NCBI GenBank assembly: GCA_944358875.1 | Contig: CALVRZ010000001.1 | Coordinates: 20,214 to 84,213 of the forward strand | Direction of reading: 5' to 3' | DNA from: an uncultured Bacilli bacterium | GTDB lineage: Bacteria > Bacillota_I > Bacilli_A > RF39 > UBA660 | DNA: 64,000 bases | In this document: positions 1-64,000 of the stretch, in pieces | Layout: every line of letters starts with the position of its first letter | Numbering within the stretch: position 1 is the first letter of the stretch | Program-made: the position numbers and the translations under genes | Notes under the pieces: model-generated | Database searches by the model: none | What the model saw: the letters and a program-made list of their open reading frames with translations, nothing else | Told to the model about the DNA's origin: nothing

Positions 1-824
1 TTGTCCAGTATTTTAATTCTTTATTTGCAGATTTTGATAAAGAGAAAGAAAGTAAAGATATTTTTAGAGAAAATAGTAAAATACTTAAACAGAAAATTGA
101 AAATATTAATAAAGTTGTTTACGATATTTATATTCAGATTGATGATATTAAGCTAACTTATGATTTGTCAGATGAAGAAATTAATAAATTTAGTATTCTT
201 AATCGTAATTTGGAGCAGATTAACGAAGATTATAAAGCTTTAATGGCTCATGGAAGAGGTAAGACTTTTGCTTATTCAAAACTAGTGTCAGAACTTGATG
301 GATTAAGTATTAAATTATCGAGGTTACAAGATGATTTAGATTATCAATTAAGATCAATTACAAGTATGAAAGATGATGAGTATAGAGCTAAGGAACAATT
401 GGCTACGATTCAAAGATTACTCAAAGAGTCAAGAAATAAGCTTAAGGATTATAAGATACCTGTTATTCCTAATAGTTATTATATTGAACTTAGAGAGGCA
501 CAAGAAGCAATTCGGGAAATTATTAAGGAACTTGATAAGAAACCAATTGTTATTAAAATTTTAAATATTCGTGTAGATACAGCGAGAGATTTGGTGTTTA
601 AAATCTTTAATAAAACAAATGATATGGTTAAAAGTGCAATGATTAGTGAAAAACTTATTGTCTATGGTAATAGATATCGTAGTAGTTATCCCGAGATTGA
701 TCAAGGACTTAAACAGGCTACAGAATTATTTTATAAAGGACAATATAAAAATTCTTTTGATACTTCGGTTCAGACATTGCAAAAGGTTGATAGTGATGTG
801 TTAAAAAAAATAGAGACATTATAA
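1..824 (+). CDS. ezrA: Septation ring formation regulator EzrA, C-terminal part; 5' end lies outside the window (frame open from nt 3, no start codon)
   Basis: Open frame from the window edge. Long K/E/L/Q-rich coiled-coil sequence with a C-terminal segment (QATELFYKGQYKNSFDTSVQTLQKVD) of the kind seen in EzrA C-termini. Confidence 0.5.
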   Translation, partial: VQYFNSLFADFDKEKESKDIFRENSKILKQKIENINKVVYDIYIQIDDIKLTYDLSDEEINKFSILNRNLEQINEDYKALMAHGRGKTFAYSKLVSELDGLSIKLSRLQDDLDYQLRSITSMKDDEYRAKEQLATIQRLLKESRNKLKDYKIPVIPNSYYIELREAQEAIREIIKELDKKPIVIKILNIRVDTARDLVFKIFNKTNDMVKSAMISEKLIVYGNRYRSSYPEIDQGLKQATELFYKGQYKNSFDTSVQTLQKVDSDVLKKIETL

Positions 825-887
825 AAAAACATTGCAATTTTAGTTAAAGTATGATAGTATTAATATAGAGTAAAGAGGAGGAAAAAA

Positions 888-1937
888 ATGAGCTTTGTTG
901 AATTTTTGATGGAATATTATATCTATATATTGATCGTTTTAGTTTTAATGATTATTACTATTATTGGCTTTTTAGCTGATAAAAGGGACAAGAAGAAAAA
1001 GAAAAATAAGAAAGATGCTAGTGTAAGTGATAATGTTAGTGTTAATGCTAATACTAATGTAGGTGGAAATGTTTCTCAACCAATGGAGAATATTGCACCA
1101 ACACCATTACAACCGCAAAACTTAGATGTTAATATGAGTAATGCGAATATGAATACGGCAATAAATAGTAATGTTAATCCTAATATGGGAATGAATAGTG
1201 GTATTGCTAGTCAAAATATTCTGGAACAACCTTTAATTAGAGAAGAGGTACCTAATCAAGTAGCTAGCACGACTGATACTAATAGTGATGTTAATAGTTT
1301 AGGGTATAAGCCTTTAGATGAGCAGAAGCCTAAAATTGCTCCTAGACCAGTTGAAATACCTAGTGAGAATGCTATGGGTAATGTTGATAGTAATTTAGGA
1401 AACGTTGGTGTTACACCTAATGTTAATCCTACACCAACACCAGTAGCTCCTAATATGAATCAAACACCTGTGATGGAACAACCAACGATGAGTGTTAACC
1501 CTATACCAACGATTAATCAAACATTTAATTCTGGAGTTGGTACTGGTGTTACACCTTCAGTACAAAATCCACAAACACAGGCTAGCGTTAATACAATGCC
1601 TGCTACTAATCCGGTTCCTGGAGCACCCGTTGTTAATAGTTGGGATGTTAATCCAACACCAAGTGTTAATCCGACAGTGATTACACCAGAGCCAACGATG
1701 GGACAAACAGTAAGTCCTATGCCTAATACGAGTAATACGACTTCAACACCAATGCAACCTAATGTTAATCCAGTTCCTACTAATGTAGGAATCAACGTTA
1801 GTCAACCTGCTAGTCAAGTTACTGCAACACCACAACCTCAACAACAAGCTAGTGGAATGAATTTTGTATATGGTCAGGAAACACCGACAAATGCTAATAA
1901 TCAAGTGAATAATAATCAGGATTTATGGAAATTATAG
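888..1937 (+). CDS. Membrane-anchored low-complexity protein: N-terminal TM helix, Lys-rich linker, then Asn/Pro/Thr/Val/Gln-rich repeats (NVNP, NPTP motifs)
   Basis: Strong RBS (AGGAGG) 7 nt upstream. Hydrophobic segment at aa 10-30. Remainder is compositionally biased and repetitive. Confidence 0.45.
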   Translation: MSFVEFLMEYYIYILIVLVLMIITIIGFLADKRDKKKKKNKKDASVSDNVSVNANTNVGGNVSQPMENIAPTPLQPQNLDVNMSNANMNTAINSNVNPNMGMNSGIASQNILEQPLIREEVPNQVASTTDTNSDVNSLGYKPLDEQKPKIAPRPVEIPSENAMGNVDSNLGNVGVTPNVNPTPTPVAPNMNQTPVMEQPTMSVNPIPTINQTFNSGVGTGVTPSVQNPQTQASVNTMPATNPVPGAPVVNSWDVNPTPSVNPTVITPEPTMGQTVSPMPNTSNTTSTPMQPNVNPVPTNVGINVSQPASQVTATPQPQQQASGMNFVYGQETPTNANNQVNNNQDLWKL

Positions 1938-1984
1938 ATTTAGGTTTTTCCTAAATCTTTTATACCTATTAAGGAGGGATTACG

Positions 1985-2593
1985 ATGAATGACGAAGAAA
2001 TTATGAAACGCTTTAATGCATCTTTAGCGGAAGATAATAAGCAAACGCCAGTTACACCGTATCATGCTACCGGTAATCTTAATACGGCAATTGGTAATCC
2101 TAATATTAATGTTAATGATCCTATGAATGTTAATATTCAAAATGGTGGTTTAAATACTAATAATACTTCTTCAGCAGTACCACCAGTTGATTTGTTAAAA
2201 CCTGAAAGTCAAATTTCTAATGGAATGCCAGTAGGGGAACAACCATCAACTAATTTTAATAATAATTCTAATGTGGTACTTAATCTTAATCAACCATCTG
2301 TTGCGCCAAATATGAATGGTCAAGGAGAACAACAAAGTGCCTCACAGAATACCAATTATCAACCAGATGTGACCGAGCAATATATTCCTAATCAAGAATT
2401 ACAGGGTGACCAAGTATATAAAACGACAACTTATATTTCGACTCAACCATCAATGACGCAAAAGAAAAAGAAGACAGTGAAACTTACACTATCTCCTGAA
2501 ACAAAAATTGCAATGGTAATTGCTTTAATCTTATTTATTTTTATTATGGTAATGCCAACTATTTATGATTTTATTAGAAATATACGTTTTTAG
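1985..2593 (+). CDS. Asn/Pro-rich low-complexity protein with a C-terminal TM helix (tail-anchored topology), compositionally related to the preceding gene
   Basis: RBS AAGGAGGG. N/P/Q-rich body, KKKK stretch, hydrophobic C-terminus IAMVIALILFIFIMVMPTIY. Confidence 0.4.
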   Translation: MNDEEIMKRFNASLAEDNKQTPVTPYHATGNLNTAIGNPNINVNDPMNVNIQNGGLNTNNTSSAVPPVDLLKPESQISNGMPVGEQPSTNFNNNSNVVLNLNQPSVAPNMNGQGEQQSASQNTNYQPDVTEQYIPNQELQGDQVYKTTTYISTQPSMTQKKKKTVKLTLSPETKIAMVIALILFIFIMVMPTIYDFIRNIRF

Positions 2594-2891
2594 GATGAGA
2601 TGATAATTCAATGATTAAATCAAAATTATCATCATCGGCAACAATATTTTTATGAATTTTGTTACATTTGGAACACTTATAAATTATTTTATAAGTGTTT
2701 TTAAATTTTTCTATACCAATTGGAATTAATAATCCTTGACATTGATTAGATCTGTCGCCGGGATTAATATCGACGTGTTTAGAGTACAAACAATAAGGAC
2801 AGTGGTCTCTAGCGGTATATTTTAGCTTTTCAACGTGTTTGTGACAATTTTCACAGATGAATTCTTCATCGATCATATTAAATTTTTTCAT
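2574..2891 (-). CDS. RNHCP domain-containing small Cys-rich (zinc-ribbon-like) protein
   Basis: CENCHKH...RDHCPYC...CSKCNK cysteine pairs with the R-D-H-C-P signature. Convergent with the upstream gene and overlaps it by 20 nt. Confidence 0.5.
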   Translation of the reverse strand: MKKFNMIDEEFICENCHKHVEKLKYTARDHCPYCLYSKHVDINPGDRSNQCQGLLIPIGIEKFKNTYKIIYKCSKCNKIHKNIVADDDNFDLIIELSSHPKNVYF

Positions 2892-3018
2892 TATCTCACC
2901 AAATTCATTATATCATTTATATTTTATATTGTAAATTATAGAAAAGATAATTAATTTTATGATATCAGAACTTGTATTAAATTATTCTATATATTATAAT
3001 TTATATAAGAGGTGGATT

Positions 3019-3714
3019 ATGAATAGAGAATTAAAAATACCAAATCATGTTGCGATTATATTGGATGGTAATGGTCGGTGGGCAACGGAGAGAGGATTAA
3101 AAAGAAGTAAAGGTCATGATGCAGGATTTAAAAACTTGAAAACACTTAGTGACTATATTTTAACTTGTGGGGTTAAAATACTTAGCGTTTTTGCTTTTTC
3201 GACAGAAAATTTTAAGCGAAGTAAAGAAGAAGTAGATTATTTAATGAATTTATTTGTTACAGGTTTCAAAAAAGAAAGAAATTATTTTGTTGAAAGAAAT
3301 ATTAAGGTTATTTTTTCAGGACGAAAAGTTAATTTAAGAAAAGATGTAGTTAAAGCAATGAATGAACTTGAAAAGATTACTAAAGATGGGACAAAGGGTA
3401 TTCTTAATATTTGTTTAAATTATGGAGGACAAAGTGAGATTGTTGATGCTGTTAATAATATTATTTTAGATGGTGTTAAGGAAGTTGATGAAGAAACTTT
3501 TAGTAAATATTTATATCAAGAACTACCTCCGATTGATTTGATGATTAGAACAAGTGGGGAACTTAGAATTAGTAATTTTATGTTATGGCAACTAGCTTAT
3601 GCAGAATTGTATTTTTCTAATACTTATTTTCCTGATTTTGATGAAAAAGAATTTGATAAGGCATTAGTAGAATATACTAAACGAGACCGGCGATTTGGTG
3701 GTATTAAGAAGTAA
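3019..3714 (+). CDS. uppS: Isoprenyl transferase (undecaprenyl-diphosphate synthase)
   Basis: Canonical N-terminus HVAIILDGNGRWA, plus FSTENFKR, SGELRISNFMLWQ and RRFGG motifs. Start chosen at the ATG preceding MNRELKIP (the ORF track's upstream extension has no RBS). Confidence 0.9.
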   Translation: MNRELKIPNHVAIILDGNGRWATERGLKRSKGHDAGFKNLKTLSDYILTCGVKILSVFAFSTENFKRSKEEVDYLMNLFVTGFKKERNYFVERNIKVIFSGRKVNLRKDVVKAMNELEKITKDGTKGILNICLNYGGQSEIVDAVNNIILDGVKEVDEETFSKYLYQELPPIDLMIRTSGELRISNFMLWQLAYAELYFSNTYFPDFDEKEFDKALVEYTKRDRRFGGIKK

Positions 3715-3716
3715 TT

Positions 3717-3752
3717 AGGTTGTTCGTAAAGACAACCTTTTTTTTATTTCAT
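3717..3752 (+). terminator. Rho-independent terminator after uppS (GGTTGT-TCGTAAA-GACAACC + T8)
   Basis: Perfect 7-bp stem followed by a T-run. Confidence 0.6.
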
Positions 3753-3777
3753 ATAATACCTATGAAGGAGGGATTTG

Positions 3778-4662
3778 ATGGTTAAAACTTATAGTTATGC
3801 TAAAGATAAAGATGTTTTTTTGACAACGCATTTTAAAGTAGGAGAATTTCGAAGTTTTAATGATAAAACGGGGAAGCTTACAACTGATAAAATATTAATT
3901 GATGAAAATTTACCAGTAATGCTTGAAAATCTATATAGCCTTTTGGATAATAAATATGGTCTTAAGTCCATCGTTATTAATAGTGGTTATCGAAGTGATG
4001 ATTTTGAAGAATCTCTATCTGGTGGTGTTAGAGGTGGAACACATACGCAAGGAAAAGGTGCAGATATTGTTTGTTATAATAAAAAAGGAAGTGTTATTAA
4101 TAATAAAGAAGTTTGTTGTTTAGCTGAAGATATAGGATTTAAGGGTATAGGTTATGGTGGAACATATAGCCACGTCGATGTTCGAGATACTAAAAGTTTT
4201 TTTGATGAAACGAATGGAAAAACGGGAATTAGTAGCTTTTATAGTTATTTTAATATAGCTAAGGTAGATGATAATAGTGATACTCTTAATTATAAGATTG
4301 GAGATATAGTGTCTATTAATGGGGTATATGTATCAAGCGACGCTACAGAAAAATTAGTTCCAAAGATAAAGAAGGGAAAAATTACGAAGATAAAGTTAGG
4401 AAGTAAGAATCCATATTTGTTAGATGATGGTGCGATTGGTTGGGTAAATGATAGTGTTATTGTTAGTAATATTTACTTAGCTAATTTATCTTATGATGGC
4501 GATTCTATTGTCGATGCACTTTCTTTAATTGGTGTTGATAGTTCATATAACAATCGCAGTAAACTTGCTAAAGCGAACGGTATTACTAATTATAGTGGTA
4601 CAGCAGAACAAAATCTTAAATTACTTAGTTTACTTAAAAAGGGAGAACTTATTAGTATATAG
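3778..4662 (+). CDS. Peptidase M15-family zinc D,D-/L,D-peptidase-like cell-wall hydrolase with a C-terminal SH3b-like / cell-wall-binding-like region
   Basis: H-x(6)-D in HTQGKGADI plus downstream SHVDVRD (hedgehog/DD-peptidase Zn ligands). RBS GAAGGAGGG. The track's first codon is TTG; ATG at 3778 preferred. Confidence 0.55.
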   Translation: MVKTYSYAKDKDVFLTTHFKVGEFRSFNDKTGKLTTDKILIDENLPVMLENLYSLLDNKYGLKSIVINSGYRSDDFEESLSGGVRGGTHTQGKGADIVCYNKKGSVINNKEVCCLAEDIGFKGIGYGGTYSHVDVRDTKSFFDETNGKTGISSFYSYFNIAKVDDNSDTLNYKIGDIVSINGVYVSSDATEKLVPKIKKGKITKIKLGSKNPYLLDDGAIGWVNDSVIVSNIYLANLSYDGDSIVDALSLIGVDSSYNNRSKLAKANGITNYSGTAEQNLKLLSLLKKGELISI

Positions 4663-4690
4663 TTCTTCTTTTTTTATTGATGTTTAAAAT

Positions 4691-4744
4691 AATGACTTCT
4701 TTTGCTGTGAACTTAGTGACTTTTAATGAGAAATTTGATACAAT
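4691..4744 (+). repeat. 54-bp direct repeat, copy 1 (promoter-like, ends in extended -10 TGATACAAT), upstream of the DUF1016 gene
   Basis: AATGACTTCTTTTGCTGTGAACTTAGTGACTTTTAATGAGAAATTTGATACAAT. Repeated at 5809-5862 with 3 mismatches. Confidence 0.8.
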
Positions 4745-4769
4745 TTAGATTAAAGATTGGAGGTTATTT

Positions 4770-5810
4770 ATGGATAAGAATTTAATATATAATGATAATG
4801 AAATAAATCATATATTTGATAATATCAAAGAATTAGTTATTAATAGTAGGAATAAAGTTTATTCTACTATTAATACTGAGATGCTTAATTTATATTGGAA
4901 TATAGGTAAAGCTATCATGGAGATACAACAAGGTGATGAAAGAGCTAGTTATGGTGAAACGGTACTTGAAAAGTTATCTAAAAAATTAACTGATGAATTT
5001 GGAAAAGGATTTTCTATAATAAATTTAAGAAGAATGAGAAAATTTTATTGTTTATTTCCAATTCGTTCAACAGTGTTGAACGAATTAAGTTGGTCTCATT
5101 ATCTTGAAATAATAAAAATAGAAGAAGAACCTAAAAGAAATTTCTATATAAAAGAAACTATTAATTCGAGATGGAGTGTTCGAGAACTCCAAAGACAAAT
5201 TGGTTCACTATTATATGAAAGACTAACATTATCTACTAATAAGGATAAAATATTAGAACTAGCTTTAAAGGGACATGAATTAAAAAATGGTAAAGATTTA
5301 GTGAAAGATCCTTTTGTTTTAGAATTTTTGGATATTAAGGAAAATACTGATTATTTAGAATCTGATTTAGAAAAAAATATTCTAGAACATTTAAAAGATT
5401 TTTTATTAGAGTTGGGAAAAGGTTTTATGTTTGTTGGTTCTCAGGTAAGATTAACATTAGAAGAAGATCATTTTTATCCGGATTTAGTTTTCTATAATAG
5501 ACTTTTAAAATGTTTTGTAATAATAGATTTAAAAATTGGAAAAGTATCTCATCAGGATATTGGACAAATGCAAATGTATGTTAATTATTATGATAGAGAA
5601 ATAAAAAATGATGACGAAAATCCTACAGTTGGTATTTTATTATCGACATTAAAAAATAAAACGGTTGTTAAATATACATTACCTGAGGATAATAAGAATA
5701 TCTTTTCTTCAAGTTATAAGTTGCATCTTCCTACAGAACAAGAATTAATTGAGGCGGTTGAAGAAGAAAAAAAGAATTTACAATTAAATGAGGAACAAAA
5801 GGTAAAATAA
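4770..5810 (+). CDS. PDDEXK nuclease-domain protein, YhcG/DUF1016 family
   Basis: N-terminal DUF1016 signature (LYWNIGKAI, LSWSHYLEI) and C-terminal PD-(D/E)xK-like region (DLVFYNRLLKCFVIIDLKIGK). Confidence 0.6.
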   Translation: MDKNLIYNDNEINHIFDNIKELVINSRNKVYSTINTEMLNLYWNIGKAIMEIQQGDERASYGETVLEKLSKKLTDEFGKGFSIINLRRMRKFYCLFPIRSTVLNELSWSHYLEIIKIEEEPKRNFYIKETINSRWSVRELQRQIGSLLYERLTLSTNKDKILELALKGHELKNGKDLVKDPFVLEFLDIKENTDYLESDLEKNILEHLKDFLLELGKGFMFVGSQVRLTLEEDHFYPDLVFYNRLLKCFVIIDLKIGKVSHQDIGQMQMYVNYYDREIKNDDENPTVGILLSTLKNKTVVKYTLPEDNKNIFSSSYKLHLPTEQELIEAVEEEKKNLQLNEEQKVK

Positions 5811-5862
5811 TGTCTTCTTTTGCTGTGAACTTAGTGACTTTTGATGAGAAATTTGGTACAAT
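5809..5862 (+). repeat. 54-bp direct repeat, copy 2, immediately upstream of eno (likely the eno promoter)
   Basis: 51/54 identical to 4691-4744. -10 TACAAT sits 18 nt before the eno ATG. Confidence 0.8.
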
Positions 5863-5879
5863 ATAATTGGTGATAAAAA

Positions 5880-7106
5880 ATGAAAAAGATAATTGATATT
5901 AAAGGTAGAGAAATTCTTGATTCAAGAGGTAATCCTACCGTTGAAGTAGATGTAATATTAGATGATGGTATTAAAGCTACGGCTTCAGTTCCAAGTGGTG
6001 CTTCGACAGGAGTACATGAAGCTTTAGAGCTTAGAGATGGAGATAAAAATAGATATAATGGGAAAGGTGTTTTAAAAGCTGTTAATCATGTTAATAATGA
6101 AATTAAAACATCTTTACTAGGAATGAATATTGATGATTTAGCAGCAATTGATAAGAAAATGTTAGAATTAGATGGTACGGATAATAAATCTAATTTAGGT
6201 GCTAATGCTATTTTAGGAGTATCATTGGCGTGTCTTAAGGCTGGTGCTTTAGCTAATAATAAGAAATTATTTGAATATGTTGGTGATGGTAAAACTTTAC
6301 CTAAATGTATGATGAATATTTTAAATGGGGGAGCACATGCAGCGAATGGACTTGCTTTTCAGGAATTTATGATTGTACCTCAGTTAGATGATTATTTAGC
6401 TAATTTACAAATGGGTTCTGAAATATTTCATAGTTTACAATCTTTACTTAAAGAGAAAAACTTAAGTTGTGGTGTTGGTGATGAAGGTGGTTTTGCACCG
6501 ATGATTGATACTACTTATCAGGCTTTAGATTTAGTTAAAGAAGCGGTAAATAGATCAGGATATATATTAGGTAGTGATGTTTGTTTAGCAATGGATGTGG
6601 CGGCTTCAGAATTTTATGAAGATGGTTATTATGTTTTTGAAAATAAAAAGTATAATAGTGAAGAGATGGCTAATTATTATCTTGATTTAATTAGTAAATA
6701 TCCTATTATTTCAATTGAAGATGGAATGGCTGAAGATGATTATGATGGCTGGATCTTACTTACGAAATTACTTGGCGATAAGATTTTATTAGTTGGCGAT
6801 GATTTATTTGTTACAAATAAAAAATTATTACAAGTTGGTATAGATAAGCATATGGCTAATGCTATTTTGCTTAAAGTTAATCAGATTGGTAGTGTAACTG
6901 AAACTTTAGAGACAATTAAATTAGCTAAAGATAATGGCTATAAAACAATTATTTCACATCGAAGCGGCGAAACAGAAGACAATTATATTGCTGATTTAGC
7001 GGTGGGACTTGATCTTGGGGTGATTAAAACAGGTTCAATGTCAAGAAGTGATCGCTTAGCTAAATATAATCAATTGATTAGAATAAATGAAGTAGTTAAT
7101 AAGTAG
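5880..7106 (+). CDS. eno: Enolase (phosphopyruvate hydratase)
   Basis: MKKIIDIKGREILDSRGNPTVEVDV, SGASTG, and the catalytic motif around IEDG. Confidence 0.95.
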   Translation: MKKIIDIKGREILDSRGNPTVEVDVILDDGIKATASVPSGASTGVHEALELRDGDKNRYNGKGVLKAVNHVNNEIKTSLLGMNIDDLAAIDKKMLELDGTDNKSNLGANAILGVSLACLKAGALANNKKLFEYVGDGKTLPKCMMNILNGGAHAANGLAFQEFMIVPQLDDYLANLQMGSEIFHSLQSLLKEKNLSCGVGDEGGFAPMIDTTYQALDLVKEAVNRSGYILGSDVCLAMDVAASEFYEDGYYVFENKKYNSEEMANYYLDLISKYPIISIEDGMAEDDYDGWILLTKLLGDKILLVGDDLFVTNKKLLQVGIDKHMANAILLKVNQIGSVTETLETIKLAKDNGYKTIISHRSGETEDNYIADLAVGLDLGVIKTGSMSRSDRLAKYNQLIRINEVVNK

Positions 7107-7113
7107 GTGTTGT

Positions 7114-7611
7114 ATGAAAAAGATAATTGTGGTATTTGGTTTTGTATTAATTTTTTTGGTAGGATGTAGTAGTGATGTAAAGGTTGCGGTCGATAATACA
7201 GTTGAGGAAGAAAAAAATGATTATGTGACATATAAGAATAATTTACAGAGTGTTTCTGAATTTACATCAGAAGATGAAATTCCTTGTGACATTACTACTT
7301 CAATAGATAGAGTTAATGAAGAAGAAGTTAGTTACCGAGCTATTTTTGATAATCCTAAAGTTGATATGTACGATATTAAGGCTTTGATTATTCACGATTA
7401 TTTTACGGAAGATATTTTTCCTTCGATTGGTATTTTTGATGAAACAGAAGATTTAATTATTGGTGATGAAGAAGTTAAGGGAATTCAATTAGTAGGTTAT
7501 ATAAAAACTAAAGAAGAAATTGAAAATTTAAATTTAGAACTTAGAATTTGGATTGAATATAAAGATGTAACGGGAGAAACTAAGACAATATATTATAAAC
7601 CGACAAAATAA
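7114..7611 (+). CDS. Lipoprotein of unknown function
   Basis: Signal peptide with lipobox LVGC-SS. Confidence 0.5.
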   Translation: MKKIIVVFGFVLIFLVGCSSDVKVAVDNTVEEEKNDYVTYKNNLQSVSEFTSEDEIPCDITTSIDRVNEEEVSYRAIFDNPKVDMYDIKALIIHDYFTEDIFPSIGIFDETEDLIIGDEEVKGIQLVGYIKTKEEIENLNLELRIWIEYKDVTGETKTIYYKPTK

Positions 7612-7649
7612 TACTTTAGTTTTTGATATATTGTTTTGGGTGATAAAAA

Positions 7650-7814
7650 ATGAAAGTTAAAGTTTTTGATGAATCACATGAGAAAGATTTAGAAAATAGC
7701 ATTAATGAATTTATTGTTGAAAAGGAAATTATTGATATTAAATTTTCGGTTTCAACCTCGATATTTAGTGATGAACAAATTTATTGTTTTTCGGCTTTAA
7801 TTATGTATAAGTAG
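7650..7814 (+). CDS. Cse60/YteV-like small protein (54 aa); below the ORF-track length cutoff
   Basis: MKVKVFDESHEKDLENSINEFI...IDIKFSVS...EQIYCFSALIMYK matches the pattern VKxFDxxHEKDLExxxNxF...QIYCFSA that I recall for Cse60 (a sigma-E-controlled sporulation protein in Bacillus). Confidence 0.4.
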   Translation: MKVKVFDESHEKDLENSINEFIVEKEIIDIKFSVSTSIFSDEQIYCFSALIMYK

Positions 7815-7825
7815 GATGGTGGATT

Positions 7826-9565
7826 ATGAAAGAAAAAAGAGGGTTTACTTTAATTGAATTGCTAGCTGTTATATTAATTTTAGGTATTATAATGTCAATT
7901 AGTACTTATTTTATGTTTAATAGTAATAAGGATGCTGAAAATGAAGTTAATTATATTAATGAAAACGGTATTTTAAATTCTGCTTCTTTTTATACAACTG
8001 AATATAATAAAAATTTAATTTGGAATGAAGATGAGAATGCGGCTTGTATTTCAATAAATACACTTATCAATAGGGGGTATTTTGAACGAGATGATATTGT
8101 AGCTAGTGGATATGATAAATATAGTGTTAAAGTTACAGAAGTTGGCGATAAAGTATATAATTATGAATTAGTTAATGATATTTATTGTTATTTTAAAGAT
8201 TTTATTGATCCTACGATATCAATAGATGGTGATAATCCATTAATTAAAAATTATGGCGAAAGTTTTGACTTATGGAGCGATGTTACAGTTGATGGTACTG
8301 GTAGTGATGTTATTTCAAAATATATTTTAAATGGCGATAAGAGAATTAATAACACCAATGAACTTCAAGTTGGTGAATATGTTATTAATTATTATGTAAT
8401 GGATACTTTTGAAAATGAAGCAAAAATGGAAAGACAAGTACATATTATTGATAATGTTTCTCCTACGATTGATTTTGAGACACCAATAGTTAAAGCTTTA
8501 GGTGAAGATTTTGATTTGTGGAGTGATGTTACTGTCAAAGATTTAGAAAGTGGTATTGATAATAATTCAAAAAAAGTAATTAATAAGGATAACAATCAAG
8601 TAATTACTAATACTAAGGATTTAGAAATTGGTACATATAATTTTACTTATTCAGTAAGTGATAAAGTGGGGAATGAGGTTACTAAAGATAGACAGATTCA
8701 AATAATACTTTCTGATAAGAAGTTTGAGTATAAAGGATATGAAGAAGAATTTGTTGTTCCGGCGACAGGATATTATTTTGTGGATGCAAATGGGGCTGGT
8801 ACTAATATAGGCGGTGGCTTAGGTGGTAATGTTACTGGTTATATTTATTTACAACAAGGCGAAGTTTTAAAAATAAAAGTTGGAGGTACGAATGGTTATA
8901 ATGGTGGTGCTAAATCATCAAAGAGTGATGGAATGACAGGTGGTGGTGCAACAACGTTAACTAAAAATGGCAAAACTTTAATTACAGCAGCGGGAGCTGG
9001 TGGACCTACATATTCTTGTAAAACACCTTTATATAAAGTAGATAAACCAAATACTTTTAAATTTCCTGATGACAGTTATTGTTTTCCTTTCGATAAAGAT
9101 GCTAATCTAAATGGTGGTTTAGGTGATGGTTATGGTCCTGGAGGAAATGGTACAAATGGTGGTGGTGGCGCTGGTATTGCTGGTGATTTTGAGACATCTT
9201 GTTTGGGAGCTAATCCGCAATGCGAAGAATATGAACAAAAAATTTGTATTCAATGGGAAGAGGTTTGTGTTGATATACCTGCTTATTGTGTACAGTGGAG
9301 TCCTTTGGGTTACTGTAAAAGATATACTAAGCCTCAGCATATTTGTTACGAGGGCGGTGATTGTGTTAAATGGAATATTATAGAGAGCGTTCGTAATTGT
9401 CAATTTGAATATTATATGTGTACAGCATCAGCAGTTGGTGAACCAGGTAGAGGTGGCAAAAGTAGTGTTTCTAGTGAGGTTATTAATGTTAACTATATTC
9501 ATGGTGAATCAGAAAATTATTATAATGGTGATTTGACAATTAAATATGTAGGTGAGAGTCTATGA
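7826..9565 (+). CDS. Prepilin-type N-terminal cleavage/methylation-domain protein (type IV pilin-like) with two Ig-like repeats (DUF5011-like, DFDLWSDVTV motif) and a Gly-rich then Cys-rich C-terminal region
   Basis: KRGFTLIELLAVILILGIIMSI class-III prepilin motif. Two ~70-aa repeats. GGGLGGN...GGNGTNGGGGAGIAG followed by 12 Cys in ~110 aa. Confidence 0.6.
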   Translation: MKEKRGFTLIELLAVILILGIIMSISTYFMFNSNKDAENEVNYINENGILNSASFYTTEYNKNLIWNEDENAACISINTLINRGYFERDDIVASGYDKYSVKVTEVGDKVYNYELVNDIYCYFKDFIDPTISIDGDNPLIKNYGESFDLWSDVTVDGTGSDVISKYILNGDKRINNTNELQVGEYVINYYVMDTFENEAKMERQVHIIDNVSPTIDFETPIVKALGEDFDLWSDVTVKDLESGIDNNSKKVINKDNNQVITNTKDLEIGTYNFTYSVSDKVGNEVTKDRQIQIILSDKKFEYKGYEEEFVVPATGYYFVDANGAGTNIGGGLGGNVTGYIYLQQGEVLKIKVGGTNGYNGGAKSSKSDGMTGGGATTLTKNGKTLITAAGAGGPTYSCKTPLYKVDKPNTFKFPDDSYCFPFDKDANLNGGLGDGYGPGGNGTNGGGGAGIAGDFETSCLGANPQCEEYEQKICIQWEEVCVDIPAYCVQWSPLGYCKRYTKPQHICYEGGDCVKWNIIESVRNCQFEYYMCTASAVGEPGRGGKSSVSSEVINVNYIHGESENYYNGDLTIKYVGESL

Positions 9566-10218
9566 AAAGAAAAATAGCATATGTTATATTATTTATTTTA
9601 ATTATAATGGTAATCAGTATTATTTGTTTTGTTATGTTTTATCCTAAAGAAAAATTAGAAAATAATAAAACTGTTACTTCTTCAGAAATGATTCAGTATT
9701 TAGAAAGCAGTATGTATATGTATGGTGATTATTTAATTAATGATACTAATTATTTAGATCAATTTAATGTATCTAGGGAATATCATGTATATTTAGAAGA
9801 AATGTTAAATAGTGATAAATTTGATCAACAACCTTTAGAATTTTTAGAATGTGATTATAGTAATACTTATTTAAATATTATTATTAATTTGGAGAATGAT
9901 GATATATCATTAGATGCTATTACTGATTGTTTAGTTAATCAAGACCAATATGGAGTGTTTTATAATAGGCAAAAATTAGAAGATAAATTATTAGAATATG
10001 GTAAGGATATAGCTTCTTATTATGATACAACAGATATGGATGATAGTGCCACTATTGAAATTAATTTAGAACAATTACGGGATGTTTATAATCGTGATAT
10101 TTCAATGTTTATGGAAAATTATGACCTGAAAGAAACTAAAGTTTTGATTTCTTTTAACGAAGATACTAGTGGTTATAGTAATGATTATAAATGTGTTTTA
10201 ACTAAGAAAAATGATTGA
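9562..10218 (+). CDS. Membrane protein (single N-terminal TM) translationally coupled (ATGA overlap) to the pilin-like gene
   Basis: Hydrophobic N-terminus IAYVILFILIIMVISIICFVMF. The stop codon lies inside the 62-bp direct repeat. Confidence 0.45.
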   Translation: MKRKIAYVILFILIIMVISIICFVMFYPKEKLENNKTVTSSEMIQYLESSMYMYGDYLINDTNYLDQFNVSREYHVYLEEMLNSDKFDQQPLEFLECDYSNTYLNIIINLENDDISLDAITDCLVNQDQYGVFYNRQKLEDKLLEYGKDIASYYDTTDMDDSATIEINLEQLRDVYNRDISMFMENYDLKETKVLISFNEDTSGYSNDYKCVLTKKND

Positions 10219-10244
10219 CAATATACTTAATTTTATTATATAAT
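10183..10244. repeat. 62-bp perfect direct repeat, left copy, flanking the IS (target-site duplication)
   Basis: GATTATAAATGTGTTTTAACTAAGAAAAATGATTGACAATATACTTAATTTTATTATATAAT is identical at 12251-12312. It contains TTGACA-N18-TATAAT. Confidence 0.85.
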
Positions 10245-12250
10245 CTCAAATTTGACAGTTGTATAAAGTTAAAAACTCACAAACCCTTTATTTATAAGGG
10301 AATGCGAGTTTTTTTGAATTTAGAAAAATGGCGTACATAATTCTTATTTATTTCATATCTAAAATTTCTTTAATTTTTTTGTAAGTTATTATCTCAGTAT
10401 CAGTATTTATGCCTAAAAAATCATGTAAAGCATCTGTTAAATCATCTCTTGTTTGTATTGGTTCAAATCCTTTTCCATTGTGCTCTAATAATTTCATTTC
10501 TTGTAATTTTGATATTATTTCATTTACAGTATATTTATCATCCAATTGATGTTCTAGATATCTATAGATAAATAATGCTAAGAAGCAAGTAATAAAATGT
10601 CCTTTTATTCTATCTTCGCGTGATAAATGAACTGTCCCAGAATCAAAGTCATCTTTCATAATTCTAAATGATTCTTCAATTTCCCATCTACCATTCATAA
10701 CTTTTATAATTGTTGCAGTATCATCAATTAAATTAGTTGTTATTCCGTATAAACCATTATATTTTTCTTCATTTTTATAAATTTCTTCATCTATGATATA
10801 TTCTATATTACAGGCGATTTCTCCAGCATCGGTTGTTTTAATTTCTTTAATAAATCTTTTAGGATCATTAGGATTTTTACTTATTTTTATTTTTTCAACA
10901 TCTTTTTTCTTTGCTATTTTTTTATTTTTCTTATTAGTTTCTTCAACTAGTTTTCTGGCACGCTCTAATTGATGTAATTTTAAATTGTACTGGTAGACTT
11001 GATATTTAAAAGAAAAAGTTACTATTAAAGTTTGCATTACTGATGCTGTTTCACATTCAATTTCTTTATAAAATATGGTGTTAAAATATTTCTTTTTTAA
11101 TTGTTCGTCTTTTTCAATTTCATCAAGATTATAAACATTCATAAGGTTTCCTAAGATTCGCCATCCTTTTCTATCTAAAGCAAATTCTTGTAATTTATTA
11201 TTTAATTTTTTTATAGATTGAGTAATTACAAAACCACGACCATCTTTGACATTAAATTTTTTAATTTCATCGGTACACATGGCTGCATCAGTACATACAA
11301 TTATGTTACTACCAGCCATGTTATAATTTTTTAAAAACTCTTCCTCAGTAGGAATCATGGTCTTAGTTTCAGAAGTATTTCCAGGATTAATATTCATAGC
11401 AAAAGGATAGCCATCAGCATCCATAAATAATCCCATTTGTACAAGTGGATTAGGTTGATGTTGTTTACTTATTCCATACCTTTGAAAATCATTTTCTTCA
11501 GTGTAGAAAAAATAGTTTGTACAATCATAATAAATAACCTTGTAATTTCTATCGATGACTTTACTACTATTGTCAAATAGTTCTTTTTGAATAGTATTTA
11601 TTTCATGTGATAAATAGGTTAATGTTCTATAAACATGTTGAAGATCAAAGTCATAATTTCCTATAAATTTTCTTGATTGTTCAAATGTTGAAAGTTTAGA
11701 AGAAGGCCATATGATACGAGCATATAGTAAGCATTCAACAACTGCATTTATATCAAATGTAAATTTATATTTATCTTTAATATTTTTACATATTTTATCA
11801 ATACCTAGATCATAATAAATTTTTCTTAAGAAAAAATGTCCAGAATAGAAGCAACGATTTATATTTTTTTCTATTTGTTTATTAGGATTTAAAGTTAAAT
11901 TAACGGGTAATTCTTTTCCATCTTTTATCATCTGATTTAAAGAGTTGATATACTCTTTGACTTTATCCATAGTATTTTCAGTACCAAATCTTTCTTTTAA
12001 GTTTTGGTCATTACCTAAGTTTTCATAAACATAAGTAGATTTTTTTCCATTAAGTTTTTTATAATCAGCAATTATGGCATAGTTATTATTGCTTTTTGTT
12101 GATACAGTTTTGAGTCTCATAAGTGTGGTACCTCCTTACATTATATTAATATTATATCATGTACGGCTTATGTACGCAAGAGTAAAATTAAAAAAAACTA
12201 GGATTTATAAGGCCTAGAACACAATTTTTTATTACAAGTGTCAAAGATGG
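10245..12250 (-). mobile_element. IS1634-family insertion sequence (~2.0 kb) with imperfect terminal inverted repeats (AAATTTGACAGTTGTATAAA / reverse complement ATCTTTGACACTTGTAATAAA)
   Basis: Single long DDE-type transposase ORF. Inverted termini read by eye (~16/21). Immediately bounded by a 62-bp direct repeat. Long variable target duplications are a known property of IS1634. Confidence 0.65.
10348..12120 (-). CDS. IS1634-family transposase
   Basis: N-terminus MRLKTVSTKSNNNYAIIADYKKLNGKKSTYVYENLG follows the IS1634-family pattern (K-x-NG-x-YYxI-x-SY...LG). ~590 aa with DDE-like acidic residues. Confidence 0.6.
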   Translation of the reverse strand: MRLKTVSTKSNNNYAIIADYKKLNGKKSTYVYENLGNDQNLKERFGTENTMDKVKEYINSLNQMIKDGKELPVNLTLNPNKQIEKNINRCFYSGHFFLRKIYYDLGIDKICKNIKDKYKFTFDINAVVECLLYARIIWPSSKLSTFEQSRKFIGNYDFDLQHVYRTLTYLSHEINTIQKELFDNSSKVIDRNYKVIYYDCTNYFFYTEENDFQRYGISKQHQPNPLVQMGLFMDADGYPFAMNINPGNTSETKTMIPTEEEFLKNYNMAGSNIIVCTDAAMCTDEIKKFNVKDGRGFVITQSIKKLNNKLQEFALDRKGWRILGNLMNVYNLDEIEKDEQLKKKYFNTIFYKEIECETASVMQTLIVTFSFKYQVYQYNLKLHQLERARKLVEETNKKNKKIAKKKDVEKIKISKNPNDPKRFIKEIKTTDAGEIACNIEYIIDEEIYKNEEKYNGLYGITTNLIDDTATIIKVMNGRWEIEESFRIMKDDFDSGTVHLSREDRIKGHFITCFLALFIYRYLEHQLDDKYTVNEIISKLQEMKLLEHNGKGFEPIQTRDDLTDALHDFLGINTDTEIITYKKIKEILDMK

Positions 12251-12312
12251 GATTATAAATGTGTTTTAACTAAGAAAAATGATTGACAATATACTTAATT
12301 TTATTATATAAT
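12251..12312. repeat. 62-bp direct repeat, right copy (target-site duplication)
   Basis: Identical to 10183-10244. Confidence 0.85.
12283..12312 (+). promoter_or_regulatory. Sigma-A-type promoter TTGACA-N18-TATAAT within the right repeat copy, positioned to drive the flp-like gene and feoAB
   Basis: Consensus hexamers. A duplicate sits at 10215-10244 just before the IS. Confidence 0.5.
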
Positions 12313-12337
12313 TGTTTATATAAGTAGGAGGCTTGTA

Positions 12338-12559
12338 ATGATGAGATTGAATAATAAAGGGCAGACTTTAGTTGAATATGTATTGATTATTTCTTTGATT
12401 ACGGTTTTGGCTATTGCTTTAGTTAAGATATTTGGAGGTTATTTGAAGGATTCTGTTACTAAAATGGGTTGTTCAATTGCCGGCAAAGAATATGTTGAGG
12501 GAGAAAAAATTGGTGAAGCTTATTGTTCAGGAGACGAAGATAAGTTGTTTAGTGATTAG
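12338..12559 (+). CDS. Flp/Fap-family pilin-like small protein (class III signal peptide, G/QTLVEY motif)
   Basis: MMRLNNKGQTLVEYVLIISLITVLAIALVKIFG resembles Flp prepilins (G-[AT]-x-x-IEY-[GA]-L-I). RBS AGGAGG. Confidence 0.45.
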   Translation: MMRLNNKGQTLVEYVLIISLITVLAIALVKIFGGYLKDSVTKMGCSIAGKEYVEGEKIGEAYCSGDEDKLFSD

Positions 12560-12626
12560 AACTTTATAGTTCTTTTTTTTTCACATTATAATTGGGCTTT
12601 CATAGATTATTATAGGGAGTGATATA

Positions 12627-12857
12627 ATGTGGATGAAACTTAGTGATATAAAAGTAGGAGAAGAAGCAAGGGTTACAGATATTAGGGTTAATGGTGATAT
12701 TAAGAGAAGACTTTATGATATTGGGCTTATTCCAGGTACTATTATTAAAGCTGTTATGCAAAGTCCTTTTGGAGAGCCTATTGCTTATAACATTAGGGGA
12801 AGTATTATAGCTATTCGAAAAGAAGATACAAGTAAGATTTTGGTTGAGGTGTTATAG
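12627..12857 (+). CDS. feoA: Ferrous iron transport protein A
   Basis: Small SH3-like FeoA (LSDIKVGEEARVTDI...RLYDIGLIPGTII), immediately upstream of feoB. Confidence 0.8.
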   Translation: MWMKLSDIKVGEEARVTDIRVNGDIKRRLYDIGLIPGTIIKAVMQSPFGEPIAYNIRGSIIAIRKEDTSKILVEVL

Positions 12858-14927
12858 ATGACTTATAAGATTGCTTTAGCAGGTAATCCTAATGTTGGTA
12901 AAAGTACTATTTTTAATGCTTTAACGGGTCTTCATCAACATACGGGAAATTGGTCGGGGAAAACGGTTAGTAATGCTAAGGGATTATATTGCTATAATGG
13001 TAATGAATATGAACTTTATGATTTACCAGGAACTTATTCATTAATTGCTCATTCAGAAGAAGAGTTAGTAGCGAGAGATTTTATTTGTTTTGAAGATAGT
13101 GATATGACAATTGTTGTGTGTGATGCAATAATGTTGGAGCGTAATTTGAATTTGATTTTACAAATAATTGAAATCAATCCTCAAGTTTTAGTATGTGTTA
13201 ATTTATTAGATGAGGCCAAGAAGAAAGGAATTGAAATTGATTTATTAAAATTAGAACAGAAATTAGGAGTAAAAGTCGTGGGAACAACGGCTAGAAAGGG
13301 AATTGGGCTTGATAGTTTAAAAGAAAAAGTAGAACAAATGGTTTTAGAGAAAACTAGTATTAAAGGTATTACTATTAATTATGGTAAAGAATTAGAAAAA
13401 AGTATAACGAATATTAGAAATTATTTGGATAAATTAAAGCTTGGTATTAATACGAGATGGTTAGCACTTAGATTATTATGTAATGATAAAGAAGCAGTTA
13501 AATCTTGTTTCAATTATTTAAATTTTGATATAGATAATGATAGTGATCTTTTAAAATTGATAGATAAAGAGGTTAGATTTTTAGATAAGAATAATATTAA
13601 ACGAGATGAAATTAATGAAGTAGTAGTTAATACTATTTTTGATATTTCTAAAATGATTAGTTTAGAAGTCGTTTCTTATAGTAAGATAGACTATGATAAA
13701 AGAGATCGAAAAATAGATCGTATTTTGACTAATAAGATAACGGGTATACCTATAATGATATTATCATTACTTGGTATTTTGTGGCTTACAATTGTGGGTA
13801 GTAATTATCCTTCTAGTTTGCTTTATGATTTTTTATTTAGTTTAGAACAACCTTTATATAATTTACTTAGTTTTCTTCCTTCTTTTTTACAAGATATGTT
13901 AGTTTTGGGAATGTATAGGACAGTAGCATGGGTAGTATCAGTTATGTTACCACCGATGGCCATCTTTTTTCCTTTATTTACGATTTTAGAAGATTTGGGT
14001 TATTTGCCAAGAATTGCTTTTAATTTAGATAAATTTTTTAAGAAATGTTCTTCTTGTGGAAAGCAGGCTTTATGTATGTGTATGGGTTTTGGTTGTAATG
14101 CTGTTGGAGTAACAGGAAGTAGGATTATTGATTCAAAAAGAGAAAGATTAATTGCTATTTTGACTAATTGCTTTGTTCCTTGTAATGGAAGATTTCCAAT
14201 GATCATTGCTATTATTACAATGTTTTTTGTAGGTTTTAATACAGGAATAGTAAGTAGCTTGACTAGTGCTTTATTTCTTCTTTTGGTAATACTACTTGGA
14301 ATTGGGATGACTTTTTTAGTTTCTTGGATTTTGTCAAAAACTTTATTAAAAGGTGAACCTACTTCTTTTGTTTTAGAATTACCTCCTTATCGAAGACCCC
14401 AGATATTAAAAGTTATTGGAAGAAGTATCGTGGATAGAACACTACATATTTTAGGAAGAGCTATCGCGGTTGCTGCTCCGTGTGGTATTATTGTTTTTCT
14501 TCTTTCTAATATTATGATTGATGGTAATAATATTCTTAGTATCATAGCAAATTATTTGGATCCACTTGCTGATTTAATTGGTCTTGATGGAGTTATAATA
14601 CTTGCTTTTATTTTAGGATTTCCGGCGAATGAAATAGTTATACCAATCATGTTAATGATGTATTTAAATACAGGAACTTTGGTAGAATATGATAGTTTAG
14701 AATCTTTAAAAACCATTTTATTAAATAATGGATGGACGTGGTTGACGGCGGTTTGTGTAGTGGTCTTCTCGTTACTACATTTTCCTTGTTCGACAACTTG
14801 TTTAACGATAAAGAAAGAAACTAACTCTTGGAAATGGGCAATATTAGGATTTATTATACCTACGATGGTGGGAATTCTAATGTGTTTTATAATAACAACA
14901 GTAGTAAGACTACTTGGTTTGGTTTAA
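12858..14927 (+). CDS. feoB: Ferrous iron transport protein B
   Basis: G-protein domain IALAGNPNVGKSTIFNALTG, DLPGTYSL, plus a polytopic membrane domain. Confidence 0.9.
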   Translation: MTYKIALAGNPNVGKSTIFNALTGLHQHTGNWSGKTVSNAKGLYCYNGNEYELYDLPGTYSLIAHSEEELVARDFICFEDSDMTIVVCDAIMLERNLNLILQIIEINPQVLVCVNLLDEAKKKGIEIDLLKLEQKLGVKVVGTTARKGIGLDSLKEKVEQMVLEKTSIKGITINYGKELEKSITNIRNYLDKLKLGINTRWLALRLLCNDKEAVKSCFNYLNFDIDNDSDLLKLIDKEVRFLDKNNIKRDEINEVVVNTIFDISKMISLEVVSYSKIDYDKRDRKIDRILTNKITGIPIMILSLLGILWLTIVGSNYPSSLLYDFLFSLEQPLYNLLSFLPSFLQDMLVLGMYRTVAWVVSVMLPPMAIFFPLFTILEDLGYLPRIAFNLDKFFKKCSSCGKQALCMCMGFGCNAVGVTGSRIIDSKRERLIAILTNCFVPCNGRFPMIIAIITMFFVGFNTGIVSSLTSALFLLLVILLGIGMTFLVSWILSKTLLKGEPTSFVLELPPYRRPQILKVIGRSIVDRTLHILGRAIAVAAPCGIIVFLLSNIMIDGNNILSIIANYLDPLADLIGLDGVIILAFILGFPANEIVIPIMLMMYLNTGTLVEYDSLESLKTILLNNGWTWLTAVCVVVFSLLHFPCSTTCLTIKKETNSWKWAILGFIIPTMVGILMCFIITTVVRLLGLV

Positions 14928-14930
14928 GGT

Positions 14931-14958
14931 ACTAGTTTGGCTAGTACTTTTTGGATTA
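14931..14958 (+). terminator. Rho-independent terminator after feoB (GTACTAG-TTTGG-CTAGTAC + T-run)
   Basis: Perfect 7-bp stem followed by TTTTT. Confidence 0.6.
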
Positions 14959-15013
14959 TAATTTACAAAAACAATTATTTATGTTATGATTATGGAAAAG
15001 AGAGGTAATAGAT

Positions 15014-15955
15014 GTGAAAAAATTATTGTCAGTAGTTGTTTCTTGTTATAATGAAGAAGCAGCCATTCCTTATTTTTACGATGAAATCGTTAAGACGGCG
15101 AAAGAGATGAAAGAGGTTAATTTTGAATTCATTTTTGTAAATGATGGAAGTAAGGATAAAACATTAGAAATTCTTAAAAGTTTAGCTAACAAAGATAAAA
15201 GAGTGAAATTTGTTTCTTTTTCAAGAAATTTTGGGAAAGAAGCAGCGATGATGGCAGGACTAGAATACTCTAAAGGAGATTATGTAACACTTATGGATGC
15301 TGATTTGCAAGATCCGCCGGCACTTTTACCAGAAATGTATAATTACATTGTTAATGAAGGTTATGATTGTGTGGGTACGAGAAGGGTAACTAGAAAAGGA
15401 GAACCCCCAATTAGGAGTTTCTTTGCTAGAATGTTCTATAAAATTATTAATAAAATATCAAAAGTTGAGATGGTCGATGGAGCTCGTGATTATAGACTTA
15501 TGACAAGACAGATGGTCGATGCTATTTTGTCTTTGAAAGAATATAATCGTTATTCAAAGGGATTATTTAGTTTTGTTGGTTTTAATACTAAATGGCTAGA
15601 ATATGAAAATGTTGAAAGAGTCGCAGGGGAGACAAAATGGTCATTTTGGAAATTACTTATTTATGCAATTGAAGGAATTACCGCTTTTTCGACAGTGCCT
15701 TTGATGATATCAGTAGTAATTGGATTATTATTCTGTTTAATTTCTTTTATTATGATTGTTGTTATTATTGTAAAAACTTTAGTTTTTGGAGATCCAACTT
15801 CAGGATGGCCTAGTCTAGCTTGTATTATTTTCTTAGTAAGCGGTGTTCAGTTGTTTTCAATTGGAGTATTAGGCCAATATTTAGCTAAGACTTATTTGGA
15901 AACAAAGAAAAGACCTGTTTATATTATTAAAGAGACAGAAAAAGATTTAGATTAA
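15014..15955 (+). CDS. GT2 glycosyltransferase, GtrB/CsbB-like polyisoprenyl-phosphate glycosyltransferase (GTG start)
   Basis: SVVVSCYNEE, FVNDGSKD, DADLQDPP motifs and two C-terminal TM helices. Confidence 0.75.
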   Translation: MKKLLSVVVSCYNEEAAIPYFYDEIVKTAKEMKEVNFEFIFVNDGSKDKTLEILKSLANKDKRVKFVSFSRNFGKEAAMMAGLEYSKGDYVTLMDADLQDPPALLPEMYNYIVNEGYDCVGTRRVTRKGEPPIRSFFARMFYKIINKISKVEMVDGARDYRLMTRQMVDAILSLKEYNRYSKGLFSFVGFNTKWLEYENVERVAGETKWSFWKLLIYAIEGITAFSTVPLMISVVIGLLFCLISFIMIVVIIVKTLVFGDPTSGWPSLACIIFLVSGVQLFSIGVLGQYLAKTYLETKKRPVYIIKETEKDLD

Positions 15956-15986
15956 AACAAACATTGTAACAAAGGTGTGATAGGAA

Positions 15987-16445
15987 ATGAGTAAAAATGT
16001 TTTATTAATTATTCTTTTAGGAATATTTTTGATGGTAGTAACGGGTTGTGATAATAATGAACAGAGGACAGATAATACTAGTAATATGAATGAAGAACAA
16101 GATGTATCAAATGTAGATATTGATAATAATAGTAATGATGATACCTTATCAATGGATGAAGTTAATGGTGAAGATACATCGGATGATTATTATGTAGGAA
16201 CTTATTATTTAGCTTTAACGGATGGATCTTTAGCTAAAGATGGATCTGGAACAATTATTTTAAATGCTGATGGAACGTGTACCTATTATTATGGTTGGTC
16301 TGATTTTGGGTGTATTTCCTATACTGTTTATGATCATTTAATAACTCTTAAAACAACGGAAAATTCATCTGATATTCAATTAACACTTACGGTAGATAAT
16401 GATACTTTAATTGATAGTGCTAATGAAAAATATATTAAGGAGTAA
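15987..16445 (+). CDS. Lipoprotein of unknown function (acidic, Asn/Asp-rich)
   Basis: Signal peptide with lipobox VTGC. Confidence 0.45.
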   Translation: MSKNVLLIILLGIFLMVVTGCDNNEQRTDNTSNMNEEQDVSNVDIDNNSNDDTLSMDEVNGEDTSDDYYVGTYYLALTDGSLAKDGSGTIILNADGTCTYYYGWSDFGCISYTVYDHLITLKTTENSSDIQLTLTVDNDTLIDSANEKYIKE

Positions 16446-16553
16446 GAACTTTAATTAATTGTAGGTTGAGTACTTTTTTCTTTTTTTTAATGAAATTTGA
16501 CATTTTATTAAAAATGAGTATAATATTCTATACGAAAAAGGGGGGGAATTATA

Positions 16554-17228
16554 ATGAAAAAGGAATATAATAAATTATATATTAATTATTTATTTAATAT
16601 TTTTAAGAAAGTTAATGGTTTAAATGATAATGCTAGATATGATGATTATTGGGTTGAATTTAGAGATTTTTTAATTAAATATGAAGATGTTAGTAATAAG
16701 TATGCTAAGTATTTAGAATATCTGGGAATTAATGGATATGAAGGACCTATAATGGAATATGGTTCTGGTAAGAGTGATACGGTAGCTACTACATTAATTG
16801 ATGATCATTACCCAGTAGTTGTAGTTAGTGAAAAATATGCTAGTACTTTTGATGGCAGTGGTATTCTAGCATATAATGGTAAGATTATATGTGATTATGA
16901 TGATGTTAGAATTAGGTATGATAGAGATAATGTTAATAGAATTAATGTAGATAAGTTTCGTTCTATTGTCTGTCATAGTCCAATTGAATTAATTGGTTTA
17001 AATGAAATTTACTTATTACTTGCTCTATCTTCTAAGAAAAGTGACGTTTATATTGGTAGATATGGTTATATAACTGATAAAAATTGGCCTCAAGTGATAA
17101 GTGATATGAAAGAATTGCGAAAGAAAATAGATTTTATAAATAGAGATACAGAAGTTATATATAATGAAGATTTTATGGGTAATTATTATTTTTCTAATAT
17201 TATGGTTAAGAGTAGAAGAAGACGCTAG
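16554..17228 (+). CDS. Hypothetical cytoplasmic protein
   Basis: ORF with RBS GGGGGG. No recognisable motifs. Confidence 0.4.
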   Translation: MKKEYNKLYINYLFNIFKKVNGLNDNARYDDYWVEFRDFLIKYEDVSNKYAKYLEYLGINGYEGPIMEYGSGKSDTVATTLIDDHYPVVVVSEKYASTFDGSGILAYNGKIICDYDDVRIRYDRDNVNRINVDKFRSIVCHSPIELIGLNEIYLLLALSSKKSDVYIGRYGYITDKNWPQVISDMKELRKKIDFINRDTEVIYNEDFMGNYYFSNIMVKSRRRR

Positions 17229-17245
17229 TAGTCTTCTTTTTACAT
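17213..17245 (+). terminator. Terminator overlapping the stop of the preceding gene (AGAAGAC-GCTAGTA-GTCTTCT + T-run)
   Basis: 7-bp perfect stem and a T-run. Confidence 0.5.
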
Positions 17246-17273
17246 ATTTTAGGGAATAAATATCATAATAATA

Positions 17274-18383
17274 TTGGTGATATTTATGACTAATGGTAAA
17301 AGGTATAATTTATTTATCTTAATTAGTACTTTAGCTAGAAATATAGTTGAGATTTTTTCTTCAGTTATTTTATATGAAAAAGGATATAGTGTTAAGGATA
17401 TCTTGTTATTTTTTGCTATTTTATATGGATTTGGTATTGTTGTTAATATAGTTAGTATTTACTTGGGTAGGATAATTAAACAAAAAAATATTTTAATTAT
17501 TTCTAGTTTAATATATGGTTATGCTTTTTATTATTTATCGACAATGAGTATTAACTTAACTAATTTAGTTATTTATAGTATTTTACTTTCAATAGGTAGT
17601 TATACTTATCATGCAATGCGTCATTATTTAGCACTTAGTATTTTACCTAAAGATAATAAAAAAGAAATTGGAAGTATTTTGATATGTAGTTATATAGCTA
17701 TTATTGTTTCATCATATCTGGGGGGATATATTACTAATAATTTGGGTATTATGTGGACTTTAGGAATTGTTATTATTTCTTCACTTATTAGTATTATTCC
17801 CATTATTAAGTTAGAGGTTAAGAATGATAAAAAAAAGATCAAATATGATTATAAGGGAATTAAGAAAAATAAGATTGCTTTTTTTATCTTCGAACAATTT
17901 AAAGTAATATTTTTATCTATTCAACCTTTATTTTTATATATTTATGCTAAAAGTGATATTGAATATATAGGTATTTTTAATGCTTTATTAGGAGTTGCTT
18001 CGGTTTTATTTGTTTACTTTATTAGTAGAAAAGTTAATTTGAAAAAAATATTTTGGATAGGTAATTTGTTATTTTGTCTGGTTTTAATCTTTAAAATTAA
18101 TATTACATCTTCTAGTATTTTGCTTATTATTGCTTTTTTGGAAGGTTTACTTACTAAAATGTATGAAATGGTTAGTACTACTAATATATATAGTAAAGAT
18201 TATAAGGATATTAGTAGTTATTTGATACTTACTGAATTTATTTTTTGTTTGGTTAGATCTTTAATATGTTTATTCTTTTATTTCTTTATTAGTGATGTTA
18301 AATTAATGTTATATATTTGTATTGGTGGTATTTTAATAAGTGGTTTTGTTAGATATGAATATAAAGATAGATTGGAATATTGA
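17274..18383 (+). CDS. Polytopic membrane protein (>=10 TM segments), possibly MFS-like transporter
   Basis: Hydropathy pattern only. Confidence 0.4.
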   Translation: MVIFMTNGKRYNLFILISTLARNIVEIFSSVILYEKGYSVKDILLFFAILYGFGIVVNIVSIYLGRIIKQKNILIISSLIYGYAFYYLSTMSINLTNLVIYSILLSIGSYTYHAMRHYLALSILPKDNKKEIGSILICSYIAIIVSSYLGGYITNNLGIMWTLGIVIISSLISIIPIIKLEVKNDKKKIKYDYKGIKKNKIAFFIFEQFKVIFLSIQPLFLYIYAKSDIEYIGIFNALLGVASVLFVYFISRKVNLKKIFWIGNLLFCLVLIFKINITSSSILLIIAFLEGLLTKMYEMVSTTNIYSKDYKDISSYLILTEFIFCLVRSLICLFFYFFISDVKLMLYICIGGILISGFVRYEYKDRLEY

Positions 18384-18423
18384 TTATTTATGATAGGAAC
18401 TGAGGGACGCCATGCGATTAATT

Positions 18424-18590
18424 GTTACTATTCACAGCTAAATTCGACAATTAATTTCTTTATTTTAAGGACTTTATTGTATTTTTGAGTTTATAAATAT
18501 GTGTAATAGCAAGTATTCACAGCCTATTTTTATCCAAATTTTAAATTTAAAGTACTATAAATTAAAGGGCAAAAGGCTGTGAATAGTAAC
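18424..18590. mobile_element. MITE-like 167-bp element, copy 1: 15-bp perfect terminal inverted repeats GTTACTATTCACAGC...GCTGTGAATAGTAAC, flanked by 8-bp direct repeat GATTAATT
   Basis: Near-identical copy at 32955-33121 with a different 8-bp flank duplication. No internal ORF. Confidence 0.8.
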
Positions 18591-18619
18591 GATTAATTAA
18601 AAAAACACTTAAAAAACTA

Positions 18620-18648
18620 TTGCATTTATTTTATGTGTGTTGTACAAT
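18620..18648 (+). promoter_or_regulatory. Promoter TTGCAT-N17-TACAAT (TG immediately upstream) heading an ORF-poor ~260-nt transcript that ends at the 18890-18918 terminator
   Basis: Near-consensus hexamers with 17-bp spacing. Confidence 0.45.
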
Positions 18649-18889
18649 TATATTTGTAAGACAACTCCCAATAATTTTTTCTTAACTTTTATATTTTATA
18701 TCTTTTATATCTAATTATTATTATAATTAATGACTTTATTTTGTCAAATTATGTATTTTATTCAAGTACGGTGGCGACCATCGGAATTTATGCCTATAAT
18801 AACAATAGTAATATTTATAGTAGGAAACCTAGGAGGTAACGACTAGGATGATAAATTTAATTTTATCTTATGTCCTAGAGTTGTTTTAC

Positions 18890-18918
18890 AAGAAACCATT
18901 TGGTTTCTTTTTTTTTTA
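18890..18918 (+). terminator. Rho-independent terminator (AAGAAACC-ATTT-GGTTTCTT + T9)
   Basis: 8-bp stem and a T-run. Confidence 0.6.
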
Positions 18919-18995
18919 GATAATTGTAGAAATTTTTGTTATTATTTGTTATAATATAGTTGAATGTACATAGGAGTGTTAAAGAGGGTGTTAGA

Positions 18996-21533
18996 ATGAA
19001 GAAGATTTATTACTTTTGGGCTTTATTATTATTTGTAATATTTAGTGGTAATGTTAAGGCATTAAATGCAACTGTTGATGTTGATGATGCTTTATATTTA
19101 AGAAAAGAACCTAGTAGTTATTCAGCTAATTTGACAGCGATTCCTGGAGGGACGAAACTAAATGGTGTTGTTATGACCAGTACGAAAGGTAATGGTTGTA
19201 CTGGTAATTGGTATTCGGTTACTTATGGAGGTCAAAGTGGTTATGTATGTGGAGATTATCTACAAATTGATAGTACTAGTAGTAATGATACGGGAAAAGT
19301 TGCTTGTTTTGAAAATGATGATCCTTTAAATATATGGACAGATGTTAATAAATCAGGACGTTTGAAACAACTTAGTTGTGATACCGAACTTAATATTTTA
19401 GAAAGAAATGTGGCAAGTAATAGTCTATGTAGTAATTGGTACAAAGTTGAACATGGTGGAACAGTAGGTTATGCTTGTGGTACTTATATTTATAATGATG
19501 ATGATAATACTGGTGGAAATAATGATACTAATGTAGGTAAGAGTACAACCGGGGATAACATTTATGAGAAAAATAATTATAGTAGCCCTGTCAATGGTGA
19601 TGGAACAGTTGCCTGCTACGAAGATACGGGAGATCTTTCTTTAAGAAGTTCGGCAGGGGGAGCTGCTAATGGATATAAGATTAGTTGTGGTACACCAGTT
19701 AAAATTAATTTTGTAAGAGAAACAAGTGGGACATGTAAATACTACTATAATATTACTAATAAATTAAATAATCAGTCTGGTTATGTATGTGGTTATTATA
19801 TAAATACAACTAAATTATCTAGTACAGCAGAGAATTACTATAAAAATAATGAGGATTTAGATGATTATTATGATAGCTTAAGAGCTAAAGGATTTCCTGA
19901 TAGTTATTTACCTTATTTAGCTGAAATTCATGCAAGACATCCTAATTGGATTTTTAATGCGGAAAAAATTAATTTGGATTTTGACGATGTTGTCTTTTAT
20001 GAATCTTTTGATGGAAGAAGTTTATTACAGGGTAGTGCTTTTGATGTTAATTATTTTTCTATGGATTTGAATACTTATGATATTTTAAATGATAAGTTTT
20101 ATGATTATGATACGGAAAATGGTTGGTATAATGCCTCAACTGAAGCTATTGCTTTTTACTTAGATCCAAGAAATTATTTGAATGAAAAATATATTTTTGC
20201 ATTTGAAAGTTTACTTTATAATGCATCACATGATGAAAGTATGGTATCTAAAATTATGAGTAATATGAACTTCTGGACTGATGTCTATAAAGGTTATTCT
20301 AGTACGATATATGCTGATGTTATTAAAGCTAGTAAAGATGTTGATATTAGTGCTATTCATGTAGCTAGTCGTATTAAACAAGAGATTAGTGGTATTTCTA
20401 CTAGTGATCCTAGATTAGGGGGAGTGTTTACTTATAATAATAAGAAATATTCTGGATATTATAATTTTTTTAACATTAATGTTTATGGTGATAATAAAAT
20501 CGTAAATGGTATGGTATATGCAATGAATAATGATTGGGATACTCCATATAAAGCTGTTCTTGGTGGTAGTAGTTTTATCAGAGGCAATTATATTGGAGTT
20601 AATCAAGATACAGTTTATTATGAAAAATTTGATGTTTCTACTACTGATGGTCATTATACGCATCAATATCAACAGAATTTAGCTGTAGCAATGCAAGAGA
20701 CTAATTCAACATTTAATAGTTATGTTAGCTTAGATAATTATTTTGATCAGAATCTTGTCTTTACTATTCCTGTCTACAATAATATGAGTACATATGCTGT
20801 TACTTCTCCTAGTTTAGGTAATCCTAATAATTATTTAAAGGATTTGAAAGTTAATGGTACGACTGTGAGTGGTTTTAGTTACAGTGATTATGAGTATGAT
20901 ATTACATTACCAGCAGGAACAAAGAGTATTAATGTTACTGCGACAAAGATTAATAATAATGCTAGTATAAGTGGCGATGGCAATATTACTATTGATAGTG
21001 ATAAGAAAACAGTTAATATTGTGGTAACAGCGCAAAATGGTCGAACAAGAACTTATACTTTAAATATTACAAGAACACAGGCTAGTGAAGATGAGATTAT
21101 CGATATTGATGTTATTATGAATAATACAGGAATAAAATATAATGGTGATTATATTTATGGTATTTATGAGAGTACTAATATTAATAGTTTGATTAATAAT
21201 GTTGAGAAGATTAGTGAGTTTGCTAGTGCCAGTATTAAAGATAAAGATGGTAATGCTAAGAATAATGGTATCTTTAAAACAGGTGATGTAGTTACTATTA
21301 GTAATTCTAAAGAAAGTGCTAGTTATACAGTTGTTATCTATGGCGATGCTAATGGAGATGGTGCGATTGAAAGCTTAGATTATTTAGCAATACTTCGTCA
21401 TATGTATAATTATGATAGATTAGAGGGAGTATATGCAAGTGCTGCGGATGCTAATCATGATGGTGATATTAATGAGCTTGATTATTTGGCTGTTTTAAGA
21501 GATTACTATGGCTATGCTAAAATTGTTCAGTAA
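18996..21533 (+). CDS. Secreted multidomain surface protein: signal peptide, three SH3b repeats, central putative cell-wall glycoside-hydrolase-like domain, cadherin-like beta-sandwich domain, C-terminal type I dockerin
   Basis: NWY(S/K)V...GYVCG SH3b motifs three times. Cadherin-like LKDLKVNG...YDITLP...TYTLNITR. Dockerin GDANGDGAIESLDYLAILRH...ADANHDGDINELDYLAVLRDYY. Start moved to the MKKIYYFWALLLF signal peptide with RBS AGAGGG. Confidence 0.6.
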   Translation: MKKIYYFWALLLFVIFSGNVKALNATVDVDDALYLRKEPSSYSANLTAIPGGTKLNGVVMTSTKGNGCTGNWYSVTYGGQSGYVCGDYLQIDSTSSNDTGKVACFENDDPLNIWTDVNKSGRLKQLSCDTELNILERNVASNSLCSNWYKVEHGGTVGYACGTYIYNDDDNTGGNNDTNVGKSTTGDNIYEKNNYSSPVNGDGTVACYEDTGDLSLRSSAGGAANGYKISCGTPVKINFVRETSGTCKYYYNITNKLNNQSGYVCGYYINTTKLSSTAENYYKNNEDLDDYYDSLRAKGFPDSYLPYLAEIHARHPNWIFNAEKINLDFDDVVFYESFDGRSLLQGSAFDVNYFSMDLNTYDILNDKFYDYDTENGWYNASTEAIAFYLDPRNYLNEKYIFAFESLLYNASHDESMVSKIMSNMNFWTDVYKGYSSTIYADVIKASKDVDISAIHVASRIKQEISGISTSDPRLGGVFTYNNKKYSGYYNFFNINVYGDNKIVNGMVYAMNNDWDTPYKAVLGGSSFIRGNYIGVNQDTVYYEKFDVSTTDGHYTHQYQQNLAVAMQETNSTFNSYVSLDNYFDQNLVFTIPVYNNMSTYAVTSPSLGNPNNYLKDLKVNGTTVSGFSYSDYEYDITLPAGTKSINVTATKINNNASISGDGNITIDSDKKTVNIVVTAQNGRTRTYTLNITRTQASEDEIIDIDVIMNNTGIKYNGDYIYGIYESTNINSLINNVEKISEFASASIKDKDGNAKNNGIFKTGDVVTISNSKESASYTVVIYGDANGDGAIESLDYLAILRHMYNYDRLEGVYASAADANHDGDINELDYLAVLRDYYGYAKIVQ

Positions 21534-21545
21534 GGAGGAAAAAGA

Positions 21546-22865
21546 ATGAAATGTGTTGGTAATATAAAATTGGTGATATTTGGAATATTTTGTTTCATAG
21601 CTTTTAATTTTAATGTAAATGCTACTAGTAGTGTTAGCCTTAAGGCTAGTGCTACATCTGTTACAGTAGGTGATACAATTACTATAACTACAACTTTTAG
21701 TTCTGATGTTGGTCTTGTTTGGACTAAGGCTTCTGTTGAATGCCGAGGCGCAGGGGTTAAAGAGTCAGGTAAAAGTATTGATAAGGCTTTAACAAATGAT
21801 AAGACTTATCAAGAAAGCTATAAAATTAGACCTACTTCTTCTGGTACTATTACTTGTACGGTTTCAAGTGCAAAGATTCTTGATATGAATAGCGATCAAA
21901 ATTTAGGTAATGATGCATGGATTAATTTATCTAATAAGTCATTAACTATTCAAGTTAAAGAACCTGTTGTTATTACTCCTCAAGAGTATTCTTCAAATAA
22001 TTATTTAGAGAATTTGAGCATTGATGGTTTTGAATTAAGTCCAGAATTTGATAAAGAAACTTTAGAATATAGTGTCGAAGTTCCTAATGATACTGAGAAA
22101 GTTATTATCAATGCTAAAAAGGAAGATAGTACAGCATCAGTGAGTGGATCTGGAGAAGTTAGTGTCAGTGAAGGAGCTAATAAGATTGAAGTTAAAGTAA
22201 CGGCACAAAATGGTAATGAGAGAATATATGTCATTAATGTTAATGTTGAAGAGTTAGATCCTATTAAGGTAACGATCGATGATAAAGAGTATACCATTAT
22301 TCGAAAAAATGATGTTTTAGAACCACCTCAAGGTTATGAAGAGACAACGGTTATGATTGATGGTGAAGAGGTTTTAGCTTATACAAATGATCAAACTAAA
22401 TATACTTTAGTTGGCTTAAAAGATGAGGAAGGAAATAGTGCTTGGTATATTTATGATGAAGAAAAAGATACTTATACCCCTTATGTTTTTTATAATTTCA
22501 ATGGGGTTAGTTTGATCACCCTCGATATGCCTAAAAATTTAATACCAGATGGTTTTGTTAAATCTTCATTTGAATATAATGATGAGAGAGTCGAAGGATA
22601 TAAATATAAGAGTAATAGCCAGTTTTACTTAATTTATGGTATGAATAGTGAAACAGGAGAAAAAGGTCTTTATATGTTCGATAAGAAAGAGGGAACAGTT
22701 CAAAGATTTAATGATGAAATTGCTGATATTTATAAAGATAAAGCGGATTTATATTTTATGATATTAATGATTGTTTCAGGAATCGTGGGTGTTGCTATTG
22801 TCGCTACGGCGGTTGTCTTAATTGTAAGAACTAAGAAACGAAAGAAGAATAAAATTAAATTTTAA
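21546..22865 (+). CDS. Cell-surface protein: signal peptide, N-terminal beta-rich domain, cadherin-like beta-sandwich domain, C-terminal TM anchor with basic tail
   Basis: NYLENLSIDGFELSPEFDKETLEYSVEVP...IYVINVNV, and C-terminal ILMIVSGIVGVAIVATAVVLIVRTKKRKK. Confidence 0.5.
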   Translation: MKCVGNIKLVIFGIFCFIAFNFNVNATSSVSLKASATSVTVGDTITITTTFSSDVGLVWTKASVECRGAGVKESGKSIDKALTNDKTYQESYKIRPTSSGTITCTVSSAKILDMNSDQNLGNDAWINLSNKSLTIQVKEPVVITPQEYSSNNYLENLSIDGFELSPEFDKETLEYSVEVPNDTEKVIINAKKEDSTASVSGSGEVSVSEGANKIEVKVTAQNGNERIYVINVNVEELDPIKVTIDDKEYTIIRKNDVLEPPQGYEETTVMIDGEEVLAYTNDQTKYTLVGLKDEEGNSAWYIYDEEKDTYTPYVFYNFNGVSLITLDMPKNLIPDGFVKSSFEYNDERVEGYKYKSNSQFYLIYGMNSETGEKGLYMFDKKEGTVQRFNDEIADIYKDKADLYFMILMIVSGIVGVAIVATAVVLIVRTKKRKKNKIKF

Positions 22866-23027
22866 GCATAAAATATAATGTCATTATGATTAATGATATG
22901 AATGGGTTCAAGGTTTTGAATTCATTCTTTTTTGTTTCTACACGATTTGGTTGGAACTAAAAAATAAGTTTTCCGACGAAGTGTTGGGAAGCTTTTTTTA
23001 CGTTCATGTCCCTTTATTTATTTTTGA

Positions 23028-23056
23028 AGGTAAAAATTTGACAATTGTTTGCTTTT
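23028..23056 (+). promoter_or_regulatory. Consensus sigma-A promoter TTGACA-N17-TATAAT upstream of two small genes and ftsA-ftsZ
   Basis: Perfect hexamers with 17-bp spacer. Confidence 0.55.
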
Positions 23057-23099
23057 TTGGTATAATTTCTCTTTGCTACGGAAAGAGAGGAGGGTGTTT

Positions 23100-23288
23100 A
23101 TGACTGATAATTTTTATGTTCCAATTAGAACTATTGAATTTAATAATAGATTTTTAATTACTGTTGGTATACCAGTTTTAGTAGATGGTATTTTTATAGG
23201 TTATACTGATTTGCATGTTGTATCACATGAAGAATATCATGCTAAATACCGTTCTAGTTCTGACAAAATGAAAAAATTAGTAAGATAA
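23100..23288 (+). CDS. Small protein (62 aa), paralog of the next gene
   Basis: RBS GAGGAGGG. C-terminus HEEYHAKYRSSSDK resembles LEEYRQKYRPVGAR of its neighbour. Confidence 0.45.
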   Translation: MTDNFYVPIRTIEFNNRFLITVGIPVLVDGIFIGYTDLHVVSHEEYHAKYRSSSDKMKKLVR

Positions 23289-23320
23289 ATTAATATAGTT
23301 GTTAAGGAGGATGTAGTAAT

Positions 23321-23524
23321 ATGTATTATAATAATGAATATATTGTCCCTTGTAAAGTTGAAGAAAAGGGAGGAAATACTTTTGTAACTATTGGTGTTCT
23401 TAATTTTACATCTGATGGTGCGATTAAGAGTGTTAAACCTTTTGAAACGTTATCTTTAGAAGAATATCGTCAAAAGTATCGTCCGGTTGGTGCAAGGGTA
23501 AGAGCTAAAAAGAGAACGAGATAA
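23321..23524 (+). CDS. Small protein (67 aa), paralog of the previous gene
   Basis: RBS AAGGAGG. Same architecture (beta-rich N-terminus, basic C-terminus). Confidence 0.45.
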   Translation: MYYNNEYIVPCKVEEKGGNTFVTIGVLNFTSDGAIKSVKPFETLSLEEYRQKYRPVGARVRAKKRTR

Positions 23525-23612
23525 ATAAATATATTAAAAAGGAAGAAAAAAATCTTTCTTTTTTCTTTATTATTTGATATAATTAGTATGTATCATTTTA
23601 GGGAGAGTCGGT

Positions 23613-24875
23613 ATGATGAAGAAAATATATACAAGTATCGATATTGGATCTGACACAATTAAGATTGTGGTCGGCGAGTCATTTAATGGAAATGTTAATG
23701 TATTAGCTTCTAAGACCATTAAATCTAAAGGAGTTAGGAAAGGCTTAATTACTGATCCTAATTTAGCTATTACGGCAATTAAGGATGGCATGCTAAGTAT
23801 TAATGATATGCTTGGGATTACGATAAAAAAAGTTATTGCTACCGTTCCTAGCTATAATGCTAAGTTTATGTATGTAACGGGTTCTGTTAATATTACTAGT
23901 CCGGATGGTTTTGTTACTAACGATGATGTTAACCGGGTCATTAAAGATTCAATATATAGTAAGATAGCTCAAGAATATGAACTAGTCACGGTTATTCCGA
24001 CGTCTTTTTTAGTGGATAATGAAGAAGTTAGTTCTAAGCCAGTAGGAATGCAAGGTAAGAAACTTGATATTAAAGGAATTATGATAACGACACCTAAAAA
24101 GAATATCTATTCTGTCATTAGTGTTTTGGAAGGTGCGGGACTGGAAGTTGTCGATATTGCCGTATCTGGTTTAGGTGATTATTTCGAAGTTCATAATGCT
24201 AATATTGATAAAAAAGTGGGGGCAATTATCAATATTGGTCATGAGACAACGACGGTTTCGGTATTTAATCATGGTAAATTAATGAATACTGATGTTATTC
24301 AACTTGGAGGATACAATGTTGAAAAAGATATTGCTTATATTTTTGGTATCAGTGTTTTTGATGCTAGAATTTTAAAAGAACGTTTTGCTAGTTCTCATAA
24401 ACGTTTTAGTCAACTTAATGATACATATGAAATAACAAATAATGCTAATGAGAAAATTAAATTAAATCAATTAGAAGTGACAGAAGTTGTTATGAGTAGA
24501 ATGGCTCAAATATTAAAAATGGCAAAAAAACAAATTTTACTCTTAACAAAACATGATATTGGATATATAATTATTACAGGGGGACTTACAGAAATTAAAT
24601 CTTTTAAGAATTTAGTCTTTGAAATATTAGGAAAAGATGTTATAATATTTACTGAAGAAACTTTAGGTGTTAGAGATAATATGTATACAACATCTTTAGG
24701 ATTGATAAAATATTTTTGTGATAAGATGGAATCAAGGGGAAGAAGTTATTCGATGGTTGATGAAATGGATGTAGAATCTTTAACAACTCCTTTTATGGAT
24801 AAGAACAAGAAAGATAACACAACAATTACAAAGATATTTGGTAATTTTACTAAAAGTATTAAGGAGGAAAAGTAA
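23613..24875 (+). CDS. ftsA: Cell division protein FtsA
   Basis: Actin-like ATPase fold motifs ([25 protein letters not shown]). Immediately followed by ftsZ with an overlapping stop/start. Confidence 0.85.
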
Positions 24876-25948
24876 TGAATAATATGTTTGGTTTGGAAAT
24901 GGATCAATTGGCAAAAATTAAAGTTATTGGTGTTGGTGGTGGTGGCTGTAATGCAGTTAACCGAATGATTGAATCTGGACTTAAGGGCGTTGATTTCATT
25001 GTTGCTAATACGGATTTACAGGTTTTAAATAATTCTTTAGCTCCAATTAAATTACAAATTGGAAGTGAACTTACTGATGGTTTAGGAGCAGGTGCTAATC
25101 CTGAGATTGGTAGAGAGGCTGCTTTAGAGAGTAAAGCAGAAATCGAAGAAGCTTTAAAGGGTGCCGATATGGTATTTGTTACTTGTGGTATGGGTGGTGG
25201 AACTGGTACAGGTGCTAGTCCTGTTATCGCTGAAATTGCTCAAGATCTTGGAGCTCTTACAGTAGGAATTGTTACGAAACCATTTAGTTTTGAAGGTAAG
25301 AAAAGAATGGAACAAGCTATTAATGGTCTAGATGAATTAAGAAAACACGTTGATACTTTAATTGTTATTCCAAATGATCGTTTAAGAGAAATAATTGATA
25401 AAGCAACACCAATGTTAGAAGCCTTTAGAGAAGTTGATAATATCTTACATCGCGGTGTTCAATCTATATCTGATTTGATTGCTGTGGCTGGTTTAGTCAA
25501 CCTAGATTTTGCCGATGTAAAAGCGGTTATGAAAGATCGTGGTAATGCTCTAATTGGTATTGGTGTTGGTTCAGGAGAAGGTAGAGCTGTCGAAGCTGCT
25601 AAACAAGCTGTTTCTTCACCACTTCTTGAAACATCAATCAATGGGGCAACAGATGCTATTATCAATGTTACGGGTGGATCTTCACTTACATTATTTGAAG
25701 TAGAAGAAGCTGCTGAAATTATTAGAACGGCCGCTAATACAGATATTAATACTATTTTTGGTGCTGTTATTAATGAAAATTTAAATGATGAGGTTATTGT
25801 AACTGTTATTGCGACAGGTTTTGAACAACCAAGCGAGCCACTATATCATAGCTTTAATTCAACAAGAAGAGAAGATATGTTCAATGATGATGATATGGAT
25901 ACGGATTTAGATATTCCTCCATTTTTAAGAGATAGAGATAATTATTAA
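24875..25948 (+). CDS. ftsZ: Cell division protein FtsZ
   Basis: [11 protein letters not shown], tubulin signature GGGTGTG, NTDLQ. Confidence 0.95.
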
Positions 25949-25954
25949 AATAAA

Positions 25955-25990
25955 AATACGTTAATTAGAAACGTATTTTTTTGTTGATGT
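25955..25990 (+). terminator. Terminator after ftsZ (AAATACGTT-AATTAGAA-ACGTATTT + T-run)
   Basis: 8-9-bp stem plus T7. Confidence 0.6.
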
Positions 25991-26000
25991 TTTAAAATAA

Positions 26001-26100
26001 AAGGCACCTGACTTTAACATTTGTTGGTCGGGTACTTATCTAAACTTATTTGGAAAGCATCTGATTCACATAATCAAATGTATCCTTTTTTATGAGGCGC
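26001..26100. repeat. Partial copy (hairpin module only) of the repeat that flanks the 511-aa gene
   Basis: AAAAGGCACCTGAC...GTCGGGTAC...GGAAAGCATCTGATTCACATAATCAAATGTATCCTTTTTTATGAGGCG is shared with 26337-26440 and 28498-28612. Confidence 0.75.
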
Positions 26101-26106
26101 TAATTT

Positions 26107-26440
26107 TTTTGTTATAAATTTATAAATTTATTTCATTTCTTGTTAGTTAAAATAGTAGTATTATAAATAATTATTTGATATTATAACTAACTGGATACAT
26201 TTTGAAGATCAGGTGCTTTCCTTTCTAATTTTATGCTAGAAAGGTAGGTGATATTTATGAGCAAAAGAGAATTATATCTTTATATCATAATATTACTTTT
26301 ATTTCTAGTAATATTTTTATTATTAAAATAAAAAAAGGCACCTGACTCAACGTTTGTTGGTCTGGTGCTTACCATACATATTTGGAAAGCATCTGATTCA
26401 CATAATCAAATGTATCCTTTTTTATGAGGCGTTTTCCTCA
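26107..26440. repeat. Long direct repeat, left copy (~335 bp): AT-rich leader, 24-aa hydrophobic-peptide ORF bracketed by inverted repeats (GATCAGGTGCTTTCC / AAGGCACCTGAC), then the hairpin module
   Basis: ~90% identical to 28262-28612 by eye. Confidence 0.75.
26257..26331 (+). CDS. Tiny hydrophobic peptide (24 aa, MSKRELYLYIIILLLFLVIFLLLK) inside the repeat unit; could be a type I toxin-like or leader peptide
   Basis: RBS AAAGGTAGGTG 6 nt upstream. Identical peptide encoded at 28420-28494. Confidence 0.3.
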   Translation: MSKRELYLYIIILLLFLVIFLLLK

Positions 26441-26617
26441 TATCTACATTATAGCATACGGCAGACTATGTCCGCAACCTAACATTTTGATTTTTTTTCA
26501 TAAAAAAATCAAAACCCTCCTATAATGAACATAAATGTAGTATAATACTACTCAAACAAATCGGAGACTACTTGGTATTACCGTTCTCTCCCGTATAATG
26601 AATGGAGTGGTTTTGAT

Positions 26618-28153
26618 ATGAATATAATAGAACAAAATAAGAAAAAAATCAATGGGAAATTAGAAACTTTTGACAGAATGATAATAAACGGATATTTATT
26701 AAACCTATGTAATTATAGACATTTTCTATATTATCTAATACAAAACAATATTCAATTAAAAGATTTTGATAAATTTGCTTTAGAACAAACAAAAGAATTA
26801 TGTAATCACATTGATAATTATATCAATGAAAATAACATTCAAACAATTTATCTTAATTCTGGTAAGATTGATAAAAATGAAATTGTTATGCGTGAATTAG
26901 ATAAAAATCCTAATAAAACTGGTTTAATATCTGTATTATCAGCAGTTGAAATATGTAATACTATGACTGTTAAACCAAATCATGAATCTCAAAAATTAGA
27001 AGTTACATCTAGACCTACTAAATGTAAACATTATTATTTTTATTTTAATGATAAAGAATTTGGTTTAATGTATTTAAAAATACAAACTTGGTTTCCTTAT
27101 AATGTTCAAATATATATTAATGGACGTGAATATTTATCTAAGTTGCTTGAAAAAAACAATATAAAATATGAAATGTATAATAATTCATTTTCATATATTG
27201 AAGATTTTTCAAAAGCTCAAAAACTTGCAGATGATATTCTTAACAAGAAGATTTCTGATTCATTTGATGGATTAATTAAGCAAATAAATATACACTTACC
27301 TAAAATAGAAAAAATATTTAGTCATTCTTACTATTGGTGTATTGATCAATGCGAGTTTGCAACCGACATTAATTTTAAGAGTCGTGATGACTTAAGTTTA
27401 TTTTATAAGACACTGGTTGAAACTGCATATTTCACTTTTAGTTCTGAAGATATTTATTCTTTCTTTGGTAGAAATGTATCTAGAATTCATACTTTTTCTA
27501 AAGGAGAAATTGTTTCTGATTTAAGAAACAGGTATCAAGGTTACCGAATAAAATTTAAAATAAATAATAATCAAATAAAAATGTATGATAAAGGAAACAA
27601 TTTAAGAATCGAAGTTACTATTAATAATCCAAAAGATTTTAAAGTCCTTAAAGAAAAAGAAAAAATTGTAGAACATAAAACATTAGAAAAAGAAAAAGTT
27701 TGGGTACCTATGGGTAAGAGTATATCTAACTTATATAGATATGTTGAAATAAGTAAATCTATTACTAAAAGGTATATTGAATCATTACCTCTAGTAAATA
27801 TTGATGAAGTTCCAATTTCTGATATAGAAAAACTTTCTTCTTCAATAACTGTTAATAATAAAAAATATACTGGTTTTAATATACTAGAAAAAGATACATT
27901 AAAACTTTTTTCTATTATTTCTAAGGGAGAATATTTAATTAATGGTTTTTCTAACAAGTCAATTAGAAAACAATATTTTGAAGGAGATATAACTTCTAAA
28001 GAAATAAATAGACTTACTAGACTATTATCTAAATTAAAAGCTCATGGACTAATTAAAAAAGTAGCTAGAAAAAACAAATATTATCTAACTACCAAAGGTC
28101 GTAAAATAACAAATAGTATATTGATCTATACTAAAAAAAAGTTGTTAAATTAA
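26618..28153 (+). CDS. Hypothetical 511-aa protein, very AT-rich, flanked by long direct repeats; likely horizontally acquired cargo of unknown function
   Basis: Long uninterrupted ORF with RBS-like GGAGTGG. No motif I can assign. Confidence 0.5.
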   Translation: MNIIEQNKKKINGKLETFDRMIINGYLLNLCNYRHFLYYLIQNNIQLKDFDKFALEQTKELCNHIDNYINENNIQTIYLNSGKIDKNEIVMRELDKNPNKTGLISVLSAVEICNTMTVKPNHESQKLEVTSRPTKCKHYYFYFNDKEFGLMYLKIQTWFPYNVQIYINGREYLSKLLEKNNIKYEMYNNSFSYIEDFSKAQKLADDILNKKISDSFDGLIKQINIHLPKIEKIFSHSYYWCIDQCEFATDINFKSRDDLSLFYKTLVETAYFTFSSEDIYSFFGRNVSRIHTFSKGEIVSDLRNRYQGYRIKFKINNNQIKMYDKGNNLRIEVTINNPKDFKVLKEKEKIVEHKTLEKEKVWVPMGKSISNLYRYVEISKSITKRYIESLPLVNIDEVPISDIEKLSSSITVNNKKYTGFNILEKDTLKLFSIISKGEYLINGFSNKSIRKQYFEGDITSKEINRLTRLLSKLKAHGLIKKVARKNKYYLTTKGRKITNSILIYTKKKLLN

Positions 28154-28261
28154 TCATCAGTAATTATACTGATTTGGGGTAAGGGGAATTCTACCCTTTT
28201 TTATATAATTGTATAAAAACTTGTTTTTTATTTAAGTATTTAGAATGCAATAGCATATAAA

Positions 28262-28612
28262 ACTTATTTTTGCTATAAATTTACTTTAAGTTTATTATAT
28301 ATCTTGTTAGTTAAATTGGTATTATTATAAAAGATTATTTGATATTATAAATAACTGGATGCATTTGAAGATCAGGTGCTTTCCTTTCTAATTTTATGTT
28401 AGAAAGGTAGGTGGTATTTATGAGCAAAAGAGAATTATATCTTTATATCATAATATTACTTTTATTTCTAGTAATATTTTTATTATTAAAATAAAAGGCA
28501 CCTGACTCAACATTTGTTGGTCGGGTGCTTATCCAAACTATTGGAAAGCATCTGATTCACATAATCAAATGTATCCTTTTTTATGAGGCGCTCCTCATAT
28601 CTACATTATAGC
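28262..28612. repeat. Long direct repeat, right copy (~350 bp), including the second copy of the 24-aa peptide ORF
   Basis: Matches 26107-26440 module for module. Confidence 0.75.
28420..28494 (+). CDS. Tiny hydrophobic peptide (24 aa), second identical copy
   Basis: Same RBS and coding sequence as 26257-26331. Confidence 0.3.
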   Translation: MSKRELYLYIIILLLFLVIFLLLK

Positions 28613-28831
28613 ATAAAAAATTTTTTTTTGCTATAAATTTACTTTAGATTTATTTTGTTTCTAGTAATGTTTGTTGGTTGAACACTAAATTAAATGTATT
28701 CTTTTGTTCTTATATGAAATAGTTCTTCATATTAGATATGTTGTATTATAAAGAAATTGTTTTGGTGATACTTTTTGCTATAACTTGATTTTTGTTTTTA
28801 TTTACCTTATAATAGTGGGAGAAAGGAAGAG

Positions 28832-29827
28832 ATGATGATGAGCAAAGAAAATATTGATCTTTATATTGATCCTAGAGTAGAAGTAGTGTTAAAAACGATT
28901 GCCTATACAAATAAAATGAATGAAAAACTTAGTTTAAAAAAACAAAAATATTATCAAAGAAAATTTTGGAATAAAATGAAAACTTTAGGTAATGATAAAA
29001 ATAACTTATATAATATAAACAATCAAGTTGAAGAATATTTTGGTTGGTATTATATTCATATGATTAAAAATAGATATGATTATGGGGTTGAAAAAAGTTA
29101 TTTGAAAGAAATAATAGATTTATTTTATAAACTTGTTAATTTTTATAGTATAAAATATCCTTTAGATAATAAAGGTGTAGTAGTTAATAAGGAAATATTT
29201 GATTTTCTTACTGATAGAGAAAAGAAATTATTGATACCTAAGTTTAGAAATAATGCTGTTATTCATATAAACGATGATACTAAGTTAGTATTTGATTTAA
29301 AGAACGATAGTCAGATTGGGTATGTTAAAGTGGTAGGTAAAGATATTGATACTAGTATATTTTATAATAAAGATGAAAGAAGATATTTGTTCTTAGATGA
29401 AGCAATTGAAATGATGATAGATAAAAAGATAGTATCAAGTAATAATCATGATGTAAAAAATAGATTAAAAGAACTTGATTATTTTGATAATGCTAATTAC
29501 AGTAGGGATATGTTATTGTATTTAGTGGGTAAAAAGTTATTTTATAATGGTGGTAATAAAAGAGATGCATCATTTTATAGAACTTTAATTTTATATGGTG
29601 ATTTTATTATGGATGATGATATTATTTCTGATTTTATTAGAGAGACAGCATCTTATTTATCTATTGATATTTTAAATAATATGAAGGTATTGTATGATAG
29701 ATTAGATTGGAAAACTAAAGAATGTATTGATAAGGCTCTTTTAGAAAAAGAACGAAAAGAATTAGGAAAGCGATTAGTTAGGGATTTAAAAGTAATTAGA
29801 GATAGAAAATTAGAAAATAATAGTTAG
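28832..29827 (+). CDS. Hypothetical protein (331 aa), AT-rich, at the edge of the repeat-bounded region
   Basis: RBS GGGAGAAAGGAAGAG. No assignable motifs. Confidence 0.45.
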   Translation: MMMSKENIDLYIDPRVEVVLKTIAYTNKMNEKLSLKKQKYYQRKFWNKMKTLGNDKNNLYNINNQVEEYFGWYYIHMIKNRYDYGVEKSYLKEIIDLFYKLVNFYSIKYPLDNKGVVVNKEIFDFLTDREKKLLIPKFRNNAVIHINDDTKLVFDLKNDSQIGYVKVVGKDIDTSIFYNKDERRYLFLDEAIEMMIDKKIVSSNNHDVKNRLKELDYFDNANYSRDMLLYLVGKKLFYNGGNKRDASFYRTLILYGDFIMDDDIISDFIRETASYLSIDILNNMKVLYDRLDWKTKECIDKALLEKERKELGKRLVRDLKVIRDRKLENNS

Positions 29828-30155
29828 AAATAAAATGATACTAAAGATGATTTTAGTATCATTTTTGTTACTATATGATGGTATTAATAATGTTTGACTA
29901 ATATAAAGATTATTATATATATAATTTTCATATATAGTACTCATATTGTATATTATATATTGTAAAAGGTAAATATAATATTTATTTTATGTGAAAAAAC
30001 GTGAAAAATCATTGAATTTATTAGTTATTTATGGTAAGATAATTATGGCTTTTCAAAAAATATTCATGAATATTGATTTAAAATGTCTAGTGCCTAGTTG
30101 GTGATGTTTTAAAGAAGAAATATTCAGAAGCAAAACAAAAGGAGGAAGATAATTT

Positions 30156-31160
30156 ATGGCAGTAGTATCTATGAGCTACTTATTAGAAGCTGGAGTTCAT
30201 TTTGGTCATCAGACAAAAAGATGGAATCCAAAAATGAAAGAGTATATCTACAACTCTCGTGACGATATTTATATTATCGATTTACAAAAAACAGTAGAAA
30301 AAATGGAAGAGGCATATCAAGCTTTAAACAAAATAGCTAGTGAAGGTGGAAAAGTACTATTTGTTGGTACAAAGAAACAAGCTCAGGAAGTTTGTAAAGA
30401 AGAAGCTATTCGTTCTTCAATGTATTATATGACTGAACGTTGGTTAGGTGGAACACTTACTAACTTTAAGACAATTAGAAGAAGAGTTAATCGTCTTGCT
30501 GAAATTGAAAAAATGGAAGCTGATGGTACTTTTGATAAATTACCTAAGAAAGAAGTTATTGGTTTAAAGAAAGAATATGACAAATTAAATAAGAATTTAT
30601 GTGGTATTAGAGAAATGACTAAATTACCACAAGCACTTATTATTGTTGATTCAATTAAGGAAGAAAATGCAATTAGAGAAGCTAAGAAATTAGGTATTCC
30701 TGTATTTGGAATTATTGATACTAATTGTGATCCTGATATGGTTGATTATGTTATTCCTGGTAATGATGATGCTGTTAGAGCAGTTAAAGTTGTTTTAGGT
30801 GCTTTAACAAATGCTATTGTTGAAGCTAATGGAGGCACATTAGTTGATTATGTAACAGAAGATGATGCTAAAAAACAAATGCGTTTTGAAAAGAATAACG
30901 ATAAGAAAGTTAACAATGATAAAAAAGGAAAAAACTTTAAAGAAAAAAGACAAGAAAAAGTTGAAGTAAAAGAAGAGCCTAAAAAAGAAGAAGTAAAGGT
31001 TCAAGAAAAGAAAGAAGAAAAGCCAGAAGTAACCAAAAAAGAAACAAAAATTGATTTAAGTATTTTAACTGTTGCTGAATTAAGAGATTTAGCTAAGAAA
31101 AAAGAAATCAAAGGTTACTCAAAAATGAAAAAAGATGAATTAATCGAAAATTTAAAATAA
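30156..31160 (+). CDS. rpsB: 30S ribosomal protein S2 with an ~85-aa Lys/Glu-rich C-terminal extension ending in a Rho-N/SAP-like helix-extended motif
   Basis: [19 protein letters not shown] and the S2 core. Tail ...[31 protein letters not shown]. Confidence 0.9.
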
Positions 31161-31183
31161 AAACTAGGAAAGGAGATAAGAAA

Positions 31184-32056
31184 ATGATTAGTGCTAGCAT
31201 GGTAAAAGAGTTGAGAGAAACAACTGGAGCAGGAATGTTAGATTGTAAAAAAGCTTTAGAAGAAACTAATGGTAATATTGAAGAAGCTATTACTTGGTTA
31301 AGAGAAAAAGGAATTAGTAAAGCTGCTAAAAAAGCAACAAGAATTGCGGCAGAAGGATTAGCTTTTGCTAAAGAAAAAGATAACAAAGCTGTTATTGTTG
31401 AAGTTAATTCTGAAACAGATTTTGTTGCTAAAAATGAAGAATTTAAAAACTTAGTTAATTTAATCGCAGATACTTTACTAGAAAATGAAGTTAGTAATGT
31501 TGAAGAAGCTTTAAAATTAACTATGGATGGCAAGACAATCCAAGATATTATTACAGAAAAAGTTGCTACAATTGGTGAAAAACTATCATTTAGACGTTTT
31601 AAAGTTTTAACTAAAAACGATAATGAAGTTTTTGGTATATATTCACACATGGGTGGTAAAATTGTAACAGTTGTAGTTATGGAAAGTAATGATTGCGAAC
31701 TTGCTAAGGATATTGCTATGCAAATTGCAGCGATGCATCCTTTATATTTAACTAAAGAAGAAGTTCCTAGTGAAGCAGTCGATAAAGAAAGAACTATTCT
31801 AACTGAACAAGCTGAAAATGAAGGACTTGATCCTAATAAAATTCCAATGATTGTCAATGGTCGTTTGAATAAATATTATGAAGAAATTTGTTTGTTAGAT
31901 CAAGGCTTTATTAAAGAAAATAAGATGAAAGTATCTAAATATGTAGAAAGTAAGAATAGTAAAATTATTAAATTTGTTCGTTATGAAGTAGGAGAAGGTA
32001 TGGAAAAGAAAGAAGAAGACTTTGCTTCTGAAGTAATGAAACAAATTAATGGATAA
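31184..32056 (+). CDS. tsf: Elongation factor Ts
   Basis: ISASMVKELRETTGAGMLDCKKAL UBA-like N-terminus and EF-Ts dimerisation core. Confidence 0.9.
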   Translation: MISASMVKELRETTGAGMLDCKKALEETNGNIEEAITWLREKGISKAAKKATRIAAEGLAFAKEKDNKAVIVEVNSETDFVAKNEEFKNLVNLIADTLLENEVSNVEEALKLTMDGKTIQDIITEKVATIGEKLSFRRFKVLTKNDNEVFGIYSHMGGKIVTVVVMESNDCELAKDIAMQIAAMHPLYLTKEEVPSEAVDKERTILTEQAENEGLDPNKIPMIVNGRLNKYYEEICLLDQGFIKENKMKVSKYVESKNSKIIKFVRYEVGEGMEKKEEDFASEVMKQING

Positions 32057-32061
32057 TGAAA

Positions 32062-32092
32062 GAAGACCTAGTTTATGGGTCTTTTTTGTGTT
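32062..32092 (+). terminator. Terminator after tsf (AGACCTA-GTTTA-TGGGTCT + T-run)
   Basis: Stem followed by a T-run. Confidence 0.55.
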
Positions 32093-32153
32093 ATAACGTC
32101 AAAAAAAAGTAGATAGTTGCTTTTTCTTTAATATTATGGTAGTTTATAGTTAG

Positions 32154-32948
32154 GTGTTAATGATGCGATTTAAAAAGGTATATATTGAAATAACTAATAG
32201 ATGTAATTTGAATTGTTCTTTTTGTAAGAATAATTCTAGATATAAAGAAGATATGTCTTTAAATAAATTTGAAATTGTTTTAAAGAAAATTAAGAAATAT
32301 ACTGATTATATATATTTACATGTTAAAGGTGAACCTTTATTACATAGTAATTTAGATGGGATACTTAATTTATGTAATAGATATAATATGAAAGTTAATA
32401 TTACGACGAATGGGGTATTATTACTTGATAAGATTAATGTTATTAAGAAATATAACAATATTAGACAAATTAATATTTCTTTACATAGTGAAAATAATAA
32501 GAGTAATTATTTAGATGATATACTTAAAGCAGTGGAATTAATTCCCAATATTTATATTAGTTATAGATTTTGGACTAATAATGATTTATTAAATAAATTA
32601 AAAGAATATTATAATTATAATAGTAGTAATGGTAATAAATTAAGTGATAAGAGATTTCTTAGTTTTGATAAAAAATTTATATGGCCTGATATAAATAATG
32701 ATTATTATAAAGAAAAGGGTTATTGTCATGGGCTTAAAAGTCATATTGGTATATTAGTAGATGGTAGTATAGTTATTTGTTGTTTAGATACGAATGGTGA
32801 TACAAAGATAGGTAATATATTTACAGATAATATTGATGATATTTTGAATAGTGATATGGTTAATAAAATTATAGATGGATTTAATAATAGATGTGTTTAT
32901 TTTGAATTGTGTAAGCATTGTTCTTACAAGGAGAAATTTGATAAATAA
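32154..32948 (+). CDS. Small radical SAM protein with a Cys-rich C-terminal (SPASM/twitch-like) region
   Basis: CNLNCSFC (CxxxCxxC), ITTNG, and C-terminal CHG...ICCLD...C...C...CKHCSY. Confidence 0.55.
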   Translation: MLMMRFKKVYIEITNRCNLNCSFCKNNSRYKEDMSLNKFEIVLKKIKKYTDYIYLHVKGEPLLHSNLDGILNLCNRYNMKVNITTNGVLLLDKINVIKKYNNIRQINISLHSENNKSNYLDDILKAVELIPNIYISYRFWTNNDLLNKLKEYYNYNSSNGNKLSDKRFLSFDKKFIWPDINNDYYKEKGYCHGLKSHIGILVDGSIVICCLDTNGDTKIGNIFTDNIDDILNSDMVNKIIDGFNNRCVYFELCKHCSYKEKFDK

Positions 32949-32954
32949 TTTATC

Positions 32955-33121
32955 GTTACTATTCACAGCTAAATTCGACAATTAATTTCTTTATTTTAAG
33001 GACTTTATTGTATTTTTGAGTTTATAAATATGTGTAATAGCAAGTATTCACAGCCTATTTTTATCCAAATTTTAAATTTAAAGTACTATAAATTAAAGGG
33101 CAAAAGGCTGTGAATAGTAAC
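32955..33121. mobile_element. MITE-like 167-bp element, copy 2, flanked by 8-bp direct repeat AATTTATC
   Basis: Same 15-bp TIRs and >95% identical interior to copy 1. Confidence 0.8.
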
Positions 33122-33205
33122 AATTTATCTGGAAATATAATAAATAAATATTTCTTTTTTATTTTGATTATGATATAATTAATTTATAGAATAAAGGGTG
33201 ATTAT

Positions 33206-35575
33206 ATGGCTAGTAATAGTTTAGCTTCGTATTTTATTAATGATAGGAAAGATTTAATAGGAAGAAAAGATTGTACAATTATAGGTAAGAAATATCGTTT
33301 TACAGTTCTTACTGATAGTTTAATTCGTCTTGAATATAGTCCTAATGGGGTATTTGAAGATAGGCCTACACAAAGAGTTATTTTTCGTAATTTTGAAAGA
33401 CCTTTGTATGTAGCTACTGAGACTGATTTATTACTTCAAATTCAAACCAAATATTTTGTATTGGACTATGTTAAAAATCATAATTTTGATAGTGGTCGCT
33501 TAACGCCTGGTTCTAATTTAAAAGTGTTATTAAAAGATACTAACCATGAGTGGTATTATGGTCATCCTGAAGCTAGAAATCTAGGGGGAACTAATTTTTC
33601 TTTAGATAAGTTAGTTAAAGAGTTAAAACTTAATCCAGGACTTTATTCTAGTGATGGTTTTGCGGTAGTAGATGATTCTAATTCTTATGTTTTAAATGAG
33701 AACGATGAATATATTCCTAGAGAAAATCCGGAAATTGATCTATACTTATTTATGTATAAAAGGGACTTTGGTAAATGTTTACAGGATTATTATAGACTTA
33801 CGGGATATCCTTCCATGATACCTAGGTATGCTTTAGGTAATTGGTGGTATAAGGATACACAATATACAACGAAAGATATTATTGATGTAGTTAATCATTT
33901 TGCTAAATTAGAGATTCCTTTAAATAATATATTACTTGGTAGTAAATGGCATAATAATGTTGATAAGTTTGATTTTGATACTAGTATTATTAATCCTAAT
34001 GAACTAGTTAATTTTCTTAGAAGTAGGAAGATTAAACTAGGAGTTACAATTGATCCTACTAGTACTATTACTACTGAGTCAAAAAGATTTGGAGAATTAG
34101 CTAAGTATGTAGGTAATAATAATAATTTTTGTCTTTTACCTTTAACGACACAGAAGATCAATGTTTATCTTAGTTTATTTGTTCGTAATTTAATGGCTAT
34201 AGGTGTCGACTTTTTCTATATTGATTATGATAATATTAAAGATAGAGAGAATTTATGGTTATTTAATCATTATCATTATGTAAGTAATTCTTTTTTACTT
34301 AAAAGAAGAGGTATGGTAATGTCTAGAAATACGATGATGGCAACTCATCGTTATCCAATATTGTATTCTGGTAAGACAAGAGTTTCTTGGGATACTTTAG
34401 CTAATTTGCCTTTTTATAATTCTAGTGCTTCTAACATGGGAATTAGTTATTGGGCTCATGCCATCGGAGGTTTTGAAAAGGGAATTGAAGATAGTGAACT
34501 ATATGTTAGATATATTGAGTTTGGTACTTTTAGTCCTATATTTATTTTAGCTAGTGCTGATGGTAAATATTATAAGAGAGAACCCTGGAAATGGAATGAA
34601 ATTAGATTAGCTATGGTAACTAGATTTATGCAACTTAGACTCAAACTTATTCCATATTTATATAATGAATGCTATAATTATCACAAGAATGGTTTGCCTA
34701 TTATTCAACCTTTATATTATAAATATCCTAAGATAGTCGATGAACCACAATACAAGAACCAATATTTCTTTGGTAGTCAGATGTTAGTTGCCCCAATTAC
34801 GGCTAGAAAAAATTATATTATGAATAGAGCTATTTTAAAAGTTTTTATTCCAGATGGGGTATGGTATGATTTCTTGACAGGTAAGAAATATCCGGGTCCT
34901 AATTATTATATGAGTTTTTATCGGGATGCTGAATATCCGGTTTTCTGTAAAGCAGGAGCTATTATTCCTTTATCTTTAGATGAAGGAACGGATGTTCCTT
35001 TGAATATGGAGATTCAAATATTTCCTGGGGCTAGTAATATTTATAGGCTATTTGAGGATGATGGTATTACGGATAATTTTAAACAAGGTAATTATTATAT
35101 AACACAATTTGATTACCATTACCAAGAGAATGGTACTACTTTGATTGTTCAAAATATTGAGGGTAATGGTTTTGGAATTAAAAGTCGTAATTATAGATTT
35201 AGATTTAGAAACGTGTTACTTCCTAGTATGTTAGGAACTTACATCGATAAGAAACAAGTAGCTAATCGTTGTTATATCGATGAAAATGATTTTATTGTTG
35301 AACTTACTGATGTACCAATTAAAAGTGAAATTATTATTAATTTTACGGGAGCTAGTGAAGTGGCTGCAACATCCGTGATTAATGAAGAGATTGCCGGTAT
35401 TTTGGATGACTTGGAAATTGAAACATTACTTAAAGAGAAAATTGATGCAATTTTATTTAGTGATATGGAGATTAAAAAGAAAAGAATTGAGATTAAAAAG
35501 CTACGGAAATTCGGTTTAGAAGCAAAATTTGAAAAAATGTTTATTAATTTACTTGAGTATATTCAAGAGGTGTAG
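33206..35575 (+). CDS. Glycoside hydrolase, probably family 31-like (alpha-glucosidase/xylosidase fold), cytoplasmic
   Basis: TGYPSMIPRYALGNWWYK followed by a ...GVDFFYIDYDN segment in the position of the GH31 WiDMNE region. No signal peptide. Confidence 0.45.
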   Translation: MASNSLASYFINDRKDLIGRKDCTIIGKKYRFTVLTDSLIRLEYSPNGVFEDRPTQRVIFRNFERPLYVATETDLLLQIQTKYFVLDYVKNHNFDSGRLTPGSNLKVLLKDTNHEWYYGHPEARNLGGTNFSLDKLVKELKLNPGLYSSDGFAVVDDSNSYVLNENDEYIPRENPEIDLYLFMYKRDFGKCLQDYYRLTGYPSMIPRYALGNWWYKDTQYTTKDIIDVVNHFAKLEIPLNNILLGSKWHNNVDKFDFDTSIINPNELVNFLRSRKIKLGVTIDPTSTITTESKRFGELAKYVGNNNNFCLLPLTTQKINVYLSLFVRNLMAIGVDFFYIDYDNIKDRENLWLFNHYHYVSNSFLLKRRGMVMSRNTMMATHRYPILYSGKTRVSWDTLANLPFYNSSASNMGISYWAHAIGGFEKGIEDSELYVRYIEFGTFSPIFILASADGKYYKREPWKWNEIRLAMVTRFMQLRLKLIPYLYNECYNYHKNGLPIIQPLYYKYPKIVDEPQYKNQYFFGSQMLVAPITARKNYIMNRAILKVFIPDGVWYDFLTGKKYPGPNYYMSFYRDAEYPVFCKAGAIIPLSLDEGTDVPLNMEIQIFPGASNIYRLFEDDGITDNFKQGNYYITQFDYHYQENGTTLIVQNIEGNGFGIKSRNYRFRFRNVLLPSMLGTYIDKKQVANRCYIDENDFIVELTDVPIKSEIIINFTGASEVAATSVINEEIAGILDDLEIETLLKEKIDAILFSDMEIKKKRIEIKKLRKFGLEAKFEKMFINLLEYIQEV

Positions 35576-35594
35576 TATAATACATTTAAAGCGT

Positions 35595-35785
35595 TTGATG
35601 AAGGAGTAGTAGTAATCTTCTTAATTTTAGAGAGTAAGTGGATGGTGGGAACTTATATTAAGAGATTATGAACTTGCCTTTGGAGTGTCTTTAGACCGGG
35701 TAATGCCGTTATACGTAAGTAAGTAATAAGGTAGGATGGTACCGCGTAAGAAACGCTCCTAGAATAGGGGTGTTTTTATTTGGAA
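35595..35785 (+). promoter_or_regulatory. T-box-like leader (tRNA-sensing riboswitch) upstream of leuS
   Basis: Conserved T-box-like element GGATGGTACCGCG at 35734-35746, a stem I-like AGAGAG...GGTGGGAAC region, and a terminator-like stem with T-run at 35750-35780. Possible Leu specifier CUU in GAACUUGCC. Confidence 0.5.
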
Positions 35786-35797
35786 GGAGGAAAATAG

Positions 35798-36139
35798 GTG
35801 AGATATGTATTTGAATATGTGATTGTTTTTCTCTTGGTATTTGTTATTAATTATTTCTTATTTATTAGAAAGAAAAAGAGATATAATAAGAAGAAGGTAC
35901 CAGTAGAGTTAGCTTATTTACTCTTAGTATATAAGATAGATGTTAAAAAGATTAATTATAAGAGATTTGTATGGATATATTCTTTAGTTAATACTTTTAT
36001 TGTTAGTACGGTCTATATGATTGTTATGTATTTAGTCGAGGGTATTGTATGGCAGTTAATCGTCGGTATTATACTTCTTATCTTACTTACAATTATATGT
36101 TATGGCATTATGGGAAGAGTTTATGAAAGGAAGGAATAG
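35798..36139 (+). CDS. Small membrane protein (3 TM, GTG start) between the T-box leader and leuS
   Basis: RBS GGAAGGAGG 7 nt upstream of GTG. Three hydrophobic segments. Confidence 0.4.
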   Translation: MRYVFEYVIVFLLVFVINYFLFIRKKKRYNKKKVPVELAYLLLVYKIDVKKINYKRFVWIYSLVNTFIVSTVYMIVMYLVEGIVWQLIVGIILLILLTIICYGIMGRVYERKE

Positions 36140-36141
36140 TT

Positions 36142-38544
36142 ATGTATAATTTTAAAGAAATTGAAAGTAAATGGCAAAATTATTGGAAAGAACATGAGTG
36201 TTTTAAAGCAAGTGATGATTTTAGTAAGAAGAAATGGTATGGTCTAGTTGAATTTCCTTATCCAAGTGGAGCAGGGATGCATGTTGGTCATATTAAGGCT
36301 TATTCAGGATTAGAGGTTATTGCTAGAAAGAGAAGAATGGAAGGATATAATGTTTTATTTCCTATTGGTTTTGATGCTTTTGGTCTTCCAACGGAAAACT
36401 ATGCGATTAAGACCAATATTCATCCGCGAAAAGTTACGGATAAGAATATTGAAACTTTTACTAATCAGTTGAATAGAACCGGTTTTTCCTTTGATATGAG
36501 TAGAGTTATTGATACGACAGATAGTAATTATTATAAGTGGACCCAATGGATCTTTCTTAAGATGTTTGAAAAAGGATTAGCTTTTAAGGATAAGACGTTA
36601 GTTAATTATTGTCCTTCTTGTAAGGTTGTTTTATCTAATGAGGATTCACAAGGTGGTAAGTGTGATATTTGTCATAATCAAGTTATTCAGAAGGAAAAAG
36701 AGGTATGGTATTTAAGAATTACGGAATATGCTGATAAGTTACTTGAAGGATTAAAGGAAGTTGATTATTTACCTAATATTAAATTACAACAAGAAAACTG
36801 GATTGGAAAGTCAAAGGGAGCTTTTGTTAGATTTAAAGTAAAAGAAGTAAATGATGAATTTAAGATTTATACAACAAGACCAGATACTTTATTTGGTGTT
36901 ACTTTCATGGTAATGGCCCCTGAACATCCGATTATTGATAAGTATAAGGATAAAATTAGTAATTTTGATGAAATTATTAGTTACCGCAAAGAAGCTCAGA
37001 AGAAAACAGAATTTGAAAGAACCCAACTTGTTAAGGATAAGACAGGAGTTAAAATTGAAGGATTTACGGCAATTAATCCGGTGAACGAGAAAGAAATACC
37101 TATTTATATATCTGATTATGTTATGATGGGATATGGTACAGGGGCTATTATGGCGGTTCCGGCCCATGATGAACGTGATTATGATTTTGCTAAGAAATTT
37201 GGTATTGATATTATCCCTGTAATTGAGGGAGGAGATATTACTAAGGAAGCTTATACCGGCGATGGTAATATGATTAATTCGGATTTCTTAAATGGGATGA
37301 CTAATAAGAAGGATTCTATTACGAAGATGATTAGTTATCTTGAAGATAAGGGTATTGGTGAAAGTGCTGTTCAATATAAGATGAAAGATTGGGCTTTTAA
37401 TCGGCAAAGATATTGGGGAGAACCTATTCCTATTATTTATTGTGAACATTGTGGTATGGTTCCTGTTCCTTATGATGAGTTACCTCTTAAATTGCCAGAA
37501 ATGGATAATTTTGAACCGGGTACAGATGGAGAAAGTCCACTAGCGAAGATCGATAGTTTTGTTAATTGTAAGTGTCCTAAATGTGGTAGAGATGCGAAAA
37601 GAGAAACGGATACGATGCCTCAGTGGGCGGGATCTAGTTGGTATTATTTAAGGTATATTGATCCACATAATGATAATGAACTTGCTAGTATGGATAAACT
37701 TAAGTATTGGTTGCCAGTCGACTGGTATAATGGTGGTATGGAACATGTTACAAGACATCTTATTTATTCTAGATTTTGGCATCGTTTCTTATATGATATT
37801 GGGGTAGTTCCAACGAAAGAACCTTATGCTAAGAGAACAGCGCAAGGCTTAGTTTTAGGACCTGATGGGGATAAGATGAGTAAGAGTAAGGGAAATGTTG
37901 TCGATCCTAATCAGATTATTGATGTGTATGGTGCTGATGTTCTTAGAACTTATATCTTATTTATGGGTGAATATGGCTTAGAAAGTCCATGGAATGATAA
38001 TGCGATTAAGGGTGTTAGTAGATTTTTGGATAAGGTATATAATTTACATGATAAGGTTATCAGTGGGGATAATTATACTAATGAACTAGAAGTTATGATT
38101 AATAAGACGATTAAAAAAGTTAGCGAAGATTATGAAAATATGAAATATAATACGGCGATATCAGAACTTATGAAATTAACTAATGCTTTTGCTAATAGTG
38201 AGAAGATAACAAAAGCTGATTATCTAGTTTTAATAAAACTTTTAAATCCGGTTGCACCTCATTTGGCGGAAGAACTTAATAGTTTAATAGGAAATAAGGA
38301 AACATTAGTATTTGCTAGTTTTCCAACTTACGATGATGAAAAAATTGTCGATGATGTGTTAGAGATTGCCGTTCAAGTTAATGGTAAACTTAGAGATTCA
38401 ATTAAGGTTAAGAAAGATGAAGATAAGAAAGTTGTCGAAGAAACGGCCCTTGCTTCTGTTAATGTTAAAAGACATATTGAAGGTAAGGAAATAGTTAAAG
38501 TAATCGTCGTACCTAATCGTATTGTTAATATTGTTGTTAAGTAA
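36142..38544 (+). CDS. leuS: Leucine--tRNA ligase
   Basis: HVGHIKAY (HIGH), KMSKS, and the CP1 editing domain. Confidence 0.95.
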   Translation: MYNFKEIESKWQNYWKEHECFKASDDFSKKKWYGLVEFPYPSGAGMHVGHIKAYSGLEVIARKRRMEGYNVLFPIGFDAFGLPTENYAIKTNIHPRKVTDKNIETFTNQLNRTGFSFDMSRVIDTTDSNYYKWTQWIFLKMFEKGLAFKDKTLVNYCPSCKVVLSNEDSQGGKCDICHNQVIQKEKEVWYLRITEYADKLLEGLKEVDYLPNIKLQQENWIGKSKGAFVRFKVKEVNDEFKIYTTRPDTLFGVTFMVMAPEHPIIDKYKDKISNFDEIISYRKEAQKKTEFERTQLVKDKTGVKIEGFTAINPVNEKEIPIYISDYVMMGYGTGAIMAVPAHDERDYDFAKKFGIDIIPVIEGGDITKEAYTGDGNMINSDFLNGMTNKKDSITKMISYLEDKGIGESAVQYKMKDWAFNRQRYWGEPIPIIYCEHCGMVPVPYDELPLKLPEMDNFEPGTDGESPLAKIDSFVNCKCPKCGRDAKRETDTMPQWAGSSWYYLRYIDPHNDNELASMDKLKYWLPVDWYNGGMEHVTRHLIYSRFWHRFLYDIGVVPTKEPYAKRTAQGLVLGPDGDKMSKSKGNVVDPNQIIDVYGADVLRTYILFMGEYGLESPWNDNAIKGVSRFLDKVYNLHDKVISGDNYTNELEVMINKTIKKVSEDYENMKYNTAISELMKLTNAFANSEKITKADYLVLIKLLNPVAPHLAEELNSLIGNKETLVFASFPTYDDEKIVDDVLEIAVQVNGKLRDSIKVKKDEDKKVVEETALASVNVKRHIEGKEIVKVIVVPNRIVNIVVK

Positions 38545-38548
38545 TTTA

Positions 38549-38582
38549 GAAAAAGAGAACTTGGTAATGGTTCTCTTTTGAT
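38549..38582 (+). terminator. Terminator after leuS (AGAGAAC-TTGGTAATG-GTTCTCT + T-run)
   Basis: 7-bp perfect stem. Confidence 0.6.
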
Positions 38583-38683
38583 GTTTTAAATAAAAATAAA
38601 GTGATTTTGTATAGTTTGTGTAAACATACTTGTATTTTTGATTTTGATGTTGTATCCTAATAATAGGAAAGGGAGTGTGATAT

Positions 38684-38887
38684 ATGATTTATCCATCTAT
38701 TGATAAAATTTTAAATATTGTTGATTCAAAGTATGCTCTTGTCTATATTGTATCAGATCGGAGTAAACAAATGACGAAGACGGGGTACTATCAAATGCCA
38801 ATTCAGAACTATAAGTCTTCTAAGAATATTGGGAGAGCTTTAGAAGAGGTGTATGAGGGTTTAATTCATGTTAATAAGAAAATGTAA
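38684..38887 (+). CDS. rpoZ: DNA-directed RNA polymerase subunit omega
   Basis: MIYPSIDKILNIVDSKYALVYIVSDRSKQM matches the Firmicutes RpoZ N-terminus (M-L-YPSID-LL--VDSKY-LV). Confidence 0.65.
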   Translation: MIYPSIDKILNIVDSKYALVYIVSDRSKQMTKTGYYQMPIQNYKSSKNIGRALEEVYEGLIHVNKKM

Positions 38888-39012
38888 TGATCATTTTCTT
38901 TTTTTTGACACTTTTTTGTAAAATAGGAATATAATATTATGGGAAAATGTGTGAAAGAAAGTACATAAAAAAAATATTGTGATACAATAGTTGCGTGAAG
39001 GAGGGGATTTGT

Positions 39013-39555
39013 ATGAATGAACAAATAATTAATGTATTACAACTAGAACCAGAGCAATTTTTATCTTTAGTTTTCTTTGCTGTTTATCATGGAAAAATTT
39101 ATAGTTATATTAACGATGAAAAGTATGATGAACGTTATGTAACATCAAGGGATATTGATCGTTTTACATATATATTAGGGAAAAATTTTATTAAGTATGA
39201 GAAAAAGGAAATTGGGGTAACTAAACCTGATGCTATTGTTTATTTAAACTATGGGGATTTTGATAAGTTTTTTGAATATTTTCCTTTACCGGATAATGCA
39301 GGATATGGATATCGGATTAAAAAAGGATATAATGATAAAGATTCTTATTTAATTAGTTTAAAATTGGAAGAGTATATTTCCTCAATTGTTAAGGAACATA
39401 GTAAAGGGATTAGAATAAGCAATAATGAATTTCTTAGTAGATATTCTTTAAAGAAACCATTAGTTAAAAAACAAGATAAAAAGAAAAAGAAGCTTGGAAA
39501 GATAAGATTGCCTTTTCATTCATTAAAAAAGACAACTAATTATATCAAACATTGA
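39013..39555 (+). CDS. Hypothetical protein with a basic C-terminus
   Basis: RBS GAAGGAGGGG. No assignable motif. Confidence 0.4.
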   Translation: MNEQIINVLQLEPEQFLSLVFFAVYHGKIYSYINDEKYDERYVTSRDIDRFTYILGKNFIKYEKKEIGVTKPDAIVYLNYGDFDKFFEYFPLPDNAGYGYRIKKGYNDKDSYLISLKLEEYISSIVKEHSKGIRISNNEFLSRYSLKKPLVKKQDKKKKKLGKIRLPFHSLKKTTNYIKH

Positions 39556-39560
39556 TATAA

Positions 39561-40331
39561 TTAGTTGTCTTTTAGTTTGTCTGAAATGGTAATACCAATC
39601 GGGCAGTGGTCACTACCATAGATATGAGAATAAATATAGGCATCTATTAGTTTGGATATTAAATCTTGGGAAAGAAGAAAGTAGTCAATGCGCCAACCAA
39701 TATTTTTTTCACGGACGTTTTTCATGTAACTCCACCAAGTGTAAGCATCAGTTTTGTGGGGATATAAGTGACGATAACTATCAATAAAACCAGATGCTAA
39801 AAGATTAGTGAATTTTTCTCTTTCTTCATAGGTAAAACCAGCATTGCCAATGTTTTGTTTGGCATTTTTGATATCTATTTCTTCATGGGCAACGTTAAAG
39901 TCACCACAGACAATGACCGGTTTATTTTGCTTTAGTTTATTTAGATAATCTTTGAATAAGTCTTCCCATTTCATGCGATAGGGAAGGCGCTCTAAAGTTC
40001 TTTTGACATTAGGTACATAAACATTAACAAGAAAGAAATGTTGATATTCTAAAGTAATAACACGACCTTCATTATCATATTCGTCATTATTTATACCGTA
40101 AGTTACATTAAGGGGCTTGATTTTGGTATAGACAAGAGTACCGGAGTAACCTTTACGAAGTGCGGAATTATAGTATTCTAAATATCCTTCAGGATGAAAA
40201 TTTATTTGATCTTGTGTGGCTTTTATTTCTTGAAGACAAAAGATGTCCGCGTCGATATCGTTAAAGAAATTGCTAAAGCCTTTGTTTAAACAGGCTCGGA
40301 AGCCGGCGACATTCCATGATATTATTTTCAT
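39561..40331 (-). CDS. xth: Exodeoxyribonuclease III (AP endonuclease family 1)
   Basis: MKIISWNVAGFRA, LQEIK, GDFNVAHEEID, DHCPIG. Start set at the second ATG, which has RBS AGGAAGG 9 nt upstream. Confidence 0.85.
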   Translation of the reverse strand: MKIISWNVAGFRACLNKGFSNFFNDIDADIFCLQEIKATQDQINFHPEGYLEYYNSALRKGYSGTLVYTKIKPLNVTYGINNDEYDNEGRVITLEYQHFFLVNVYVPNVKRTLERLPYRMKWEDLFKDYLNKLKQNKPVIVCGDFNVAHEEIDIKNAKQNIGNAGFTYEEREKFTNLLASGFIDSYRHLYPHKTDAYTWWSYMKNVREKNIGWRIDYFLLSQDLISKLIDAYIYSHIYGSDHCPIGITISDKLKDN

Positions 40332-40418
40332 ATTAAGTTTCCTTCCTTTCACTACATTCGAGGGCGCATATAAGAATTAAGATTTTGAACTTTCTTTTAG
40401 ATTAATATTCTTTGATAG

Positions 40419-41195
40419 TTAGTCTAAGAGGGATTTTATTAATGTGTGCATACTTTTTCTTTGCTTTTTTTCAAGCTCTTCTTTTTGGTTTGGGGATAAT
40501 GGTACATTTCCTTTTAGATGGTCGTGGAAAGGACTTTTGATTTGTAAACTTGAGCTTGGATAGATATTACTTTCATAGAAATTAGTTGTTTGGATGGTAA
40601 AAGTTAAATAAGTAGCTAAATTGTTGGCTCTTTGAACTTTTTCATCTAAATCATTAAGATTATCAATAGTAGGTTTAATTAAACGAATGATATCGTCTTT
40701 GGTAATATTACCAAAGGTATCTAGATTGATATCTAAATCAGTAAGAAGATCTTGAATTGGTTTAGTATCTTTTATACTGATTTTTTCGATAAGATCTAGG
40801 AGTAAAATTAATTTTCTTTTGACAATAGCAGTATATTTTTTAAAGTATTCTAGGGTATAGGGATCAAAATCATATTTGGCTGCGATAATATGATCAACGA
40901 ATTCTTGACTTATACTTAAAGCTTTTATGTTTTGTTCTTCTTCTTGCCAATTAGGATTATAAAGATCTTGTTGTTTGGCTTCTATTCTTTTTTTGGTTTC
41001 AGGTTCTTCTTCAATAAATTTTTTTTCTAAATATTCTTTAATTTGTTCTTTAGTAACAGTTATTTTTTGATTATTGATATCTTCTTTTATTTGTCTAAAA
41101 GGTTTACCTGTAATATCTTCAATAATGGTAATAATAATTCTTGGATCATAAATTTTTTGATTAGTAAAATAGTTTTCTAAATTTAATTTAGTCAT
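40419..41195 (-). CDS. Hypothetical protein
   Basis: Long ORF. No assignable motif. Confidence 0.4.
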   Translation of the reverse strand: MTKLNLENYFTNQKIYDPRIIITIIEDITGKPFRQIKEDINNQKITVTKEQIKEYLEKKFIEEEPETKKRIEAKQQDLYNPNWQEEEQNIKALSISQEFVDHIIAAKYDFDPYTLEYFKKYTAIVKRKLILLLDLIEKISIKDTKPIQDLLTDLDINLDTFGNITKDDIIRLIKPTIDNLNDLDEKVQRANNLATYLTFTIQTTNFYESNIYPSSSLQIKSPFHDHLKGNVPLSPNQKEELEKKQRKSMHTLIKSLLD

Positions 41196-41229
41196 AAAAT
41201 ATTTATTTCCTTTCTTGATATATCATTAA

Positions 41230-41306
41230 TGGCGTTCACGAGGGGAGTTGAACCCCTGACCTTTCCCTTCGGAGGGGAATATTCTATCCAACTGAACTAC
41301 GTGAAC
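41230..41306 (-). tRNA. tRNA-Arg (anticodon CCG)
   Basis: Reverse complement folds as a cloverleaf GTTCACG/CGTGAAC acceptor, anticodon loop CTCCGAA, T-loop TTCAACT. CCA encoded. Confidence 0.8.
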
Positions 41307-41566
41307 ATAACTATATTATATCAATTTTATTATTTTTTGCAAAGGGAAATCTGGACTTTTATTAATTTAGATGGTATGATATTGATAGTAGATAATAAAT
41401 AATGAACGAAAAGTGAGGCAGGTAAGTGTGATAGTTTATGATAAATCTAATAAATATAGGGAAATGAGTGTAAATTTAAAAGAGCTTAGTAGAAATGAAT
41501 AACTTTTTACTAAGTTCTTTAATTTTAATAAAAAAAGCCTTGAAAATCAAGACTATATAATCTAAA

Positions 41567-41643
41567 TGGTCGGGAAGACAGGATTTGAACCTGCAACCCC
41601 TTGGTCCCAAACCAAGTGCTCTACCAAGTTGAGCCACTTCCCG
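41567..41643 (-). tRNA. tRNA-Pro (anticodon UGG)
   Basis: Acceptor CGGGAAG/CTTCCCG, anticodon stem CTTGG/CCAAG, loop TTTGGGA. CCA encoded. Confidence 0.8.
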
Positions 41644-41648
41644 ATAAA

Positions 41649-41725
41649 TGGTGGAGAATGAGGGACTCGAACCCTTGACCCTCTGCGTGCAAGGCAGATG
41701 CTCTAGCCAACTGAGCTAATTCCCC
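41649..41725 (-). tRNA. tRNA-Ala (anticodon UGC)
   Basis: Acceptor GGGGAAT/ATTCTCC including the G3:U70 identity pair, anticodon loop CTTGCAC. CCA encoded. Confidence 0.85.
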
Positions 41726-41764
41726 ACGTACCGTAATTTATGATACCTTTTCGGTACATGTTAA

Positions 41765-41793
41765 ATTATATCAATATTTATAGGTGATGTCAA
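41765..41793 (-). promoter_or_regulatory. Consensus promoter TTGACA-N17-TATAAT (minus strand) for the tRNA-Ala/Pro/Arg cluster
   Basis: Reverse complement reads GTTGACATCACCTATAAATATTGATATAAT. Confidence 0.55.
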
Positions 41794-41891
41794 CATAATT
41801 TTTTGTTTTTTTATAATTTTTTTTGTTTTTCTGTTAAATTCTATGATATATTGAATAAAATTATGATATAATGTTGAATGTGAGGTGCATT

Positions 41892-43334
41892 ATGAAAGAT
41901 AATATTAACAATAAAGAAATTACAAGTCGTGATGTTGATTTTGCTAAATGGTATACGGATGTTGTTAGAATGGCTAAATTAGCTACTTATTCTAATACCA
42001 AAGGATGTATTGTTTTTGAACCTAATGGTTATGCAATATGGGAAAAAATACAAAGTGTGCTCGATAGAATGTTTAAAGAAACAGGACATCAAAATGTTTA
42101 TTTACCTCTTTTGATACCTGAGAATTTGATGAAAAAAGAAGGTGAACTTATTAATGGGTTTGCACCTGAAGCTGCTTGGGTAACAATTGGGGGAAAAAAA
42201 GAACTTGATGAAAAGCTTTGTATTAGACCAACATCTGAGACTTTGTTTAGTGATTATTATGCTTCAGTAGTTAAGTCTTACAGGGATTTACCTAAGTTAT
42301 ATAATCAATGGTGCAGTGTTTTAAGATGGGAAAAAGAAACAAGACCTTTTCTTAGAAGTAGAGAATTTTTATGGCAAGAAGGTCATACAGTTCATGCAAC
42401 GAAAGAAGAAGCAGAGAGAGAGACAAGACAAATGCTAGATATTTATAATCGTTTCTTTCATGAATATTTAGCTATTCCTTCTATTATTGGGAAGAAGACT
42501 GATAAAGAAAAATTCGCGGGTGCTGATTATACTTATACGGTTGAATCTTTGATGTACAATGGAATTAGTTTACAATCAGCAACATCACATTATTTTGGAC
42601 AACGTTTTTCTAAAGCTTACGATATTACTTTTTTAAATAAGGATAATAAGTTAGAACATGTTTATCAGACTTCTTGGGGCGCTAGTACAAGAATGATTGG
42701 AGCATTGATCATGGTTCATTCTGATGATCGGGGCTTAGTTTTACCACCTAAGATTGCTTCGAAACAGGTTGTTATTGTTCCTATTAAGGATACGGATGAA
42801 GTAATGGAGAAAGCTAACTATTATGCTAATTTACTTAATGATAAGGGAATTGTTACTTATATTGATAATAGTAATAAGTCCGCAGGATTTAGATTTGCAG
42901 AAGCAGAAGTTAATGGTATTCCTGTTAGAATGGAAATTGGTCCAAGAGATTTGGAACAAGGTCAGGTTACTTTGGCTAGAAGAGATACAGGTGATAAGAT
43001 ACAAGTATCTATTAATGATGACATGGTTAGTACTGTTAGTAAATTACTTGATGATATTCAAAACAATTTATATAATAGAGCTCTAGAAAGACGTAATAAA
43101 ATGATATATACGGCTAAAGATATGGAAGAAGTTAAAAAGATTATGAATACCCAACCTGGTTTTATTAAAGCTATGTGGTGTGGTAGTGAAGAGTGTGAAC
43201 TTAAAATGAAAGAAATTAAAGGTCTTAAATCTAGATGTATTCCTTTTGAAGATGAACAAGAACATATTAGTGATACTTGTGTTTGCTGTGGTAAAAAAGC
43301 TAAAGAAATGGTCGTTTGGGGTATTCAATATTAG
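41892..43334 (+). CDS. proS: Proline--tRNA ligase, short archaeal/eukaryote-like type with C-terminal Zn-binding module
   Basis: Class II aaRS motifs (FRSREFLWQEGH, GASTRMIGALIMVHSDD), C-terminal CGSEECE...C..C. Confidence 0.9.
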   Translation: MKDNINNKEITSRDVDFAKWYTDVVRMAKLATYSNTKGCIVFEPNGYAIWEKIQSVLDRMFKETGHQNVYLPLLIPENLMKKEGELINGFAPEAAWVTIGGKKELDEKLCIRPTSETLFSDYYASVVKSYRDLPKLYNQWCSVLRWEKETRPFLRSREFLWQEGHTVHATKEEAERETRQMLDIYNRFFHEYLAIPSIIGKKTDKEKFAGADYTYTVESLMYNGISLQSATSHYFGQRFSKAYDITFLNKDNKLEHVYQTSWGASTRMIGALIMVHSDDRGLVLPPKIASKQVVIVPIKDTDEVMEKANYYANLLNDKGIVTYIDNSNKSAGFRFAEAEVNGIPVRMEIGPRDLEQGQVTLARRDTGDKIQVSINDDMVSTVSKLLDDIQNNLYNRALERRNKMIYTAKDMEEVKKIMNTQPGFIKAMWCGSEECELKMKEIKGLKSRCIPFEDEQEHISDTCVCCGKKAKEMVVWGIQY

Positions 43335-43345
43335 GTGAGAATAGA

Positions 43346-43795
43346 ATGAAGAATATGAAGGGAATATTTTATTTATTAAGCTTAGTTTTATTAATTGTTA
43401 CTTTTGGTTTATGTTCTTTTGAAGTTAGTACTTTTATTTTAGTTATGCTTAGTCCAATTGCCACTATTAGTTATTTATGGTTACCATCAGTAACTTTAAT
43501 GGTAGCAGTAATATTATTTTTGATAGGTTCATTTTGCTTTAATGGTAAAAAGCAAATAAAAAAGACAACAAGAATTGCAATTCAAAATAGTTGTATTGCT
43601 TATATGGCAGTTATGGTGCTTTCTTGGCTAGTAATGTTATTATATTTTATGGGAACAAATGATAGTACATTATTAGATAATTTAAGTTTTGCAACCTTAA
43701 TTGTAATAATGATTTTTGGCTTTTGGTTTATTATATCATCGGTGGTTCTTTGGTTGATTAATCGTGGTAGGAGTGTTGTAAGTAGAAGAAAATAA
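43346..43795 (+). CDS. Membrane protein (4 TM) of unknown function
   Basis: Hydropathy. RBS AGGTGAG. Confidence 0.4.
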   Translation: MKNMKGIFYLLSLVLLIVTFGLCSFEVSTFILVMLSPIATISYLWLPSVTLMVAVILFLIGSFCFNGKKQIKKTTRIAIQNSCIAYMAVMVLSWLVMLLYFMGTNDSTLLDNLSFATLIVIMIFGFWFIISSVVLWLINRGRSVVSRRK

Positions 43796-43901
43796 ATAAT
43801 AATAATCTTCCTTTAATGCTCTAGTTTAAAATTATGATGAAGATATTGTTTATTTAATATTATTATGATATAATTAGATTGTTAGAAATGGAGGCTACAT
43901 T

Positions 43902-44114
43902 ATGGAGATTGCAGTAATTATTGTATCAATTTTGCTTATAGCACTTGTATTACTTCAAAGTGGTAAAGCAGAGGCAGCATCACAAATTATTCAGGGTGGT
44001 AATGCTGATTTATTTGCGAATCGTAAAGAAAGAGGACCTCAGTTATTTATTACAAGATTAACGATGTTCTTAGGTTTTGTTTTCTTTATATTATGTTTAA
44101 TTATGTCAATATAG
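43902..44114 (+). CDS. secG: Preprotein translocase subunit SecG
   Basis: Two-TM 70-aa protein LLQSGKAEA...GG with the conserved secG-rnr-smpB gene order. Confidence 0.6.
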   Translation: MEIAVIIVSILLIALVLLQSGKAEAASQIIQGGNADLFANRKERGPQLFITRLTMFLGFVFFILCLIMSI

Positions 44115-44157
44115 CTTACTTATAGTAAGCTTTTTTCTGAATATGAGGGAGGATTAT

Positions 44158-46275
44158 ATGGAGAAAGAGATTTTATTAATATTGGATGATAAGAGTAATC
44201 CTAGTTTGGCTATTATGGATATTTATGATAAATTAGGACTTAAGACAACGGAAGAATTGACAGAGTTACAAGCTACATTAAATATGATGGTAGAAAATGG
44301 TACTTTATATTATAGTGATAAAAAGAAAAAATATATGTTACTTAAGAATAGTCATATGTTAAGTGGTAAGTTTATTATGAATCCAAAGGGATTTGGCTTT
44401 GTTGATATGGGAAGAGATACGAAAGATATTTATATTGGTGCTGGTAATATTAATGGCGCTAGAAATGGTGATACGGTTTTGATTGAATTAATTGGTGATA
44501 AGACAGAAGGTAAAATTATTAAGATAGTTAAAAGAGATATATCATCATTCGTGGGCGAAGTATACATGAAGAATAATAAATATTATGTTGATGCTTTGAA
44601 TAAAGATAGAACGATCGATATGGAAATACCTAAAGATAAGTTAAATGGGGCTGTCGAAGGTCATAAAGTATTGGTTAAACCTTTTAATGGTAGTAAATAT
44701 GTCGGTGAAGTGGTGGAAATTATTGGTCATAAAAATGATGTAGGGATTGATATTTTATCTTTTGTCTATGATCATGATTTTAGGCCTTACTTTAGTGAAG
44801 AAGTTAAAGAGGAATTAAAGAGTATTCCTAGTTCGGTCAGTGAAGAAGAGATGAAGGATCGTTTGGATTTGCGAGATGAAGTTATTTTTACGATCGATGG
44901 AGCGGATACGAAAGATATCGATGATGCGGTTTCTATTAGGAAAAATGATGATGGTACTTATGAATTAGGTGTTCATATTGCTGATGTTTCACATTATGTT
45001 AAAGATAATACGGCTTTGGGTGAAGAAGCTTATAATCGCGGTACTAGTGTTTATTTAGTTGATAGAGTTGTACCAATGCTTCCCCATCAGTTATCAAATG
45101 GTATTTGTTCTTTGAATGAAAATGAAGATAGACTTGCCATGTCATGTATTATGACCATCGATGGTAAGGGTAATGTTAAACATTATGATATTAGAAAGAG
45201 TGTTATTAGAAGTAGAAAGAAAATGACTTATGATAGTGTTAATCATTTACTAGAAGATAATATTATTGATGATGGATATCAAGAGTTTGCTAGTCATTTG
45301 ACTTTGATGAATGAATTATCTGATATACTTAGAAAAAAAATGATAAATAGAGGATATATTGAATTTGAAGATCCAGAAGCTAAGATACTGGTCGATGAGA
45401 ATTGTCATCCATATGAAATTAAATTAAGAGAACAAAGAACAGGTGAGAAATTAATTGAAAACTTTATGATAGTGGCTAATGAAACGGTAGCTAGTGATAT
45501 TTATTACAGGGGATTACCAGGTATCTATAGGGTTCATGATAAGCCTGATATGGAAAGATTACAACGCTTTTTAGATTTTATTGCAGCGAGAGGATATGTG
45601 GTTAAGGGTAAGAGAAATGAAAAAATGATGGCTAGAGATCTACAATATATGTTAGATCAACTTAAGGATAAACCAGAGAGTCGACTTTTAAATGAACTTG
45701 CTATTAGAAGTCAGAAGAAGGCTATTTATTCAGAAGAAAATATTGGTCACTTTGGTTTAGGTAGTAAGTGTTATGCGCATTTTACTTCTCCAATTAGGAG
45801 GTTCCCTGATTTAACTTTACATCGTTTGATTAAAGATTATAACGATAATTATAGTGATGAAGTTATTCGTCATTGGGAAGAAATATTACCGGAGATTGCT
45901 TTGCATTCTTCTAAAAAGGAACAAGATTCGGTGGCTTGTGAGAGAGATGTCGACAAGATGAAAAAAGCTGAATATATGGAAGATCATATTGGTGAAGTAT
46001 ACGATGGTATTATCAGTGGAGTGGCTGAGTTTGGCATGTTTGTCGAACTTCCTAATACGGTTGAAGGTTTAGTTAAGGCAAGCGATATTTCAGGAGATTA
46101 TTATGAATATGATAGCAGAACGATGTCATTAATTGGCGTAAATTCAAAGAAAAAATATACGTTTGGGGATGAGGTTAAAGTAAAAGTTGTGGGGGCATCG
46201 AAAGATACGATGAATGTTGATTTTGAGTTAGTAAAGGAGTTTAAGAAAAATGGCAAAGAAAAGAAGGAAAGTTAA
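44158..46275 (+). CDS. rnr: Ribonuclease R
   Basis: Cold-shock/OB N-terminus, RNB catalytic domain (FTIDGADTKDIDDAVS), C-terminal S1 domain (GEVYDGIISGVAEFGMFVEL). Confidence 0.9.
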   Translation: MEKEILLILDDKSNPSLAIMDIYDKLGLKTTEELTELQATLNMMVENGTLYYSDKKKKYMLLKNSHMLSGKFIMNPKGFGFVDMGRDTKDIYIGAGNINGARNGDTVLIELIGDKTEGKIIKIVKRDISSFVGEVYMKNNKYYVDALNKDRTIDMEIPKDKLNGAVEGHKVLVKPFNGSKYVGEVVEIIGHKNDVGIDILSFVYDHDFRPYFSEEVKEELKSIPSSVSEEEMKDRLDLRDEVIFTIDGADTKDIDDAVSIRKNDDGTYELGVHIADVSHYVKDNTALGEEAYNRGTSVYLVDRVVPMLPHQLSNGICSLNENEDRLAMSCIMTIDGKGNVKHYDIRKSVIRSRKKMTYDSVNHLLEDNIIDDGYQEFASHLTLMNELSDILRKKMINRGYIEFEDPEAKILVDENCHPYEIKLREQRTGEKLIENFMIVANETVASDIYYRGLPGIYRVHDKPDMERLQRFLDFIAARGYVVKGKRNEKMMARDLQYMLDQLKDKPESRLLNELAIRSQKKAIYSEENIGHFGLGSKCYAHFTSPIRRFPDLTLHRLIKDYNDNYSDEVIRHWEEILPEIALHSSKKEQDSVACERDVDKMKKAEYMEDHIGEVYDGIISGVAEFGMFVELPNTVEGLVKASDISGDYYEYDSRTMSLIGVNSKKKYTFGDEVKVKVVGASKDTMNVDFELVKEFKKNGKEKKES

Positions 46276-47494
46276 GAGAAAACTTAAGGTAGGAAGAATA
46301 ATAATTGCACTTACAATTTTGATTTTAATTATTTTAGGAATTGTTTTGGTTGTTGCTAAAGTTACTTCTAATGATCCTGAACCTAGTAAAGAACATATTG
46401 CTGATGAAACTAAGGAAGAAGTTACTTCTGTATCGATGATTATGGTAGGGGATGCTTTAATTCACTCATCTATTTATAAGGATGCGCAGGAGAAGACTAA
46501 TTATAATGGTTATGATTTTGCTTCAATGTTAACTTATATTAAAGATATTGTTTCTAACTATGACCTTGCTTATTATAACCAAGAAACAATCTTGGGGGGA
46601 GATGAGATTGGTTTATCTGATTATCCGACATTTAATTCGCCATATGAGTTTGGGGATGCAATGTTAGATGCTGGTTTTAATATGGTAAGTTTAGCTACTA
46701 ATCATACGATCGATAGGGGACAAGAAGCGGTAGAGAATTCTTGTGCTTATTGGAAACAACATGAAGATGAGGTTTTATATGCTGGTAGTTATTGTAGTGA
46801 AGAAGAACGTAATGAAGTTAAAGTTAAGGAAATGAATGATATTACTTATAGTATGTTATCTTATACTTATGGAACTAATGGAATACCTGTTCCTGAAGGT
46901 AAAGAGTATATGGTAAATGTATGGCCAACTGATTTAGCTATTAATGATCCTGATAGTGATGATGAATATCAAGCTTATAAGGAACAAGTTAAGAAGGATA
47001 TTGATGCAGTACGTGATAAAGTTGATGTTTTAATGGTAGCAATGCACTGGGGAGTTGAATATACCCATACACCAACGGCCTATCAAGAAGATATGGCTAA
47101 TTATTTAGCTAGTTTAGGTGTCGATATTATTATTGGTAGTCATCCTCATGTTGTCCAACCCGTTACTTGGATTGATGATACATTAGTTATTTATTCATTA
47201 GGTAACTTTATTTCGGCGCAAGATACAGAGATGGATTATGCTAAAATGGTGGGACTTATGCCATCTTTAACAATTACTAAGAGGACTAAAGGTGATGATG
47301 TTGATATTGAAATTAGTGATGTTAAAAATGATTTGATTTTCACATATTACAGTGGTTGGCGTAATTTTAAAGTTGTACCATTTGCAAGTCCTGATATTTA
47401 TGATTATATGAGTGATGCTAGTCGTTTGTATGATGAGTATAGTGCCGTTATTAAAGATATGGATGAGACGATGGTTGTCAGTGAATTAGGATAG
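46250..47494 (+). CDS. CapA/PGA_cap-family membrane-anchored metallophosphatase-like protein
   Basis: N-terminal [41 protein letters not shown]. Confidence 0.6.
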
Positions 47495-47501
47495 TGATAA
47501 G

Positions 47502-47939
47502 ATGGAAATTATAAATCGTAAAGCACGTTTTGATTATGAAATTGAAGATACTTACGAAGCTGGAATGGTTTTAAAAGGAACGGAAATTAAGTCAATTAGA
47601 AATGGTAAAGCTAATATTAAAGATAGTTATGCCATTATTAAAAATGATGAAATATTTCTTTTGAACATGCATATTGCTTTATATAAGGAAGGTAATCAAT
47701 TTAATCATGAAGAGACAAGAACAAGAAAATTATTACTCCATAAGAAGGAAATTAGAAAGTTAAAGATAAAGATAGAAATGGAAGGATATACACTTGTTCC
47801 ACTTAAGGTTTATTTTAAAGATGGTAGAGCTAAAGTATTAATTGGTGTTGCTCGTGGTAAGAAGAATTATGATAAGAGAGAAACAATTAAGAAAAGAGAT
47901 ATAGAAAGGGAAATGCAAAAGAATAATAAGTATCGTTAG
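47502..47939 (+). CDS. smpB: SsrA-binding protein
   Basis: [31 protein letters not shown] canonical SmpB. Confidence 0.9.
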
Positions 47940-47951
47940 GAAGTGTTTTTA

Positions 47952-48650
47952 ATGGATTATGATTTTATTTCACGATATAGTTATCTTAAGAAGAATATTT
48001 ACAATATATTAGGTCCTTTTCTTGATAAGAAGGCTTTATGGGAGCAAACAAAAAGGGTATTTGACTATATTGATATTACGGATACGGAGTTAATTATTTC
48101 TGTTTTATCGATTCTTTTTGATAAGGGAAGATTAGTAGAGTTAAGAGGATATAAGTATATTGAAGATTTAAAAAGTAATAATGAATATATGAATAGAGTA
48201 AATGATAGTATGCCTATTTTTAGGGATAAGATGAAAAAAGGGGTTCAAGATGGAGAAAGAGACTTTTTTGCAAAGTATTTTTCACAAATGAATCCAGAGT
48301 TTGTGATGTCATTTATGAAGGAATATGAAGATGATACTCAGATAACAGAAGAACAATTTTTAATGGACTTATTTAGATATTTGCATATATTTACTGGTAA
48401 TAATTTAGTTTTGGAAACTAAGGGTCGGGCTATTATTGAATTTTATAGTAAAATAGCTAGAATAACAGGAAAAACTAATGATGAAATGTGTTATATATTA
48501 AGTGATTCAGAACTTAAATATCTACTTAGTAATGATAGAAATGCTTTTTTGAAGGGGATTCCTTTAGCATTTGATCTTGAATATATTATTGATGTAGCAT
48601 CAGAAATAGAAAAATGGGATATTAATGATGTTAAGAAATTGGTAAAGTGA
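47952..48650 (+). CDS. Hypothetical protein
   Basis: ORF with RBS AGGAAGTG. No assignable motif. Confidence 0.4.
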   Translation: MDYDFISRYSYLKKNIYNILGPFLDKKALWEQTKRVFDYIDITDTELIISVLSILFDKGRLVELRGYKYIEDLKSNNEYMNRVNDSMPIFRDKMKKGVQDGERDFFAKYFSQMNPEFVMSFMKEYEDDTQITEEQFLMDLFRYLHIFTGNNLVLETKGRAIIEFYSKIARITGKTNDEMCYILSDSELKYLLSNDRNAFLKGIPLAFDLEYIIDVASEIEKWDINDVKKLVK

Positions 48651-48654
48651 TTAT

Positions 48655-49374
48655 ATGGATGATAAAATTATAGAATTGAAAGAGATTATTGCTAATAGTA
48701 ATAATATTGTTGTTATGACGGGAGCAGGTGTGTCAACACTATCTGGAATTCCTGATTTTAGAAGTAAAGATGGTTTATATAATATGAAATATAAGTATGA
48801 TCCTGAAGAAATATTAAGTCATCATTTCTTTATGAATAATACGGAAGAGTTTTATGAATTTTATAGAGATAAGATGAATTCTTTAGATAAATTACCTAAT
48901 ATTCTTCATGAGTATTTGGCTAAATTAGAGGAAATGGGTAAATTAGAGATGATTATTACTCAGAATATTGATGGACTTCATACAAGGGCTGGGAATAAGA
49001 AAGTTATTGAACTTCATGGTAGTATTTTGAATAATTATTGTATGAAATGTCATAAGTATTATGATGCTAATTATGTATTTAATAGTGATGGTATTCCTAA
49101 ATGTTCTTGTGGAGGTATTATTAAGCCCGATGTTGTTTTGTATGAGGAAGCACTTAAAGAAGAAGATATTAATAATACTATTTCTTCACTAAATAAAGCT
49201 GATACATTACTAGTGATTGGAACATCACTAGTAGTATATCCAGCTGCTTCTTTTGTGGGCTATTTTAGAGGAAATAATTTAGTTATTATTAATAATGATA
49301 AAACGAATTATGATAAGATGGCTACTTTGGTTATTAATGATGATATTTTTGAAGTTACGAAAAAACTTATGTAA
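48655..49374 (+). CDS. cobB: NAD-dependent protein deacylase (Sir2 family)
   Basis: GAGVSTLSGIPDFRS, QNIDGLH, Zn ribbon CxxC...CxC. Confidence 0.8.
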   Translation: MDDKIIELKEIIANSNNIVVMTGAGVSTLSGIPDFRSKDGLYNMKYKYDPEEILSHHFFMNNTEEFYEFYRDKMNSLDKLPNILHEYLAKLEEMGKLEMIITQNIDGLHTRAGNKKVIELHGSILNNYCMKCHKYYDANYVFNSDGIPKCSCGGIIKPDVVLYEEALKEEDINNTISSLNKADTLLVIGTSLVVYPAASFVGYFRGNNLVIINNDKTNYDKMATLVINDDIFEVTKKLM

Positions 49375-49424
49375 AACTATTTACAAATTTAAAAAAAGTG
49401 TAGTATAATTATATTACCATTTTA

Positions 49425-49510
49425 TGCCGGCCTGGCGGAATGGTAGACGCGACAGACTCAAAATCTGTTACTAGCAATAGTGTGAGGGTTCAAGTCCCTT
49501 GGCCGGTACC
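49425..49510 (+). tRNA. tRNA-Leu (anticodon CAA), class II with long variable arm, preceded by an extended -10 promoter
   Basis: Acceptor GCCGGCC/GGCCGGT (G1:U72), anticodon loop CTCAAAA, variable arm ~16 nt. CCA encoded. Terminator hairpin at 49517-49545. Confidence 0.8.
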
Positions 49511-49569
49511 AGTAGAAATTAACTCCAAAATATTTGGAGTTTTAGTATATAATGAGAGGAGATTTTAAT

Positions 49570-49947
49570 ATGATAAGATTTTCAGTACAAGATTATTTAG
49601 ATGTTAAAAGTAATAAAAAGGATTGTCCACATCCTATTTTAACAGAAAGTTTAATTGATCAAGATAAAACAGGTAAAAGATGGACATGTTTTATATGTGG
49701 TCAAAGATTTGATAATACTTTGGAACATGAAATTGATCCTGATAGTAGATATGTTGTTTTAATGAATAGGGACTTAATGCCTAAAAAATATAGCTATTTT
49801 AGATCTTTAATAGAAGAAATTATATTAGAACATAAAGATCATCCTAATGTTGATATTGTTAGGTTATTAAGAGAATTTGATGACAAGGCTACTTTATCTG
49901 ACACTAATCAAAAAAATACATGTCTTAAAAAAATAAAGAAAAAATAA
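49570..49947 (+). CDS. Hypothetical small protein with CxxC-like pairs (CPH...CFICG)
   Basis: RBS GAGAGGAG. Confidence 0.4.
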   Translation: MIRFSVQDYLDVKSNKKDCPHPILTESLIDQDKTGKRWTCFICGQRFDNTLEHEIDPDSRYVVLMNRDLMPKKYSYFRSLIEEIILEHKDHPNVDIVRLLREFDDKATLSDTNQKNTCLKKIKKK

Positions 49948-50102
49948 TACCAGTTTATTAATTGGTATTTTTTTTAGTTAAGTTTATTGACAAATATATT
50001 TGTGTGTGTATTATATTTAATTCAAGGAGTGAAGTTAAATTTCTAAAAAAGTGATAAAATAAATTATTAACTAATTTTGTGTTAGTTGTAGAAAGGATGT
50101 GG

Positions 50103-50471
50103 ATGATGAATACAACTAGTATAAAAACAGAAATAGTAGTAAAGAATCAGAAAATTAGTGTTTTAAGAATTGATAATAAAGAATATATATCTTTGACTGA
50201 TTTAGCAAGATATGCAAATCCTGAAGAACCTAAAATACCCGTTTATGCTTGGATGAGAAATAAAGATGTTGTTTTATATTTAGGATTATGGGAAAGTATA
50301 AATAATGAAAATTTTAAAGGTCACGAATTCGAGACCTTTGAGAGTGAGGCTGGTAAAAACAGTTTTTATATGTCACCTCAAAAATGGATTAAGGCTACTA
50401 ATGCTATCGGTATTATTTCAAAATCAGGCAATAATGGTGGAACCTTTGCTCATCCTGATTTTGTGTTATAA
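50103..50471 (+). CDS. KilA-N domain-containing protein
   Basis: ISLTDLARYANPEEP...WMRNKDVVLYLGLWE resembles the KilA-N DNA-binding domain common in phage and virus proteins. Confidence 0.45.
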   Translation: MMNTTSIKTEIVVKNQKISVLRIDNKEYISLTDLARYANPEEPKIPVYAWMRNKDVVLYLGLWESINNENFKGHEFETFESEAGKNSFYMSPQKWIKATNAIGIISKSGNNGGTFAHPDFVL

Positions 50472-50475
50472 CTTT

Positions 50476-50512
50476 TTTTAGAGAAAGTAAAATTAAGCTT
50501 TCTCTTTTTTTA
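50476..50512. terminator. Bidirectional terminator between convergent genes (AGAGAAAG-TAAAATTAA-GCTTTCTCT flanked by T/A runs)
   Basis: 8-bp stem with U-runs on both strands. Confidence 0.55.
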
Positions 50513-51386
50513 ATAATTGTAAAAACTTTTGAGCACTATAACTTAAGGATTTATTTTTTAAATAGATAAGACCAATATGGCGTTCATTTAATTTGGGAAC
50601 GATATTTAATTCGAAAAGTTCACCATTATTTAATTCTTTTGCAATGAAGTCTTTAGTAACTAAACCAATTCCTAAGCCTATTTTGGCAAAATGAGTTACT
50701 AAAGAGTAACTGGCAAGTTCCATTTCAGGAATTAAAGTTATATTATGAGATAGGCAGAAGTTATCTAAAAAATATCTTGTATTGGAACCTTTGGCCATTA
50801 AAATTAAGGGATAGTTATTTAAATTTTCTAAGGGAATTGTTTCTTTTTTTAGATAATCGTAATTAGAATTTGCGACAAAGCAATCTTGTATAGTTTTTAA
50901 ATTCTTTGTTGTAAAATCATTAGGGACTTCATAAGGTAAGTTTAATATTATAAAGTCTATTATACCATTTCGTGCTTTAATTATTAATTCATCAGTAGGA
51001 TTAGTATATATTTTGATTTTGATTTGGGGATATTGTTTATGAAATTCTTCTATGTATGTTAATAAAAATTTTCTTGTTAAAGTATTACTTATGCCAATAT
51101 TTATATATCCATTAGTCATGTTAATCATTTCCATCAAAGATTTTTCAGCATTATCAATTATTTCTATAGCATCAGTTAATTTTGAATATAACATTTTACC
51201 TTCTTTAGTCAAGTAAACACCTGATTTAGTTCGGACAAATAATTTACAATTTAATTGTTCTTCTAAGTTTTTTATTGATTTACTAACACCAGGCTGGCTA
51301 ATCATTAGCTTTTTAGCGGCTTTAGTAATATTTTTTTGTTCGGCGACATTTAAAAAGATTTTATATAATTCTAAGTTAATGTTCAT
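50493..51386 (-). CDS. LysR-family transcriptional regulator
   Basis: N-terminal HTH LELYKIFLNVAEQKNITKAAKKLMISQPGVSKSIKNLEEQL and a C-terminal substrate-binding domain. Divergent from the nucleotide operon. Confidence 0.8.
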   Translation of the reverse strand: MNINLELYKIFLNVAEQKNITKAAKKLMISQPGVSKSIKNLEEQLNCKLFVRTKSGVYLTKEGKMLYSKLTDAIEIIDNAEKSLMEMINMTNGYINIGISNTLTRKFLLTYIEEFHKQYPQIKIKIYTNPTDELIIKARNGIIDFIILNLPYEVPNDFTTKNLKTIQDCFVANSNYDYLKKETIPLENLNNYPLILMAKGSNTRYFLDNFCLSHNITLIPEMELASYSLVTHFAKIGLGIGLVTKDFIAKELNNGELFELNIVPKLNERHIGLIYLKNKSLSYSAQKFLQLLKKEKA

Positions 51387-51498
51387 ACTTCGTTCCTCCT
51401 TATTAATTTATTCATAACTTGTAGTTATGACAAGATAACTAAAAAGTATTTGTATTATAACATGTTTTAATTTATAATACAACTTGAAGGGAGGATAT

Positions 51499-52080
51499 AT
51501 GGTTTTTGCAACAAATAATATAGGCAAAATAAGAGAGTTAAAAGACATTTTTGGAGAAGGAAATATTGTTTCTTTAGATGAAGTGGGAATTAAAATTGAT
51601 GTATTAGAAGATCAAGATAGTTTTTATGGGAATGCATCAAAAAAGGCAAGAGAATTATATGCTTTGATTAATAATCCTGTTATTGCTGATGATTCGGGAT
51701 TATGTATTGATGCACTTGATGGATTTCCAGGTGTTTTAACCCATCGTTTTTTAGGAGAAAATAAAACAGATGAAGAAATTAATAAGGCTATTATAGATAA
51801 ATGTAGAAATATAAAGGATAGAAGAGCAAGAGTAGTATGTTGTTTAGTTTATTATGATGGGGTAAGAGAAGTTGTTGCTCAAGGAGAAATACAAGGTAAG
51901 ATTGTTAAAGAACCCCGGGGAAGAAATGGTTTTGGCTTTGATTCGATCTTTGAACTTGAAAAGGGAAAAACTTTAGCTGAAATAGATGGTACAGTTAAAA
52001 ATTTATGTAGTGCTAGATATTTAGCGGCTAAAGAATTAAAGAAGAAATTAGAAGATATTAAAATCAGAAAGATAAGATAG
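51499..52080 (+). CDS. rdgB: Non-canonical purine NTP pyrophosphatase (RdgB/HAM1 family)
   Basis: MVFATNNIGKIRELKDIF, ADDSGLCIDALDGFPGV, F(G/D)FDSIF motifs. Confidence 0.75.
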   Translation: MVFATNNIGKIRELKDIFGEGNIVSLDEVGIKIDVLEDQDSFYGNASKKARELYALINNPVIADDSGLCIDALDGFPGVLTHRFLGENKTDEEINKAIIDKCRNIKDRRARVVCCLVYYDGVREVVAQGEIQGKIVKEPRGRNGFGFDSIFELEKGKTLAEIDGTVKNLCSARYLAAKELKKKLEDIKIRKIR

Positions 52081-52127
52081 TTATTAATTTGATGATTAAT
52101 AATGATAAAAATGGAAGGAAGTAAAGA

Positions 52128-52715
52128 ATGAATTTTTTAGAAATTGGTGCGACGTTATTTGGTTTATTACAAGGTTACTTAGTAATGATAAATAAAAGAA
52201 GTAATTGGATAGCATATATTATGCAAATGTTATTTATGTTTGCTTTTTCACTTAGTGTACGACTTTATGGCGATGCTATTAATAATTTGTGTTACATTTT
52301 TGTGGGAATGATAGGGTTTATTGTATGGAATAAAAAGGATGAAAGAGATATTAAAGCTTGTTCATTGAAAGAAAGAATAATTTATATATTGATTATGTTG
52401 GTAGCAACGTTTATTTCATTTTTGATATTGAAAGAGACGGATGATCCTTTACCATTAATTGATTCTTTTACTACTGTTTCTTCATTTATAGCTACATATT
52501 ATATGATTGTTAAAAAGATTGATACTTGGGTAATATGGTTTATAAATGATATATTTTATTGTATTACTTATTTGTTACTTCCCGACCAAGCTCTATATTT
52601 ATTTGCACTAAATTTAATATGGACATTTATGGCTATTGGTAGTTTTATTAATTGGAGAAAAATTATGATAAATAATGGAGGTAATGGTGATGAAAAAGGT
52701 TTATTTAGCAGGTAA
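52128..52715 (+). CDS. PnuC-family nucleoside/vitamin-riboside transporter-like membrane protein
   Basis: ~195 aa, 7-8 TM, N-terminal GLLQGYL...KRSNW and GFIVWNKK-like Trp motif typical of PnuC/PnuN. Confidence 0.5.
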   Translation: MNFLEIGATLFGLLQGYLVMINKRSNWIAYIMQMLFMFAFSLSVRLYGDAINNLCYIFVGMIGFIVWNKKDERDIKACSLKERIIYILIMLVATFISFLILKETDDPLPLIDSFTTVSSFIATYYMIVKKIDTWVIWFINDIFYCITYLLLPDQALYLFALNLIWTFMAIGSFINWRKIMINNGGNGDEKGLFSR

Positions 52716-53193
52716 ATTTAATTTAATTAAAAATAATGATTTAAGTTTAAGTGAAAAGTTAGTTAATGATTTTAGAGCTATTTTATTAGGTAATGCACAT
52801 TTGTTAACTTTTGCTCAGGAAAATTTAAGATTAAATGAAAAGTATATTTATGGTGGACCATTTTATTGTGAACAAGCATCAAATGGGGACTATACTTCAA
52901 CCGATTGTAATGTTGTTTTAGAAAATGAATATAAAGCAGTACTTGATTCAGATATTTATGTTGCGGTATTTGGAGAAAAATTTTCTGTTGGTACAATTGT
53001 TGAACTTGATTGGGCTTTGGAGAATAATAAAGAAATTATAATTTTATACCAAGAAGAAGATTCTAATTACACGATTAAATCTGATTATTGGTTTGCTATT
53101 GCTAATGCTTTAAAAAGAAATAATAAAATAAAGTTATATAAATATAAGAATGATGATGAGGTTGTTAAATATTTACAAGAGGTGTTAGAATGA
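52690..53193 (+). CDS. Nucleoside 2-deoxyribosyltransferase-like (Ndt/DNPH1/LOG-fold) protein
   Basis: N-terminal VYLAGKF and catalytic-Glu region VGTIVELDWALENNKEIIIL aligning with Ndt DVGLGMELGYALSQGKYVLL. Start set at the ATG after RBS GGAGG. Confidence 0.5.
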   Translation: MKKVYLAGKFNLIKNNDLSLSEKLVNDFRAILLGNAHLLTFAQENLRLNEKYIYGGPFYCEQASNGDYTSTDCNVVLENEYKAVLDSDIYVAVFGEKFSVGTIVELDWALENNKEIIILYQEEDSNYTIKSDYWFAIANALKRNNKIKLYKYKNDDEVVKYLQEVLE

Positions 53194-54023
53194 TTAAGTA
53201 TAAAGAGTTAGAATTAATTTTTTCTTCATTTAAATGTGATAAGAACTGTCCTTATTGTACGGCAAAAATTACGAAATGGCCAATTAAAGATGATTCTTTA
53301 GATAAACTTCTTGAAAAATTAAATTTTTTGAAGAATAAAAAAATTAGATTTAAATATTTTATAATTTCCGGAAATGGAGAGCCATCTTTAAATAGTTATG
53401 ATAGTTTAAAAATGATTAAAGATGCTACTAATAGGGTAAACTTATTTGATGAGAAAAGGTTGCAGTCAAGTGGTAATATTTTTTATGAAGATGATAAGTT
53501 TGAAATGTTAAAAGATGATTTTATGATTGAAATTACAAGATGTTATTTTGATTCTAAAAAAGATATGGAAATTCTTGGTTATGAAAGAGATTATATTAAT
53601 ACAGATAATTTTAAAAAAGCTAAGATAAGACTTAACTATGTAATGATGAAAAATAAGACTTTTGATGAATATTTAGATGAAATAAAGATGTTTATTGATA
53701 AATATCCTAATATTAAGACAGTTAGTTTAAAGACTTTAAATGTAAATACTTTAAATGATAATATTGATAATAGGTATTCTAAATGGATACTTGAAAATGG
53801 CCTTACGAAGAGTGATTCTGATAAGATAATTGACTATATGGCTAATAAAGCAATATTTAAATGTAAAGATGAGAATTTTTTTGATCGATATGAATGGATT
53901 TACCATGATATTCCTATTACTTTTTATGTAAAAAAATTAGATTATGGTTATTCTAATATTGTTTATTATGGTGGTGAACTAGTTGATTATCATTTGCAAC
54001 CTATTAATTTTGAGGAGATGTGA
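53190..54023 (+). CDS. Small radical SAM enzyme
   Basis: CDKNCPYC (CxxxCxxC) at aa 16-23. SAM-binding ISGNGEP (GGEP-like). Confidence 0.6.
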   Translation: MIKYKELELIFSSFKCDKNCPYCTAKITKWPIKDDSLDKLLEKLNFLKNKKIRFKYFIISGNGEPSLNSYDSLKMIKDATNRVNLFDEKRLQSSGNIFYEDDKFEMLKDDFMIEITRCYFDSKKDMEILGYERDYINTDNFKKAKIRLNYVMMKNKTFDEYLDEIKMFIDKYPNIKTVSLKTLNVNTLNDNIDNRYSKWILENGLTKSDSDKIIDYMANKAIFKCKDENFFDRYEWIYHDIPITFYVKKLDYGYSNIVYYGGELVDYHLQPINFEEM

Positions 54024-54025
54024 TT

Positions 54026-54916
54026 ATGGTTAAGTTAAGATTAGGGAAAATTAATAATGAAGAAAGAAAATTTATACCAACAAAGATGGAATATTTAGAA
54101 AAGTATTTAAATGGAATGGATTGTATCGAAGAGTATATTTTGACGCAAACTTACCTTAATGGTTTTAAATATCGTGAATATAATGATGGAGGCGTTTTTA
54201 AATATACAAGAAATAATAAAATGAGTAAAATTACTGATGTTAAGGAGATTTCTAGTAAGGAATTTTATGATGTTTTAAAGAAAAATGATTATAAATGTGT
54301 TAGAAAAATTAGGAAATATTATATTGATGGTGATTATGAAATTGATGCTGATTATTTTATAGAACCAATTAGGATGGTAATGATTGAAGTATCTTCCACA
54401 AAACCACTAGAGGATTATGTTCCACCAAAGGGCTTTTTAGAAGTTTCTAATACTAAGACTTTTGAGAATTATGGCATTTATAATGGTATGGTTAAAGCCA
54501 ATAGAACAATTATTGAAGGTACTGATGGTGTAGGTAAAACAGAAACAATAAAAAAATTATTAGAAGATGGAATAATATGTCAGGATCGATTGGTTGAGGT
54601 TGTATCTAAAAATATGTTTTTTGATATAGATATGGATATTCGTGCTAAAAGGATAGAGGATTATTTAATTAATAATAACAATGATATAATTATATTGATT
54701 AATAATGATAAAGAAGAATTGGAAAAGCGAATTAGGATGAGAGAGGTTTTATCTGAATATGATTTAGAGGCATTTAGATATAATCAACTTTATTTAGATA
54801 CTTTTAATTATATGAAAGAAAATAAGATGTTACATAATAAAATGTTTTTAGTTGATTGTACGCATTTAACGATTGATGAACAAGTAAGAGAAGTTAAAAA
54901 GATAATCGAAAGATAA
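54026..54916 (+). CDS. Two-domain protein: N-terminal CYTH-like domain (tentative) fused to a P-loop nucleoside/nucleotide kinase (dNK/thymidylate kinase-like)
   Basis: N-terminus NEERKFIP...TQTYL...RIRKYYIDGDYEIDADYFIEP (CYTH-like acidic/basic pattern). IIEGTDGVGKTE Walker A and DR motif. Confidence 0.45.
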   Translation: MVKLRLGKINNEERKFIPTKMEYLEKYLNGMDCIEEYILTQTYLNGFKYREYNDGGVFKYTRNNKMSKITDVKEISSKEFYDVLKKNDYKCVRKIRKYYIDGDYEIDADYFIEPIRMVMIEVSSTKPLEDYVPPKGFLEVSNTKTFENYGIYNGMVKANRTIIEGTDGVGKTETIKKLLEDGIICQDRLVEVVSKNMFFDIDMDIRAKRIEDYLINNNNDIIILINNDKEELEKRIRMREVLSEYDLEAFRYNQLYLDTFNYMKENKMLHNKMFLVDCTHLTIDEQVREVKKIIER

Positions 54917-54940
54917 TAATATTGATAGGAGTTTTTTAAA

Positions 54941-56545
54941 ATGTTTAATATAGGACAAATAAAATATTCAATAATGCATACTATGGCAATTAATATGTTG
55001 GGTGAAAAAAGAAAGGTTGGTAAAACTCTTTTGGAAGAAATGAAGTACCATGATATGGATAAGGTTTTAAATTATATGATTAGTAGTATATTTACGGCAC
55101 ATAGACTACATATAATTAATTCTAACCATCATTTAGAATCATCTACAATAAAACATGATACGGATTTAATAGAAACGGTTTTGGATTGGGAAATAGCTAG
55201 ATATACGAAGAGTGATAAACCTTTAAATGCTTATCAGACTTTAAATAAATATCATTCGGAATATAAAAATGTTATTTTACCTGTTTTAAAAGATTTAAAC
55301 TTAGATAATGATAATACTCAAATGGATAGAGAAATTGTAGAAAAAATAAATAATATTAATTTATCAAATGAAGATATTTTAAATTATGTTATTAGTTATA
55401 TTAATTATTTAAAAGATAATAGGGTAGAAACATATTATGATTTAAAAGAAATAGTTTTAAGAATTTATCAAAGTTTAAGTAAAGAAGAACAATTATATTT
55501 TAAAAGTCATATGGATAGTGATTATTTAAATCCAATTTTGAAGTCGAAAAGAAAACGAAGAATAGGATTATTTACCCATAAAAATGCTGATTATGATGCT
55601 ATTTCAAGTACACTTTCTTTAGCTAGTTATATTAGTTTTTTAACTAATGATGAAGATATAGAAGTTATTCCTGTGATTGAACCGACGATGCTTTTACAAA
55701 AAGTAAAGAATAATTTAAAAGTATATACGGAAGAAGAAGCAAAAGAGATAGATTTTGATGATGTAATTATTTGTGATGTTAATGAGCAAGATAGAGTTTA
55801 TGGACTTGATTTAATTAATAAAGTTGAAGTTAATAGACGCTATATTATTGATCATCATGATAAAAATAGAGTAGAAGTGGAAGCCTTAGGAACTAATAAA
55901 ATGGTTCTTCCTAGTTATTCTTCTACTTGTGAGATAATTACGGAATTGCTTATTTTTGATGGCTTTTCAATTCCTAGGGATATGGCTTACAATTTATATT
56001 GTGGTATGGCAAGTGATACTTCTTTATTTGAAAGAAATGTAACATTAAATACAGAAAAAATGGTAAACTATTTGAAATTAACAGAACAAGAGAAAAAGGA
56101 TATTCAAGATGATATGAATAAAATGACACCAGAACAGGAAAAATTATATGATAGAATTAAAGTAATTGATAGTGGAGAAGATATTAAAATTTATACACTT
56201 TTGGAGCCTATAGAAGCAGGTGATATTACAAAGTATTTAAAACATAAGAAATTTGATCAATTGACAGGTCCTACGAAGGAAAATCCTATAACTTGTTTTA
56301 TAGTAGGATGTGGAAATAATTATTTCTTAAAATTAAAGAAGATTCCTGATTGTGAAATAGATTTGTTAACGATAGCTATTAATTGTAATGGTGGTGGTCA
56401 TGAAAATCGTTGTGCCGGAAGATTTTATGATACTGATTTTCAAACTGTATTTAATAAATTAATAGAAGAATATCGTTCTGTTAAAGCAAAAATGTTAAAT
56501 AATGATGATGGTGAAGAGAAAAAAAGAAAATTGTTTTTACAATAA
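54941..56545 (+). CDS. DHH/DHHA1-family phosphoesterase with an N-terminal His-rich (possibly HD-like) ~200-aa domain
   Basis: DHH motifs FTHKNADYDAISS (I), ICDVNEQD (II), IIDHHDKN (III), DHHA1 GGGHENRCAG. N-terminal HTMAINM, YHDMDK, HRLHIINSNHH. Confidence 0.55.
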   Translation: MFNIGQIKYSIMHTMAINMLGEKRKVGKTLLEEMKYHDMDKVLNYMISSIFTAHRLHIINSNHHLESSTIKHDTDLIETVLDWEIARYTKSDKPLNAYQTLNKYHSEYKNVILPVLKDLNLDNDNTQMDREIVEKINNINLSNEDILNYVISYINYLKDNRVETYYDLKEIVLRIYQSLSKEEQLYFKSHMDSDYLNPILKSKRKRRIGLFTHKNADYDAISSTLSLASYISFLTNDEDIEVIPVIEPTMLLQKVKNNLKVYTEEEAKEIDFDDVIICDVNEQDRVYGLDLINKVEVNRRYIIDHHDKNRVEVEALGTNKMVLPSYSSTCEIITELLIFDGFSIPRDMAYNLYCGMASDTSLFERNVTLNTEKMVNYLKLTEQEKKDIQDDMNKMTPEQEKLYDRIKVIDSGEDIKIYTLLEPIEAGDITKYLKHKKFDQLTGPTKENPITCFIVGCGNNYFLKLKKIPDCEIDLLTIAINCNGGGHENRCAGRFYDTDFQTVFNKLIEEYRSVKAKMLNNDDGEEKKRKLFLQ

Positions 56546-56653
56546 CAATACTTTAAGTTTATTATAAAACAAATCATGATAATAGATTATGATTTGTTTT
56601 TTTGGTAAAATGATAAAGATGTGTTATAATATACTTCCATCTGGGGGGATATT

Positions 56654-57727
56654 ATGGATTTCGTTTTATTAAGTAAAATTGATAACTTAGTATTTGAATT
56701 AAAAGAATTATTCTATTTATACAATGATTTAACGATTAAAGATATAAAAAATTATTTGGATAAGGCCAAGAAATTTTATAGTATTGAAGAAATAGAATGT
56801 GCTGTAAATATTTTATTAGTAGATTATGGAATAATTGTAAGAGATGACTTTTGGGAAAAAGATGCTGTATATCATTATGTTGCTAATAGATATTATCAAG
56901 ATTCTGCTTTTACGCGTCATTATTATTCATTTACAGTAGATAATACTAGTAATAAGAAAATTTTATTAATATCTGATACACATATAGGAAATCCAGAATT
57001 AGAAAATTTTTCAATGTTACATAATATTTATGATTATGCTTTGAAAAAGGGGGTAAATAAATGTTTTCATCTAGGTGATATTTTTTCACGGTTAGATTAT
57101 GATAAATGGGATAGGGAGAAGATTGAAAAACAGTTAGCTTTATTTGGTAGATATTATCCTGATTGTGCTGAAATAGATACTTATTCATTGATTGGTAATC
57201 ATGATGAATATTTTAATGGCTTTTTGACATATGATAAGATGATAAATATACCTATTGAGTATGATTTAAGACAATTATCTAGATATGTAAGTAATTTTTA
57301 TGTAATACCTAGGACGGCTTGGAATATTGATTTTTCAAATGTTAAGATGCATCTTAGTCATAAGTTGTATCTTAATTGGATGATTCGTGATAAAAAGTTA
57401 AATAATTTAGAAGAGATGAAGTATAATAATTTCTTTGATAATATGGATTATAATTTGCTAATATCAGGTCATTTACATCAAGGGTTTATTTATAATTATG
57501 TTTGTAATAAGCAAGACCATCTTTTTTTAGGAGTGCCATCTGCGACTAGATTAAATCAAAATGGAGTAGTTGCATATATTGTTTCTTTAAATTATAATGA
57601 TTTAGGAGAAATTGATTATTTTGATGTTTCATTATTGTTAAGTGATGATAATAATAAAATTTATGAAGGTGAGACAATTAATTGGAATTTTCAAGAAAAA
57701 AATAAAAGTTTAAAAAAGACTTTTTAA
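56654..57727 (+). CDS. Calcineurin-like metallophosphoesterase
   Basis: ISDTHIG, LGDIF, GNHDEYF, SGHLHQG motif series. Confidence 0.6.
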   Translation: MDFVLLSKIDNLVFELKELFYLYNDLTIKDIKNYLDKAKKFYSIEEIECAVNILLVDYGIIVRDDFWEKDAVYHYVANRYYQDSAFTRHYYSFTVDNTSNKKILLISDTHIGNPELENFSMLHNIYDYALKKGVNKCFHLGDIFSRLDYDKWDREKIEKQLALFGRYYPDCAEIDTYSLIGNHDEYFNGFLTYDKMINIPIEYDLRQLSRYVSNFYVIPRTAWNIDFSNVKMHLSHKLYLNWMIRDKKLNNLEEMKYNNFFDNMDYNLLISGHLHQGFIYNYVCNKQDHLFLGVPSATRLNQNGVVAYIVSLNYNDLGEIDYFDVSLLLSDDNNKIYEGETINWNFQEKNKSLKKTF

Positions 57728-57793
57728 GATAAAAAGTGAATTAACCTTTCATTTTTCCATATTTTATTATATAATTTAAATAGGTGAAGATGT

Positions 57794-58198
57794 ATGAATA
57801 GGAAAGGTTTTACTTTAATTGAATTATTGGGTGTTTTAGTTATAATATCTGTTATTATGTTAATTGGGGTTTCTATTATTGGTAATAGTTTAGCTTTGAA
57901 TAAGGAAGAAGCATACAAGATTATGAAAAATAATGTTGCTAATGCTGCTTTAACTTATGTTAAGGAATGTGAAGGAAATTTGATTAATTGTGATAATGAG
58001 TATGAATGGCAAAATGATAATGATGGGGAAGTTGCTATTGTTAGAGCTTATAATTTACTTAATCATGGTTATTTTAGAGGAGATAGTTTACTTAGTCCTA
58101 TAGATAATAGTGATGTAAGTAATTGTATGGTTGTTTATGTTTATAGAGATAGTAATATGGTGTTGTCACCAAGAGTTGATGATAGTGATTGTAATTAA
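57794..58198 (+). CDS. Prepilin-type N-terminal cleavage/methylation-domain protein (short pilin-like, 134 aa), paralog of the N-terminal domain of the 579-aa protein
   Basis: RKGFTLIELLGVLVIISVIMLIGVSI. Shared NHGYFRGD / NRGYFERDD motif with the gene at 7826. Confidence 0.6.
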   Translation: MNRKGFTLIELLGVLVIISVIMLIGVSIIGNSLALNKEEAYKIMKNNVANAALTYVKECEGNLINCDNEYEWQNDNDGEVAIVRAYNLLNHGYFRGDSLLSPIDNSDVSNCMVVYVYRDSNMVLSPRVDDSDCN

Positions 58199-58231
58199 AA
58201 AGAAGTTGTCGAATTATGACAGCTTCTTTGA

Positions 58232-58432
58232 TTAATAAAATGGAACTGGTGGGTAAGGATATGGATATGGTGGATAGGGTCTTGGGTAGAAGGCGGGTGC
58301 TAATAAACCTCCGGTTATTCCTCCTAGAATAAAGGGTCCTAGAAAACCACCTCCAATGAACCGATTACCATTATTTATACCAGGTCGTGGACGAGGACGA
58401 AATGATGGGTTCATAGGCCTATTATTATACAT
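58232..58432 (-). CDS. Small Pro/Tyr/Gly-rich protein (66 aa, ...YPRPYPPYPYPYPPVPFY)
   Basis: RBS GAAAGGAG on the minus strand. Composition resembles spore-coat-like or structural low-complexity proteins. Convergent with the pilin-like gene across a hairpin. Confidence 0.35.
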   Translation of the reverse strand: MYNNRPMNPSFRPRPRPGINNGNRFIGGGFLGPFILGGITGGLLAPAFYPRPYPPYPYPYPPVPFY

Positions 58433-58488
58433 GGTATCAAGCTCCTTTCATATTATTATATAGAAATATTTTAAAAAGGGTGATAAAA

Positions 58489-59607
58489 ATGGAAAATAAA
58501 ATTGATAAACTTGCTAATCTTGTGGTTAATTATTCTTTAAAGGTTAAAAAGGGAGATAGAATTCTTATTTCTTGTGAGACTTTAGAGCCTAAGCCTTTAG
58601 TAAAAGCTTTAGTTAATAAGATTATGGATCTTGGTGGTTATGTTTTAGTTAAAATTTCTGATCCTGAGATTAATGCTCTTATTAATGAAAAAATTAATGA
58701 TGATATATTAGATAATTTTGCGAAGAGAAAAGAATTTGAAGTGGATAATTTTGATGCTTTTATTACGATTTGTTATAGTGTTAATGATTATATTGATAAA
58801 AAAAGAAATAGTAAGGTTATAAGTAAACTTAGTAAAATGACTCAGGATATTGATCATATTAGGATTAATGATAGAAAATGGGTACTAATTAATTATCCTT
58901 CTTGTTTGGATGCTTATAAGGCAATGATGAAGAATGATGATTTTTATGAATATGCAATGGCCGCTATGACGATGGATTATGCTAAGATGAACGAACTTAT
59001 TAAACCTTTGAAAGAATTAATGGAAAAGACGGATAAAGTTAGAATTTTGGGGCCTGATACAGATATTACTTTTAGTATTAAAGGAATGCATGCGGAACCT
59101 TGTACGGGAGAATATAATATTCCTGATGGGGAGATTTTTACGGCACCAATTAGAGATAGTGTCAATGGCATTATTACTTATAATACGAGAAGTGTATATC
59201 ATGGTGAAGTGTTTAGTGATGTTAGATTGGAATTTAAAGATGGTAAAATTATAAAAGCTAGTTCAAAGATGGGTAAACAAGACAAGTTAGAAGAAATATT
59301 TAATTCGGATGAGGGAGCTCGTTATATTGGTGAATTTGCTTTAGGTTTTAATCCGATGATTACAGAACCAATGGGGGATATTTTATTTGATGAAAAGATA
59401 AAGGGAAGTTTACATTTTACGCCAGGACAGTGTTATGATGAAGCTGATAATGGTAATAATTCGATGATTCATTGGGATTTGGTTTTAATTCAAAGAGAAG
59501 AATATGGTGGTGGCGAAATTTATTTTGATGATGTTCTTATTAGAAAGGATGGTAAATTTATTTTACCAGAATTAGAAGCACTCAATTTTGACAAAAAAGA
59601 AAAATAG
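58489..59607 (+). CDS. Aminopeptidase, M29 (AmpS/PepS/aminopeptidase T) family
   Basis: N-terminal KLANLVVNYSLKVKKGDRILISCETLEPKPLVKAL and overall length typical of M29 aminopeptidases. Confidence 0.65.
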   Translation: MENKIDKLANLVVNYSLKVKKGDRILISCETLEPKPLVKALVNKIMDLGGYVLVKISDPEINALINEKINDDILDNFAKRKEFEVDNFDAFITICYSVNDYIDKKRNSKVISKLSKMTQDIDHIRINDRKWVLINYPSCLDAYKAMMKNDDFYEYAMAAMTMDYAKMNELIKPLKELMEKTDKVRILGPDTDITFSIKGMHAEPCTGEYNIPDGEIFTAPIRDSVNGIITYNTRSVYHGEVFSDVRLEFKDGKIIKASSKMGKQDKLEEIFNSDEGARYIGEFALGFNPMITEPMGDILFDEKIKGSLHFTPGQCYDEADNGNNSMIHWDLVLIQREEYGGGEIYFDDVLIRKDGKFILPELEALNFDKKEK

Positions 59608-59639
59608 TATATAATAGATAGTCATATTGGGTGATGTAA

Positions 59640-60560
59640 ATGGAAGTTAATATAGAAAAGTATTTTAAAAGGTTTTATCCTTTTACAAATGAAAATATAA
59701 AAGAAATGCATAATTATTTGGATTTTAGGGATAAAGATATTTTAACTGTGTGTGGTTCTGGTGATTTAATACTTAATATGATTTTATGGGGGACTAAAAG
59801 GATTGATGCTTTTGATATTAATCGTGATTGTATTTGGTATTATGAACTTAAGAAAGCTGGAATATTAGGTTTAGAGAGAAAGGAATTTATTGAATTTTTC
59901 TGTTTTGAAGATTATCCCGTTCCTTATCAATATAATAAGAAGGCATTTAGTAAGAAAGTGTATAATAAGTTAGTTCCTTTTTTAAAAACTGAGGCAAAAG
60001 AGTATTGGGATTTTCATTTTGGTAATGTTTTTAATTCTGGTTTAAATATTCGGTCAAATGCTAAATTGTTTATGAAAGAACCAGTTGGATATAAAGAAAA
60101 TATTAAGTGTAATGATTATCTTAATAATGATGAAAATTATTATTTATTAAGAGAGAAAATTAGGAATTTTGATATTAACTTTTATCATGTTAATGTTACT
60201 GATTTGAATAGAACTTTAAATATTAAATATGATTATATTTTCTTATCTAATATTTCTTCATATATGGATTTGTTATTCGATAAAGATACTTTAATTCAGT
60301 TTAGAGATTTAATCGTGGGACTTTTACCTTATTTAAATGATAAGGGAATTATTCAGATTGGTTATTTATATAATTATAAATTGCCTTTATATGGCCCTTA
60401 TTATATTGAAAAAGATTGGACTTATATACATGATGTAATGCTAATTAATAGTCTTTTTGATAATAAACATTTGTGGTGTCTTCCTGTTAATTCTGTTCTT
60501 GAATATCCAAAGAATGATACTGATATAGTTATGTTATATAAAAAGAGAGTTAAAAGATAG
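59640..60560 (+). CDS. DUF3419/BtaA-like putative SAM-binding protein
   Basis: ILTVCGSGDLILNMILWG...IDAFDIN resembles the Rossmann-like N-terminal region of DUF3419 proteins. Tentative. Confidence 0.35.
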   Translation: MEVNIEKYFKRFYPFTNENIKEMHNYLDFRDKDILTVCGSGDLILNMILWGTKRIDAFDINRDCIWYYELKKAGILGLERKEFIEFFCFEDYPVPYQYNKKAFSKKVYNKLVPFLKTEAKEYWDFHFGNVFNSGLNIRSNAKLFMKEPVGYKENIKCNDYLNNDENYYLLREKIRNFDINFYHVNVTDLNRTLNIKYDYIFLSNISSYMDLLFDKDTLIQFRDLIVGLLPYLNDKGIIQIGYLYNYKLPLYGPYYIEKDWTYIHDVMLINSLFDNKHLWCLPVNSVLEYPKNDTDIVMLYKKRVKR

Positions 60561-60870
60561 GTATTGTCAAAATAGCTATTTTGTGTTATGATGAATATGT
60601 CAAGGGAACTTGAATACAATAAAAAAGGAACACTTAATTTGCCAATGCTTAAGTGTTGCCAAAAATTTTTGGGTTCACCTAATTCATTAGATGAGTTAGG
60701 TTTGGTGGTTTTTATTATATTATTACTATGTGCTCCATCTAATTTATATCATGAGTTAGGTGGATTTCTTTTAATTTGATGAAAAAATATTATAAAAAAG
60801 GGAAAGTTTAACAAATAACTTTCTTTTTTTTTCATTAATTGGTATAATTAGTTATGAAAGTAGGTGTGAT

Positions 60871-61611
60871 ATGAGAAATGATGTACCACCAGAAGTTATG
60901 GAATTATTATTTAATCATGGTTATGAAGATGAAATTATCGATATAGTTATGGCTAACCAAGATAATGGTGCTTATGAAGTTAGTGATATTCCTATTTCAC
61001 CACTGACAATATTGGAAAGTGATGATAAGGTAATTATTAGTCCAAAAGTATATGATGTATATACTAAGTTAGTGGCAAGAATTAGTGATATTGATACGGC
61101 TTTAGAAGTTCCTTTCTTCCTTTTAGGGAAGAGAAAAGAAATAGATGGTAATAGTTATATTTTATTTGAAGAGATAAAATATGATATTAATAAAGCTGAA
61201 TCTGATTTTCATGTATGTAATGATATTAATCAGTTTAGAGGATTATTGAATGATGATAATTATGATGTTATTTCCATTGGTCATACTCATGGTAATGTTA
61301 GTGACGATAAGAAAAAGAAGACTTTAACAGAAAACTTATCAAAAGAAATAAAAGATAAATACAATATTAGAGATGTTGGTTTAAATGTTTCTATCGCAGA
61401 TATTTGGCAGCTTGATGCTTTTAAGCAAATTGCTAAACTTACCAATGAGAAAGAAGTACTAGAGACTATTATTATGTACAATGGTGATATGATTGTTATG
61501 GTCCCCGATAGGGTAGATAAAATAAATAATATTCAAACAATATTAGAAGATGGAAAGATAGTTGATATACCAACAGGACTAGTTAGTGCAAATAAAAAAA
61601 GTAAAAAATAA
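60871..61611 (+). CDS. Hypothetical protein (contains HTHG...SIAD, a weak JAMM-like spacing)
   Basis: ORF with RBS. Motif assignment not secure. Confidence 0.35.
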   Translation: MRNDVPPEVMELLFNHGYEDEIIDIVMANQDNGAYEVSDIPISPLTILESDDKVIISPKVYDVYTKLVARISDIDTALEVPFFLLGKRKEIDGNSYILFEEIKYDINKAESDFHVCNDINQFRGLLNDDNYDVISIGHTHGNVSDDKKKKTLTENLSKEIKDKYNIRDVGLNVSIADIWQLDAFKQIAKLTNEKEVLETIIMYNGDMIVMVPDRVDKINNIQTILEDGKIVDIPTGLVSANKKSKK

Positions 61612-61689
61612 AAAAAATGAAAAAATTAAAGATAAGTATTTTATTTTATTCTTTTTTTTGATATAATAAGGAAAGAGTAGGTGAAGTAC

Positions 61690-62343
61690 ATGAAAAGGAA
61701 ACTATTACTACTACTATCAATCTTAATGATATCGGGGTGTACTAATATTAATAATCTTAGTTATAGTGAACTGATCGATCAGTCATTAGACTCGGATTTG
61801 GTTTTATTAAATGAAGTATCTACAGGGTATAAATATTATTTACCTAGAGGAGTAACATTAAAAGAAGATAATGATTTTAATCAGAAATTAGCTTTTATGG
61901 ATACTTATTTATATATGTATGTCGATATTATTAGTTATTATTATAAGAATGAGCTTAATTATAGAGAGACAGAAGATTTTAGTTATTTTTATCAAAATAT
62001 TGAAAAAGATGGTAAGACTGGTTATGTGGGGATTAGACAAGAAGGTGAAAAATATTTTGTTAAGATAGTCTATAATTATGCTAAGATTGAAGCTTATGTG
62101 AGTGAAAATCAGATTAGTAGTACGATTAGTTATGCCATGATATTATTAAATAGTATTAGATATAATGATACTTTAATAGATAGAATAGTAAATGATACTT
62201 CAGTTAATTCCTCAGAAATAACTTATGAAATAGATAAACCAAGTGGTTCAGAAAGTAAGTTTTCTCAGTATTTGAGTGAATATGTCCAAGAAGAAGATGA
62301 TGACAATGATGTGGTATTGCCTGATGAATATGAAAACGAGTAA
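61690..62343 (+). CDS. Lipoprotein of unknown function
   Basis: Signal peptide LLLLLSILMISGC-TN lipobox. RBS AGGTGA. Confidence 0.5.
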   Translation: MKRKLLLLLSILMISGCTNINNLSYSELIDQSLDSDLVLLNEVSTGYKYYLPRGVTLKEDNDFNQKLAFMDTYLYMYVDIISYYYKNELNYRETEDFSYFYQNIEKDGKTGYVGIRQEGEKYFVKIVYNYAKIEAYVSENQISSTISYAMILLNSIRYNDTLIDRIVNDTSVNSSEITYEIDKPSGSESKFSQYLSEYVQEEDDDNDVVLPDEYENE

Positions 62344-62360
62344 GAAAGAGGTGCTTTTAA

Positions 62361-63404
62361 ATGGGACTATTAGATAAGTTTAAAGATTTATTTACGGATG
62401 TTGAGGAGGTCGAAGAAGAAAAAGTAATCGAAGAAGAAGAAATTACTCCTCCAGAAGAAAATAAACTTCCTACTTTTATGCGTGAGAAGATTGAACGGGA
62501 AGAACAAGAGAAGGTAATTCCTTTGGAACAACCAAAAGAAGAGAAAAAAGAAGAAGATGATGGTTTATTAAAACCTAATAATAGTTTTCGCTTTCCAATT
62601 GATTATGATGATGAGGATGATGCTTTTTTAGTAAGAAAAGAGACAAGAGAAGAAAAAGTAATGCGAAGAGAAGTTAAGCATGAAGAAGTTCCAGTTAAAC
62701 CTAAAGTAGAACTTTATAATAAGAGTGCTAAAGAAAAGGAAAAAGAGAAAGGAAAGCAGGAAGAAAAGAAGTTTGCTCCATCGCCAATTATTTCGCCTGT
62801 GTATGGTGTACTAGACAAGAATTATCATCAAGATGAGGTAAGAGCTAAGGAAGAAGATTCTTATGAATTACAAAGACCATCAAAGAAACTTGATTTTGAA
62901 AGTGTTAGAAAGAAAGCTTTTGGAACTTTAAGTGATGATATAAAAGATAATATGATGTGTGAAAATTGTGAGTTATTGAAGGAATTAAAGGAAAGTACTA
63001 AAGTGGAACAAATTAGTGAAGATGATTTACTTTATGAAATGACAGAAGAAGAAAAAACAGTGGATGTAAAACCAAAAGATAATATTACAATTGATGAAGC
63101 TGTCGAAAACTATTATGATTTTGGTGTTGCTTATGAACCTGATACTTCAACTAAAACAATTGATGATAATGATGATGTGGTTATTGTTAATCATAATGAT
63201 GAAGAATCAAGAGCTTCTAAGATAGAAGTAAAAGAAGATGTAACACCTTTGAAAGATAATGATATTAGTTTAATTAGTGATGATATTGAAGAAGAGAAGA
63301 ATGAAGAAGTCAAGGATACTCCTCTTGAAGATTTAGAACTTACAGATGATTTATTTAATTTGATTGATTCAATGTATATGGAAAAGGAGGATAAGAATGA
63401 TTGA
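62361..63404 (+). CDS. Highly acidic Glu/Lys/Asp-rich protein
   Basis: RBS AAGAGGTG. Low-complexity charged sequence. Confidence 0.4.
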   Translation: MGLLDKFKDLFTDVEEVEEEKVIEEEEITPPEENKLPTFMREKIEREEQEKVIPLEQPKEEKKEEDDGLLKPNNSFRFPIDYDDEDDAFLVRKETREEKVMRREVKHEEVPVKPKVELYNKSAKEKEKEKGKQEEKKFAPSPIISPVYGVLDKNYHQDEVRAKEEDSYELQRPSKKLDFESVRKKAFGTLSDDIKDNMMCENCELLKELKESTKVEQISEDDLLYEMTEEEKTVDVKPKDNITIDEAVENYYDFGVAYEPDTSTKTIDDNDDVVIVNHNDEESRASKIEVKEDVTPLKDNDISLISDDIEEEKNEEVKDTPLEDLELTDDLFNLIDSMYMEKEDKND

Positions 63405-63678
63405 GACTAATCCAGCTTTAGTGATTTTACCAATTATTTTGTATATACTTGGTTCTATTCTATTAGTAGTATTAATAATATTAGGTATAAAGTTGATTAT
63501 TACGATGAATAAAATTGAAAAAGTCGTCGATGATGTTAATATTAAGGTTAATAAACTGAATAATTTATTTAATATAATTGATATGGTAACTGATAAGTTT
63601 GCAACAATTACAGATAATGTTATCGAAGGGATTAGCTCAGTTGTTAAAAAAATATTTGGAAAAGGAAAGGGTGAATAG
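63397..63678 (+). CDS. DUF948-like small membrane protein (single TM + coiled coil)
   Basis: RBS AAGGAGG. ALVILPIILYILGSILLVVLIILGI TM then a coiled-coil. Overlaps the upstream gene by 8 nt. Confidence 0.5.
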   Translation: MIETNPALVILPIILYILGSILLVVLIILGIKLIITMNKIEKVVDDVNIKVNKLNNLFNIIDMVTDKFATITDNVIEGISSVVKKIFGKGKGE

Positions 63679-63680
63679 CA

Positions 63681-64000
63681 ATGGGAAAGAAAAAAAGTGG
63701 TTTAGGTAAGTTTGCACTAGGTCTTGGTATTGGTGCAGGATTAGGTATTTTGTTTGCTCCTAAGAAAGGTAGCGAAACAAGACAAGATCTTAAAAGGAAA
63801 CTAGATGAATTAATTAACAAAGTTAAAGAAATTGATGTTAATGAAGTTAAAGAAGAATTCTTTAATAAAGTTGATGAAATTAAAAAGGAATTAGAAGATC
63901 TTGATAAAGAAAAGGCTATTAAGTTAGCTAAGAAAAAAGGTGAAGAACTTAAGGTTAAATGTGGTGAATTAATCGAACTTGCAAAAGAAAAAGGTACACC
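63681..64000 (+). CDS. YtxH-like protein, 3' end outside window
   Basis: GLGIGAGLGILFAPKKGSETRQDLKRKL matches the YtxH signature (GxxxG...APxSGxETR). Confidence 0.5.
   Translation, partial: MGKKKSGLGKFALGLGIGAGLGILFAPKKGSETRQDLKRKLDELINKVKEIDVNEVKEEFFNKVDEIKKELEDLDKEKAIKLAKKKGEELKVKCGELIELAKEKGT

What the first reader, a model, noticed from the sequence alone, without database searches (positions are those of the whole stretch)
4691..5880. DUF1016/YhcG nuclease gene inserted upstream of eno with duplication of a 54-bp promoter-containing segment
A 54-bp sequence ending in an extended -10 (TGATACAAT / TGGTACAAT) occurs just upstream of both the DUF1016 gene and eno (51/54 identical). The DUF1016 gene therefore appears to be a cassette that entered at the eno promoter and took a copy of it, or was copied with its own promoter, leaving direct repeats around the cargo. 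YhcG-like PDDEXK proteins are frequently mobile or defense-associated.
Basis: seen in the sequence. Interest (0 to 1): 0.5.

Follow-up and report, generated by a model that had tools for sequence, protein, structure and literature searches.

The report
Nuclease gene inserted with duplicated promoter
A horizontally acquired nuclease gene, a candidate phage-defence gene, landed just upstream of the enolase gene in an uncultured gut bacterium and duplicated 63 bases of the enolase promoter, so both genes have a promoter; this is a clear but ordinary example of the known, mechanistically unexplained "insertion with long target duplication".

Summary
The repeat is real: 63 nt, 59/63 identical, at 4685-4747 and 5803-5865, and present only twice in the window. 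Each copy carries a -35 GTGACT, a 17-nt spacer and TGnTACAAT.

The unit is native enolase-upstream DNA. Relatives have a homologous sequence once, directly upstream of eno. The sister species (L014, Eno 88% identical) has uppS-M15-eno-orf165 with no nuclease gene and only a 62-nt M15-eno spacer.

The DNA between the copies (4748-5802) is a DUF1016/YhcG ORF with its own ribosome-binding site. It lacks the native upstream region that three of its homologues share, and it lacks its native stop codon: the ORF ends on a TAA inside copy 2. Relatives 83-89% identical in protein sit in unrelated contexts.

The "came with its own promoter" alternative is rejected.

The event fits "insertion with long target duplication", described for restriction-modification and solitary nuclease genes (Nobusato 2000; Furuta 2010).

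Flanking direct repeats of 26-102 nt recur around DUF1016 genes: 8/70 loci against 2/252 control genes.

The same window holds an IS1634-family element with a perfect 62-nt duplication that also copies a promoter.

How the duplication arose is not resolved, and a defence role is unproven.

The parts
3775..4662 (+). Left flanking host gene: M15_3 peptidase with a DUF3597-like C-terminus. uppS-M15 is a conserved gene pair in this clade.
   Evidence: Pfam. The uppS-M15 pair is also present in L014 and in L062-L068.
4636..4674 (+). Likely intrinsic terminator of the M15 gene: a hairpin overlapping its stop codon, ending in a U-rich 3' arm and followed by further T residues. It would insulate the insertion from upstream transcription.
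   Evidence: RNA fold -13.6 kcal/mol, z = -2.9. The sequence is conserved in L014. The terminator role is inferred.
4685..4747 (+). Repeat copy 1: a duplicated copy of the native eno promoter region, now placed upstream of the nuclease gene.
   Evidence: Where outgroups are informative (2 of the 4 differing positions), this copy carries the derived base.
4716..4744 (+). Promoter-like site in copy 1: -35 GTGACT, 17-nt spacer, TG-extended -10 TGATACAAT.
   Evidence: Consensus scan. Function is inferred.
4748..5802 (+). Inserted cargo, 1055 nt: ribosome-binding site (GGAGG, 4759-4763) plus the nuclease ORF. It lacks the native promoter and the native stop codon. No terminal inverted repeats, transposase or integrase.
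   Evidence: Nucleotide homology to homologues in other contexts covers only 4745/4752-5791/5795. No inverted repeats of note.
4770..5810 (+). DUF1016_N + YhcG_C PD-(D/E)xK nuclease gene, 346 aa. Matches PADLOC candidate defence family PDC-S02. E214, D238, D253, K255, Q266 and Y270 are conserved. The last 5 codons and the stop are read from junction and repeat DNA.
   Evidence: Pfam E = 1e-56 and 4e-47. PADLOC E = 6e-138. Invariant columns in 42 and 101 homologues. C-terminal comparison.
5796..5802 (+). 7-nt junction filler CAAAAGG of unknown origin, between the end of homology to other DUF1016 genes and repeat copy 2.
   Evidence: The homology ends are.
5803..5865 (+). Repeat copy 2: the native eno promoter region in its original position. 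Its first 8 nt supply the last codons and the TAA stop of the nuclease ORF.
   Evidence: Homologous to the eno-upstream regions of L014, L016 and L018.
5834..5862 (+). Promoter-like site in copy 2: GTGACT, 17-nt spacer, TGGTACAAT. It is followed by the eno ribosome-binding site GGTGAT (5869-5874).
   Evidence: The -10 box / GGTGAT / ATG arrangement is conserved in relatives.
5880..7106 (+). eno (enolase), the right flanking host gene. No terminator-like structure lies between the nuclease gene and eno, so eno is probably also reached by transcripts starting at copy 1.
   Evidence: Pfam. The fold of 5770-5885 is no better than shuffles, z = +1.3. No terminator was found in the scan. Read-through is inferred.

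Best explanation
After this species split from its sister lineage, a fragment of foreign DNA inserted a few bases downstream of the -10 box of the enolase promoter. The fragment held only the ribosome-binding site and coding sequence of a DUF1016/YhcG PD-(D/E)xK nuclease. It had lost its own promoter and its last codon or codons.

The insertion duplicated 63 bp of target DNA. This fits the class called "insertion with long target duplication".

The result is: M15 terminator, eno promoter copy 1, nuclease gene, eno promoter copy 2, eno. The nuclease is probably transcribed from a copy of a housekeeping promoter. Enolase keeps its own promoter and probably also receives read-through transcripts.

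Shown: the architecture, the origin of the repeat as target DNA, the truncation of the cargo, and the absence of the gene in the sister species.

Inferred:
- The duplication arose in one step, from joining the fragment to target ends offset by 63 nt, either by staggered breaks with fill-in or by replicative template switching. Short similarity between the two promoters' -10 regions may have helped the left junction form.
- Such an insertion survived because it disrupted no gene and brought the cargo under a promoter.
- The protein is an active DNA endonuclease of restriction or defence type.
For: Repeat and promoter features.

Empty site. L014 (Eno 88% identical) has uppS-M15-eno-orf165 with no DUF1016 and a 62-nt spacer. 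The spacer's left end (TAGTTCTTCTTTTTTTAT) and right end (ATATAgTTGGTGATAAAATG) match the window's outer flanks. None of the 39 other eno-bearing loci fetched has DUF1016 within the up to 7 kb of flank held.

The repeat is target DNA. The whole 63-nt unit aligns with the eno-upstream region of L018, and its 3' part aligns with L014 and L016.

The cargo is foreign and truncated.
- Protein relatives 83-89% identical lie in unrelated contexts.
- Nucleotide homology is confined to 4745/4752-5791/5795, almost exactly the interval between the repeats.
- The native upstream region of about 90-120 nt shared by L057, L069 and L077 is missing.
- The C-terminus has 5 extra residues and the stop codon lies in copy 2.

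Age. The copies differ at 4/63 positions. Eno four-fold degenerate sites differ at 60/127 between the window and L014. Within-species diversity is about 0.5-1.3%. All four copy-specific bases recur in every strain.

Generality. After dereplication, 8/70 DUF1016 loci have flanking direct repeats of at least 40 bits, against 2/252 control genes. Fisher p = 1.1e-4, or 4e-4 without the window. Several of these repeats duplicate the end or start of a neighbouring gene.

Literature. Restriction-modification genes and a solitary mcrA gene insert with target duplications of 46 to about 420 bp that often span start or stop sites of the target gene (PMC2853133).

Nuclease motifs are intact.
Against: - Only one comparator lineage shares the M15-eno junction. 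The direction of the event (insertion versus loss) therefore rests on indirect arguments.
- The L014 spacer lacks clear homology to the 5' ~35-40 nt of the unit. The pre-insertion sequence is reconstructed, not observed.
- Promoter activity and read-through are predictions. The promoter scan as a whole finds no more sites than shuffled sequence does (29 against 26.4).
- The enrichment of flanking repeats could simply reflect how recently DUF1016 genes were acquired, because old duplications decay. One control hit is an unknown, non-nuclease gene (L039), so the process may not be specific to nucleases.
- The one PDC-S02 representative tested in E. coli B was not among the four candidate systems that protected against T4, T5 or T7.
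- Within the species, DUF1016 shows 12 synonymous and 11 non-synonymous polymorphic codons, so constraint is moderate at best.
Confidence: 0.75

Rival explanations
1. Campbell-type integration. A small circular DNA already carried the nuclease ORF fused to a copy of the eno promoter from a related strain. It recombined homologously with the chromosomal promoter, leaving one promoter copy on each side.
For: This geometry produces exactly a direct repeat around the cargo. The four fixed differences between the copies could be donor-recipient divergence rather than later mutation. Copy 1 carries the derived bases where outgroups are informative.
Against: It needs an earlier, unexplained fusion of the eno promoter to the nuclease gene, which only moves the problem back a step. 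63 bp is a marginal length for RecA-type recombination (general knowledge, not tested here). Other DUF1016 loci duplicate quite different host sequences of 26-102 nt. The stop codon lying inside the repeat and the 7-nt filler look like illegitimate joints.
Confidence: 0.1
2. The duplication was made by the resident IS1634-family transposase. Either the nuclease segment was once a non-autonomous element of that family, or foreign DNA was captured at a staggered target break made by the transposase.
For: The same window has an IS1634-family element (10245-12250; NCBIfam E = 7.6e-93) with a perfect 62-nt target duplication (10183-10244 and 12251-12312). Empty-site strains were verified. That duplication also contains a promoter and ends at a -10 box. 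IS1634 and IS1549 are known for duplications of 8-514 bp with no mechanistic model (PMC2266710). 62 and 63 nt are strikingly similar lengths.
Against: The cargo has no terminal inverted repeats and no similarity to the element's ends, CTCAAATTTGACAG and GTGTCAAAGATGG. Both cargo ends are truncations of a gene, not element termini. If this family's duplication length varies widely (a possible 548-nt case), then a 62/63 match is not predicted by this model either. Similar duplications flank DUF1016 genes in very different, GC-rich organisms.
Confidence: 0.08
3. The nuclease promotes its own insertion. DUF1016 genes would then be single-gene selfish elements whose product cuts the target with a long stagger, and repair copies the gene in.
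For: Flanking repeats are enriched around DUF1016 genes. Furuta et al. proposed that double-strand breakage by the encoded enzymes underlies long target duplication. The adjacent PDC-S01 gene in L104, which carries a DUF4143 domain, is also repeat-flanked.
Against: The cargo ends are variable: 5' leads of 21-140 nt and 3' tails of -8 to 111 nt. Only the ORF is conserved between contexts. No shared motif is visible at the duplication boundaries. In the window the cargo is truncated at both ends. An unknown, non-nuclease gene shows the same kind of insertion (L039). Most DUF1016 loci (62/70) show no repeat.
Confidence: 0.08
4. The gene and both repeats are ancestral to the two sister species, and L014 lost the gene by recombination between the repeats.
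For: Direct repeats favour deletion, and only one comparator lineage exists.
Against: A deletion between the repeats would leave one full unit, but L014's 62-nt spacer lacks the 5' part of the unit. The copies are 94% identical, while neutral sites between the species differ at about 47%. This would still be an insertion with target duplication, only an older one.
Confidence: 0.05
5. The 63-mer is a dispersed promoter or regulatory repeat of this genome that happens to flank the gene.
For: It contains a good promoter and an internal GTGA(A)CTT direct half-repeat. The whole genome was not available.
Against: There are only two copies in 64 kb and none in the JGI metagenomes. The unit is homologous specifically to eno-upstream DNA of relatives.
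Confidence: 0.03

Closest known systems
Insertion with long target duplication of restriction-modification and solitary nuclease genes (Nobusato et al. 2000, Gene 259:99; Furuta et al. 2010, PMC2853133)
   Same: A restriction-endonuclease-fold gene with no transposase, integrase or terminal inverted repeats, flanked by a direct duplication of target DNA longer than 30 bp. A related genome has an empty site. The duplication lies at a gene boundary, so the neighbouring genes stay intact. A single-gene case (mcrA) is already on record.
   Different: The cargo is a DUF1016/YhcG gene, which is not an established restriction-modification component. The host is an uncultured low-GC gut Bacilli lineage. 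The duplicated segment is a promoter that now drives the truncated, promoterless cargo. The empty site comes from a sister species and has diverged, so the single-copy target is not seen intact.
IS1634 / IS1549 insertion sequences with long, variable target duplications
   Same: A long duplication (62 nt for the element in this window, 63 nt here). In both cases the duplication ends at or just after a -10 box and preserves the downstream gene's promoter.
   Different: The insertion sequence has a transposase and imperfect terminal inverted repeats. The nuclease insertion has neither.
PADLOC candidate defence system PDC-S02 (DUF1016/YhcG single-gene candidates)
   Same: Full-length HMM match, E = 6e-138. 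DUF1016 genes are enriched next to restriction-modification and BREX loci and on mobile elements.
   Different: No neighbouring defence genes here: the gene sits between a cell-wall peptidase gene and eno. Anti-phage activity of the family is not established, and one representative gave no protection.
Promoter capture by horizontally acquired genes
   Same: A promoterless foreign ORF becomes expressible by landing behind a host promoter.
   Different: The host promoter is duplicated rather than shared or stolen, so the essential downstream gene keeps its own copy.

Membership tests
DUF1016/YhcG PD-(D/E)xK nuclease family (Pfam PF17761 + PF06250) | Both Pfam domains above the gathering score, in the N-to-C order | tested here: met
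   DUF1016_N 160 bits (cut-off 32.8) at residues 18-151. YhcG_C 191 bits (cut-off 32.5) at residues 176-325.
DUF1016/YhcG PD-(D/E)xK nuclease family (Pfam PF17761 + PF06250) | Catalytic E ... D ... (D/E)xK core and the QxxxY motif conserved | tested here: met
   E214, D238, D253, K255, Q266 and Y270 are invariant in 42 homologues at 42-89% identity and at least 95% conserved in 101.
DUF1016/YhcG PD-(D/E)xK nuclease family (Pfam PF17761 + PF06250) | Nuclease activity | not testable with these tools
   No homologue with a solved structure by sequence search. No biochemical data were found.
Insertion with long target duplication (Nobusato 2000; Furuta 2010 criteria) | Direct repeat longer than 30 bp immediately flanking the insert | tested here: met
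   63 nt, 59/63 identical, abutting the cargo on both sides.
Insertion with long target duplication (Nobusato 2000; Furuta 2010 criteria) | A related genome has an empty site in which the repeat sequence occurs once | tested here: inconclusive
   L014 has the empty site with one promoter region, and its flanks align. However, the spacer is only 62 nt and aligns to the 3' half of the unit at about 72%. L018 aligns along the whole unit but has a different upstream gene. No same-species empty site was found among 13 loci.
Insertion with long target duplication (Nobusato 2000; Furuta 2010 criteria) | Insert shorter than 20 kb with no transposase, integrase, prophage or tRNA target | tested here: met
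   The 1055-nt cargo holds one ORF. No inverted termini. The nearest tRNA is at 41230.
Insertion with long target duplication (Nobusato 2000; Furuta 2010 criteria) | The repeat is otherwise unique in the genome | tested here: inconclusive
   Unique within 64 kb and absent from the JGI metagenomes. The whole genome was not available.
Insertion with long target duplication (Nobusato 2000; Furuta 2010 criteria) | The insert encodes restriction and/or modification genes | tested here: inconclusive
   The protein has a restriction-endonuclease-like fold family assignment, but nothing shows it acts as a restriction enzyme. There is no methyltransferase gene.
PADLOC PDC-S02 candidate anti-phage system | Full-length match to a PDC-S02 model | tested here: met
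   PDLC04807, E = 5.9e-138, residues 9-342.
PADLOC PDC-S02 candidate anti-phage system | Protection against phage | not testable with these tools
   One representative tested in E. coli B was not among the four systems that protected against T4, T5 or T7 (bioRxiv 10.1101/2024.09.26.614923).
IS1634-family or other transposable element (autonomous or non-autonomous) | Terminal inverted repeats resembling those of a resident element | tested here: not met
   The cargo ends, GATTAAAGATTGG... and ...GAGGAACAAAAGG, show no inverted repeat and no match to the element's ends.
IS1634-family or other transposable element (autonomous or non-autonomous) | Transposase encoded within the element | tested here: not met
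   The only ORF is the nuclease gene. NCBIfam returns no family match at all for it.
Site-specific integration (integron cassette or integrase-mediated island) | A recombinase nearby and an attachment-type repeat or tRNA target | tested here: not met
   No recombinase appears among the genes called from 1 to 10218. The repeat is a promoter region, not a tRNA or an attC-like palindrome.

The most novel reading that the evidence does not exclude
Long target duplications around genes that lack transposon ends would share one enzymatic cause with IS1634-type transposition in these Mollicutes-like gut Bacilli. Examples here are the 63 nt around the nuclease gene, the 53 nt around an unknown gene next to eno in a related species, and the 26-102 nt around other DUF1016 genes. 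A transposase (or the encoded nuclease) would make widely staggered target cuts that capture any available DNA fragment. That would give a general route for gaining single defence genes without transposon ends, and it would explain the 25-year-old puzzle of insertion with long target duplication.
Probability: 0.1. Interest if true: 0.75.

Novelty: new member of a known kind. Interest (0 to 1): 0.35.

Why it matters
This is a clean natural example of how a promoterless foreign gene can become expressed without harming an essential neighbour: the host promoter is duplicated, so both genes have one.

It extends the phenomenon of insertion with long target duplication from classical restriction-modification genes to the DUF1016/YhcG (PDC-S02) family, and to uncultured low-GC gut Bacilli.

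An IS1634-family element with an almost identical duplication length lies 4.3 kb away in the same genome. That gives a concrete, testable lead on a mechanism that has never been explained.

The finding does not reveal a new kind of system.

Tried and rejected
- **Repeat in public metagenomes.** An exact 22-mer of the repeat had no hits in the JGI metagenome contigs, so there is no extra context or empty site from that source.
- **Intermediate lineages.** The M15 peptidase search found only the window's species (98%) and the L014 lineage (80%); the next relatives are at 64% and do not have eno downstream. No intermediate lineage exists in the collection.
- **Phage origin.** IMG/VR holds only relatives at 55% identity or less.
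- **A defined cassette with fixed ends.** Rejected. Homology between DUF1016 loci is essentially limited to the ORF, plus up to about 120 nt upstream in three loci.
- **Terminal inverted repeats or IS1634-like ends on the cargo.** None.
- **A shared motif at the duplication boundaries in nine repeat-flanked loci.** None seen.
- **Duplication lengths at other copies of the IS1634-family element.** Not recoverable. The contigs that cross this multi-copy element pair the flanks inconsistently. Only the window's site (62 nt) is clean, with one possible 548-nt case.
- **cre or CggR-type operator in the repeat.** Considered by eye and not supported.
- **Structure prediction.** It was not pursued, because the Pfam matches and motif conservation already define the fold.
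- **Base composition.** The cargo is only slightly more AT-rich (about 24-26% GC) than its flanks (28-31%), which is not diagnostic.
Full report
**Observation**

The region reads as follows:
- uppS, 2959-3714
- an M15_3-peptidase/DUF3597 gene, 3775-4662
- a DUF1016_N + YhcG_C gene, 4770-5810
- eno, 5880-7106
- orf165, 7114-7611

The repeat finder reports a 63-nt direct repeat at 4685-4747 and 5803-5865, 59/63 identical. Its 29-nt core occurs only twice in the window at up to 3 mismatches, with none expected by chance. A relaxed search finds no third copy.

Each copy contains GTGACT, a 17-nt spacer and TACAAT preceded by TG. Copy 2 starts 8 nt before the end of the nuclease ORF, so the TAA stop at 5808-5810 belongs to the repeat.

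Thirteen same-species loci were fetched from metagenome assemblies, two of them from one scaffold. Every contig long enough to cover the region has both copies, and the four copy-specific bases recur in all of them. The structure is real and fixed in the sampled population.

**Whose DNA is the repeat?**

Forty loci encoding enolase relatives, drawn from one genome per species, were fetched.

The closest is L014, an uncultured Bacilli genome with Eno 88% identical. It has uppS-M15-eno-orf165 in the same order, with no DUF1016 gene and a 62-nt M15-eno spacer. The spacer's left end (TAGTTCTTCTTTTTTTAT, a probable M15 terminator) and its right end (ATATAgTTGGTGATAAAATG) match the outer flanks in the window. 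Its middle aligns with the 3' half of the repeat.

More distant relatives have other genes upstream of eno but still carry a related sequence there. L018 aligns along the whole unit: TAAAAT..CTTCTTTT...ACTTTTT...TAGTATAAT...TGGTGATAgAATG.

The unit is therefore native enolase-upstream DNA that travels with eno. It is not something brought in by the nuclease gene.

**What is the cargo?**

The nuclease protein has thousands of close homologues; the 120 listed are 83-99% identical. The ones examined lie in unrelated neighbourhoods: next to sufCB, next to an RNase HII gene, beside a Schlafen-like gene, and beside a recombinase/TnpV element.

At the DNA level, the window matches these loci only from 4745/4752 to 5791/5795. 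That is almost exactly the interval between the two repeat copies.

L057, L069 and L077 share a further 90-120 nt upstream of the ATG that includes TATAGTATAAT. This appears to be the gene's native promoter region, and the window copy lacks it.

At the 3' end the common C-terminus is ...LELNE* or ...LNEE[FLI]*. The window protein instead continues ...LNEEQKVK*, reading through a 7-nt filler into repeat copy 2.

So the cargo is a gene fragment cut at both ends, holding a ribosome-binding site and an ORF. It has no inverted termini, transposase or integrase.

The protein keeps E214, D238, D253-x-K255 and Q266-xxx-Y270, which are invariant across 42 homologues down to 42% identity. It matches the PADLOC candidate family PDC-S02 at E = 6e-138.

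**Direction and age of the event**

The M15-eno junction exists only in the window's species and in L014. The next M15 relatives (64% identical) have other genes downstream. Parsimony alone therefore cannot tell gain from loss. Four other observations point to gain in the window's lineage:
- The two copies differ at 4/63 positions, whereas eno four-fold degenerate sites differ at 60/127 between the two species.
- The L014 spacer is too short to be the product of recombination between two full units.
- The cargo is truncated.
- The cargo's relatives are scattered across unrelated contexts.

Within the species the nuclease gene is intact in every contig. It has 12 synonymous and 11 non-synonymous polymorphic codons, so constraint on it is moderate.

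**Functional reading (inferred)**

The M15 gene ends in a hairpin with a U-rich 3' arm, followed by further T residues (-13.6 kcal/mol, z = -2.9).

Copy 1 places a promoter 25 nt upstream of the nuclease ATG, with GGAGG at 4759-4763. No terminator-like structure separates the nuclease gene from eno. Copy 2 keeps the native arrangement of -10 box, GGTGAT and ATG that relatives conserve.

The nuclease gene is therefore probably expressed from a copy of a housekeeping promoter, and eno from two promoters in tandem.

**Comparison with what is known**

Furuta et al. 2010 (PMC2853133), following Nobusato et al. 2000, describe "insertion with long target duplication". Restriction-modification genes of all types, and a solitary mcrA gene, are inserted without any mobility gene. 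They are flanked by duplications of 46 to about 420 bp that often span a start or stop site, so the target gene stays intact. The mechanism is unknown; double-strand breakage was proposed. The present case fits this description.

I tested whether the pattern is general for this family. DUF1016 loci came from encoding-contig look-ups and from scans of viral and metagenome contigs. Among them, 8 of 70 dereplicated loci have a direct repeat of at least 40 bits between the 250 nt upstream and the 250 nt downstream of the gene. Only 2 of 252 control genes from the same loci do. Fisher p = 1.1e-4, or 4e-4 with the window left out.

The repeats are 26-102 nt long, all different, and several are clearly target DNA:
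- the last 100 nt of a histidine-kinase gene (L159)
- the start codon region of radC (L104)
- the start of a methylase-like ORF next to an OLD-family nuclease gene (L182)

The cargo limits vary (5' leads of 21-140 nt, 3' tails of -8 to 111 nt), and only the ORF is conserved between contexts. This argues against an element with defined ends.

The two control genes that scored were a PDC-S01 gene (AAA_14 + DUF4143) next to the DUF1016 gene in L104, and an unknown 446-aa gene in L039. The L039 gene sits directly after eno, with a perfect 53-nt duplication covering eno's last codons, its terminator and the next promoter.

The enrichment may partly reflect how recently such genes were acquired.

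**An unexpected neighbour**

The window also holds a 2006-bp IS1634-family element at 10245-12250. Its transposase is at 10348-12120 on the minus strand (NCBIfam E = 7.6e-93), and it has imperfect terminal inverted repeats.

It is flanked by a perfect 62-nt duplication (10183-10244 and 12251-12312). That duplication spans the stop codon of orf218 and a TTGACA / 18 nt / TATAAT promoter. Strains L002-L005 and L008-L010 have one copy and no element, which is a verified empty site.

IS1634 and IS1549 are the known insertion sequences that make long, variable duplications (8-514 bp), and no mechanism has been proposed for this (PMC2266710).

The near-identical lengths (62 and 63 nt), and the fact that both duplications end at or just after a -10 box, suggest a common cause. 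Against this, the nuclease cargo has no transposon ends, and this element's duplication length may itself vary. I keep it as a minority rival.

**Junction detail**

The -10 region of copy 1 is AAATTTGATACAAT. It resembles the native DUF1016 promoter of L122 (AAATTTGATATAAT) as well as copy 2 (AAATTTGGTACAAT). The left joint may therefore have formed within a short stretch of promoter similarity. This is only suggestive, because such sequences are generic.

**Verdict**

- This is a new member of a known kind of event. Two modest additions are that the pattern recurs across the DUF1016 family, and that an IS1634-type long duplication is present in the same genome.
- A defence function is plausible but unproven. 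One PDC-S02 representative was not among the candidates that protected E. coli B against T4, T5 or T7.

Noticed in passing
window 10183-12312: A 2006-bp IS1634-family insertion sequence (10245-12250; transposase 10348-12120 on the minus strand) is flanked by a perfect 62-nt direct duplication (10183-10244 and 12251-12312). The duplication covers the stop codon of orf218 and a consensus TTGACA / 18 nt / TATAAT promoter. The insertion is polymorphic: strains L002-L005 and L008-L010 have one copy of the 62-mer and no element.
   Followed up: yes
L190-L199 (junctions of the same IS1634-family element at other sites): In every contig that reaches past the element on that side (10 contigs, 8 distinct flanks), the flank at one end begins ATTATA or ATTTTA, which is TATAAT or TAAAAT on the other strand. 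The flank at the other end always finishes with C. Either the element is 7 nt longer than drawn, which would make the duplication 55 nt, or it prefers to insert next to -10-like boxes.
   Followed up: partly
L193 3377-3924 and L198 593-1140: The 548 nt to the right of the element in L193 equal the 548 nt to the left of the element in L198 (99.8% identical). This could be a very long target duplication or two element copies flanking one segment. The contigs that cross this multi-copy element may be chimeric.
   Followed up: no
window about 26100-26460 and 28270-28640: A direct repeat of about 350 nt flanks an unknown 511-aa ORF (26618-28153) downstream of ftsZ. Identity is 86-98% over most of the unit and lower in one stretch. 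Each copy carries a promoter-like site, a ribosome-binding site, a 24-aa hydrophobic ORF (MSKRELYLYIIILLLFLVIFLLLK) and a conserved element of about 95 nt. That element occurs three times (about 26000-26099, 26335-26431 and 28495-28590). This could be a type I toxin-like module or another long duplication.
   Followed up: partly
L039 3527-3579 and 4937-4989: In a related uncultured Bacilli genome, an unknown 446-aa gene (no Pfam or PADLOC match) sits directly after eno. It is flanked by a perfect 53-nt duplication containing eno's last four codons, its terminator hairpin and the next promoter. As in the window, the inserted ORF takes its stop codon from the repeat.
   Followed up: partly
L104 897-3468: A PDC-S01 gene (AAA_14 + DUF4143; 897-2066) flanked by a 105-nt direct repeat (84% identical) lies next to a DUF1016 gene. 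That DUF1016 gene is flanked by a perfect 26-nt repeat that duplicates the start of radC. These are two adjacent single-gene defence candidates, each with its own flanking duplication.
   Followed up: partly
window 7612-7825: A 54-aa ORF of the Spore_Cse60 family is called between orf165 and the pilin-like gene in several strains (L002, L003, L005, L008-L010). It is not called in contigs identical to the window (L001, L004, L006). The cause was not checked.
   Followed up: no
window 35585-35763; 41230-41725; 49426-49511: A T-box leader (93.5 bits, just above the gathering score) and four tRNA genes (Arg-CCG, Pro-UGG, Ala-UGC, Leu-CAA). These are ordinary features, unrelated to the finding.
   Followed up: no

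What the first reader, a model, noticed from the sequence alone, without database searches (positions are those of the whole stretch)
7826..10218. Orphan prepilin-type giant pilin-like protein (579 aa) with Ig-like repeats and a Gly-rich/Cys-rich tail, coupled to a membrane protein; short paralog at 57794-58198
Both proteins begin with a canonical type IV prepilin leader, cleavage site and hydrophobic helix (K/RGFTLIELL). They share a downstream NxGYFxxD motif, so they are paralogous pilin domains. No pilus assembly ATPase, platform or prepilin peptidase gene lies nearby. The large one adds two DUF5011-type Ig repeats, a poly-Gly segment (GGNGTNGGGGAGIAG) and a 12-Cys module (CEEYEQKICIQWEEVCVDIPAYCVQWSPLGYCKRYTKPQHICYEGGDCVKWN). 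That is unusual for competence or pseudopilin-type proteins and suggests an adhesin-like tip pilin or a non-pilus use of the prepilin leader. An flp-like (type IVb) pilin gene sits just beyond the IS, again without tad genes in view.
Basis: partly seen in the sequence, partly recalled or inferred. Interest (0 to 1): 0.6.

Follow-up and report, generated by a model that had tools for sequence, protein, structure and literature searches.

The report
Modular pilin with ALK-like glycine-rich head
An uncultured human-gut Firmicute encodes a pilin-type surface protein whose tip is a bacterial relative of the ligand-binding domain of the human ALK receptor, carries a cysteine-rich finger that varies between strains, and always comes with a small membrane-tethered partner protein.

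Summary
ORF 7826-9565 (579 aa) has a bona fide prepilin-type leader (MKEKRG|FTLIE), a small pilin head and two Ig-like domains. The short paralog at 57794-58198 shares the pilin head.

The overlapping 218-aa membrane protein belongs to an unnamed family. This family sits next to every mid-size Cys-insert GRD gene I found, whether that gene has a prepilin or a Sec signal. So the partner goes with the GRD head, not with pilus assembly.

Between near-clonal strains only the distal GRD diverges, down to 49% nucleotide identity.

No pilus ATPase, platform or peptidase gene lies within about 84 kb. The rest of the genome could not be searched.

The Flp-like gene is a separate unit with its own consensus promoter. 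An IS1634-family insertion split it from the cassette.

Best reading: a modular type IV pilin-like adhesin with a hypervariable GRD finger and a dedicated partner. It is a new variant of a known kind. The pilin+PF12810 architecture is listed in a published table but has not been studied.

The parts
7826..7843 (+). Class III (prepilin) leader peptide MKEKRG. The predicted cleavage site follows Gly6.
   Evidence: N_methyl and TIGR02532 score above their cut-offs. G6 is invariant in 15 homologues.
7844..8191 (+). Pilin module (aa 7-122): F+1 and E+5, a hydrophobic alpha1-N helix, then a small alpha/beta head with conserved Cys74 and Cys121.
   Evidence: The AlphaFold model has helices 9-38 and 46-63 and strands between 72 and 116. 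The module is 34% identical to the short pilin. The two Cys are invariant in A3.
8192..8710 (+). Two Ig-like (PF16403/DUF5011-type) domains, aa 123-211 and 212-295, which I read as a stalk.
8711..9190 (+). Glycine-rich domain core and variable loop (aa 296-455), including GGNGTNGGGG and the Cys398/Cys419 pair.
9191..9445 (+). Inserted long beta-hairpin 'finger' (aa 456-540) with 10 Cys. It is hypervariable between strains.
   Evidence: AlphaFold strands 456-484 and 504-537 have pLDDT 76-84. The mirror-symmetric Cys positions give nested sums of 985-991. Amino-acid identity is 41%, and nucleotide identity falls to 49%, against a strain whose flanks are 99-100% identical.
9446..9565 (+). Closing strands of the GRD (aa 541-579, ...NGDLTIKYVGESL) and the stop codon.
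   Evidence: This aligns with the GNGxxxIxY C-terminus of PF12810-positive relatives.
9562..10218 (+). Partner gene: a 218-aa bitopic membrane protein (N-in, ectodomain out) with invariant Cys97 and Cys123. Its start overlaps the upstream stop codon as ATGA.
   Evidence: Searches show the ORF and overlap. It is 32% identical (E 3e-25) to the 213-aa partner of distant homologues. It is related to the lipoproteins that sit next to Sec-type GRD genes. No Pfam or NCBIfam family matches it.
7650..7814 (+). cse60 homologue that ends 11 nt before the pilin start codon. Co-transcription is possible. This adjacency is specific to this species.
   Evidence: Pfam Spore_Cse60 scores 76.4 bits. The sequence is shown.
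10245..12250 (-). IS1634-family insertion (2,006 bp; transposase ORF 10348-12120) flanked by a 62-bp target duplication at 10183-10244 and 12251-12312.
   Evidence: NCBIfam transpos_IS1634 scores 312 bits. The repeat was computed. The element is absent from the syntenic strain L008.
12283..12559 (+). Flp-like small pilin gene (12338-12559, 73 aa) with its own 12/12 consensus sigma-70 promoter (12283-12312). It is a separate unit and not part of the conserved cassette.
   Evidence: Searches cover the gene and promoter. No such ORF follows the partner in L002.
57794..58198 (+). Short orphan type IV pilin paralogue (134 aa, 4 Cys).
   Evidence: establish the pilin features. Its homologues are likewise scattered among housekeeping genes.

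Best explanation
The 579-aa protein is a modular type IV pilin-like surface protein.

**Shown (by sequence or model)**
- A class III signal peptide and a small pilin module are followed by two Ig-like spacer domains.
- The head is an ALK/LTK-type glycine-rich domain.
- A roughly 85-residue beta-hairpin is inserted into that head.

**Inferred**
- A prepilin peptidase encoded elsewhere cleaves after Gly6.
- The hydrophobic alpha1 helix then holds the protein in the membrane. From there it is either loaded onto the tip of a type IV filament (Com-type or T4P, encoded elsewhere) or stays anchored.
- The Ig stalk pushes the GRD head and its finger outwards.
- The finger is probably stapled by five cross-strand disulfides.
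- The head acts as a ligand-binding (adhesin) surface. Its loop 396-455 and its finger are diversified between strains.
- The co-translated 218-aa partner is a membrane-tethered extracytoplasmic accessory of the GRD head, not of pilus assembly. It most likely acts as a folding or oxidation helper, or as a docking protein.
For: **Leader and pilin head**
- Both leader models score above their curated cut-offs.
- GFTLIE is invariant in 15 homologues whose overall column identity is 25%.
- The pilin head is shared with a classical short pilin.
- The model has mean pLDDT 82.5, with an N-terminal helix followed by a sheet.

**GRD head**
- The family profile hits SCD-2 at E 3.6e-9.
- PF12810 matches 17 of 24 aligned relatives.

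**Hairpin**
- AlphaFold predicts strands 456-484 and 504-537.
- Across 13 family members the insert Cys counts are even (6, 10, 12, 14 or 20). In 11 of them the nested position sums stay within 7 units.
- Seven members were compared with random placement. A spread that small arises in 0.3-8% of random placements.

**Hypervariability**
- Against L175, flanking genes and the first 720 nt are 99-100% identical, while the distal GRD falls to 49%.
- Against L008, the loop has 22 nonsynonymous and 4 synonymous changes.
- The same distal drop appears in a second lineage, L002 against L138.

**Partner**
- The 4-nt overlap with the pilin gene is shown.
- The partner is conserved at 32% identity.
- Reciprocal HMM hits link it to the lipoproteins next to Sec-type GRD genes: E 3e-9 and 1.4e-5 among 6,123 ORF segments.
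- A partner-family ORF lies next to nearly every 500-690-aa Cys-insert GRD gene whose flanking DNA was available, in 17 loci counting the window.

**Precedent**
- Modular pilins present adhesion modules on filaments (PMC8179133). That paper's dataset lists IPR012902-PF12810.
Against: - No prepilin peptidase, assembly ATPase or platform gene lies within about 84 kb. Their presence in the genome is untested.
- In every relative examined, the large and small pilin genes lie among housekeeping genes, never in a pilus operon.
- The window protein itself does not reach Pfam PF12810 at E <= 0.1. Its membership rests on transitive homology and on a predicted structure.
- The same GRD+partner pair also works with ordinary Sec signals, so a filament is not needed for the head to function.
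- Ligand binding is inferred only from ALK and phage analogues. No ligand is known.
- The disulfide ladder is inferred, not observed, and the host is an anaerobe.
- The partner's role is unknown. Its model was unusable at pLDDT 48.5.
Confidence: 0.55

Rival explanations
1. Non-filament use of the prepilin leader. The protein is never polymerised. The alpha1 helix, cleaved or not, serves only as a membrane anchor. The Ig-Ig-GRD-finger rod projects through the wall as a cell-bound adhesin or receptor, held or matured by the partner.
For: - The large and small pilin genes are orphan in every context seen.
- Sec-exported GRD relatives use the same partner family as lipoproteins. This suggests a membrane-proximal complex that needs no filament.
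- Several large pilin-led proteins cluster without pilus genes in L006.
Against: - Strict conservation of G-1, F+1 and E+5 is what prepilin peptidase and filament assembly require. A plain anchor would tolerate change at these positions.
- A classical short pilin with the same head exists in the same genome. That implies a filament built from such heads.
Confidence: 0.25
2. Polymorphic effector plus immunity pair. The conserved N-terminal export and stalk part delivers a variable C-terminal GRD/finger that harms competitors' envelopes. The downstream tethered protein protects the producer.
For: - The N-terminus is conserved and the C-terminus hypervariable, in a clonal background.
- A small gene follows immediately and overlaps.
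- Arrays carry surplus partner copies: two GRD genes with four partners in L033, one with two in L145, two with three in L149.
- The partner diverges to 83% amino-acid identity where the flanks are 99-100% identical.
Against: - There is no toxin or enzyme domain. The variable part is a binding-type fold shared with receptor ectodomains and phage fibres.
- In the second lineage the finger drops to 37-67% nucleotide identity while the partner stays at the background level of 86-95%, so tight co-variation is not seen.
- In L008 the loop differs while the partner is identical.
Confidence: 0.12
3. The N-terminus is only a generic signal-anchor or Sec signal that resembles a prepilin leader by chance.
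For: No peptidase or assembly genes are in view.
Against: - Two curated leader models score above their cut-offs.
- The six-residue motif is invariant across distant homologues.
- Homology to a short pilin extends 70 residues beyond the helix.
- About a quarter of the GRD-core relatives listed carry the same leader.
Confidence: 0.03

Closest known systems
Modular type IV pilins (S. sanguinis PilB with a vWA module and PilC with a lectin module; Raynaud et al. 2021, PMC8179133)
   Same: - A short pilin module carries a class III signal peptide.
- Non-pilus binding modules are grafted onto its C-terminus.
- The host is a monoderm.
- The architecture IPR012902-PF12810 is listed in that paper's Dataset S1, with 2 proteins plus 1 carrying three copies.
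   Different: - PilB and PilC lie inside the pil operon and have been shown on filaments. This gene is orphan.
- The module here is Ig-Ig-GRD with a Cys-laddered finger.
- It has a dedicated non-pilin partner gene.
- Nothing has been shown experimentally.
ALK/LTK glycine-rich domain (Pfam PF12810; PDB 7lrz, 7nx3, 7ls0, 7lir)
   Same: - The sequence motifs match: FxVPxxGxY, GAxGG, VGGxNGYNGGG, GGGAT, and a closing GNGxxxIxY strand.
   Different: - This is a bacterial protein on a pilin anchor, not on a receptor kinase.
- It is shorter.
- It carries an 85-residue Cys-rich hairpin insert.
- The Pfam model does not score this particular sequence.
- Its ligand is unknown.
Phage receptor-binding and fibre proteins with glycine-rich folds (cyanophage Pam3 fibre 7ypx, Bxb1 gp33 9d93; S16 gp38 as described in PMC13243192)
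   Same: - They share a glycine-rich fold at the distal, host-recognising end of an elongated appendage.
- They are hypervariable.
- Such proteins often come with an adjacent accessory gene (this last point is from my own knowledge of fibre and chaperone pairs).
   Different: - There is no phage context in the window.
Com pseudopilus minor pilins (ComGD/E/F/G) and T2SS pseudopilins
   Same: The N-terminal 25-50 residues match these models.
   Different: - All scores are far below the family cut-offs, for example ComGD at 16 bits against 70.
- The match covers only the leader and helix.
- There is no comG operon nearby.

Membership tests
Type IV pilin / class III signal peptide protein (PF07963, TIGR02532) | A short basic leader ending in Gly, then Phe/Met at +1, Glu at +5 and about 20 hydrophobic residues | tested here: met
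   The sequence reads MKEKRG|FTLIELLAVILILGIIMSI. It scores 30.0 bits (cut-off 21.2) and 30.7 bits (cut-off 16.3). The motif is invariant in 15 homologues.
Type IV pilin / class III signal peptide protein (PF07963, TIGR02532) | Pilin fold: a long N-terminal helix packed on an antiparallel sheet, often with a C-terminal disulfide | tested here: met
   This rests on a predicted model only. It has helices 9-38 and 46-63 and strands between 72 and 116. Cys74 and Cys121 are invariant in the close family.
Type IV pilin / class III signal peptide protein (PF07963, TIGR02532) | Cleavage and N-methylation by an A24 prepilin peptidase | not testable with these tools
   No GspO/PilD-like ORF lies in the window or within 10 kb beyond each end. 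The species is not among the GTDB representatives searched.
Type IV pilin / class III signal peptide protein (PF07963, TIGR02532) | Gene linked to, or dependent on, T4F assembly genes (ATPase, platform) | tested here: not met
   No GspE- or GspF-like ORF was found in about 84 kb or in the 10 kb either side of homologues. Dependence on unlinked genes was not tested.
Modular pilin (sensu Raynaud et al. 2021) | An N-terminal IPR012902 pilin module plus at least one extra domain that is not specific to T4P biology | tested here: met
   The protein combines N_methyl, two PF16403 domains and a GRD. The definition is taken from PMC8179133.
ALK/LTK glycine-rich domain (PF12810) | A match to the Pfam model at its gathering score | tested here: not met
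   The window protein has no hit at E <= 0.1. However, 17 of 24 aligned relatives match, the best at 1.1e-31, and homologues P0005, P0011, P0016, P0017 and P0019 carry the domain.
ALK/LTK glycine-rich domain (PF12810) | The GRD three-dimensional fold | tested here: met
   [not shown]
ALK/LTK glycine-rich domain (PF12810) | Packed polyglycine-II helices | not testable with these tools
   The Gly-rich segments are non-helix and non-strand in DSSP, which is compatible.
Flp/Fap pilin (PF04964), for ORF 12338-12559 | A Pfam match at the gathering score and the G/xxxxEY processing motif | tested here: inconclusive
   The motif KG|QTLVEY is present. The score is 21.0 bits against a cut-off of 32.2, and Class_IIIsignal scores 20.1 against 23.7.
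Polymorphic toxin-immunity pair | A recognisable C-terminal toxin domain | tested here: not met
   Only the leader, Ig-like domains and the GRD were detected.
Polymorphic toxin-immunity pair | The downstream gene co-varies with the variable C-terminus | tested here: inconclusive
   In window vs L175 the partner falls to 83% amino-acid identity in a 99-100% background. In L002 vs L138 the partner stays at background identity while the finger is at 37-67%.

The most novel reading that the evidence does not exclude
Gut Firmicutes carry a previously undescribed two-component surface module. It consists of a hypervariable, disulfide-laddered 'finger' mounted on a bacterial homologue of the ALK/LTK ligand-binding domain, plus a cognate membrane-tethered partner. 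The module can be attached to interchangeable export and anchoring devices: a prepilin leader, a Sec signal, a TM anchor or a lipobox. On this reading it is a strain-specific recognition system, for cell-cell, phage-decoy or antagonistic interactions, rather than a conventional pilus adhesin. It would also mark the prokaryotic source of the metazoan GRD.
Probability: 0.3. Interest if true: 0.75.

Novelty: new variant of a known kind. Interest (0 to 1): 0.6.

Why it matters
- **Evolution of the ALK/LTK domain.** The ALK/LTK glycine-rich domain is a rare fold, solved in 2021. Close bacterial relatives at 30% identity, sitting on pilin anchors, give a tractable prokaryotic model of the fold and a lead on its origin.
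- **A testable two-gene unit.** The conserved GRD-partner pair, the mirror-symmetric cysteine ladder and the strain-level hypervariability together define a concrete unit in abundant, uncultured human-gut bacteria. It can be tested for binding specificity, folding and antigenic variation.
- **Scattered pilin genes.** In this lineage prepilin-type proteins are spread across the chromosome away from any machinery. This bears on how widely class III signal peptides are used outside classical pilus operons.

Tried and rejected
1. **Genome search for relatives.** With A3, 236 pattern matches gave no confirmed relative. So the species is not in the GTDB representatives, and no genome could be searched for pilD, pilB or comG.
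2. **Motif scan.** Most titles were from unrelated, largely G+C-rich lineages. Seven ORFs matched the GRD profile, and the three loci with strong full-domain hits (L027, L033, L068) were the ones used.
3. **Partner structure.** The only alignment allowed had three sequences of 86-100% identity. The model had pLDDT 48.5 and was unusable, so no fold search was run on it.
4. **Partner as a degenerate pilin.** I rejected this idea: hhalign gave probability 3.5% against the pilin-module profile.
5. **Flp-like gene as part of the cassette.** I rejected this too. The gene is absent downstream of the partner in L002, and it has its own 12/12 promoter.
6. **Families for the partner and related lipoproteins.** Pfam and NCBIfam gave nothing above noise.
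7. **Word-index search for the partner.** It found only homologues of 86% identity or more.
8. **AlphaFold database.** The afdb50 fold library was unavailable.
9. **Viral fold search.** It was dominated by Ig-like hits. GRD-annotated phage proteins appeared only at E of about 3e-5.
10. **Taxonomy.** The look-up of "Clostridium sp. CAG:302" failed. Placement rests only on a shared 90%-identity FtsZ cluster.
11. **Literature.** I found no study of bacterial GRDs or pilin-GRD proteins. The search for polymorphic toxins together with prepilin listed four titles; I read none of them, and none concerns pilin-GRD proteins.
12. **Partner and finger co-variation.** It was seen in one lineage and not in the other, so I make no claim.
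Full report
**Setting**

The window has 28% G+C and is a housekeeping stretch of a Firmicute chromosome. It carries ezrA, uppS, eno, feoAB, ftsA/ftsZ, rpsB/tsf, leuS, proS, rnr and smpB. Its proteins occur on an NCBI/ENA contig of 85,847 bp. Its FtsZ falls in the same 90%-identity cluster as that of the uncultured human-gut "Clostridium sp. CAG:302". Homologues of the finding come from human-gut metagenomes, including Hadza samples.

**Checking the observation**

- ORF 7826-9565 (579 aa) starts MKEKRG|FTLIELLAVILILGIIMSI. It passes Pfam N_methyl (30.0 bits, cut-off 21.2) and NCBIfam TIGR02532 (30.7 bits, cut-off 16.3). It also carries two stretches of PF16403, the former DUF5011.
- A Shine-Dalgarno-like GGTGG precedes the start codon. 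The next ORF (9562-10218, 218 aa) begins inside the stop codon as ATGA.
- The short ORF 57794-58198 (134 aa) also passes N_methyl. It aligns with the large protein over 99 residues at 34% identity, E 1e-12. That is well beyond the hydrophobic helix and includes the shared L..GYF motif.
- These are the only two GFTLIE-type ORFs in the window.
One detail is off: the 12 cysteines belong to the whole C-terminal domain, and the quoted 52-aa string holds only 7.

**What the C-terminal half is**

- The closest full-length homologues (39-45% identity) have the same architecture. More distant ones carry Pfam PF12810, now named ALK_LTK_GRD.
- An AlphaFold model built on 15 homologues has mean pLDDT 82.5. 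Its parts are an N-terminal helix (9-63), a small sheet (72-116), two beta-sandwiches (130-208 and 214-294), and a C-terminal domain (297-579). The C-terminal domain contains a very long hairpin, with strands 456-484 and 504-537.
- At sequence level, a profile of 24 aligned domains hits SCD-2 at E 3.6e-9, and 17 of the 24 match PF12810. The window protein alone does not match PF12810, so its membership is transitive plus structural.
- The poly-Gly segment and the Cys module are thus parts of one GRD with an insert.

**The finger**

- Ten cysteines lie at positions 459, 466, 474, 481 and 488, then 497, 507, 513, 525 and 532. Pairing them from the outside in gives position sums of 991, 991, 987, 988 and 985. 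That is what an antiparallel hairpin with cross-strand disulfides predicts.
- The mirror symmetry recurs in very different inserts of relatives with 6, 10, 12 and 20 cysteines. Examples are P0077 (20 Cys, sums 1005-1010) and P0005 (12 Cys, sums 1117-1124). Two of the 13 members checked, P0025 and P0031, show a wider spread.
- For seven members compared with random placement, a spread that tight arises in 0.3-8% of trials.
- I take the ladder as well supported but inferred. It has not been observed.

**How common the architecture is**

- A full HMMER scan of 1.84 billion representatives with aa 296-579 found only three clusters that match the whole domain. It found 83 that match the GRD core.
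- Of the proteins listed, about a quarter start with a prepilin leader. Others have Sec signals or are surface proteins of about 1,400 aa.
- Raynaud et al. 2021 define "modular pilins" as a pilin module plus a grafted functional module. They count more than 1,200 proteins in 264 architectures. Their Dataset S1 lists IPR012902-PF12810.
- The kind is therefore known and this combination is catalogued. I found no study of it.

**The partner**

- The 218-aa protein has an N-in transmembrane helix and an ectodomain with two invariant cysteines. Distant homologues of the pilin carry an overlapping 213-aa counterpart that is 32% identical, E 3e-25.
- It has no Pfam or NCBIfam family. It is not pilin-like: hhalign gives probability 3.5%.
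- Sec-signal GRD genes in Clostridium sp. CAG:524 (L033) and in an uncultured Clostridium (L068) are flanked by small lipoproteins. An HMM of these lipoproteins hits the 213-aa partners at E 3e-9 among 6,123 ORF segments. The partner HMM hits back at E 1.4e-5. The profile-profile comparison gives E 5e-5 with probability 67%.
- I then surveyed 36 metagenome loci fetched with the GRD core. A partner-family ORF lay next to nearly every 500-690-aa Cys-insert GRD gene whose flanking DNA was available. This held for pilin-led genes (the window, L001-L005, L008, L014, L138-L141) and for Sec-led genes (L033, L068, L143, L144, L145, L149, often with two partners per GRD gene). The exceptions were L159, which has none, and L007 and L027, where the contig ends too close to tell.
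- The giant GRD proteins had no convincing partner hit, only two marginal matches to much longer ORFs. The Cys-poor GRD proteins had none.
- The partner therefore belongs to the GRD head, whatever the export route.

**Strain variation**

- Against strain L175, enolase is 397/398 identical and the upstream lipoprotein is 163/165. Nucleotides 7826-8540 of the pilin gene are 99-100% identical. Identity then falls steadily to 49% across the GRD core, loop and finger. It recovers to 82-97% in the partner gene.
- Against L008, the differences sit in aa 212-455, with 22 nonsynonymous and 4 synonymous changes in loop 396-455. The finger and the partner are identical.
- A second lineage (L002 against L138) shows the same distal drop, to 37-67% in a background of 85-93%. 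There the partner stays at background level.
- The distal head is therefore a reproducible hotspot of diversification. Partner co-variation is not established.

**Pilus machinery**

- phmmer with E. coli GspE, GspF and GspO found nothing in the window, in the 10 kb beyond each end, or around the homologues.
- Relatives of the small pilin also lie among housekeeping genes, next to lspA, udg and rpoZ.
- Only L145 has a GspE-like ATPase (E 1e-38) and a short pilin beside a Sec-type GRD.
- The species was not found among 185,579 GTDB representatives, so the genome-wide test could not be run.
- The invariance of G-1, F+1 and E+5 across divergent homologues is indirect evidence that a prepilin peptidase acts on these proteins.

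**Neighbours**

- The IS1634-family element (10245-12250) is flanked by a 62-bp duplication. It is absent from the syntenic strain L008, where the Flp-like gene follows the partner after 51 nt.
- The duplicated segment contains a 12/12 TTGACA-18-TATAAT promoter that sits on the partner's stop codon.
- No Flp-like ORF follows the partner in the distant homologues.
- The Flp-like gene is therefore its own unit. Its family scores are below threshold.

**Mechanism**

- Shown: the domain order, the GRD fold (by model), the conserved gene pair and the hypervariable head.
- Inferred: cleavage by an unlinked prepilin peptidase; anchoring or filament-tip display through alpha1; outward presentation of a rigid, disulfide-braced binding finger; and a helper or docking role for the partner.
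- I give 0.55 to the modular-pilin adhesin reading, 0.25 to a non-filament anchored variant, 0.12 to an effector-immunity pair and 0.03 to a chance leader.

**Verdict**

This is a new variant of a known kind (a modular pilin) with two features I could not find described: the Cys-laddered finger inserted in a bacterial ALK-type GRD, and the GRD-partner cassette. Interest 0.6.

Noticed in passing
window 10183-12312: An IS1634-family element of 2,006 bp has an unusually long 62-bp target-site duplication. The duplication copies the 3' end of the partner gene and a perfect sigma-70 promoter. The insertion is present in another sample (L014) but absent from strain L008.
   Followed up: yes
window 12283-12559: A 73-aa Flp-like protein (KG|QTLVEY, 2 Cys) sits behind a 12/12 consensus promoter and a strong RBS. 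The exact sequence was seen on 135 contigs. No tad genes are in view.
   Followed up: partly
window 7650-7814: A Cse60 sporulation-protein homologue (76 bits) ends 11 nt before the pilin start codon. This hints at co-transcription with a sporulation gene. The adjacency is not conserved in the 39-45% homologues.
   Followed up: no
window 18960-22865: Two large secreted proteins lie side by side. One has SH3-like repeats and a C-terminal dockerin. The other has a cadherin-like domain and a C-terminal TM anchor. The same pair lies beside ftsA/ftsZ in a relative (L013).
   Followed up: no
window 58232-58432 (-): A 66-aa ORF rich in Pro, Gly and Tyr (…RPRPRPG…GGGFLGPFILGG…YPRPYPPYPYPYPPVPFY) lies directly downstream of the short pilin on the opposite strand. 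It is also called as a gene in L016.
   Followed up: no
window 888-2593: Two adjacent low-complexity proteins rich in Asn, Pro, Thr and Val (349 and 202 aa) follow ezrA. One has an N-terminal TM segment and the other a C-terminal one. Neither matches a family.
   Followed up: no
window 35585-35763: A T-box leader (93.5 bits, just at the gathering score) lies upstream of a small membrane ORF and leuS.
   Followed up: no
L033 (Clostridium sp. CAG:524), L143, L144, L149: These loci hold tandem arrays of Sec-signal, Cys-rich GRD genes interleaved with one or two partner-family lipoprotein genes each. In L033 there are two GRD genes and four lipoprotein genes.
   Followed up: partly
L145 2-1039: A GspE/PilB-like ATPase (E 1e-38, at the contig edge) and a 140-aa pilin lie directly upstream of a Sec-type GRD protein (691 aa, 51 Cys) with two partner genes.
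   Followed up: no
L027 (minus strand): A pilin-led GRD gene is followed by a 116-aa TadE-like protein (MNKKGQALIEFILILP…).
   Followed up: no
L006 166-15565: Three large pilin-led proteins lie within 15 kb with no pilus genes: 927 aa (Ig-like), 890 aa (two GRDs) and at least 389 aa (GRD).
   Followed up: no
P0027, P0026, P0058: Some GRD inserts are expanded into dozens of short repeats of about 9-10 residues (…CGC.TYKSC.NS.…). These suggest much longer disulfide-braced spikes.
   Followed up: no

Follow-up and report, generated by a model that had tools for sequence, protein, structure and literature searches.

Transposases of the IS1634 family are DDE enzymes that have a long N3–C1 spacer and lack the full Y-(2)-R-(3)-E-(6)-K motif of IS4 (PMC2266710). 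ISGka5 from Geobacillus kaustophilus and ISPfe2 from Paracoccus ferrooxidans, for example, make short, fixed duplications of 5–6 bp at AT-rich tracts and enter genes, sacB among them (PMC2266710, PMC8024623, PMC3281130). By contrast, IS1634 from Mycoplasma mycoides SC and IS1549 from Mycobacterium smegmatis are flanked by direct repeats of 8–514 bp, for which no mechanistic model was proposed (PMC2266710). Our literature search, for which the original IS1634 and IS1549 papers were out of scope, returned neither a target rule for these two elements nor any report of promoter targeting.

The element studied here lies in a 64,000-nucleotide stretch of DNA from an uncultured Bacilli bacterium (the window, i.e., the whole stretch analysed), where a perfect 62-nt direct repeat (10183–10244 and 12251–12312, with 2006 nt between the copies) encloses an IS of about 2 kb. 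An earlier note, made from the letters of the window, had described a single 590-aa transposase with imperfect inverted termini and had assigned the IS to the IS1634 family, and both statements held. The one ORF (10348–12120, minus strand) encodes a DDE-type transposase that matches the NCBIfam model NF033559 for the IS1634 family at 312.1 bits (cutoff 100; residues 53–572), while those for IS4 and IS701 stay well short of their own cutoffs. Pfam DDE_Tnp_1 corresponds to residues 212–517, and around the conserved E the sequence reads N476-G-R-W479-E-I-E-E483-S-F-R-I-M-K489, in which the Y and R of YREK are replaced. The predicted catalytic residues are thus of the DDE type with a long N3–C1 spacer and without the full YREK motif, and the element falls within the 1.5–2.0 kb, the single ORF and the C-initiated inverted repeats of the family. 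Family, size and a single DDE transposase without the YREK motif are also shared with ISGka5 and ISPfe2, which differ in their short, fixed duplications and their insertion into genes. The family norm of a 5–6 bp target duplication is not followed here (61 bp, and 13 to ~625 bp in relatives); this departure is the one recorded for IS1634 and IS1549 and does not exclude membership. With those two elements the present one shares the family, the single ORF, the length of ~1.9–2.0 kb, the terminal C and the long, variable duplications, including the occurrence of different long repeats at copies of one element.

The limits of the IS (10245–12251, minus strand, 2007 bp) were set by the architecture of its tips and validated by the duplication boundaries and by empty sites, as naive inverted-repeat finding was misled by internal A/T-rich repeats. 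Each tip consists of C, five nucleotides and TTTGACA, a geometry conserved in about 100 relatives; the architecture CCTGAGTTTCCAAGTTG is likewise common to IS1634-type relatives in Mycoplasmopsis. The transposase-distal terminal inverted repeat (CTCAAATTTGACAGTTGTAT, 10245–10264, plus strand), the tip of which adjoins a -10 hexamer, and the transposase-proximal one (reverse complement CCCATCTTTGACACTTGTAA, 12232–12251, minus strand) share TTTGACA[G/C]TTGTA, a pattern that has two matches in the window where 0.01 would be expected. Since both IS tips have this form in all relatives, G 12251 is the terminal base of the IS, and the duplication proper is 61 bp long (10184–10244 on the left and 12252–12312 on the right, both plus strand). 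The 62nd shared base, G 10183, is ambiguous, and half of the upstream junctions in relatives come after a G. The perfect 62-bp target-site duplication of the earlier note therefore survives as a perfect repeat and as a true duplication, with its length revised to 61 bp plus one ambiguous G.

The duplicated status of this segment follows from six IS-free related contigs (L012, L013, L014, L017, L018, and L019), each of which carries exactly one 62-mer, between the gene for a 218-aa protein and the flp-like gene; the 62-mer in the window is therefore a true and recent target-site duplication. A repeat older than the IS, or a TATAAT that is in fact the outer end of the element, is a formal possibility to which we attach almost no probability: the single 62-mer of the six empty alleles includes TATAAT and is directly followed by the flp-like leader, and in 25 sites the right-hand duplication copy ends with the same hexamer and continues into non-IS DNA. 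Because of these 25 sites and the hexamer in the empty sites, the hexamer belongs to the target DNA and not to the element. Misjoining of reads across a repeated element might be suspected, since chimeras are frequent among the short-read metagenome contigs that carry this IS (L001 vs. L003). However, the filled site occurs with identical junctions in three independent assemblies (the window, L002, and L015), which speaks against an assembly artefact, and analogous duplications are present in complete plasmids and genomes as well as in circular MAGs from HiFi/metaFlye, so that an artefact is extremely improbable. Copies of the IS on other contigs differ by 0–3 nt, and some assemblies have the insertion where others lack it; together with the six empty alleles, these comparisons agree with the recent event that had been proposed and point to an IS that is currently active.

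The duplicated segment contains, as had been described, the 3′ end of the upstream ORF and a TTGACA-N18-TATAAT promoter with a 12/12 consensus match. The upstream ORF (9562–10218, plus strand; 218 aa, function unknown) has its last 36 nt in the repeat, with the stop codon at 10216–10218, and stays intact. Promoter copy 1 (10215–10244, plus strand) reads into the IS, and promoter copy 2 (12283–12312, plus strand) ends 25 nt 5′ of the flp-like ATG with AGGAGG in between, and would serve the downstream genes (12338–14927, plus strand), namely flp-like (73 aa, 12338–12559), feoA (12627–12857), and feoB (12858–14927). With its -35, a spacer within 17 ± 1, its -10 and its location upstream of a gene, the site has the pattern of a predicted sigma-A promoter, and all alleles compared have the same -35 and -10 hexamers. 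Because 61 nt are duplicated, the upstream gene keeps its 3′ end and the downstream operon keeps a complete promoter. The IS had also been thought to split a pilin-like operon from flp-like/feoAB; this view is not tenable, as the duplicated promoter is the own promoter of flp-like/feoAB and is conserved even in alleles without pilin-like genes.

Inside the distal tip, 27–70 nt from its end, folding predicts a bidirectional intrinsic-terminator hairpin (10271–10320), with −20.9 kcal/mol (z −6.6) on the minus strand and −15.2 kcal/mol followed by U7 on the plus strand. A simple terminator scanner called no terminator at this position because the stem contains internal mismatches that were seen on folding. 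An equivalent hairpin of different sequence is found in 12/12 relatives folded. A structured RNA within the IS was considered and rejected, since Rfam gave nothing at E up to 0.1 and the conserved hairpin behaves as a terminator. The hairpin is predicted to end the transposase mRNA, for which TTGCGT-N17-TATAAT (12151–12179, minus strand), followed by AAGGAGG and ATG, is a candidate promoter, and it should also stop transcripts from promoter copy 1. Thus, one promoter copy indeed faces the IS and one drives flp-like/feoAB, but the copy called outward-facing in the earlier note points inward, into the hairpin; with that copy running into a terminator, little of the suggested change in the expression of the neighbours is expected.

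The promoter in the duplication, which had been taken as incidental, instead reflects a targeting rule of this IS lineage. Insertions of this IS and of its relatives (transposase identity 36–100%) were compared at 107 distinct sites from gut MAGs, metagenomes, and Lactobacillales plasmids. The transposase-distal tip adjoins a -10 hexamer, which is TATAAT in 45 of the 107 sites, matches it in at least five of six positions in 80, and fits TANNNT in 85, whereas TANNNT occurs at 4.2% of the positions of the window (binomial p ~1e-95). The orientation is fixed, with the transposase gene antiparallel to the targeted promoter, and the start of a co-directional ORF lies 16–70 nt past the hexamer in 11 of 15 duplication-bearing sites. 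The position table over the sites reads T-R-T-G-n-TATAAT, in which T-R-T-G-n upstream of the -10 is the known Gram-positive -16 region, as reportedly described by Voskuil and Chambliss in 1998. A TG-extended -10 is present in 25/98 sites, compared with 35/325 intergenic TATAAT-like hexamers of the window (p 8e-4). The upstream junction is variable, 13 to ~625 bp from the hexamer, so that each insertion duplicates the promoter. In L. salivarius pBNS11-37kb, for example, the IS lies in the erm(C)/ermCL promoter behind TGCTATAAT, with 13 bp duplicated, and this site is presumably at the position expected for the promoter of that gene. Similarly, copies in Carnobacterium maltaromaticum and Enterococcus cecorum follow TTGACA-N17-TATATT and TTGAAA-N17-TAAAAT, respectively, and one promoter was a hot spot that received independent insertions, with duplications of 65, 71, and 73 bp. 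All of these promoters are predictions made from sequence and gene position.

Such a pattern might also arise if insertion occurred by any TATAAT-like or AT-rich sequence, selection purged genic insertions, and promoter-proximal ones survived. As 81% of the TATAAT-like hexamers in the window are in coding sequence, much pruning would be needed were the hexamer the sole target. However, a -35 TTG at a 16–18 nt spacer is found at 39/98 sites but at only 30/325 intergenic TATAAT-like hexamers of the window (40% vs. 9%, ~4-fold; Fisher p 3e-11), selection should disfavour real promoters, and many of the insertions are recent and polymorphic. Selection without promoter targeting is therefore improbable, although purifying selection could contribute to the enrichment.

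Taken together, we consider it very likely that an active IS1634-family IS entered the flp-like/feoAB promoter, and that promoter anchoring is a rule for a large clade. At the window site, the junction of the distal IS end falls directly behind the final T of the -10 hexamer (-7/-6 of the promoter), that of the proximal end lies 61 nt farther upstream, and repair of the staggered cuts has duplicated those 61 nt. Across the clade, the distal tip is placed behind a sigma-A-type -10 in the same orientation, with the other end 13 to ~625 nt upstream; the IS-facing promoter copy would fire into the conserved terminator ~70 nt inside the element. We infer a Tn5-like DDE fold, and on the basis of its similarity to Tn5 the transposase probably acts by cut-and-paste, while a replicative or one-ended pathway may take its place. 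On balance, the IS would insert with hardly any harm to small genomes in which genes are densely packed. The earlier interpretation is thus supported but understated.

The target is presumably recognised as a functional promoter, and two ways of recognition have to be weighed. The transposase might read the -10-like hexamer directly, and perhaps a TTGACA-like -35 through the domain by which it binds the TTTGACA of its own inverted repeats, without involvement of RNA polymerase. This is a possibility to be taken seriously, even if we do not favour it: TTGACA occurs 7 nt from the end at both IS tips, the junction is exact to the nucleotide, and in Allobaculum copies, the flanks of which are only weakly -10-like, the T at -1 is kept. 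However, the enrichment of TG/TRTG and of the -35 at sigma-A spacing would mean that the transposase reproduces the entire specificity of sigma-A, sites without a -35 often have TG instead, as real promoters do, and no matching DNA-reading domain was recognised in the transposase. A promoter bound or opened by RNA polymerase holoenzyme is, in our view, the likeliest landmark, a choice that we make with some hesitation. We tentatively hypothesize that the clade targets promoters occupied or opened by the sigma-A holoenzyme, with one end joined at -7/-6 and the other at the next accessible DNA upstream; the enrichment of all sigma-A determinants is consistent with tethering to RNA polymerase, and neither a sigma-like nor an RNA-polymerase-binding domain was detected in the transposase. 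At -7/-6, the site of attack, the template strand is buried within the open complex, which fits awkwardly with capture mediated by RNA polymerase.

Most of the 107 sites come from short-read metagenome contigs, and duplications were seen at 25 of the 84 sites with two flanks, the remainder being short-flanked or chimeric-looking. At the other copies of the exact IS (L001–L010) no duplications were found, their contigs being short-read, some of them chimeric (L001 vs. L003), or their flanks too short. By comparison, clean duplications flank 11 of the 13 copies that come from long-read or complete records. The lengths at other copies and relatives (13 to ~625 bp) are long and variable, as the earlier note had anticipated from IS1634 and IS1549. 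For example, a single element in OZ007038.1 has duplications of 119, 120, 240, and ~624 bp, the Allobaculum copies have 100, 122, and 347 bp, and IS1634-type copies in Mycoplasmopsis gallopavonis have 53, 108, 125, and 400 bp. Seven M. gallopavonis copies with long duplications, all from one Mycoplasmopsis genome, lack -10-like flanks, which rules out the -10 anchor as general to classical Mycoplasma-type elements; therefore, promoter anchoring alone does not explain long duplications. A ~60-nt periodicity of the lengths was suggestive at n = 17 but was weakened by 100, 347, 433, and 13; what is retained of it is a clustering of the lengths at 115–122.

One junction fixed at the promoter -10 hexamer thus distinguishes the present clade from IS1634 and IS1549 as reported. 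Tn5/IS50 of the IS4 family differs in its fixed 9-bp duplication and little target specificity, and the N-terminal 195 residues of the present transposase have no counterpart in the PDB. Closest in outcome is yeast Ty3, which inserts with nucleotide precision at RNA polymerase III start sites via TFIIIB and spares coding sequence. However, Ty3 is a eukaryotic LTR retroelement whose duplications are 5 bp long and whose integrase is bound to a transcription factor; any homology is confined to the RNase H-like core, and for the present element tethering is a hypothesis. Other mobile elements likewise land on recurrent non-coding signals, IS1397 and ISKpn1 on REP sequences, class C group II introns after terminators, and Tn7 on attTn7, although enzymes and signals differ. 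We know of no report of any of these at a -10 element or regenerating its target by a long duplication, and promoter-anchored insertion is apparently undescribed for bacterial transposons.

For this IS lineage, the landing site becomes predictable to the nucleotide, behind a -10 box and antiparallel to the gene, and the long duplication makes functional sense because the promoter is regenerated and both neighbours are spared, which suits genomes of 1.5 Mb with 86% coding sequence. An anchored end combined with a free end provides a concrete, testable model for duplications of the IS1634/IS1549 type, of which the Mycoplasmopsis contrast shows the general part. If the hypothesis of holoenzyme-occupied or -opened promoters as targets is true, it would be the first mechanistic handle on long variable duplications, which have been without a model since 1998–99. 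No bacterial transposon before this clade would then have been tethered to the machinery of transcription initiation, and the clade would be to prokaryotes what Ty3 is to yeast. Experiments are possible, since the relatives include elements of cultured Lactobacillales and Erysipelotrichaceae and one on a multiresistance plasmid (at the erm(C) promoter). Should RNA polymerase be the landmark, active promoters would be naturally marked in vivo by the element, which might also serve as a tool for promoter-directed integration. For annotation, the IS-adjacent hexamer offers about a hundred promoter calls in uncultured Bacilli. The insertion sites suggest that bacterial transposons can choose harmless sites in a manner that has apparently not been described.

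Two identical 62-nt copies were recovered by a repeat search of the window, at 10183–10244 and 12251–12312, separated by 2006 nt that contain one long ORF, a 590-aa transposase on the minus strand (10348–12120). The ends of the separating segment are imperfect inverted copies of each other and share the core TTTGACA[G/C]TTGTA, which occurs at only these two places in the window (0.01 expected). This confirms the insertion at 10183–12312 described in an earlier note, including its single ORF and imperfect inverted termini. The proposed family also holds, as the transposase scores 312 bits against the NCBIfam model NF033559 (IS1634 family transposase; cutoff 100) and falls well short of the cutoffs for IS4 and IS701; its Pfam domain is DDE_Tnp_1. 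In about 100 relatives both tips read C, five nucleotides, then TTTGACA, and the tips in the window are CTCAAATTTGACAG (transposase-distal, 10245) and CCCATCTTTGACAC (transposase-proximal, 12251, reverse complement). Because this form is shared, G 12251 is assigned to the IS as its terminal base, and therefore the element spans 10245–12251 (2007 bp) and the duplication is 61 bp rather than 62 bp. The counterpart of this G lies outside the repeat in several relatives (L024, L030). Since about half of all upstream junctions are preceded by G, the 62nd matching base, at 10183, may be a chance match or reflect a mild preference in target choice. A conserved motif (GCGTAC, or GAGTAAT in some clades) is also seen 80–95 nt inside both IS ends, at 10331–10336 and 12163–12178 in the window and at equivalent positions in relatives. 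Its proximal copy overlaps the −35 of a candidate transposase promoter (12179–12151, minus strand; TTGCGT-N17-TATAAT, read from the sequence only), and the motif could be a second binding site for the transposase or a regulator.

Exact look-ups of the transposase protein led to contigs of other chicken-gut assemblies, the closest genome record being a 'Candidatus Onthocola stercoravium' MAG. The filled site recurs in two contigs (L002, L015), and six contigs carry the empty site (L012, L013, L014, L017, L018, L019), in which the 218-aa gene is directly followed by the 73-aa flp-like gene and the 62-mer is present exactly once. The repeat is a true target duplication, and the population is polymorphic for the insertion. 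Over 2 kb, 0–3 nt separate the window copy from other copies of the IS, and therefore the element is recently active, which agrees with the recent event proposed earlier from the perfect repeat. Two further contigs with the IS at 2898–4904 on the reverse strand of each, L001 and L003, have a common distal flank and unlike proximal flanks, which may stem from IS-mediated recombination or from a chimeric short-read assembly of the 2-kb repeat.

When the other copies of the window IS were aligned, every distal flank had a −10-like hexamer adjoining the tip. We surveyed relatives in species-representative genomes, 80 metagenome loci with transposases 40–47% identical (from termite gut, digesters, rumen and other sources), and additional exact-protein look-ups and plasmid records. 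Tips were placed by inverted-repeat geometry alone, and the placement was validated on duplication boundaries and empty sites. Among 107 distinct sites, 45 have TATAAT as the six bases at the distal tip, 80 agree with it in at least five of six positions, and 85 fit TANNNT; the per-position window backgrounds are 4.2% (TANNNT) and 0.2% (TATAAT), giving a binomial p of about 1e-95. By position, TTG is found at −29 to −27, A-rich sequence at −24, T-R-T-G at −11 to −8 and T-A-T-A-A-T at −6 to −1, a pattern that reads as a −35 box, a 17-nt spacer, a TRTG motif and a −10 box. We take T-R-T-G to be the Gram-positive '−16' TRTG motif (Voskuil and Chambliss, 1998). Relative to a stringent control of intergenic TATAAT-like hexamers from the window (n = 325), IS-flanking hexamers more often have a −35 TTG at 16–18 nt (39/98 vs. 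30/325; Fisher p 3e-11) and a TG extension (25/98 vs. 35/325; p 8e-4).

The hexamer belongs to the target DNA and not to the element, because it ends the right-hand copy in all 25 duplication-bearing sites and stands in empty sites. With the IS removed in silico, 12 of 15 sites have an intergenic insertion point, and 11 of the 15 have a co-directional ORF starting 16–70 nt past the hexamer. Orientation is invariant, the targeted promoter reading into the transposase-distal end at all sites. For P0201-type IS (L136–L145), a single promoter region was hit in several samples with duplications of 65, 71 and 73 bp, and these differing junctions indicate independent insertions at one hot spot. In the distal flank of L146/L148, the target GTTGTCAAATTGCGTAATTTTTTGTATCATAAT is similar to the region around the transposase promoter in another IS1634-family element, and this may be a nested insertion into the promoter of a sibling. 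Taken together, the flanks strongly support a lineage-wide, nucleotide-precise rule of promoter targeting, a stronger result than the earlier note's interpretation, which is itself supported with minor corrections.

The family norm is a 5–6 bp duplication, with IS1634 and IS1549 as published exceptions (8–514 bp) for which there is 'no mechanistic model' (PMC2266710); ISGka5 and ISPfe2 make 6-bp duplications (PMC8024623, PMC3281130). Trustworthy flanks were taken from long-read circular MAGs, complete plasmids and one isolate genome, and 11 of 13 copies from long-read or complete records show a clean duplication. Lengths are 66 and 119 bp in OZ007022.1; 119, 120, 240 and about 624 bp in OZ007038.1; 100, 122 and 347 bp in Allobaculum sp. 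JKK-2023; 13 bp in Ligilactobacillus salivarius pBNS11-37kb; and 308/433 bp in a Carnobacterium maltaromaticum megaplasmid, where the copies are identical except for one 125-nt indel. Metagenome contigs gave 28, 41, 54, 65, 71, 73, 105, 115, 116, 133 and about 181 bp. Duplications are thus long and variable, from 13 to about 625 bp, as the earlier note had anticipated, and the window element is an IS1634-family member whose duplication length behaves as in IS1634 and IS1549. Six duplications of 115–122 nt are spread over three IS clades among the 25 duplication-bearing sites.

By standard DDE strand transfer, the distal-end 3′-OH would attack the −6/−7 linkage of the template strand, and the proximal-end 3′-OH a position on the non-template strand that lies 13 to about 625 nt upstream. 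Two joints at variable spacing would therefore mean that the strand transfers are not geometrically coupled, unlike those of Tn5. Since every sigma-A determinant shows enrichment at its proper spacing, we tentatively favor recognition of the promoter while it is bound or opened by holoenzyme over direct readout or selection alone, at somewhat under even probability. However, the N-terminal 195 residues have no sigma-like or other known fold, and the attacked template-strand phosphate at −7/−6 is buried in the open complex. Direct readout by the transposase is a less probable but credible alternative, in which the end-binding domain might read −35 boxes as well, as the IS tips themselves hold TTGACA. 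That selection alone yields the promoter pattern is very improbable.

In the window, the 62-nt repeat contains the final 36 nt of the 218-aa ORF (9562–10218, plus strand) and a TTGACA-N18-TATAAT promoter (12/12 match). The right-hand promoter (12283–12312, plus strand) keeps its native 25-nt distance to the flp-like start codon, whereas the left-hand one (10215–10244, plus strand) reads into the IS. In its path, 27–70 nt from the distal tip, lies a hairpin followed by U7, which on the opposite strand forms the end of the transposase mRNA (−20.9 kcal/mol, z −6.6) and recurs at the equivalent place in 12/12 folded relatives with differing sequence. Neighbor expression would thus be largely unchanged, upstream read-through would be lost, and the left-hand promoter would yield a transcript about 70 nt long. 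No allele departs from the −35 and −10 hexamers, and this includes three (L011, L016, L020; around 4700–5000) in which the 579-aa and 218-aa genes are missing as a block and the flp-like/feoAB promoter is kept. Therefore, the promoter is the operon's own, and the insertion has not broken up an operon. The block (7826–10218) is a strain-variable surface-protein cassette; its 579-aa protein is prepilin-like, with an N-terminal methylation motif, Ig-like domains and a Gly/Cys-rich C-terminus. The name 'flp-like' (12338–12559, 73 aa) is a lead, not an assignment, given a Pfam Flp_Fap match below cutoff (E=3e-4, 21 bits vs. 32.2) and a weak class III signal-peptide match.

On pBNS11-37kb (NZ_CP089852.1), which also bears poxtA, fexB and vat(E), a related IS shared with Enterococcus cecorum and L. 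johnsonii (transposase 36% identical) occupies 13,9xx–16,0xx; it directly follows TGCTATAAT, and erm(C) with its ermCL leader lies downstream. Its 13-bp duplication is too short to take in the −35 region.

Allobaculum copies (tips CTCTAGTTTTGCAG) have weakly −10-like distal flanks with T at −1 kept. In Mycoplasmopsis gallopavonis NCTC10186, two IS1634-type elements have tips of a related form (CCTGAGTTTCCAAGTTG) and duplications of 53, 108, 125 and 400 bp; −10-like distal flanks were not found at these copies, at least one of which lies within an ABC-transporter gene. Long duplication is thus broader than promoter anchoring, which is a property of a large, mostly gut, Bacillota clade. The 410-kb M. 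gallopavonis record NZ_LR215032.1 (L156–L158; PLSDB 'plasmid 2'), with its ribosomal protein, tRNA-synthetase, secA and topA genes and numerous copies of IS3 and IS1634, resembles part of a chromosome more than it does a plasmid.

Full-text literature searches and the family review, covering work other than the original 1998–99 papers on IS1634 and IS1549, contained no report of promoter-anchored, promoter-regenerating insertion; an earlier mention may exist. Ty3, which inserts at RNA polymerase III start sites, comes closest in function, a likeness in outcome only. By anchoring at the −10 box, insertion in this lineage would regenerate the targeted promoter through the duplication.

Follow-up and report, generated by a model that had tools for sequence, protein, structure and literature searches.

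Two identical copies of a 167-bp noncoding element lie in the window, the 64,000-nucleotide stretch of DNA analyzed here. We conclude with high confidence that the element is a MITE that would have been mobilized in trans by an ISBst12-like transposase of the IS66 family, and that the copy at the second site would later have been inverted in place. The element has the anatomy of a MITE, its target is duplicated at both sites, and an allele without it exists in the same species. Furthermore, its terminal inverted repeat (TIR) is found at the ends of IS66-family insertion sequences (ISs), one of which is itself surrounded by an 8-bp duplication.

Anatomy of the element

Copy 1 lies at 18424-18590 and copy 2 at 32955-33121, both on the plus strand. 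The preliminary description of this DNA had put their identity above 95%; in fact the two copies match at 167 of 167 positions, and the identity ends exactly at the element borders. As it had also reported, the termini, GTTACTATTCACAGC and GCTGTGAATAGTAAC, are perfect inverted repeats. In copy 1 the left TIR (GTTACTATTCACAGC) occupies 18424-18438 on the plus strand and the right TIR 18576-18590 on the minus strand; the repeat is exactly 15 bp long, with position 16 being T on the left and C on the right. Between the ends lies an AT-rich interior of ~137 bp. In agreement with the claim that the element lacks an ORF, its longest stop-free stretch in any frame is 37 codons, and it holds no ORF of Pfam size.

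A different 8-bp direct repeat flanks each copy, again as first described, and in both cases the two repeats agree at 8 of 8 positions. At site 1 the repeat is GATTAATT (18416-18423 and 18591-18598), and at site 2 it is AATTTATC (32947-32954 and 33122-33129), the left unit of which overlaps the stop codon of a radical SAM/SPASM gene at 32154-32948. Both copies are intergenic and lie between plus-strand genes. Copy 1 is 41 bp past the stop codon of an MFS transporter gene and 370 bp ahead of a gene for an SH3/cadherin-like/dockerin protein, and copy 2 is 85 bp ahead of a GH31 glycosidase gene.

The internal half-site remarked on earlier proved to be real. This TIR-like site, GCAAGTATTCACAGCC, is found at 18509-18524 in copy 1 and at 33040-33055 in copy 2, on the plus strand in both, and has the exact 11-mer TATTCACAGCC in common with the right end of the element. 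In copy 1 it has the orientation of the left TIR and is inverted with respect to the right one. An exact match to the 10-nt TIR core within 137 nt would be expected ~3e-4 times by chance, counting both strands. The site is absent from the inside of the three full-length ISs checked.

The 64-kb window, which has a G+C content of 28%, contains no further exact copy of the 15-mer TIR beyond the two elements. Only two copies are documented for the species, and both are in the window. The FtsZ protein encoded in the window belongs to the same 90%-identity cluster as that of Clostridium sp. CAG:302.

An empty site in the same species

We compared site 1 among contigs that were picked because they encode an MFS protein identical to that of the window. 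Five of them (L195-L199) carry copy 1 unchanged, four end 28-52 nt inside it, and one, L204 (Logan SRR20950963), which derives from another sample of the same species, is without the element. The L204 junction reads ...CCATGCGATTAATTAAAAAAAATACTT... and contains a single GATTAATT; over 1294 bp the contig is 99.8% identical to a version of the window from which the 167 bp and one of the two GATTAATT repeats have been taken out. L204 is a clean empty site 1. The preliminary description had pointed to related strains as a place where such an allele might be found and had allowed that the flanking 8-mers could turn out to be part of the element. Since L204 has one GATTAATT, the 8-mers are duplicated target and not element sequence. 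The element has been active recently, which makes it a sound case of recent MITE activity in an uncultured gut bacterium of low G+C content.

Across both sites, seven short-read contigs break 15-52 nt inside the element, and L222 ends at the TIR itself. Contig ends of this kind are as expected of a repeat in an assembly graph, and in this way the small repeats of this family break metagenome assemblies. A further contig, L205, encodes a GH31 protein with 92% identity and has no element upstream of that gene; it was not counted as an empty site because the intergenic region differs.

Insertion sequences that share the ends of the element

We scanned genome contigs, with one genome per species, for the TIR plus 5 degenerate bases. 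The pattern matched at least 119 loci, compared with ~17 that we estimate would arise by chance. One pair of these ends, 1853 bp apart in the uncultured Mycoplasmatota MAG L095, encloses one long sense ORF of 534 aa. The encoded protein begins with a coiled coil and also contains a zinc ribbon and a DDE_Tnp_IS66 domain (PF03050, E = 1.4e-14). The first 21 nt of both ends of this IS are the first 21 nt of the window element, and the same holds for the ends of the ISs in L210 and L229. Against the NCBIfam model for IS66 (NF033517) the L095 transposase reached an E value of 4e-48, but its score of 164 bits is below the 180-bit cut-off, indicating that the TIR-linked transposases form a divergent clade.

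Homologues of the L095 transposase with 37-99% identity are located between or beside the same 15-mer at 9 genome loci and in 5 metagenome contigs, in hosts labelled Lachnospiraceae, Blautia, Clostridia, Bacilli and Mycoplasmatota. Ends of 15-21 nt are common to L095, L189, L152, L180, L208, L212 and L229-L238, all of which have IS66-family transposase genes. In the protein database 747 proteins match the L095 transposase at E ≤ 1e-20, and among the matches listed PF03050 is present in 120 of 120. Most of the listed homologues are on contigs of ~1.8-2.5 kb, close to the IS itself in length, a pattern that a multi-copy repeat would be expected to give. Full-length ISs with GTTACTATTCACAGC ends are 1.75-2.3 kb long and have a single ORF; in related ISs of 1875 bp and 1752 bp, the transposase is the sole gene called between the TIRs. 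The 1752-bp IS, whose end is GTTACAATTCACAGC and whose TIR is perfect over 29 bp, was found in the same sample series as the window species.

Consistent with the earlier statement that no full-length IS with these ends is in the window, tblastn found no transposase homologue or IS66-type gene in the 64 kb. The expectation that the TIR would lead to a parent IS was borne out in part. ISs of the IS66 family with the same ends do exist; they come from other genomes and metagenomes, no autonomous partner was found for this species, and the likeness to the element is limited to the terminal 21 nt, with an interior that is similar to no sampled IS. Because no sampled IS matches beyond those 21 nt, the element is not a plain deletion derivative of any of them. 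MITE interiors that are unrelated to a known IS are common.

The TIR pattern also matched contigs binned to Proteobacteria and Bacteroidota. A MAG labelled Ruminobacter (L120, L126, L158 and L177) has the end of an IS that is also seen in L212 and L214, and these matches could reflect horizontal spread or mis-binning. A match was found in L171 (Moraxellaceae) as well. The matches in L078, L084 and L174 (Bacteroidales/Bacteroidetes) look like a conserved coding stretch.

Target duplications of 8 and 9 bp

The full-length ISs of this clade make 8- or 9-bp duplications. The 1875-bp IS is flanked by exact 9-bp duplications at four independent sites (TCAAAACAG, GATTATCTC, TTCCTGTTA and AACAAATAA), and the 1752-bp IS in L241 by another exact 9-bp duplication. 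Within the same clade, the 2209-bp IS of L180 (Lachnospiraceae) is flanked by the exact 8-bp repeat AGGCATTT. Around many further full-length copies in MAGs no duplication is seen, and we suspect that these result from recombination between copies or from chimeric assembly of multi-copy repeats. Since the two low-GC ISs that are likeliest in related hosts (the 1875-bp and 1752-bp ISs) give 9 bp and not 8 bp, the true partner of the window element is probably not among them. Given its 8-bp repeats at both sites, the element was probably mobilized by a clade member that makes 8 bp and that did not turn up in the sequences examined from this species. Within this one transposase clade, with the same ends throughout, the low-GC ISs (L229-L234 and L241) make 9 bp, and the Lachnospiraceae IS and all MITEs 8 bp.

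Other small elements with the same ends

Dozens of unrelated elements of 37-202 bp in gut Firmicutes MAGs are bounded by this 15-mer. Those of 91-202 bp, which have unrelated interiors, come from both MAGs and isolates of Lachnospiraceae, Eubacterium and Clostridia. Exact 8-bp duplications flank 19 of the 27 distinct MITE-sized pairs, and none has a 9-bp duplication (0/27). The ~20 duplicated targets of the family have no consensus. Collectively, the ISs with the same ends, the empty site and these 8-bp duplications support the original proposal of transposition by a trans-acting transposase that duplicates 8 bp. In the mechanism that we favor, a transposase supplied elsewhere by a full-length relative would bind both 15-bp TIRs, and the element would be inserted at a target cut with an 8-bp stagger, repair of which would leave the 8-bp direct repeats.

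Close relatives of the window element number only two, both truncated and both in other Bacilli MAGs: L092, with 89.5% identity over 143 nt, and L103, with 86% over 101 nt. BLAST searches of plasmids and phages with the element gave no match, and an internal 20-mer had none in viral contigs. The bare 15-mer matched viral contigs 69 times, always singly and never as a pair, and these matches were treated as chance. A metagenome scan with a pattern specific to the right end of the element returned 0 matches, and the window species seems to be absent from that collection.

The smallest members of the family are 36-37 bp long and consist of two ends and a 5-nt loop, as in GTTACTATTCACAGCCTTTTGGGCTGTGAATAGTAAC (Lachnospiraceae MAG UBA9423). 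At L083 1416-1452 and L145 892-928 they have exact 8-bp flanking duplications as determined by script; at L165 ~3958-3993 and in L129, where the flanks were read by eye, 8-bp duplications are apparent. Other copies of this size have no duplication or are placed at the end of larger MITEs. If mobile, these elements would be among the smallest transposable units.

Two orientations at site 2

Three contigs in full (L218, L219 and L220) and the ends of two more (L005 and L223) carry the element at site 2 as the exact reverse complement. The inverted element matches the reverse complement of the copy in the window without a mismatch (0 of 167) and occupies the same position between the AATTTATC repeats; in L219 one base of the left repeat has changed. 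Among 15 contigs, 10 (counting the window) have the orientation of the window and 5 the inverted one. The strains compared have 97.7-99.3% identity in the flanks. No sample yielded both orientations among its assembled contigs.

A second independent insertion is a very unlikely source of the flip, as the family shows no target consensus and the same 8 bp would have to be hit twice. Exchange with the other copy would instead delete the intervening 14.5 kb. An inversion in situ via the two inverted ends is therefore the best reading, and the alignments point to at least one such event at site 2. The likeliest route would be an exchange between the inverted 15-bp ends, by replication template switching or short-homology recombination; flipping driven by the transposase is a further candidate.

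We considered two readings that give the inversion a larger role. The first extends the one favored here: the ends of the family would allow repeated flipping in place, by an IS66-type transposase or a host pathway, such that the element could serve as a reversible, strain-variable switch or insulator near genes such as GH31, and the same 15-bp end would suffice for transposition, as the 36-37-bp elements with 8-bp duplications suggest. We regard this as unlikely. Somewhat less likely still is that the element is mainly an inverton, flipped by a recombinase or by its own transposase and thereby changing expression of the GH31 or radical SAM gene, with its transposon features secondary. Invertons are stretches of DNA that lie between inverted repeats and are found either way round in gut bacteria. 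Site 2 resembles them in that a segment with 15-bp inverted repeats is found in both orientations, with identical flanks, within one species and in strains that are ~99% identical. In a tree built from the 4.1 kb next to the site, the inverted contigs are not limited to one branch, and the window has an inverted contig, L005, as its nearest relative. However, L005 shows the inversion over only 12 nt past the TIR, and a tree of this shape could also arise from recombination between strains. A weak promoter-like match in the element, TTCACA-18-TATAGT, would reverse direction with a flip, but the element and its surroundings contain about as many such matches as shuffled sequence does (6 compared with 5.0 expected). 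Unlike an inverton, the element has no invertase gene next to it: no recombinase domain was detected among the listed gene calls around either copy, in the window or in related contigs. The GH31 gene retains a conserved promoter region between the element and its start codon, in element-free alleles too. The copy at site 1 is inverted in none of the window and nine other contigs, and the target duplications and the empty site show that the element arrived by transposition. We found no literature that combines a MITE with an inverton.

Possible functions and origins of the copies

The preliminary description had raised a second function, as a small structured RNA or a protein-binding site, for which our analysis provides no support. 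In the strongest form of this idea the copies would be structured small RNA genes, binding sites or a regulatory hairpin duplicated by the host, with the ends as its stem, a reading that we consider very improbable. The folding energy is indeed well under that of shuffled controls (RNA z = -5.9 for the plus strand and -3.9 for the minus strand; DNA z = -4.9), and every contig of the species has the same 167 bp without change. However, in both predicted folds the two TIRs pair to form the outer stem, and no Rfam match to the element reached the gathering score; at E ≤ 1 there was one noise hit. Inside the element no terminator-like site was found, and scans for promoters and terminators gave no more there than in shuffled controls. 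Elements with the same ends have unrelated interiors, and 8-bp duplications, an empty allele and ends shared with transposase-bearing ISs would not be expected of an RNA gene. The empty site and the link between the TIR and the ISs largely refute this reading. We saw no evidence in these sequences that either copy regulates its neighboring genes; it is possible that the predicted hairpin acts on read-through transcripts.

That two full-length ISs inserted and each later lost its interior, leaving solo remnants that were never mobile when small, is hardly credible: decay of ISs by deletion is common and the ends of the element match those of ISs, but two independent deletions would not yield identical 167-bp products, the interior is unlike any sampled IS, and truncated relatives of the same small element exist in other species.

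Relation to known elements

IS66-family ISs are common in gut bacteria, and their mechanism is largely uncharacterized. Classical IS66 elements carry the accessory genes tnpA and tnpB, and members of the ISBst12 group make duplications of 8-9 bp. The full-length ISs that share the TIR resemble this group: their only ORF encodes a DDE_Tnp_IS66 domain, tnpA and tnpB are missing, the length is 1.75-2.3 kb and the duplications are of 8 or 9 bp. Unlike the members of the group, the window element is without a transposase, and the TIR-linked transposases fall under the NCBIfam cut-off for IS66; ISBst12-like here denotes a likeness in ORF content, length and duplication size. The ends of the ISs begin GTnACT..TCA..GC, and judged by eye GTTACTATTCACAGC resembles the ends of ISDge4. 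This ISBst12-group element from Deinococcus geothermalis has a single ORF, the TIRs GTGACTACTCAGCA and GTAACTGCTCAGCA, and an 8-bp direct repeat (PMC12898284).

The window element is otherwise of an ordinary kind, a MITE, and goes beyond it only in the inversion in place and in the 8- versus 9-bp duplications within one clade. Like Correia elements of Neisseria, RUP of Streptococcus pneumoniae and MITEPsy1/2 of Pseudomonas syringae, it is small, noncoding and intergenic, with TIRs and a target duplication, has ends in common with an IS family and is polymorphic for presence among strains. Unlike the window element, these are not known to be linked to IS66. RUP is tied to IS630-Spn1, and regulatory roles have been shown for Correia elements. 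A limited look at the MITE literature found no description of an IS66-derived MITE, and the TIR string was absent from a full-text search of the literature. The present data tie a family of small repeats, for which we found no description, to a poorly studied single-ORF branch of IS66, a connection that is useful for annotation; the 15-mer GTTACTATTCACAGC could mark the whole family in gut Firmicutes. The 8- and 9-bp duplications in one clade and the inversion in place are small leads on the IS66-type mechanism. MITEPsy1 has been tentatively tied to IS5 (PMC3189936).

Surroundings of the two sites

A GC-rich 17-mer, CTGAGGGACGCCATGCG, lies at 18400-18416, 7 bp to the left of copy 1; it occurs once in the window, where 0 occurrences are expected by chance. 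The same 17-mer is also present upstream of GH31 in L205 (146-162), the element-free related lineage with 92% GH31 identity. In two samples (L197 6500-8295 and L199 3090-5037) a different segment follows copy 1 and GATTAATTAAAAAAAC, 16 bp to the right of the duplication. It encodes a 444-aa minus-strand protein with an HTH_38 domain and a weak Peptidase_C39-like match, and may be another mobile insertion.

The region upstream of GH31 (window 32097-33131) varies among strains. In L216 and L217 (2834-2927) the radical SAM gene and the MITE are both missing, and ~95 bp are in their place. L221 (1-270) has another insert upstream of GH31, with three GGACATTTTAACTT repeats and a minus-strand gene. 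The break in homology upstream of GH31 falls 10-11 bp to the right of the MITE.

Other repeats occur elsewhere in the window. Direct repeats ~2160 bp apart, with units of 56-133 nt and 91-98% identity, are found at 26016-28680, where they flank a 511-aa ORF (26618-28153) that gave no match beyond a weak one to a winged helix. In the syntenic contig L001 this stretch is shorter, and no 511-aa gene separates the FtsZ gene from a 332-aa gene; the repeat region may reflect a duplication or an insertion. At 10183-10244 and 12251-12312 an exact direct repeat of 62 nt holds a consensus-like promoter, TTGACA ... TATAAT. Finally, a T-box leader (Rfam RF00230, 93.5 bits) is located at 35585-35763, upstream of a 113-aa ORF and a leucyl-tRNA synthetase-like gene.
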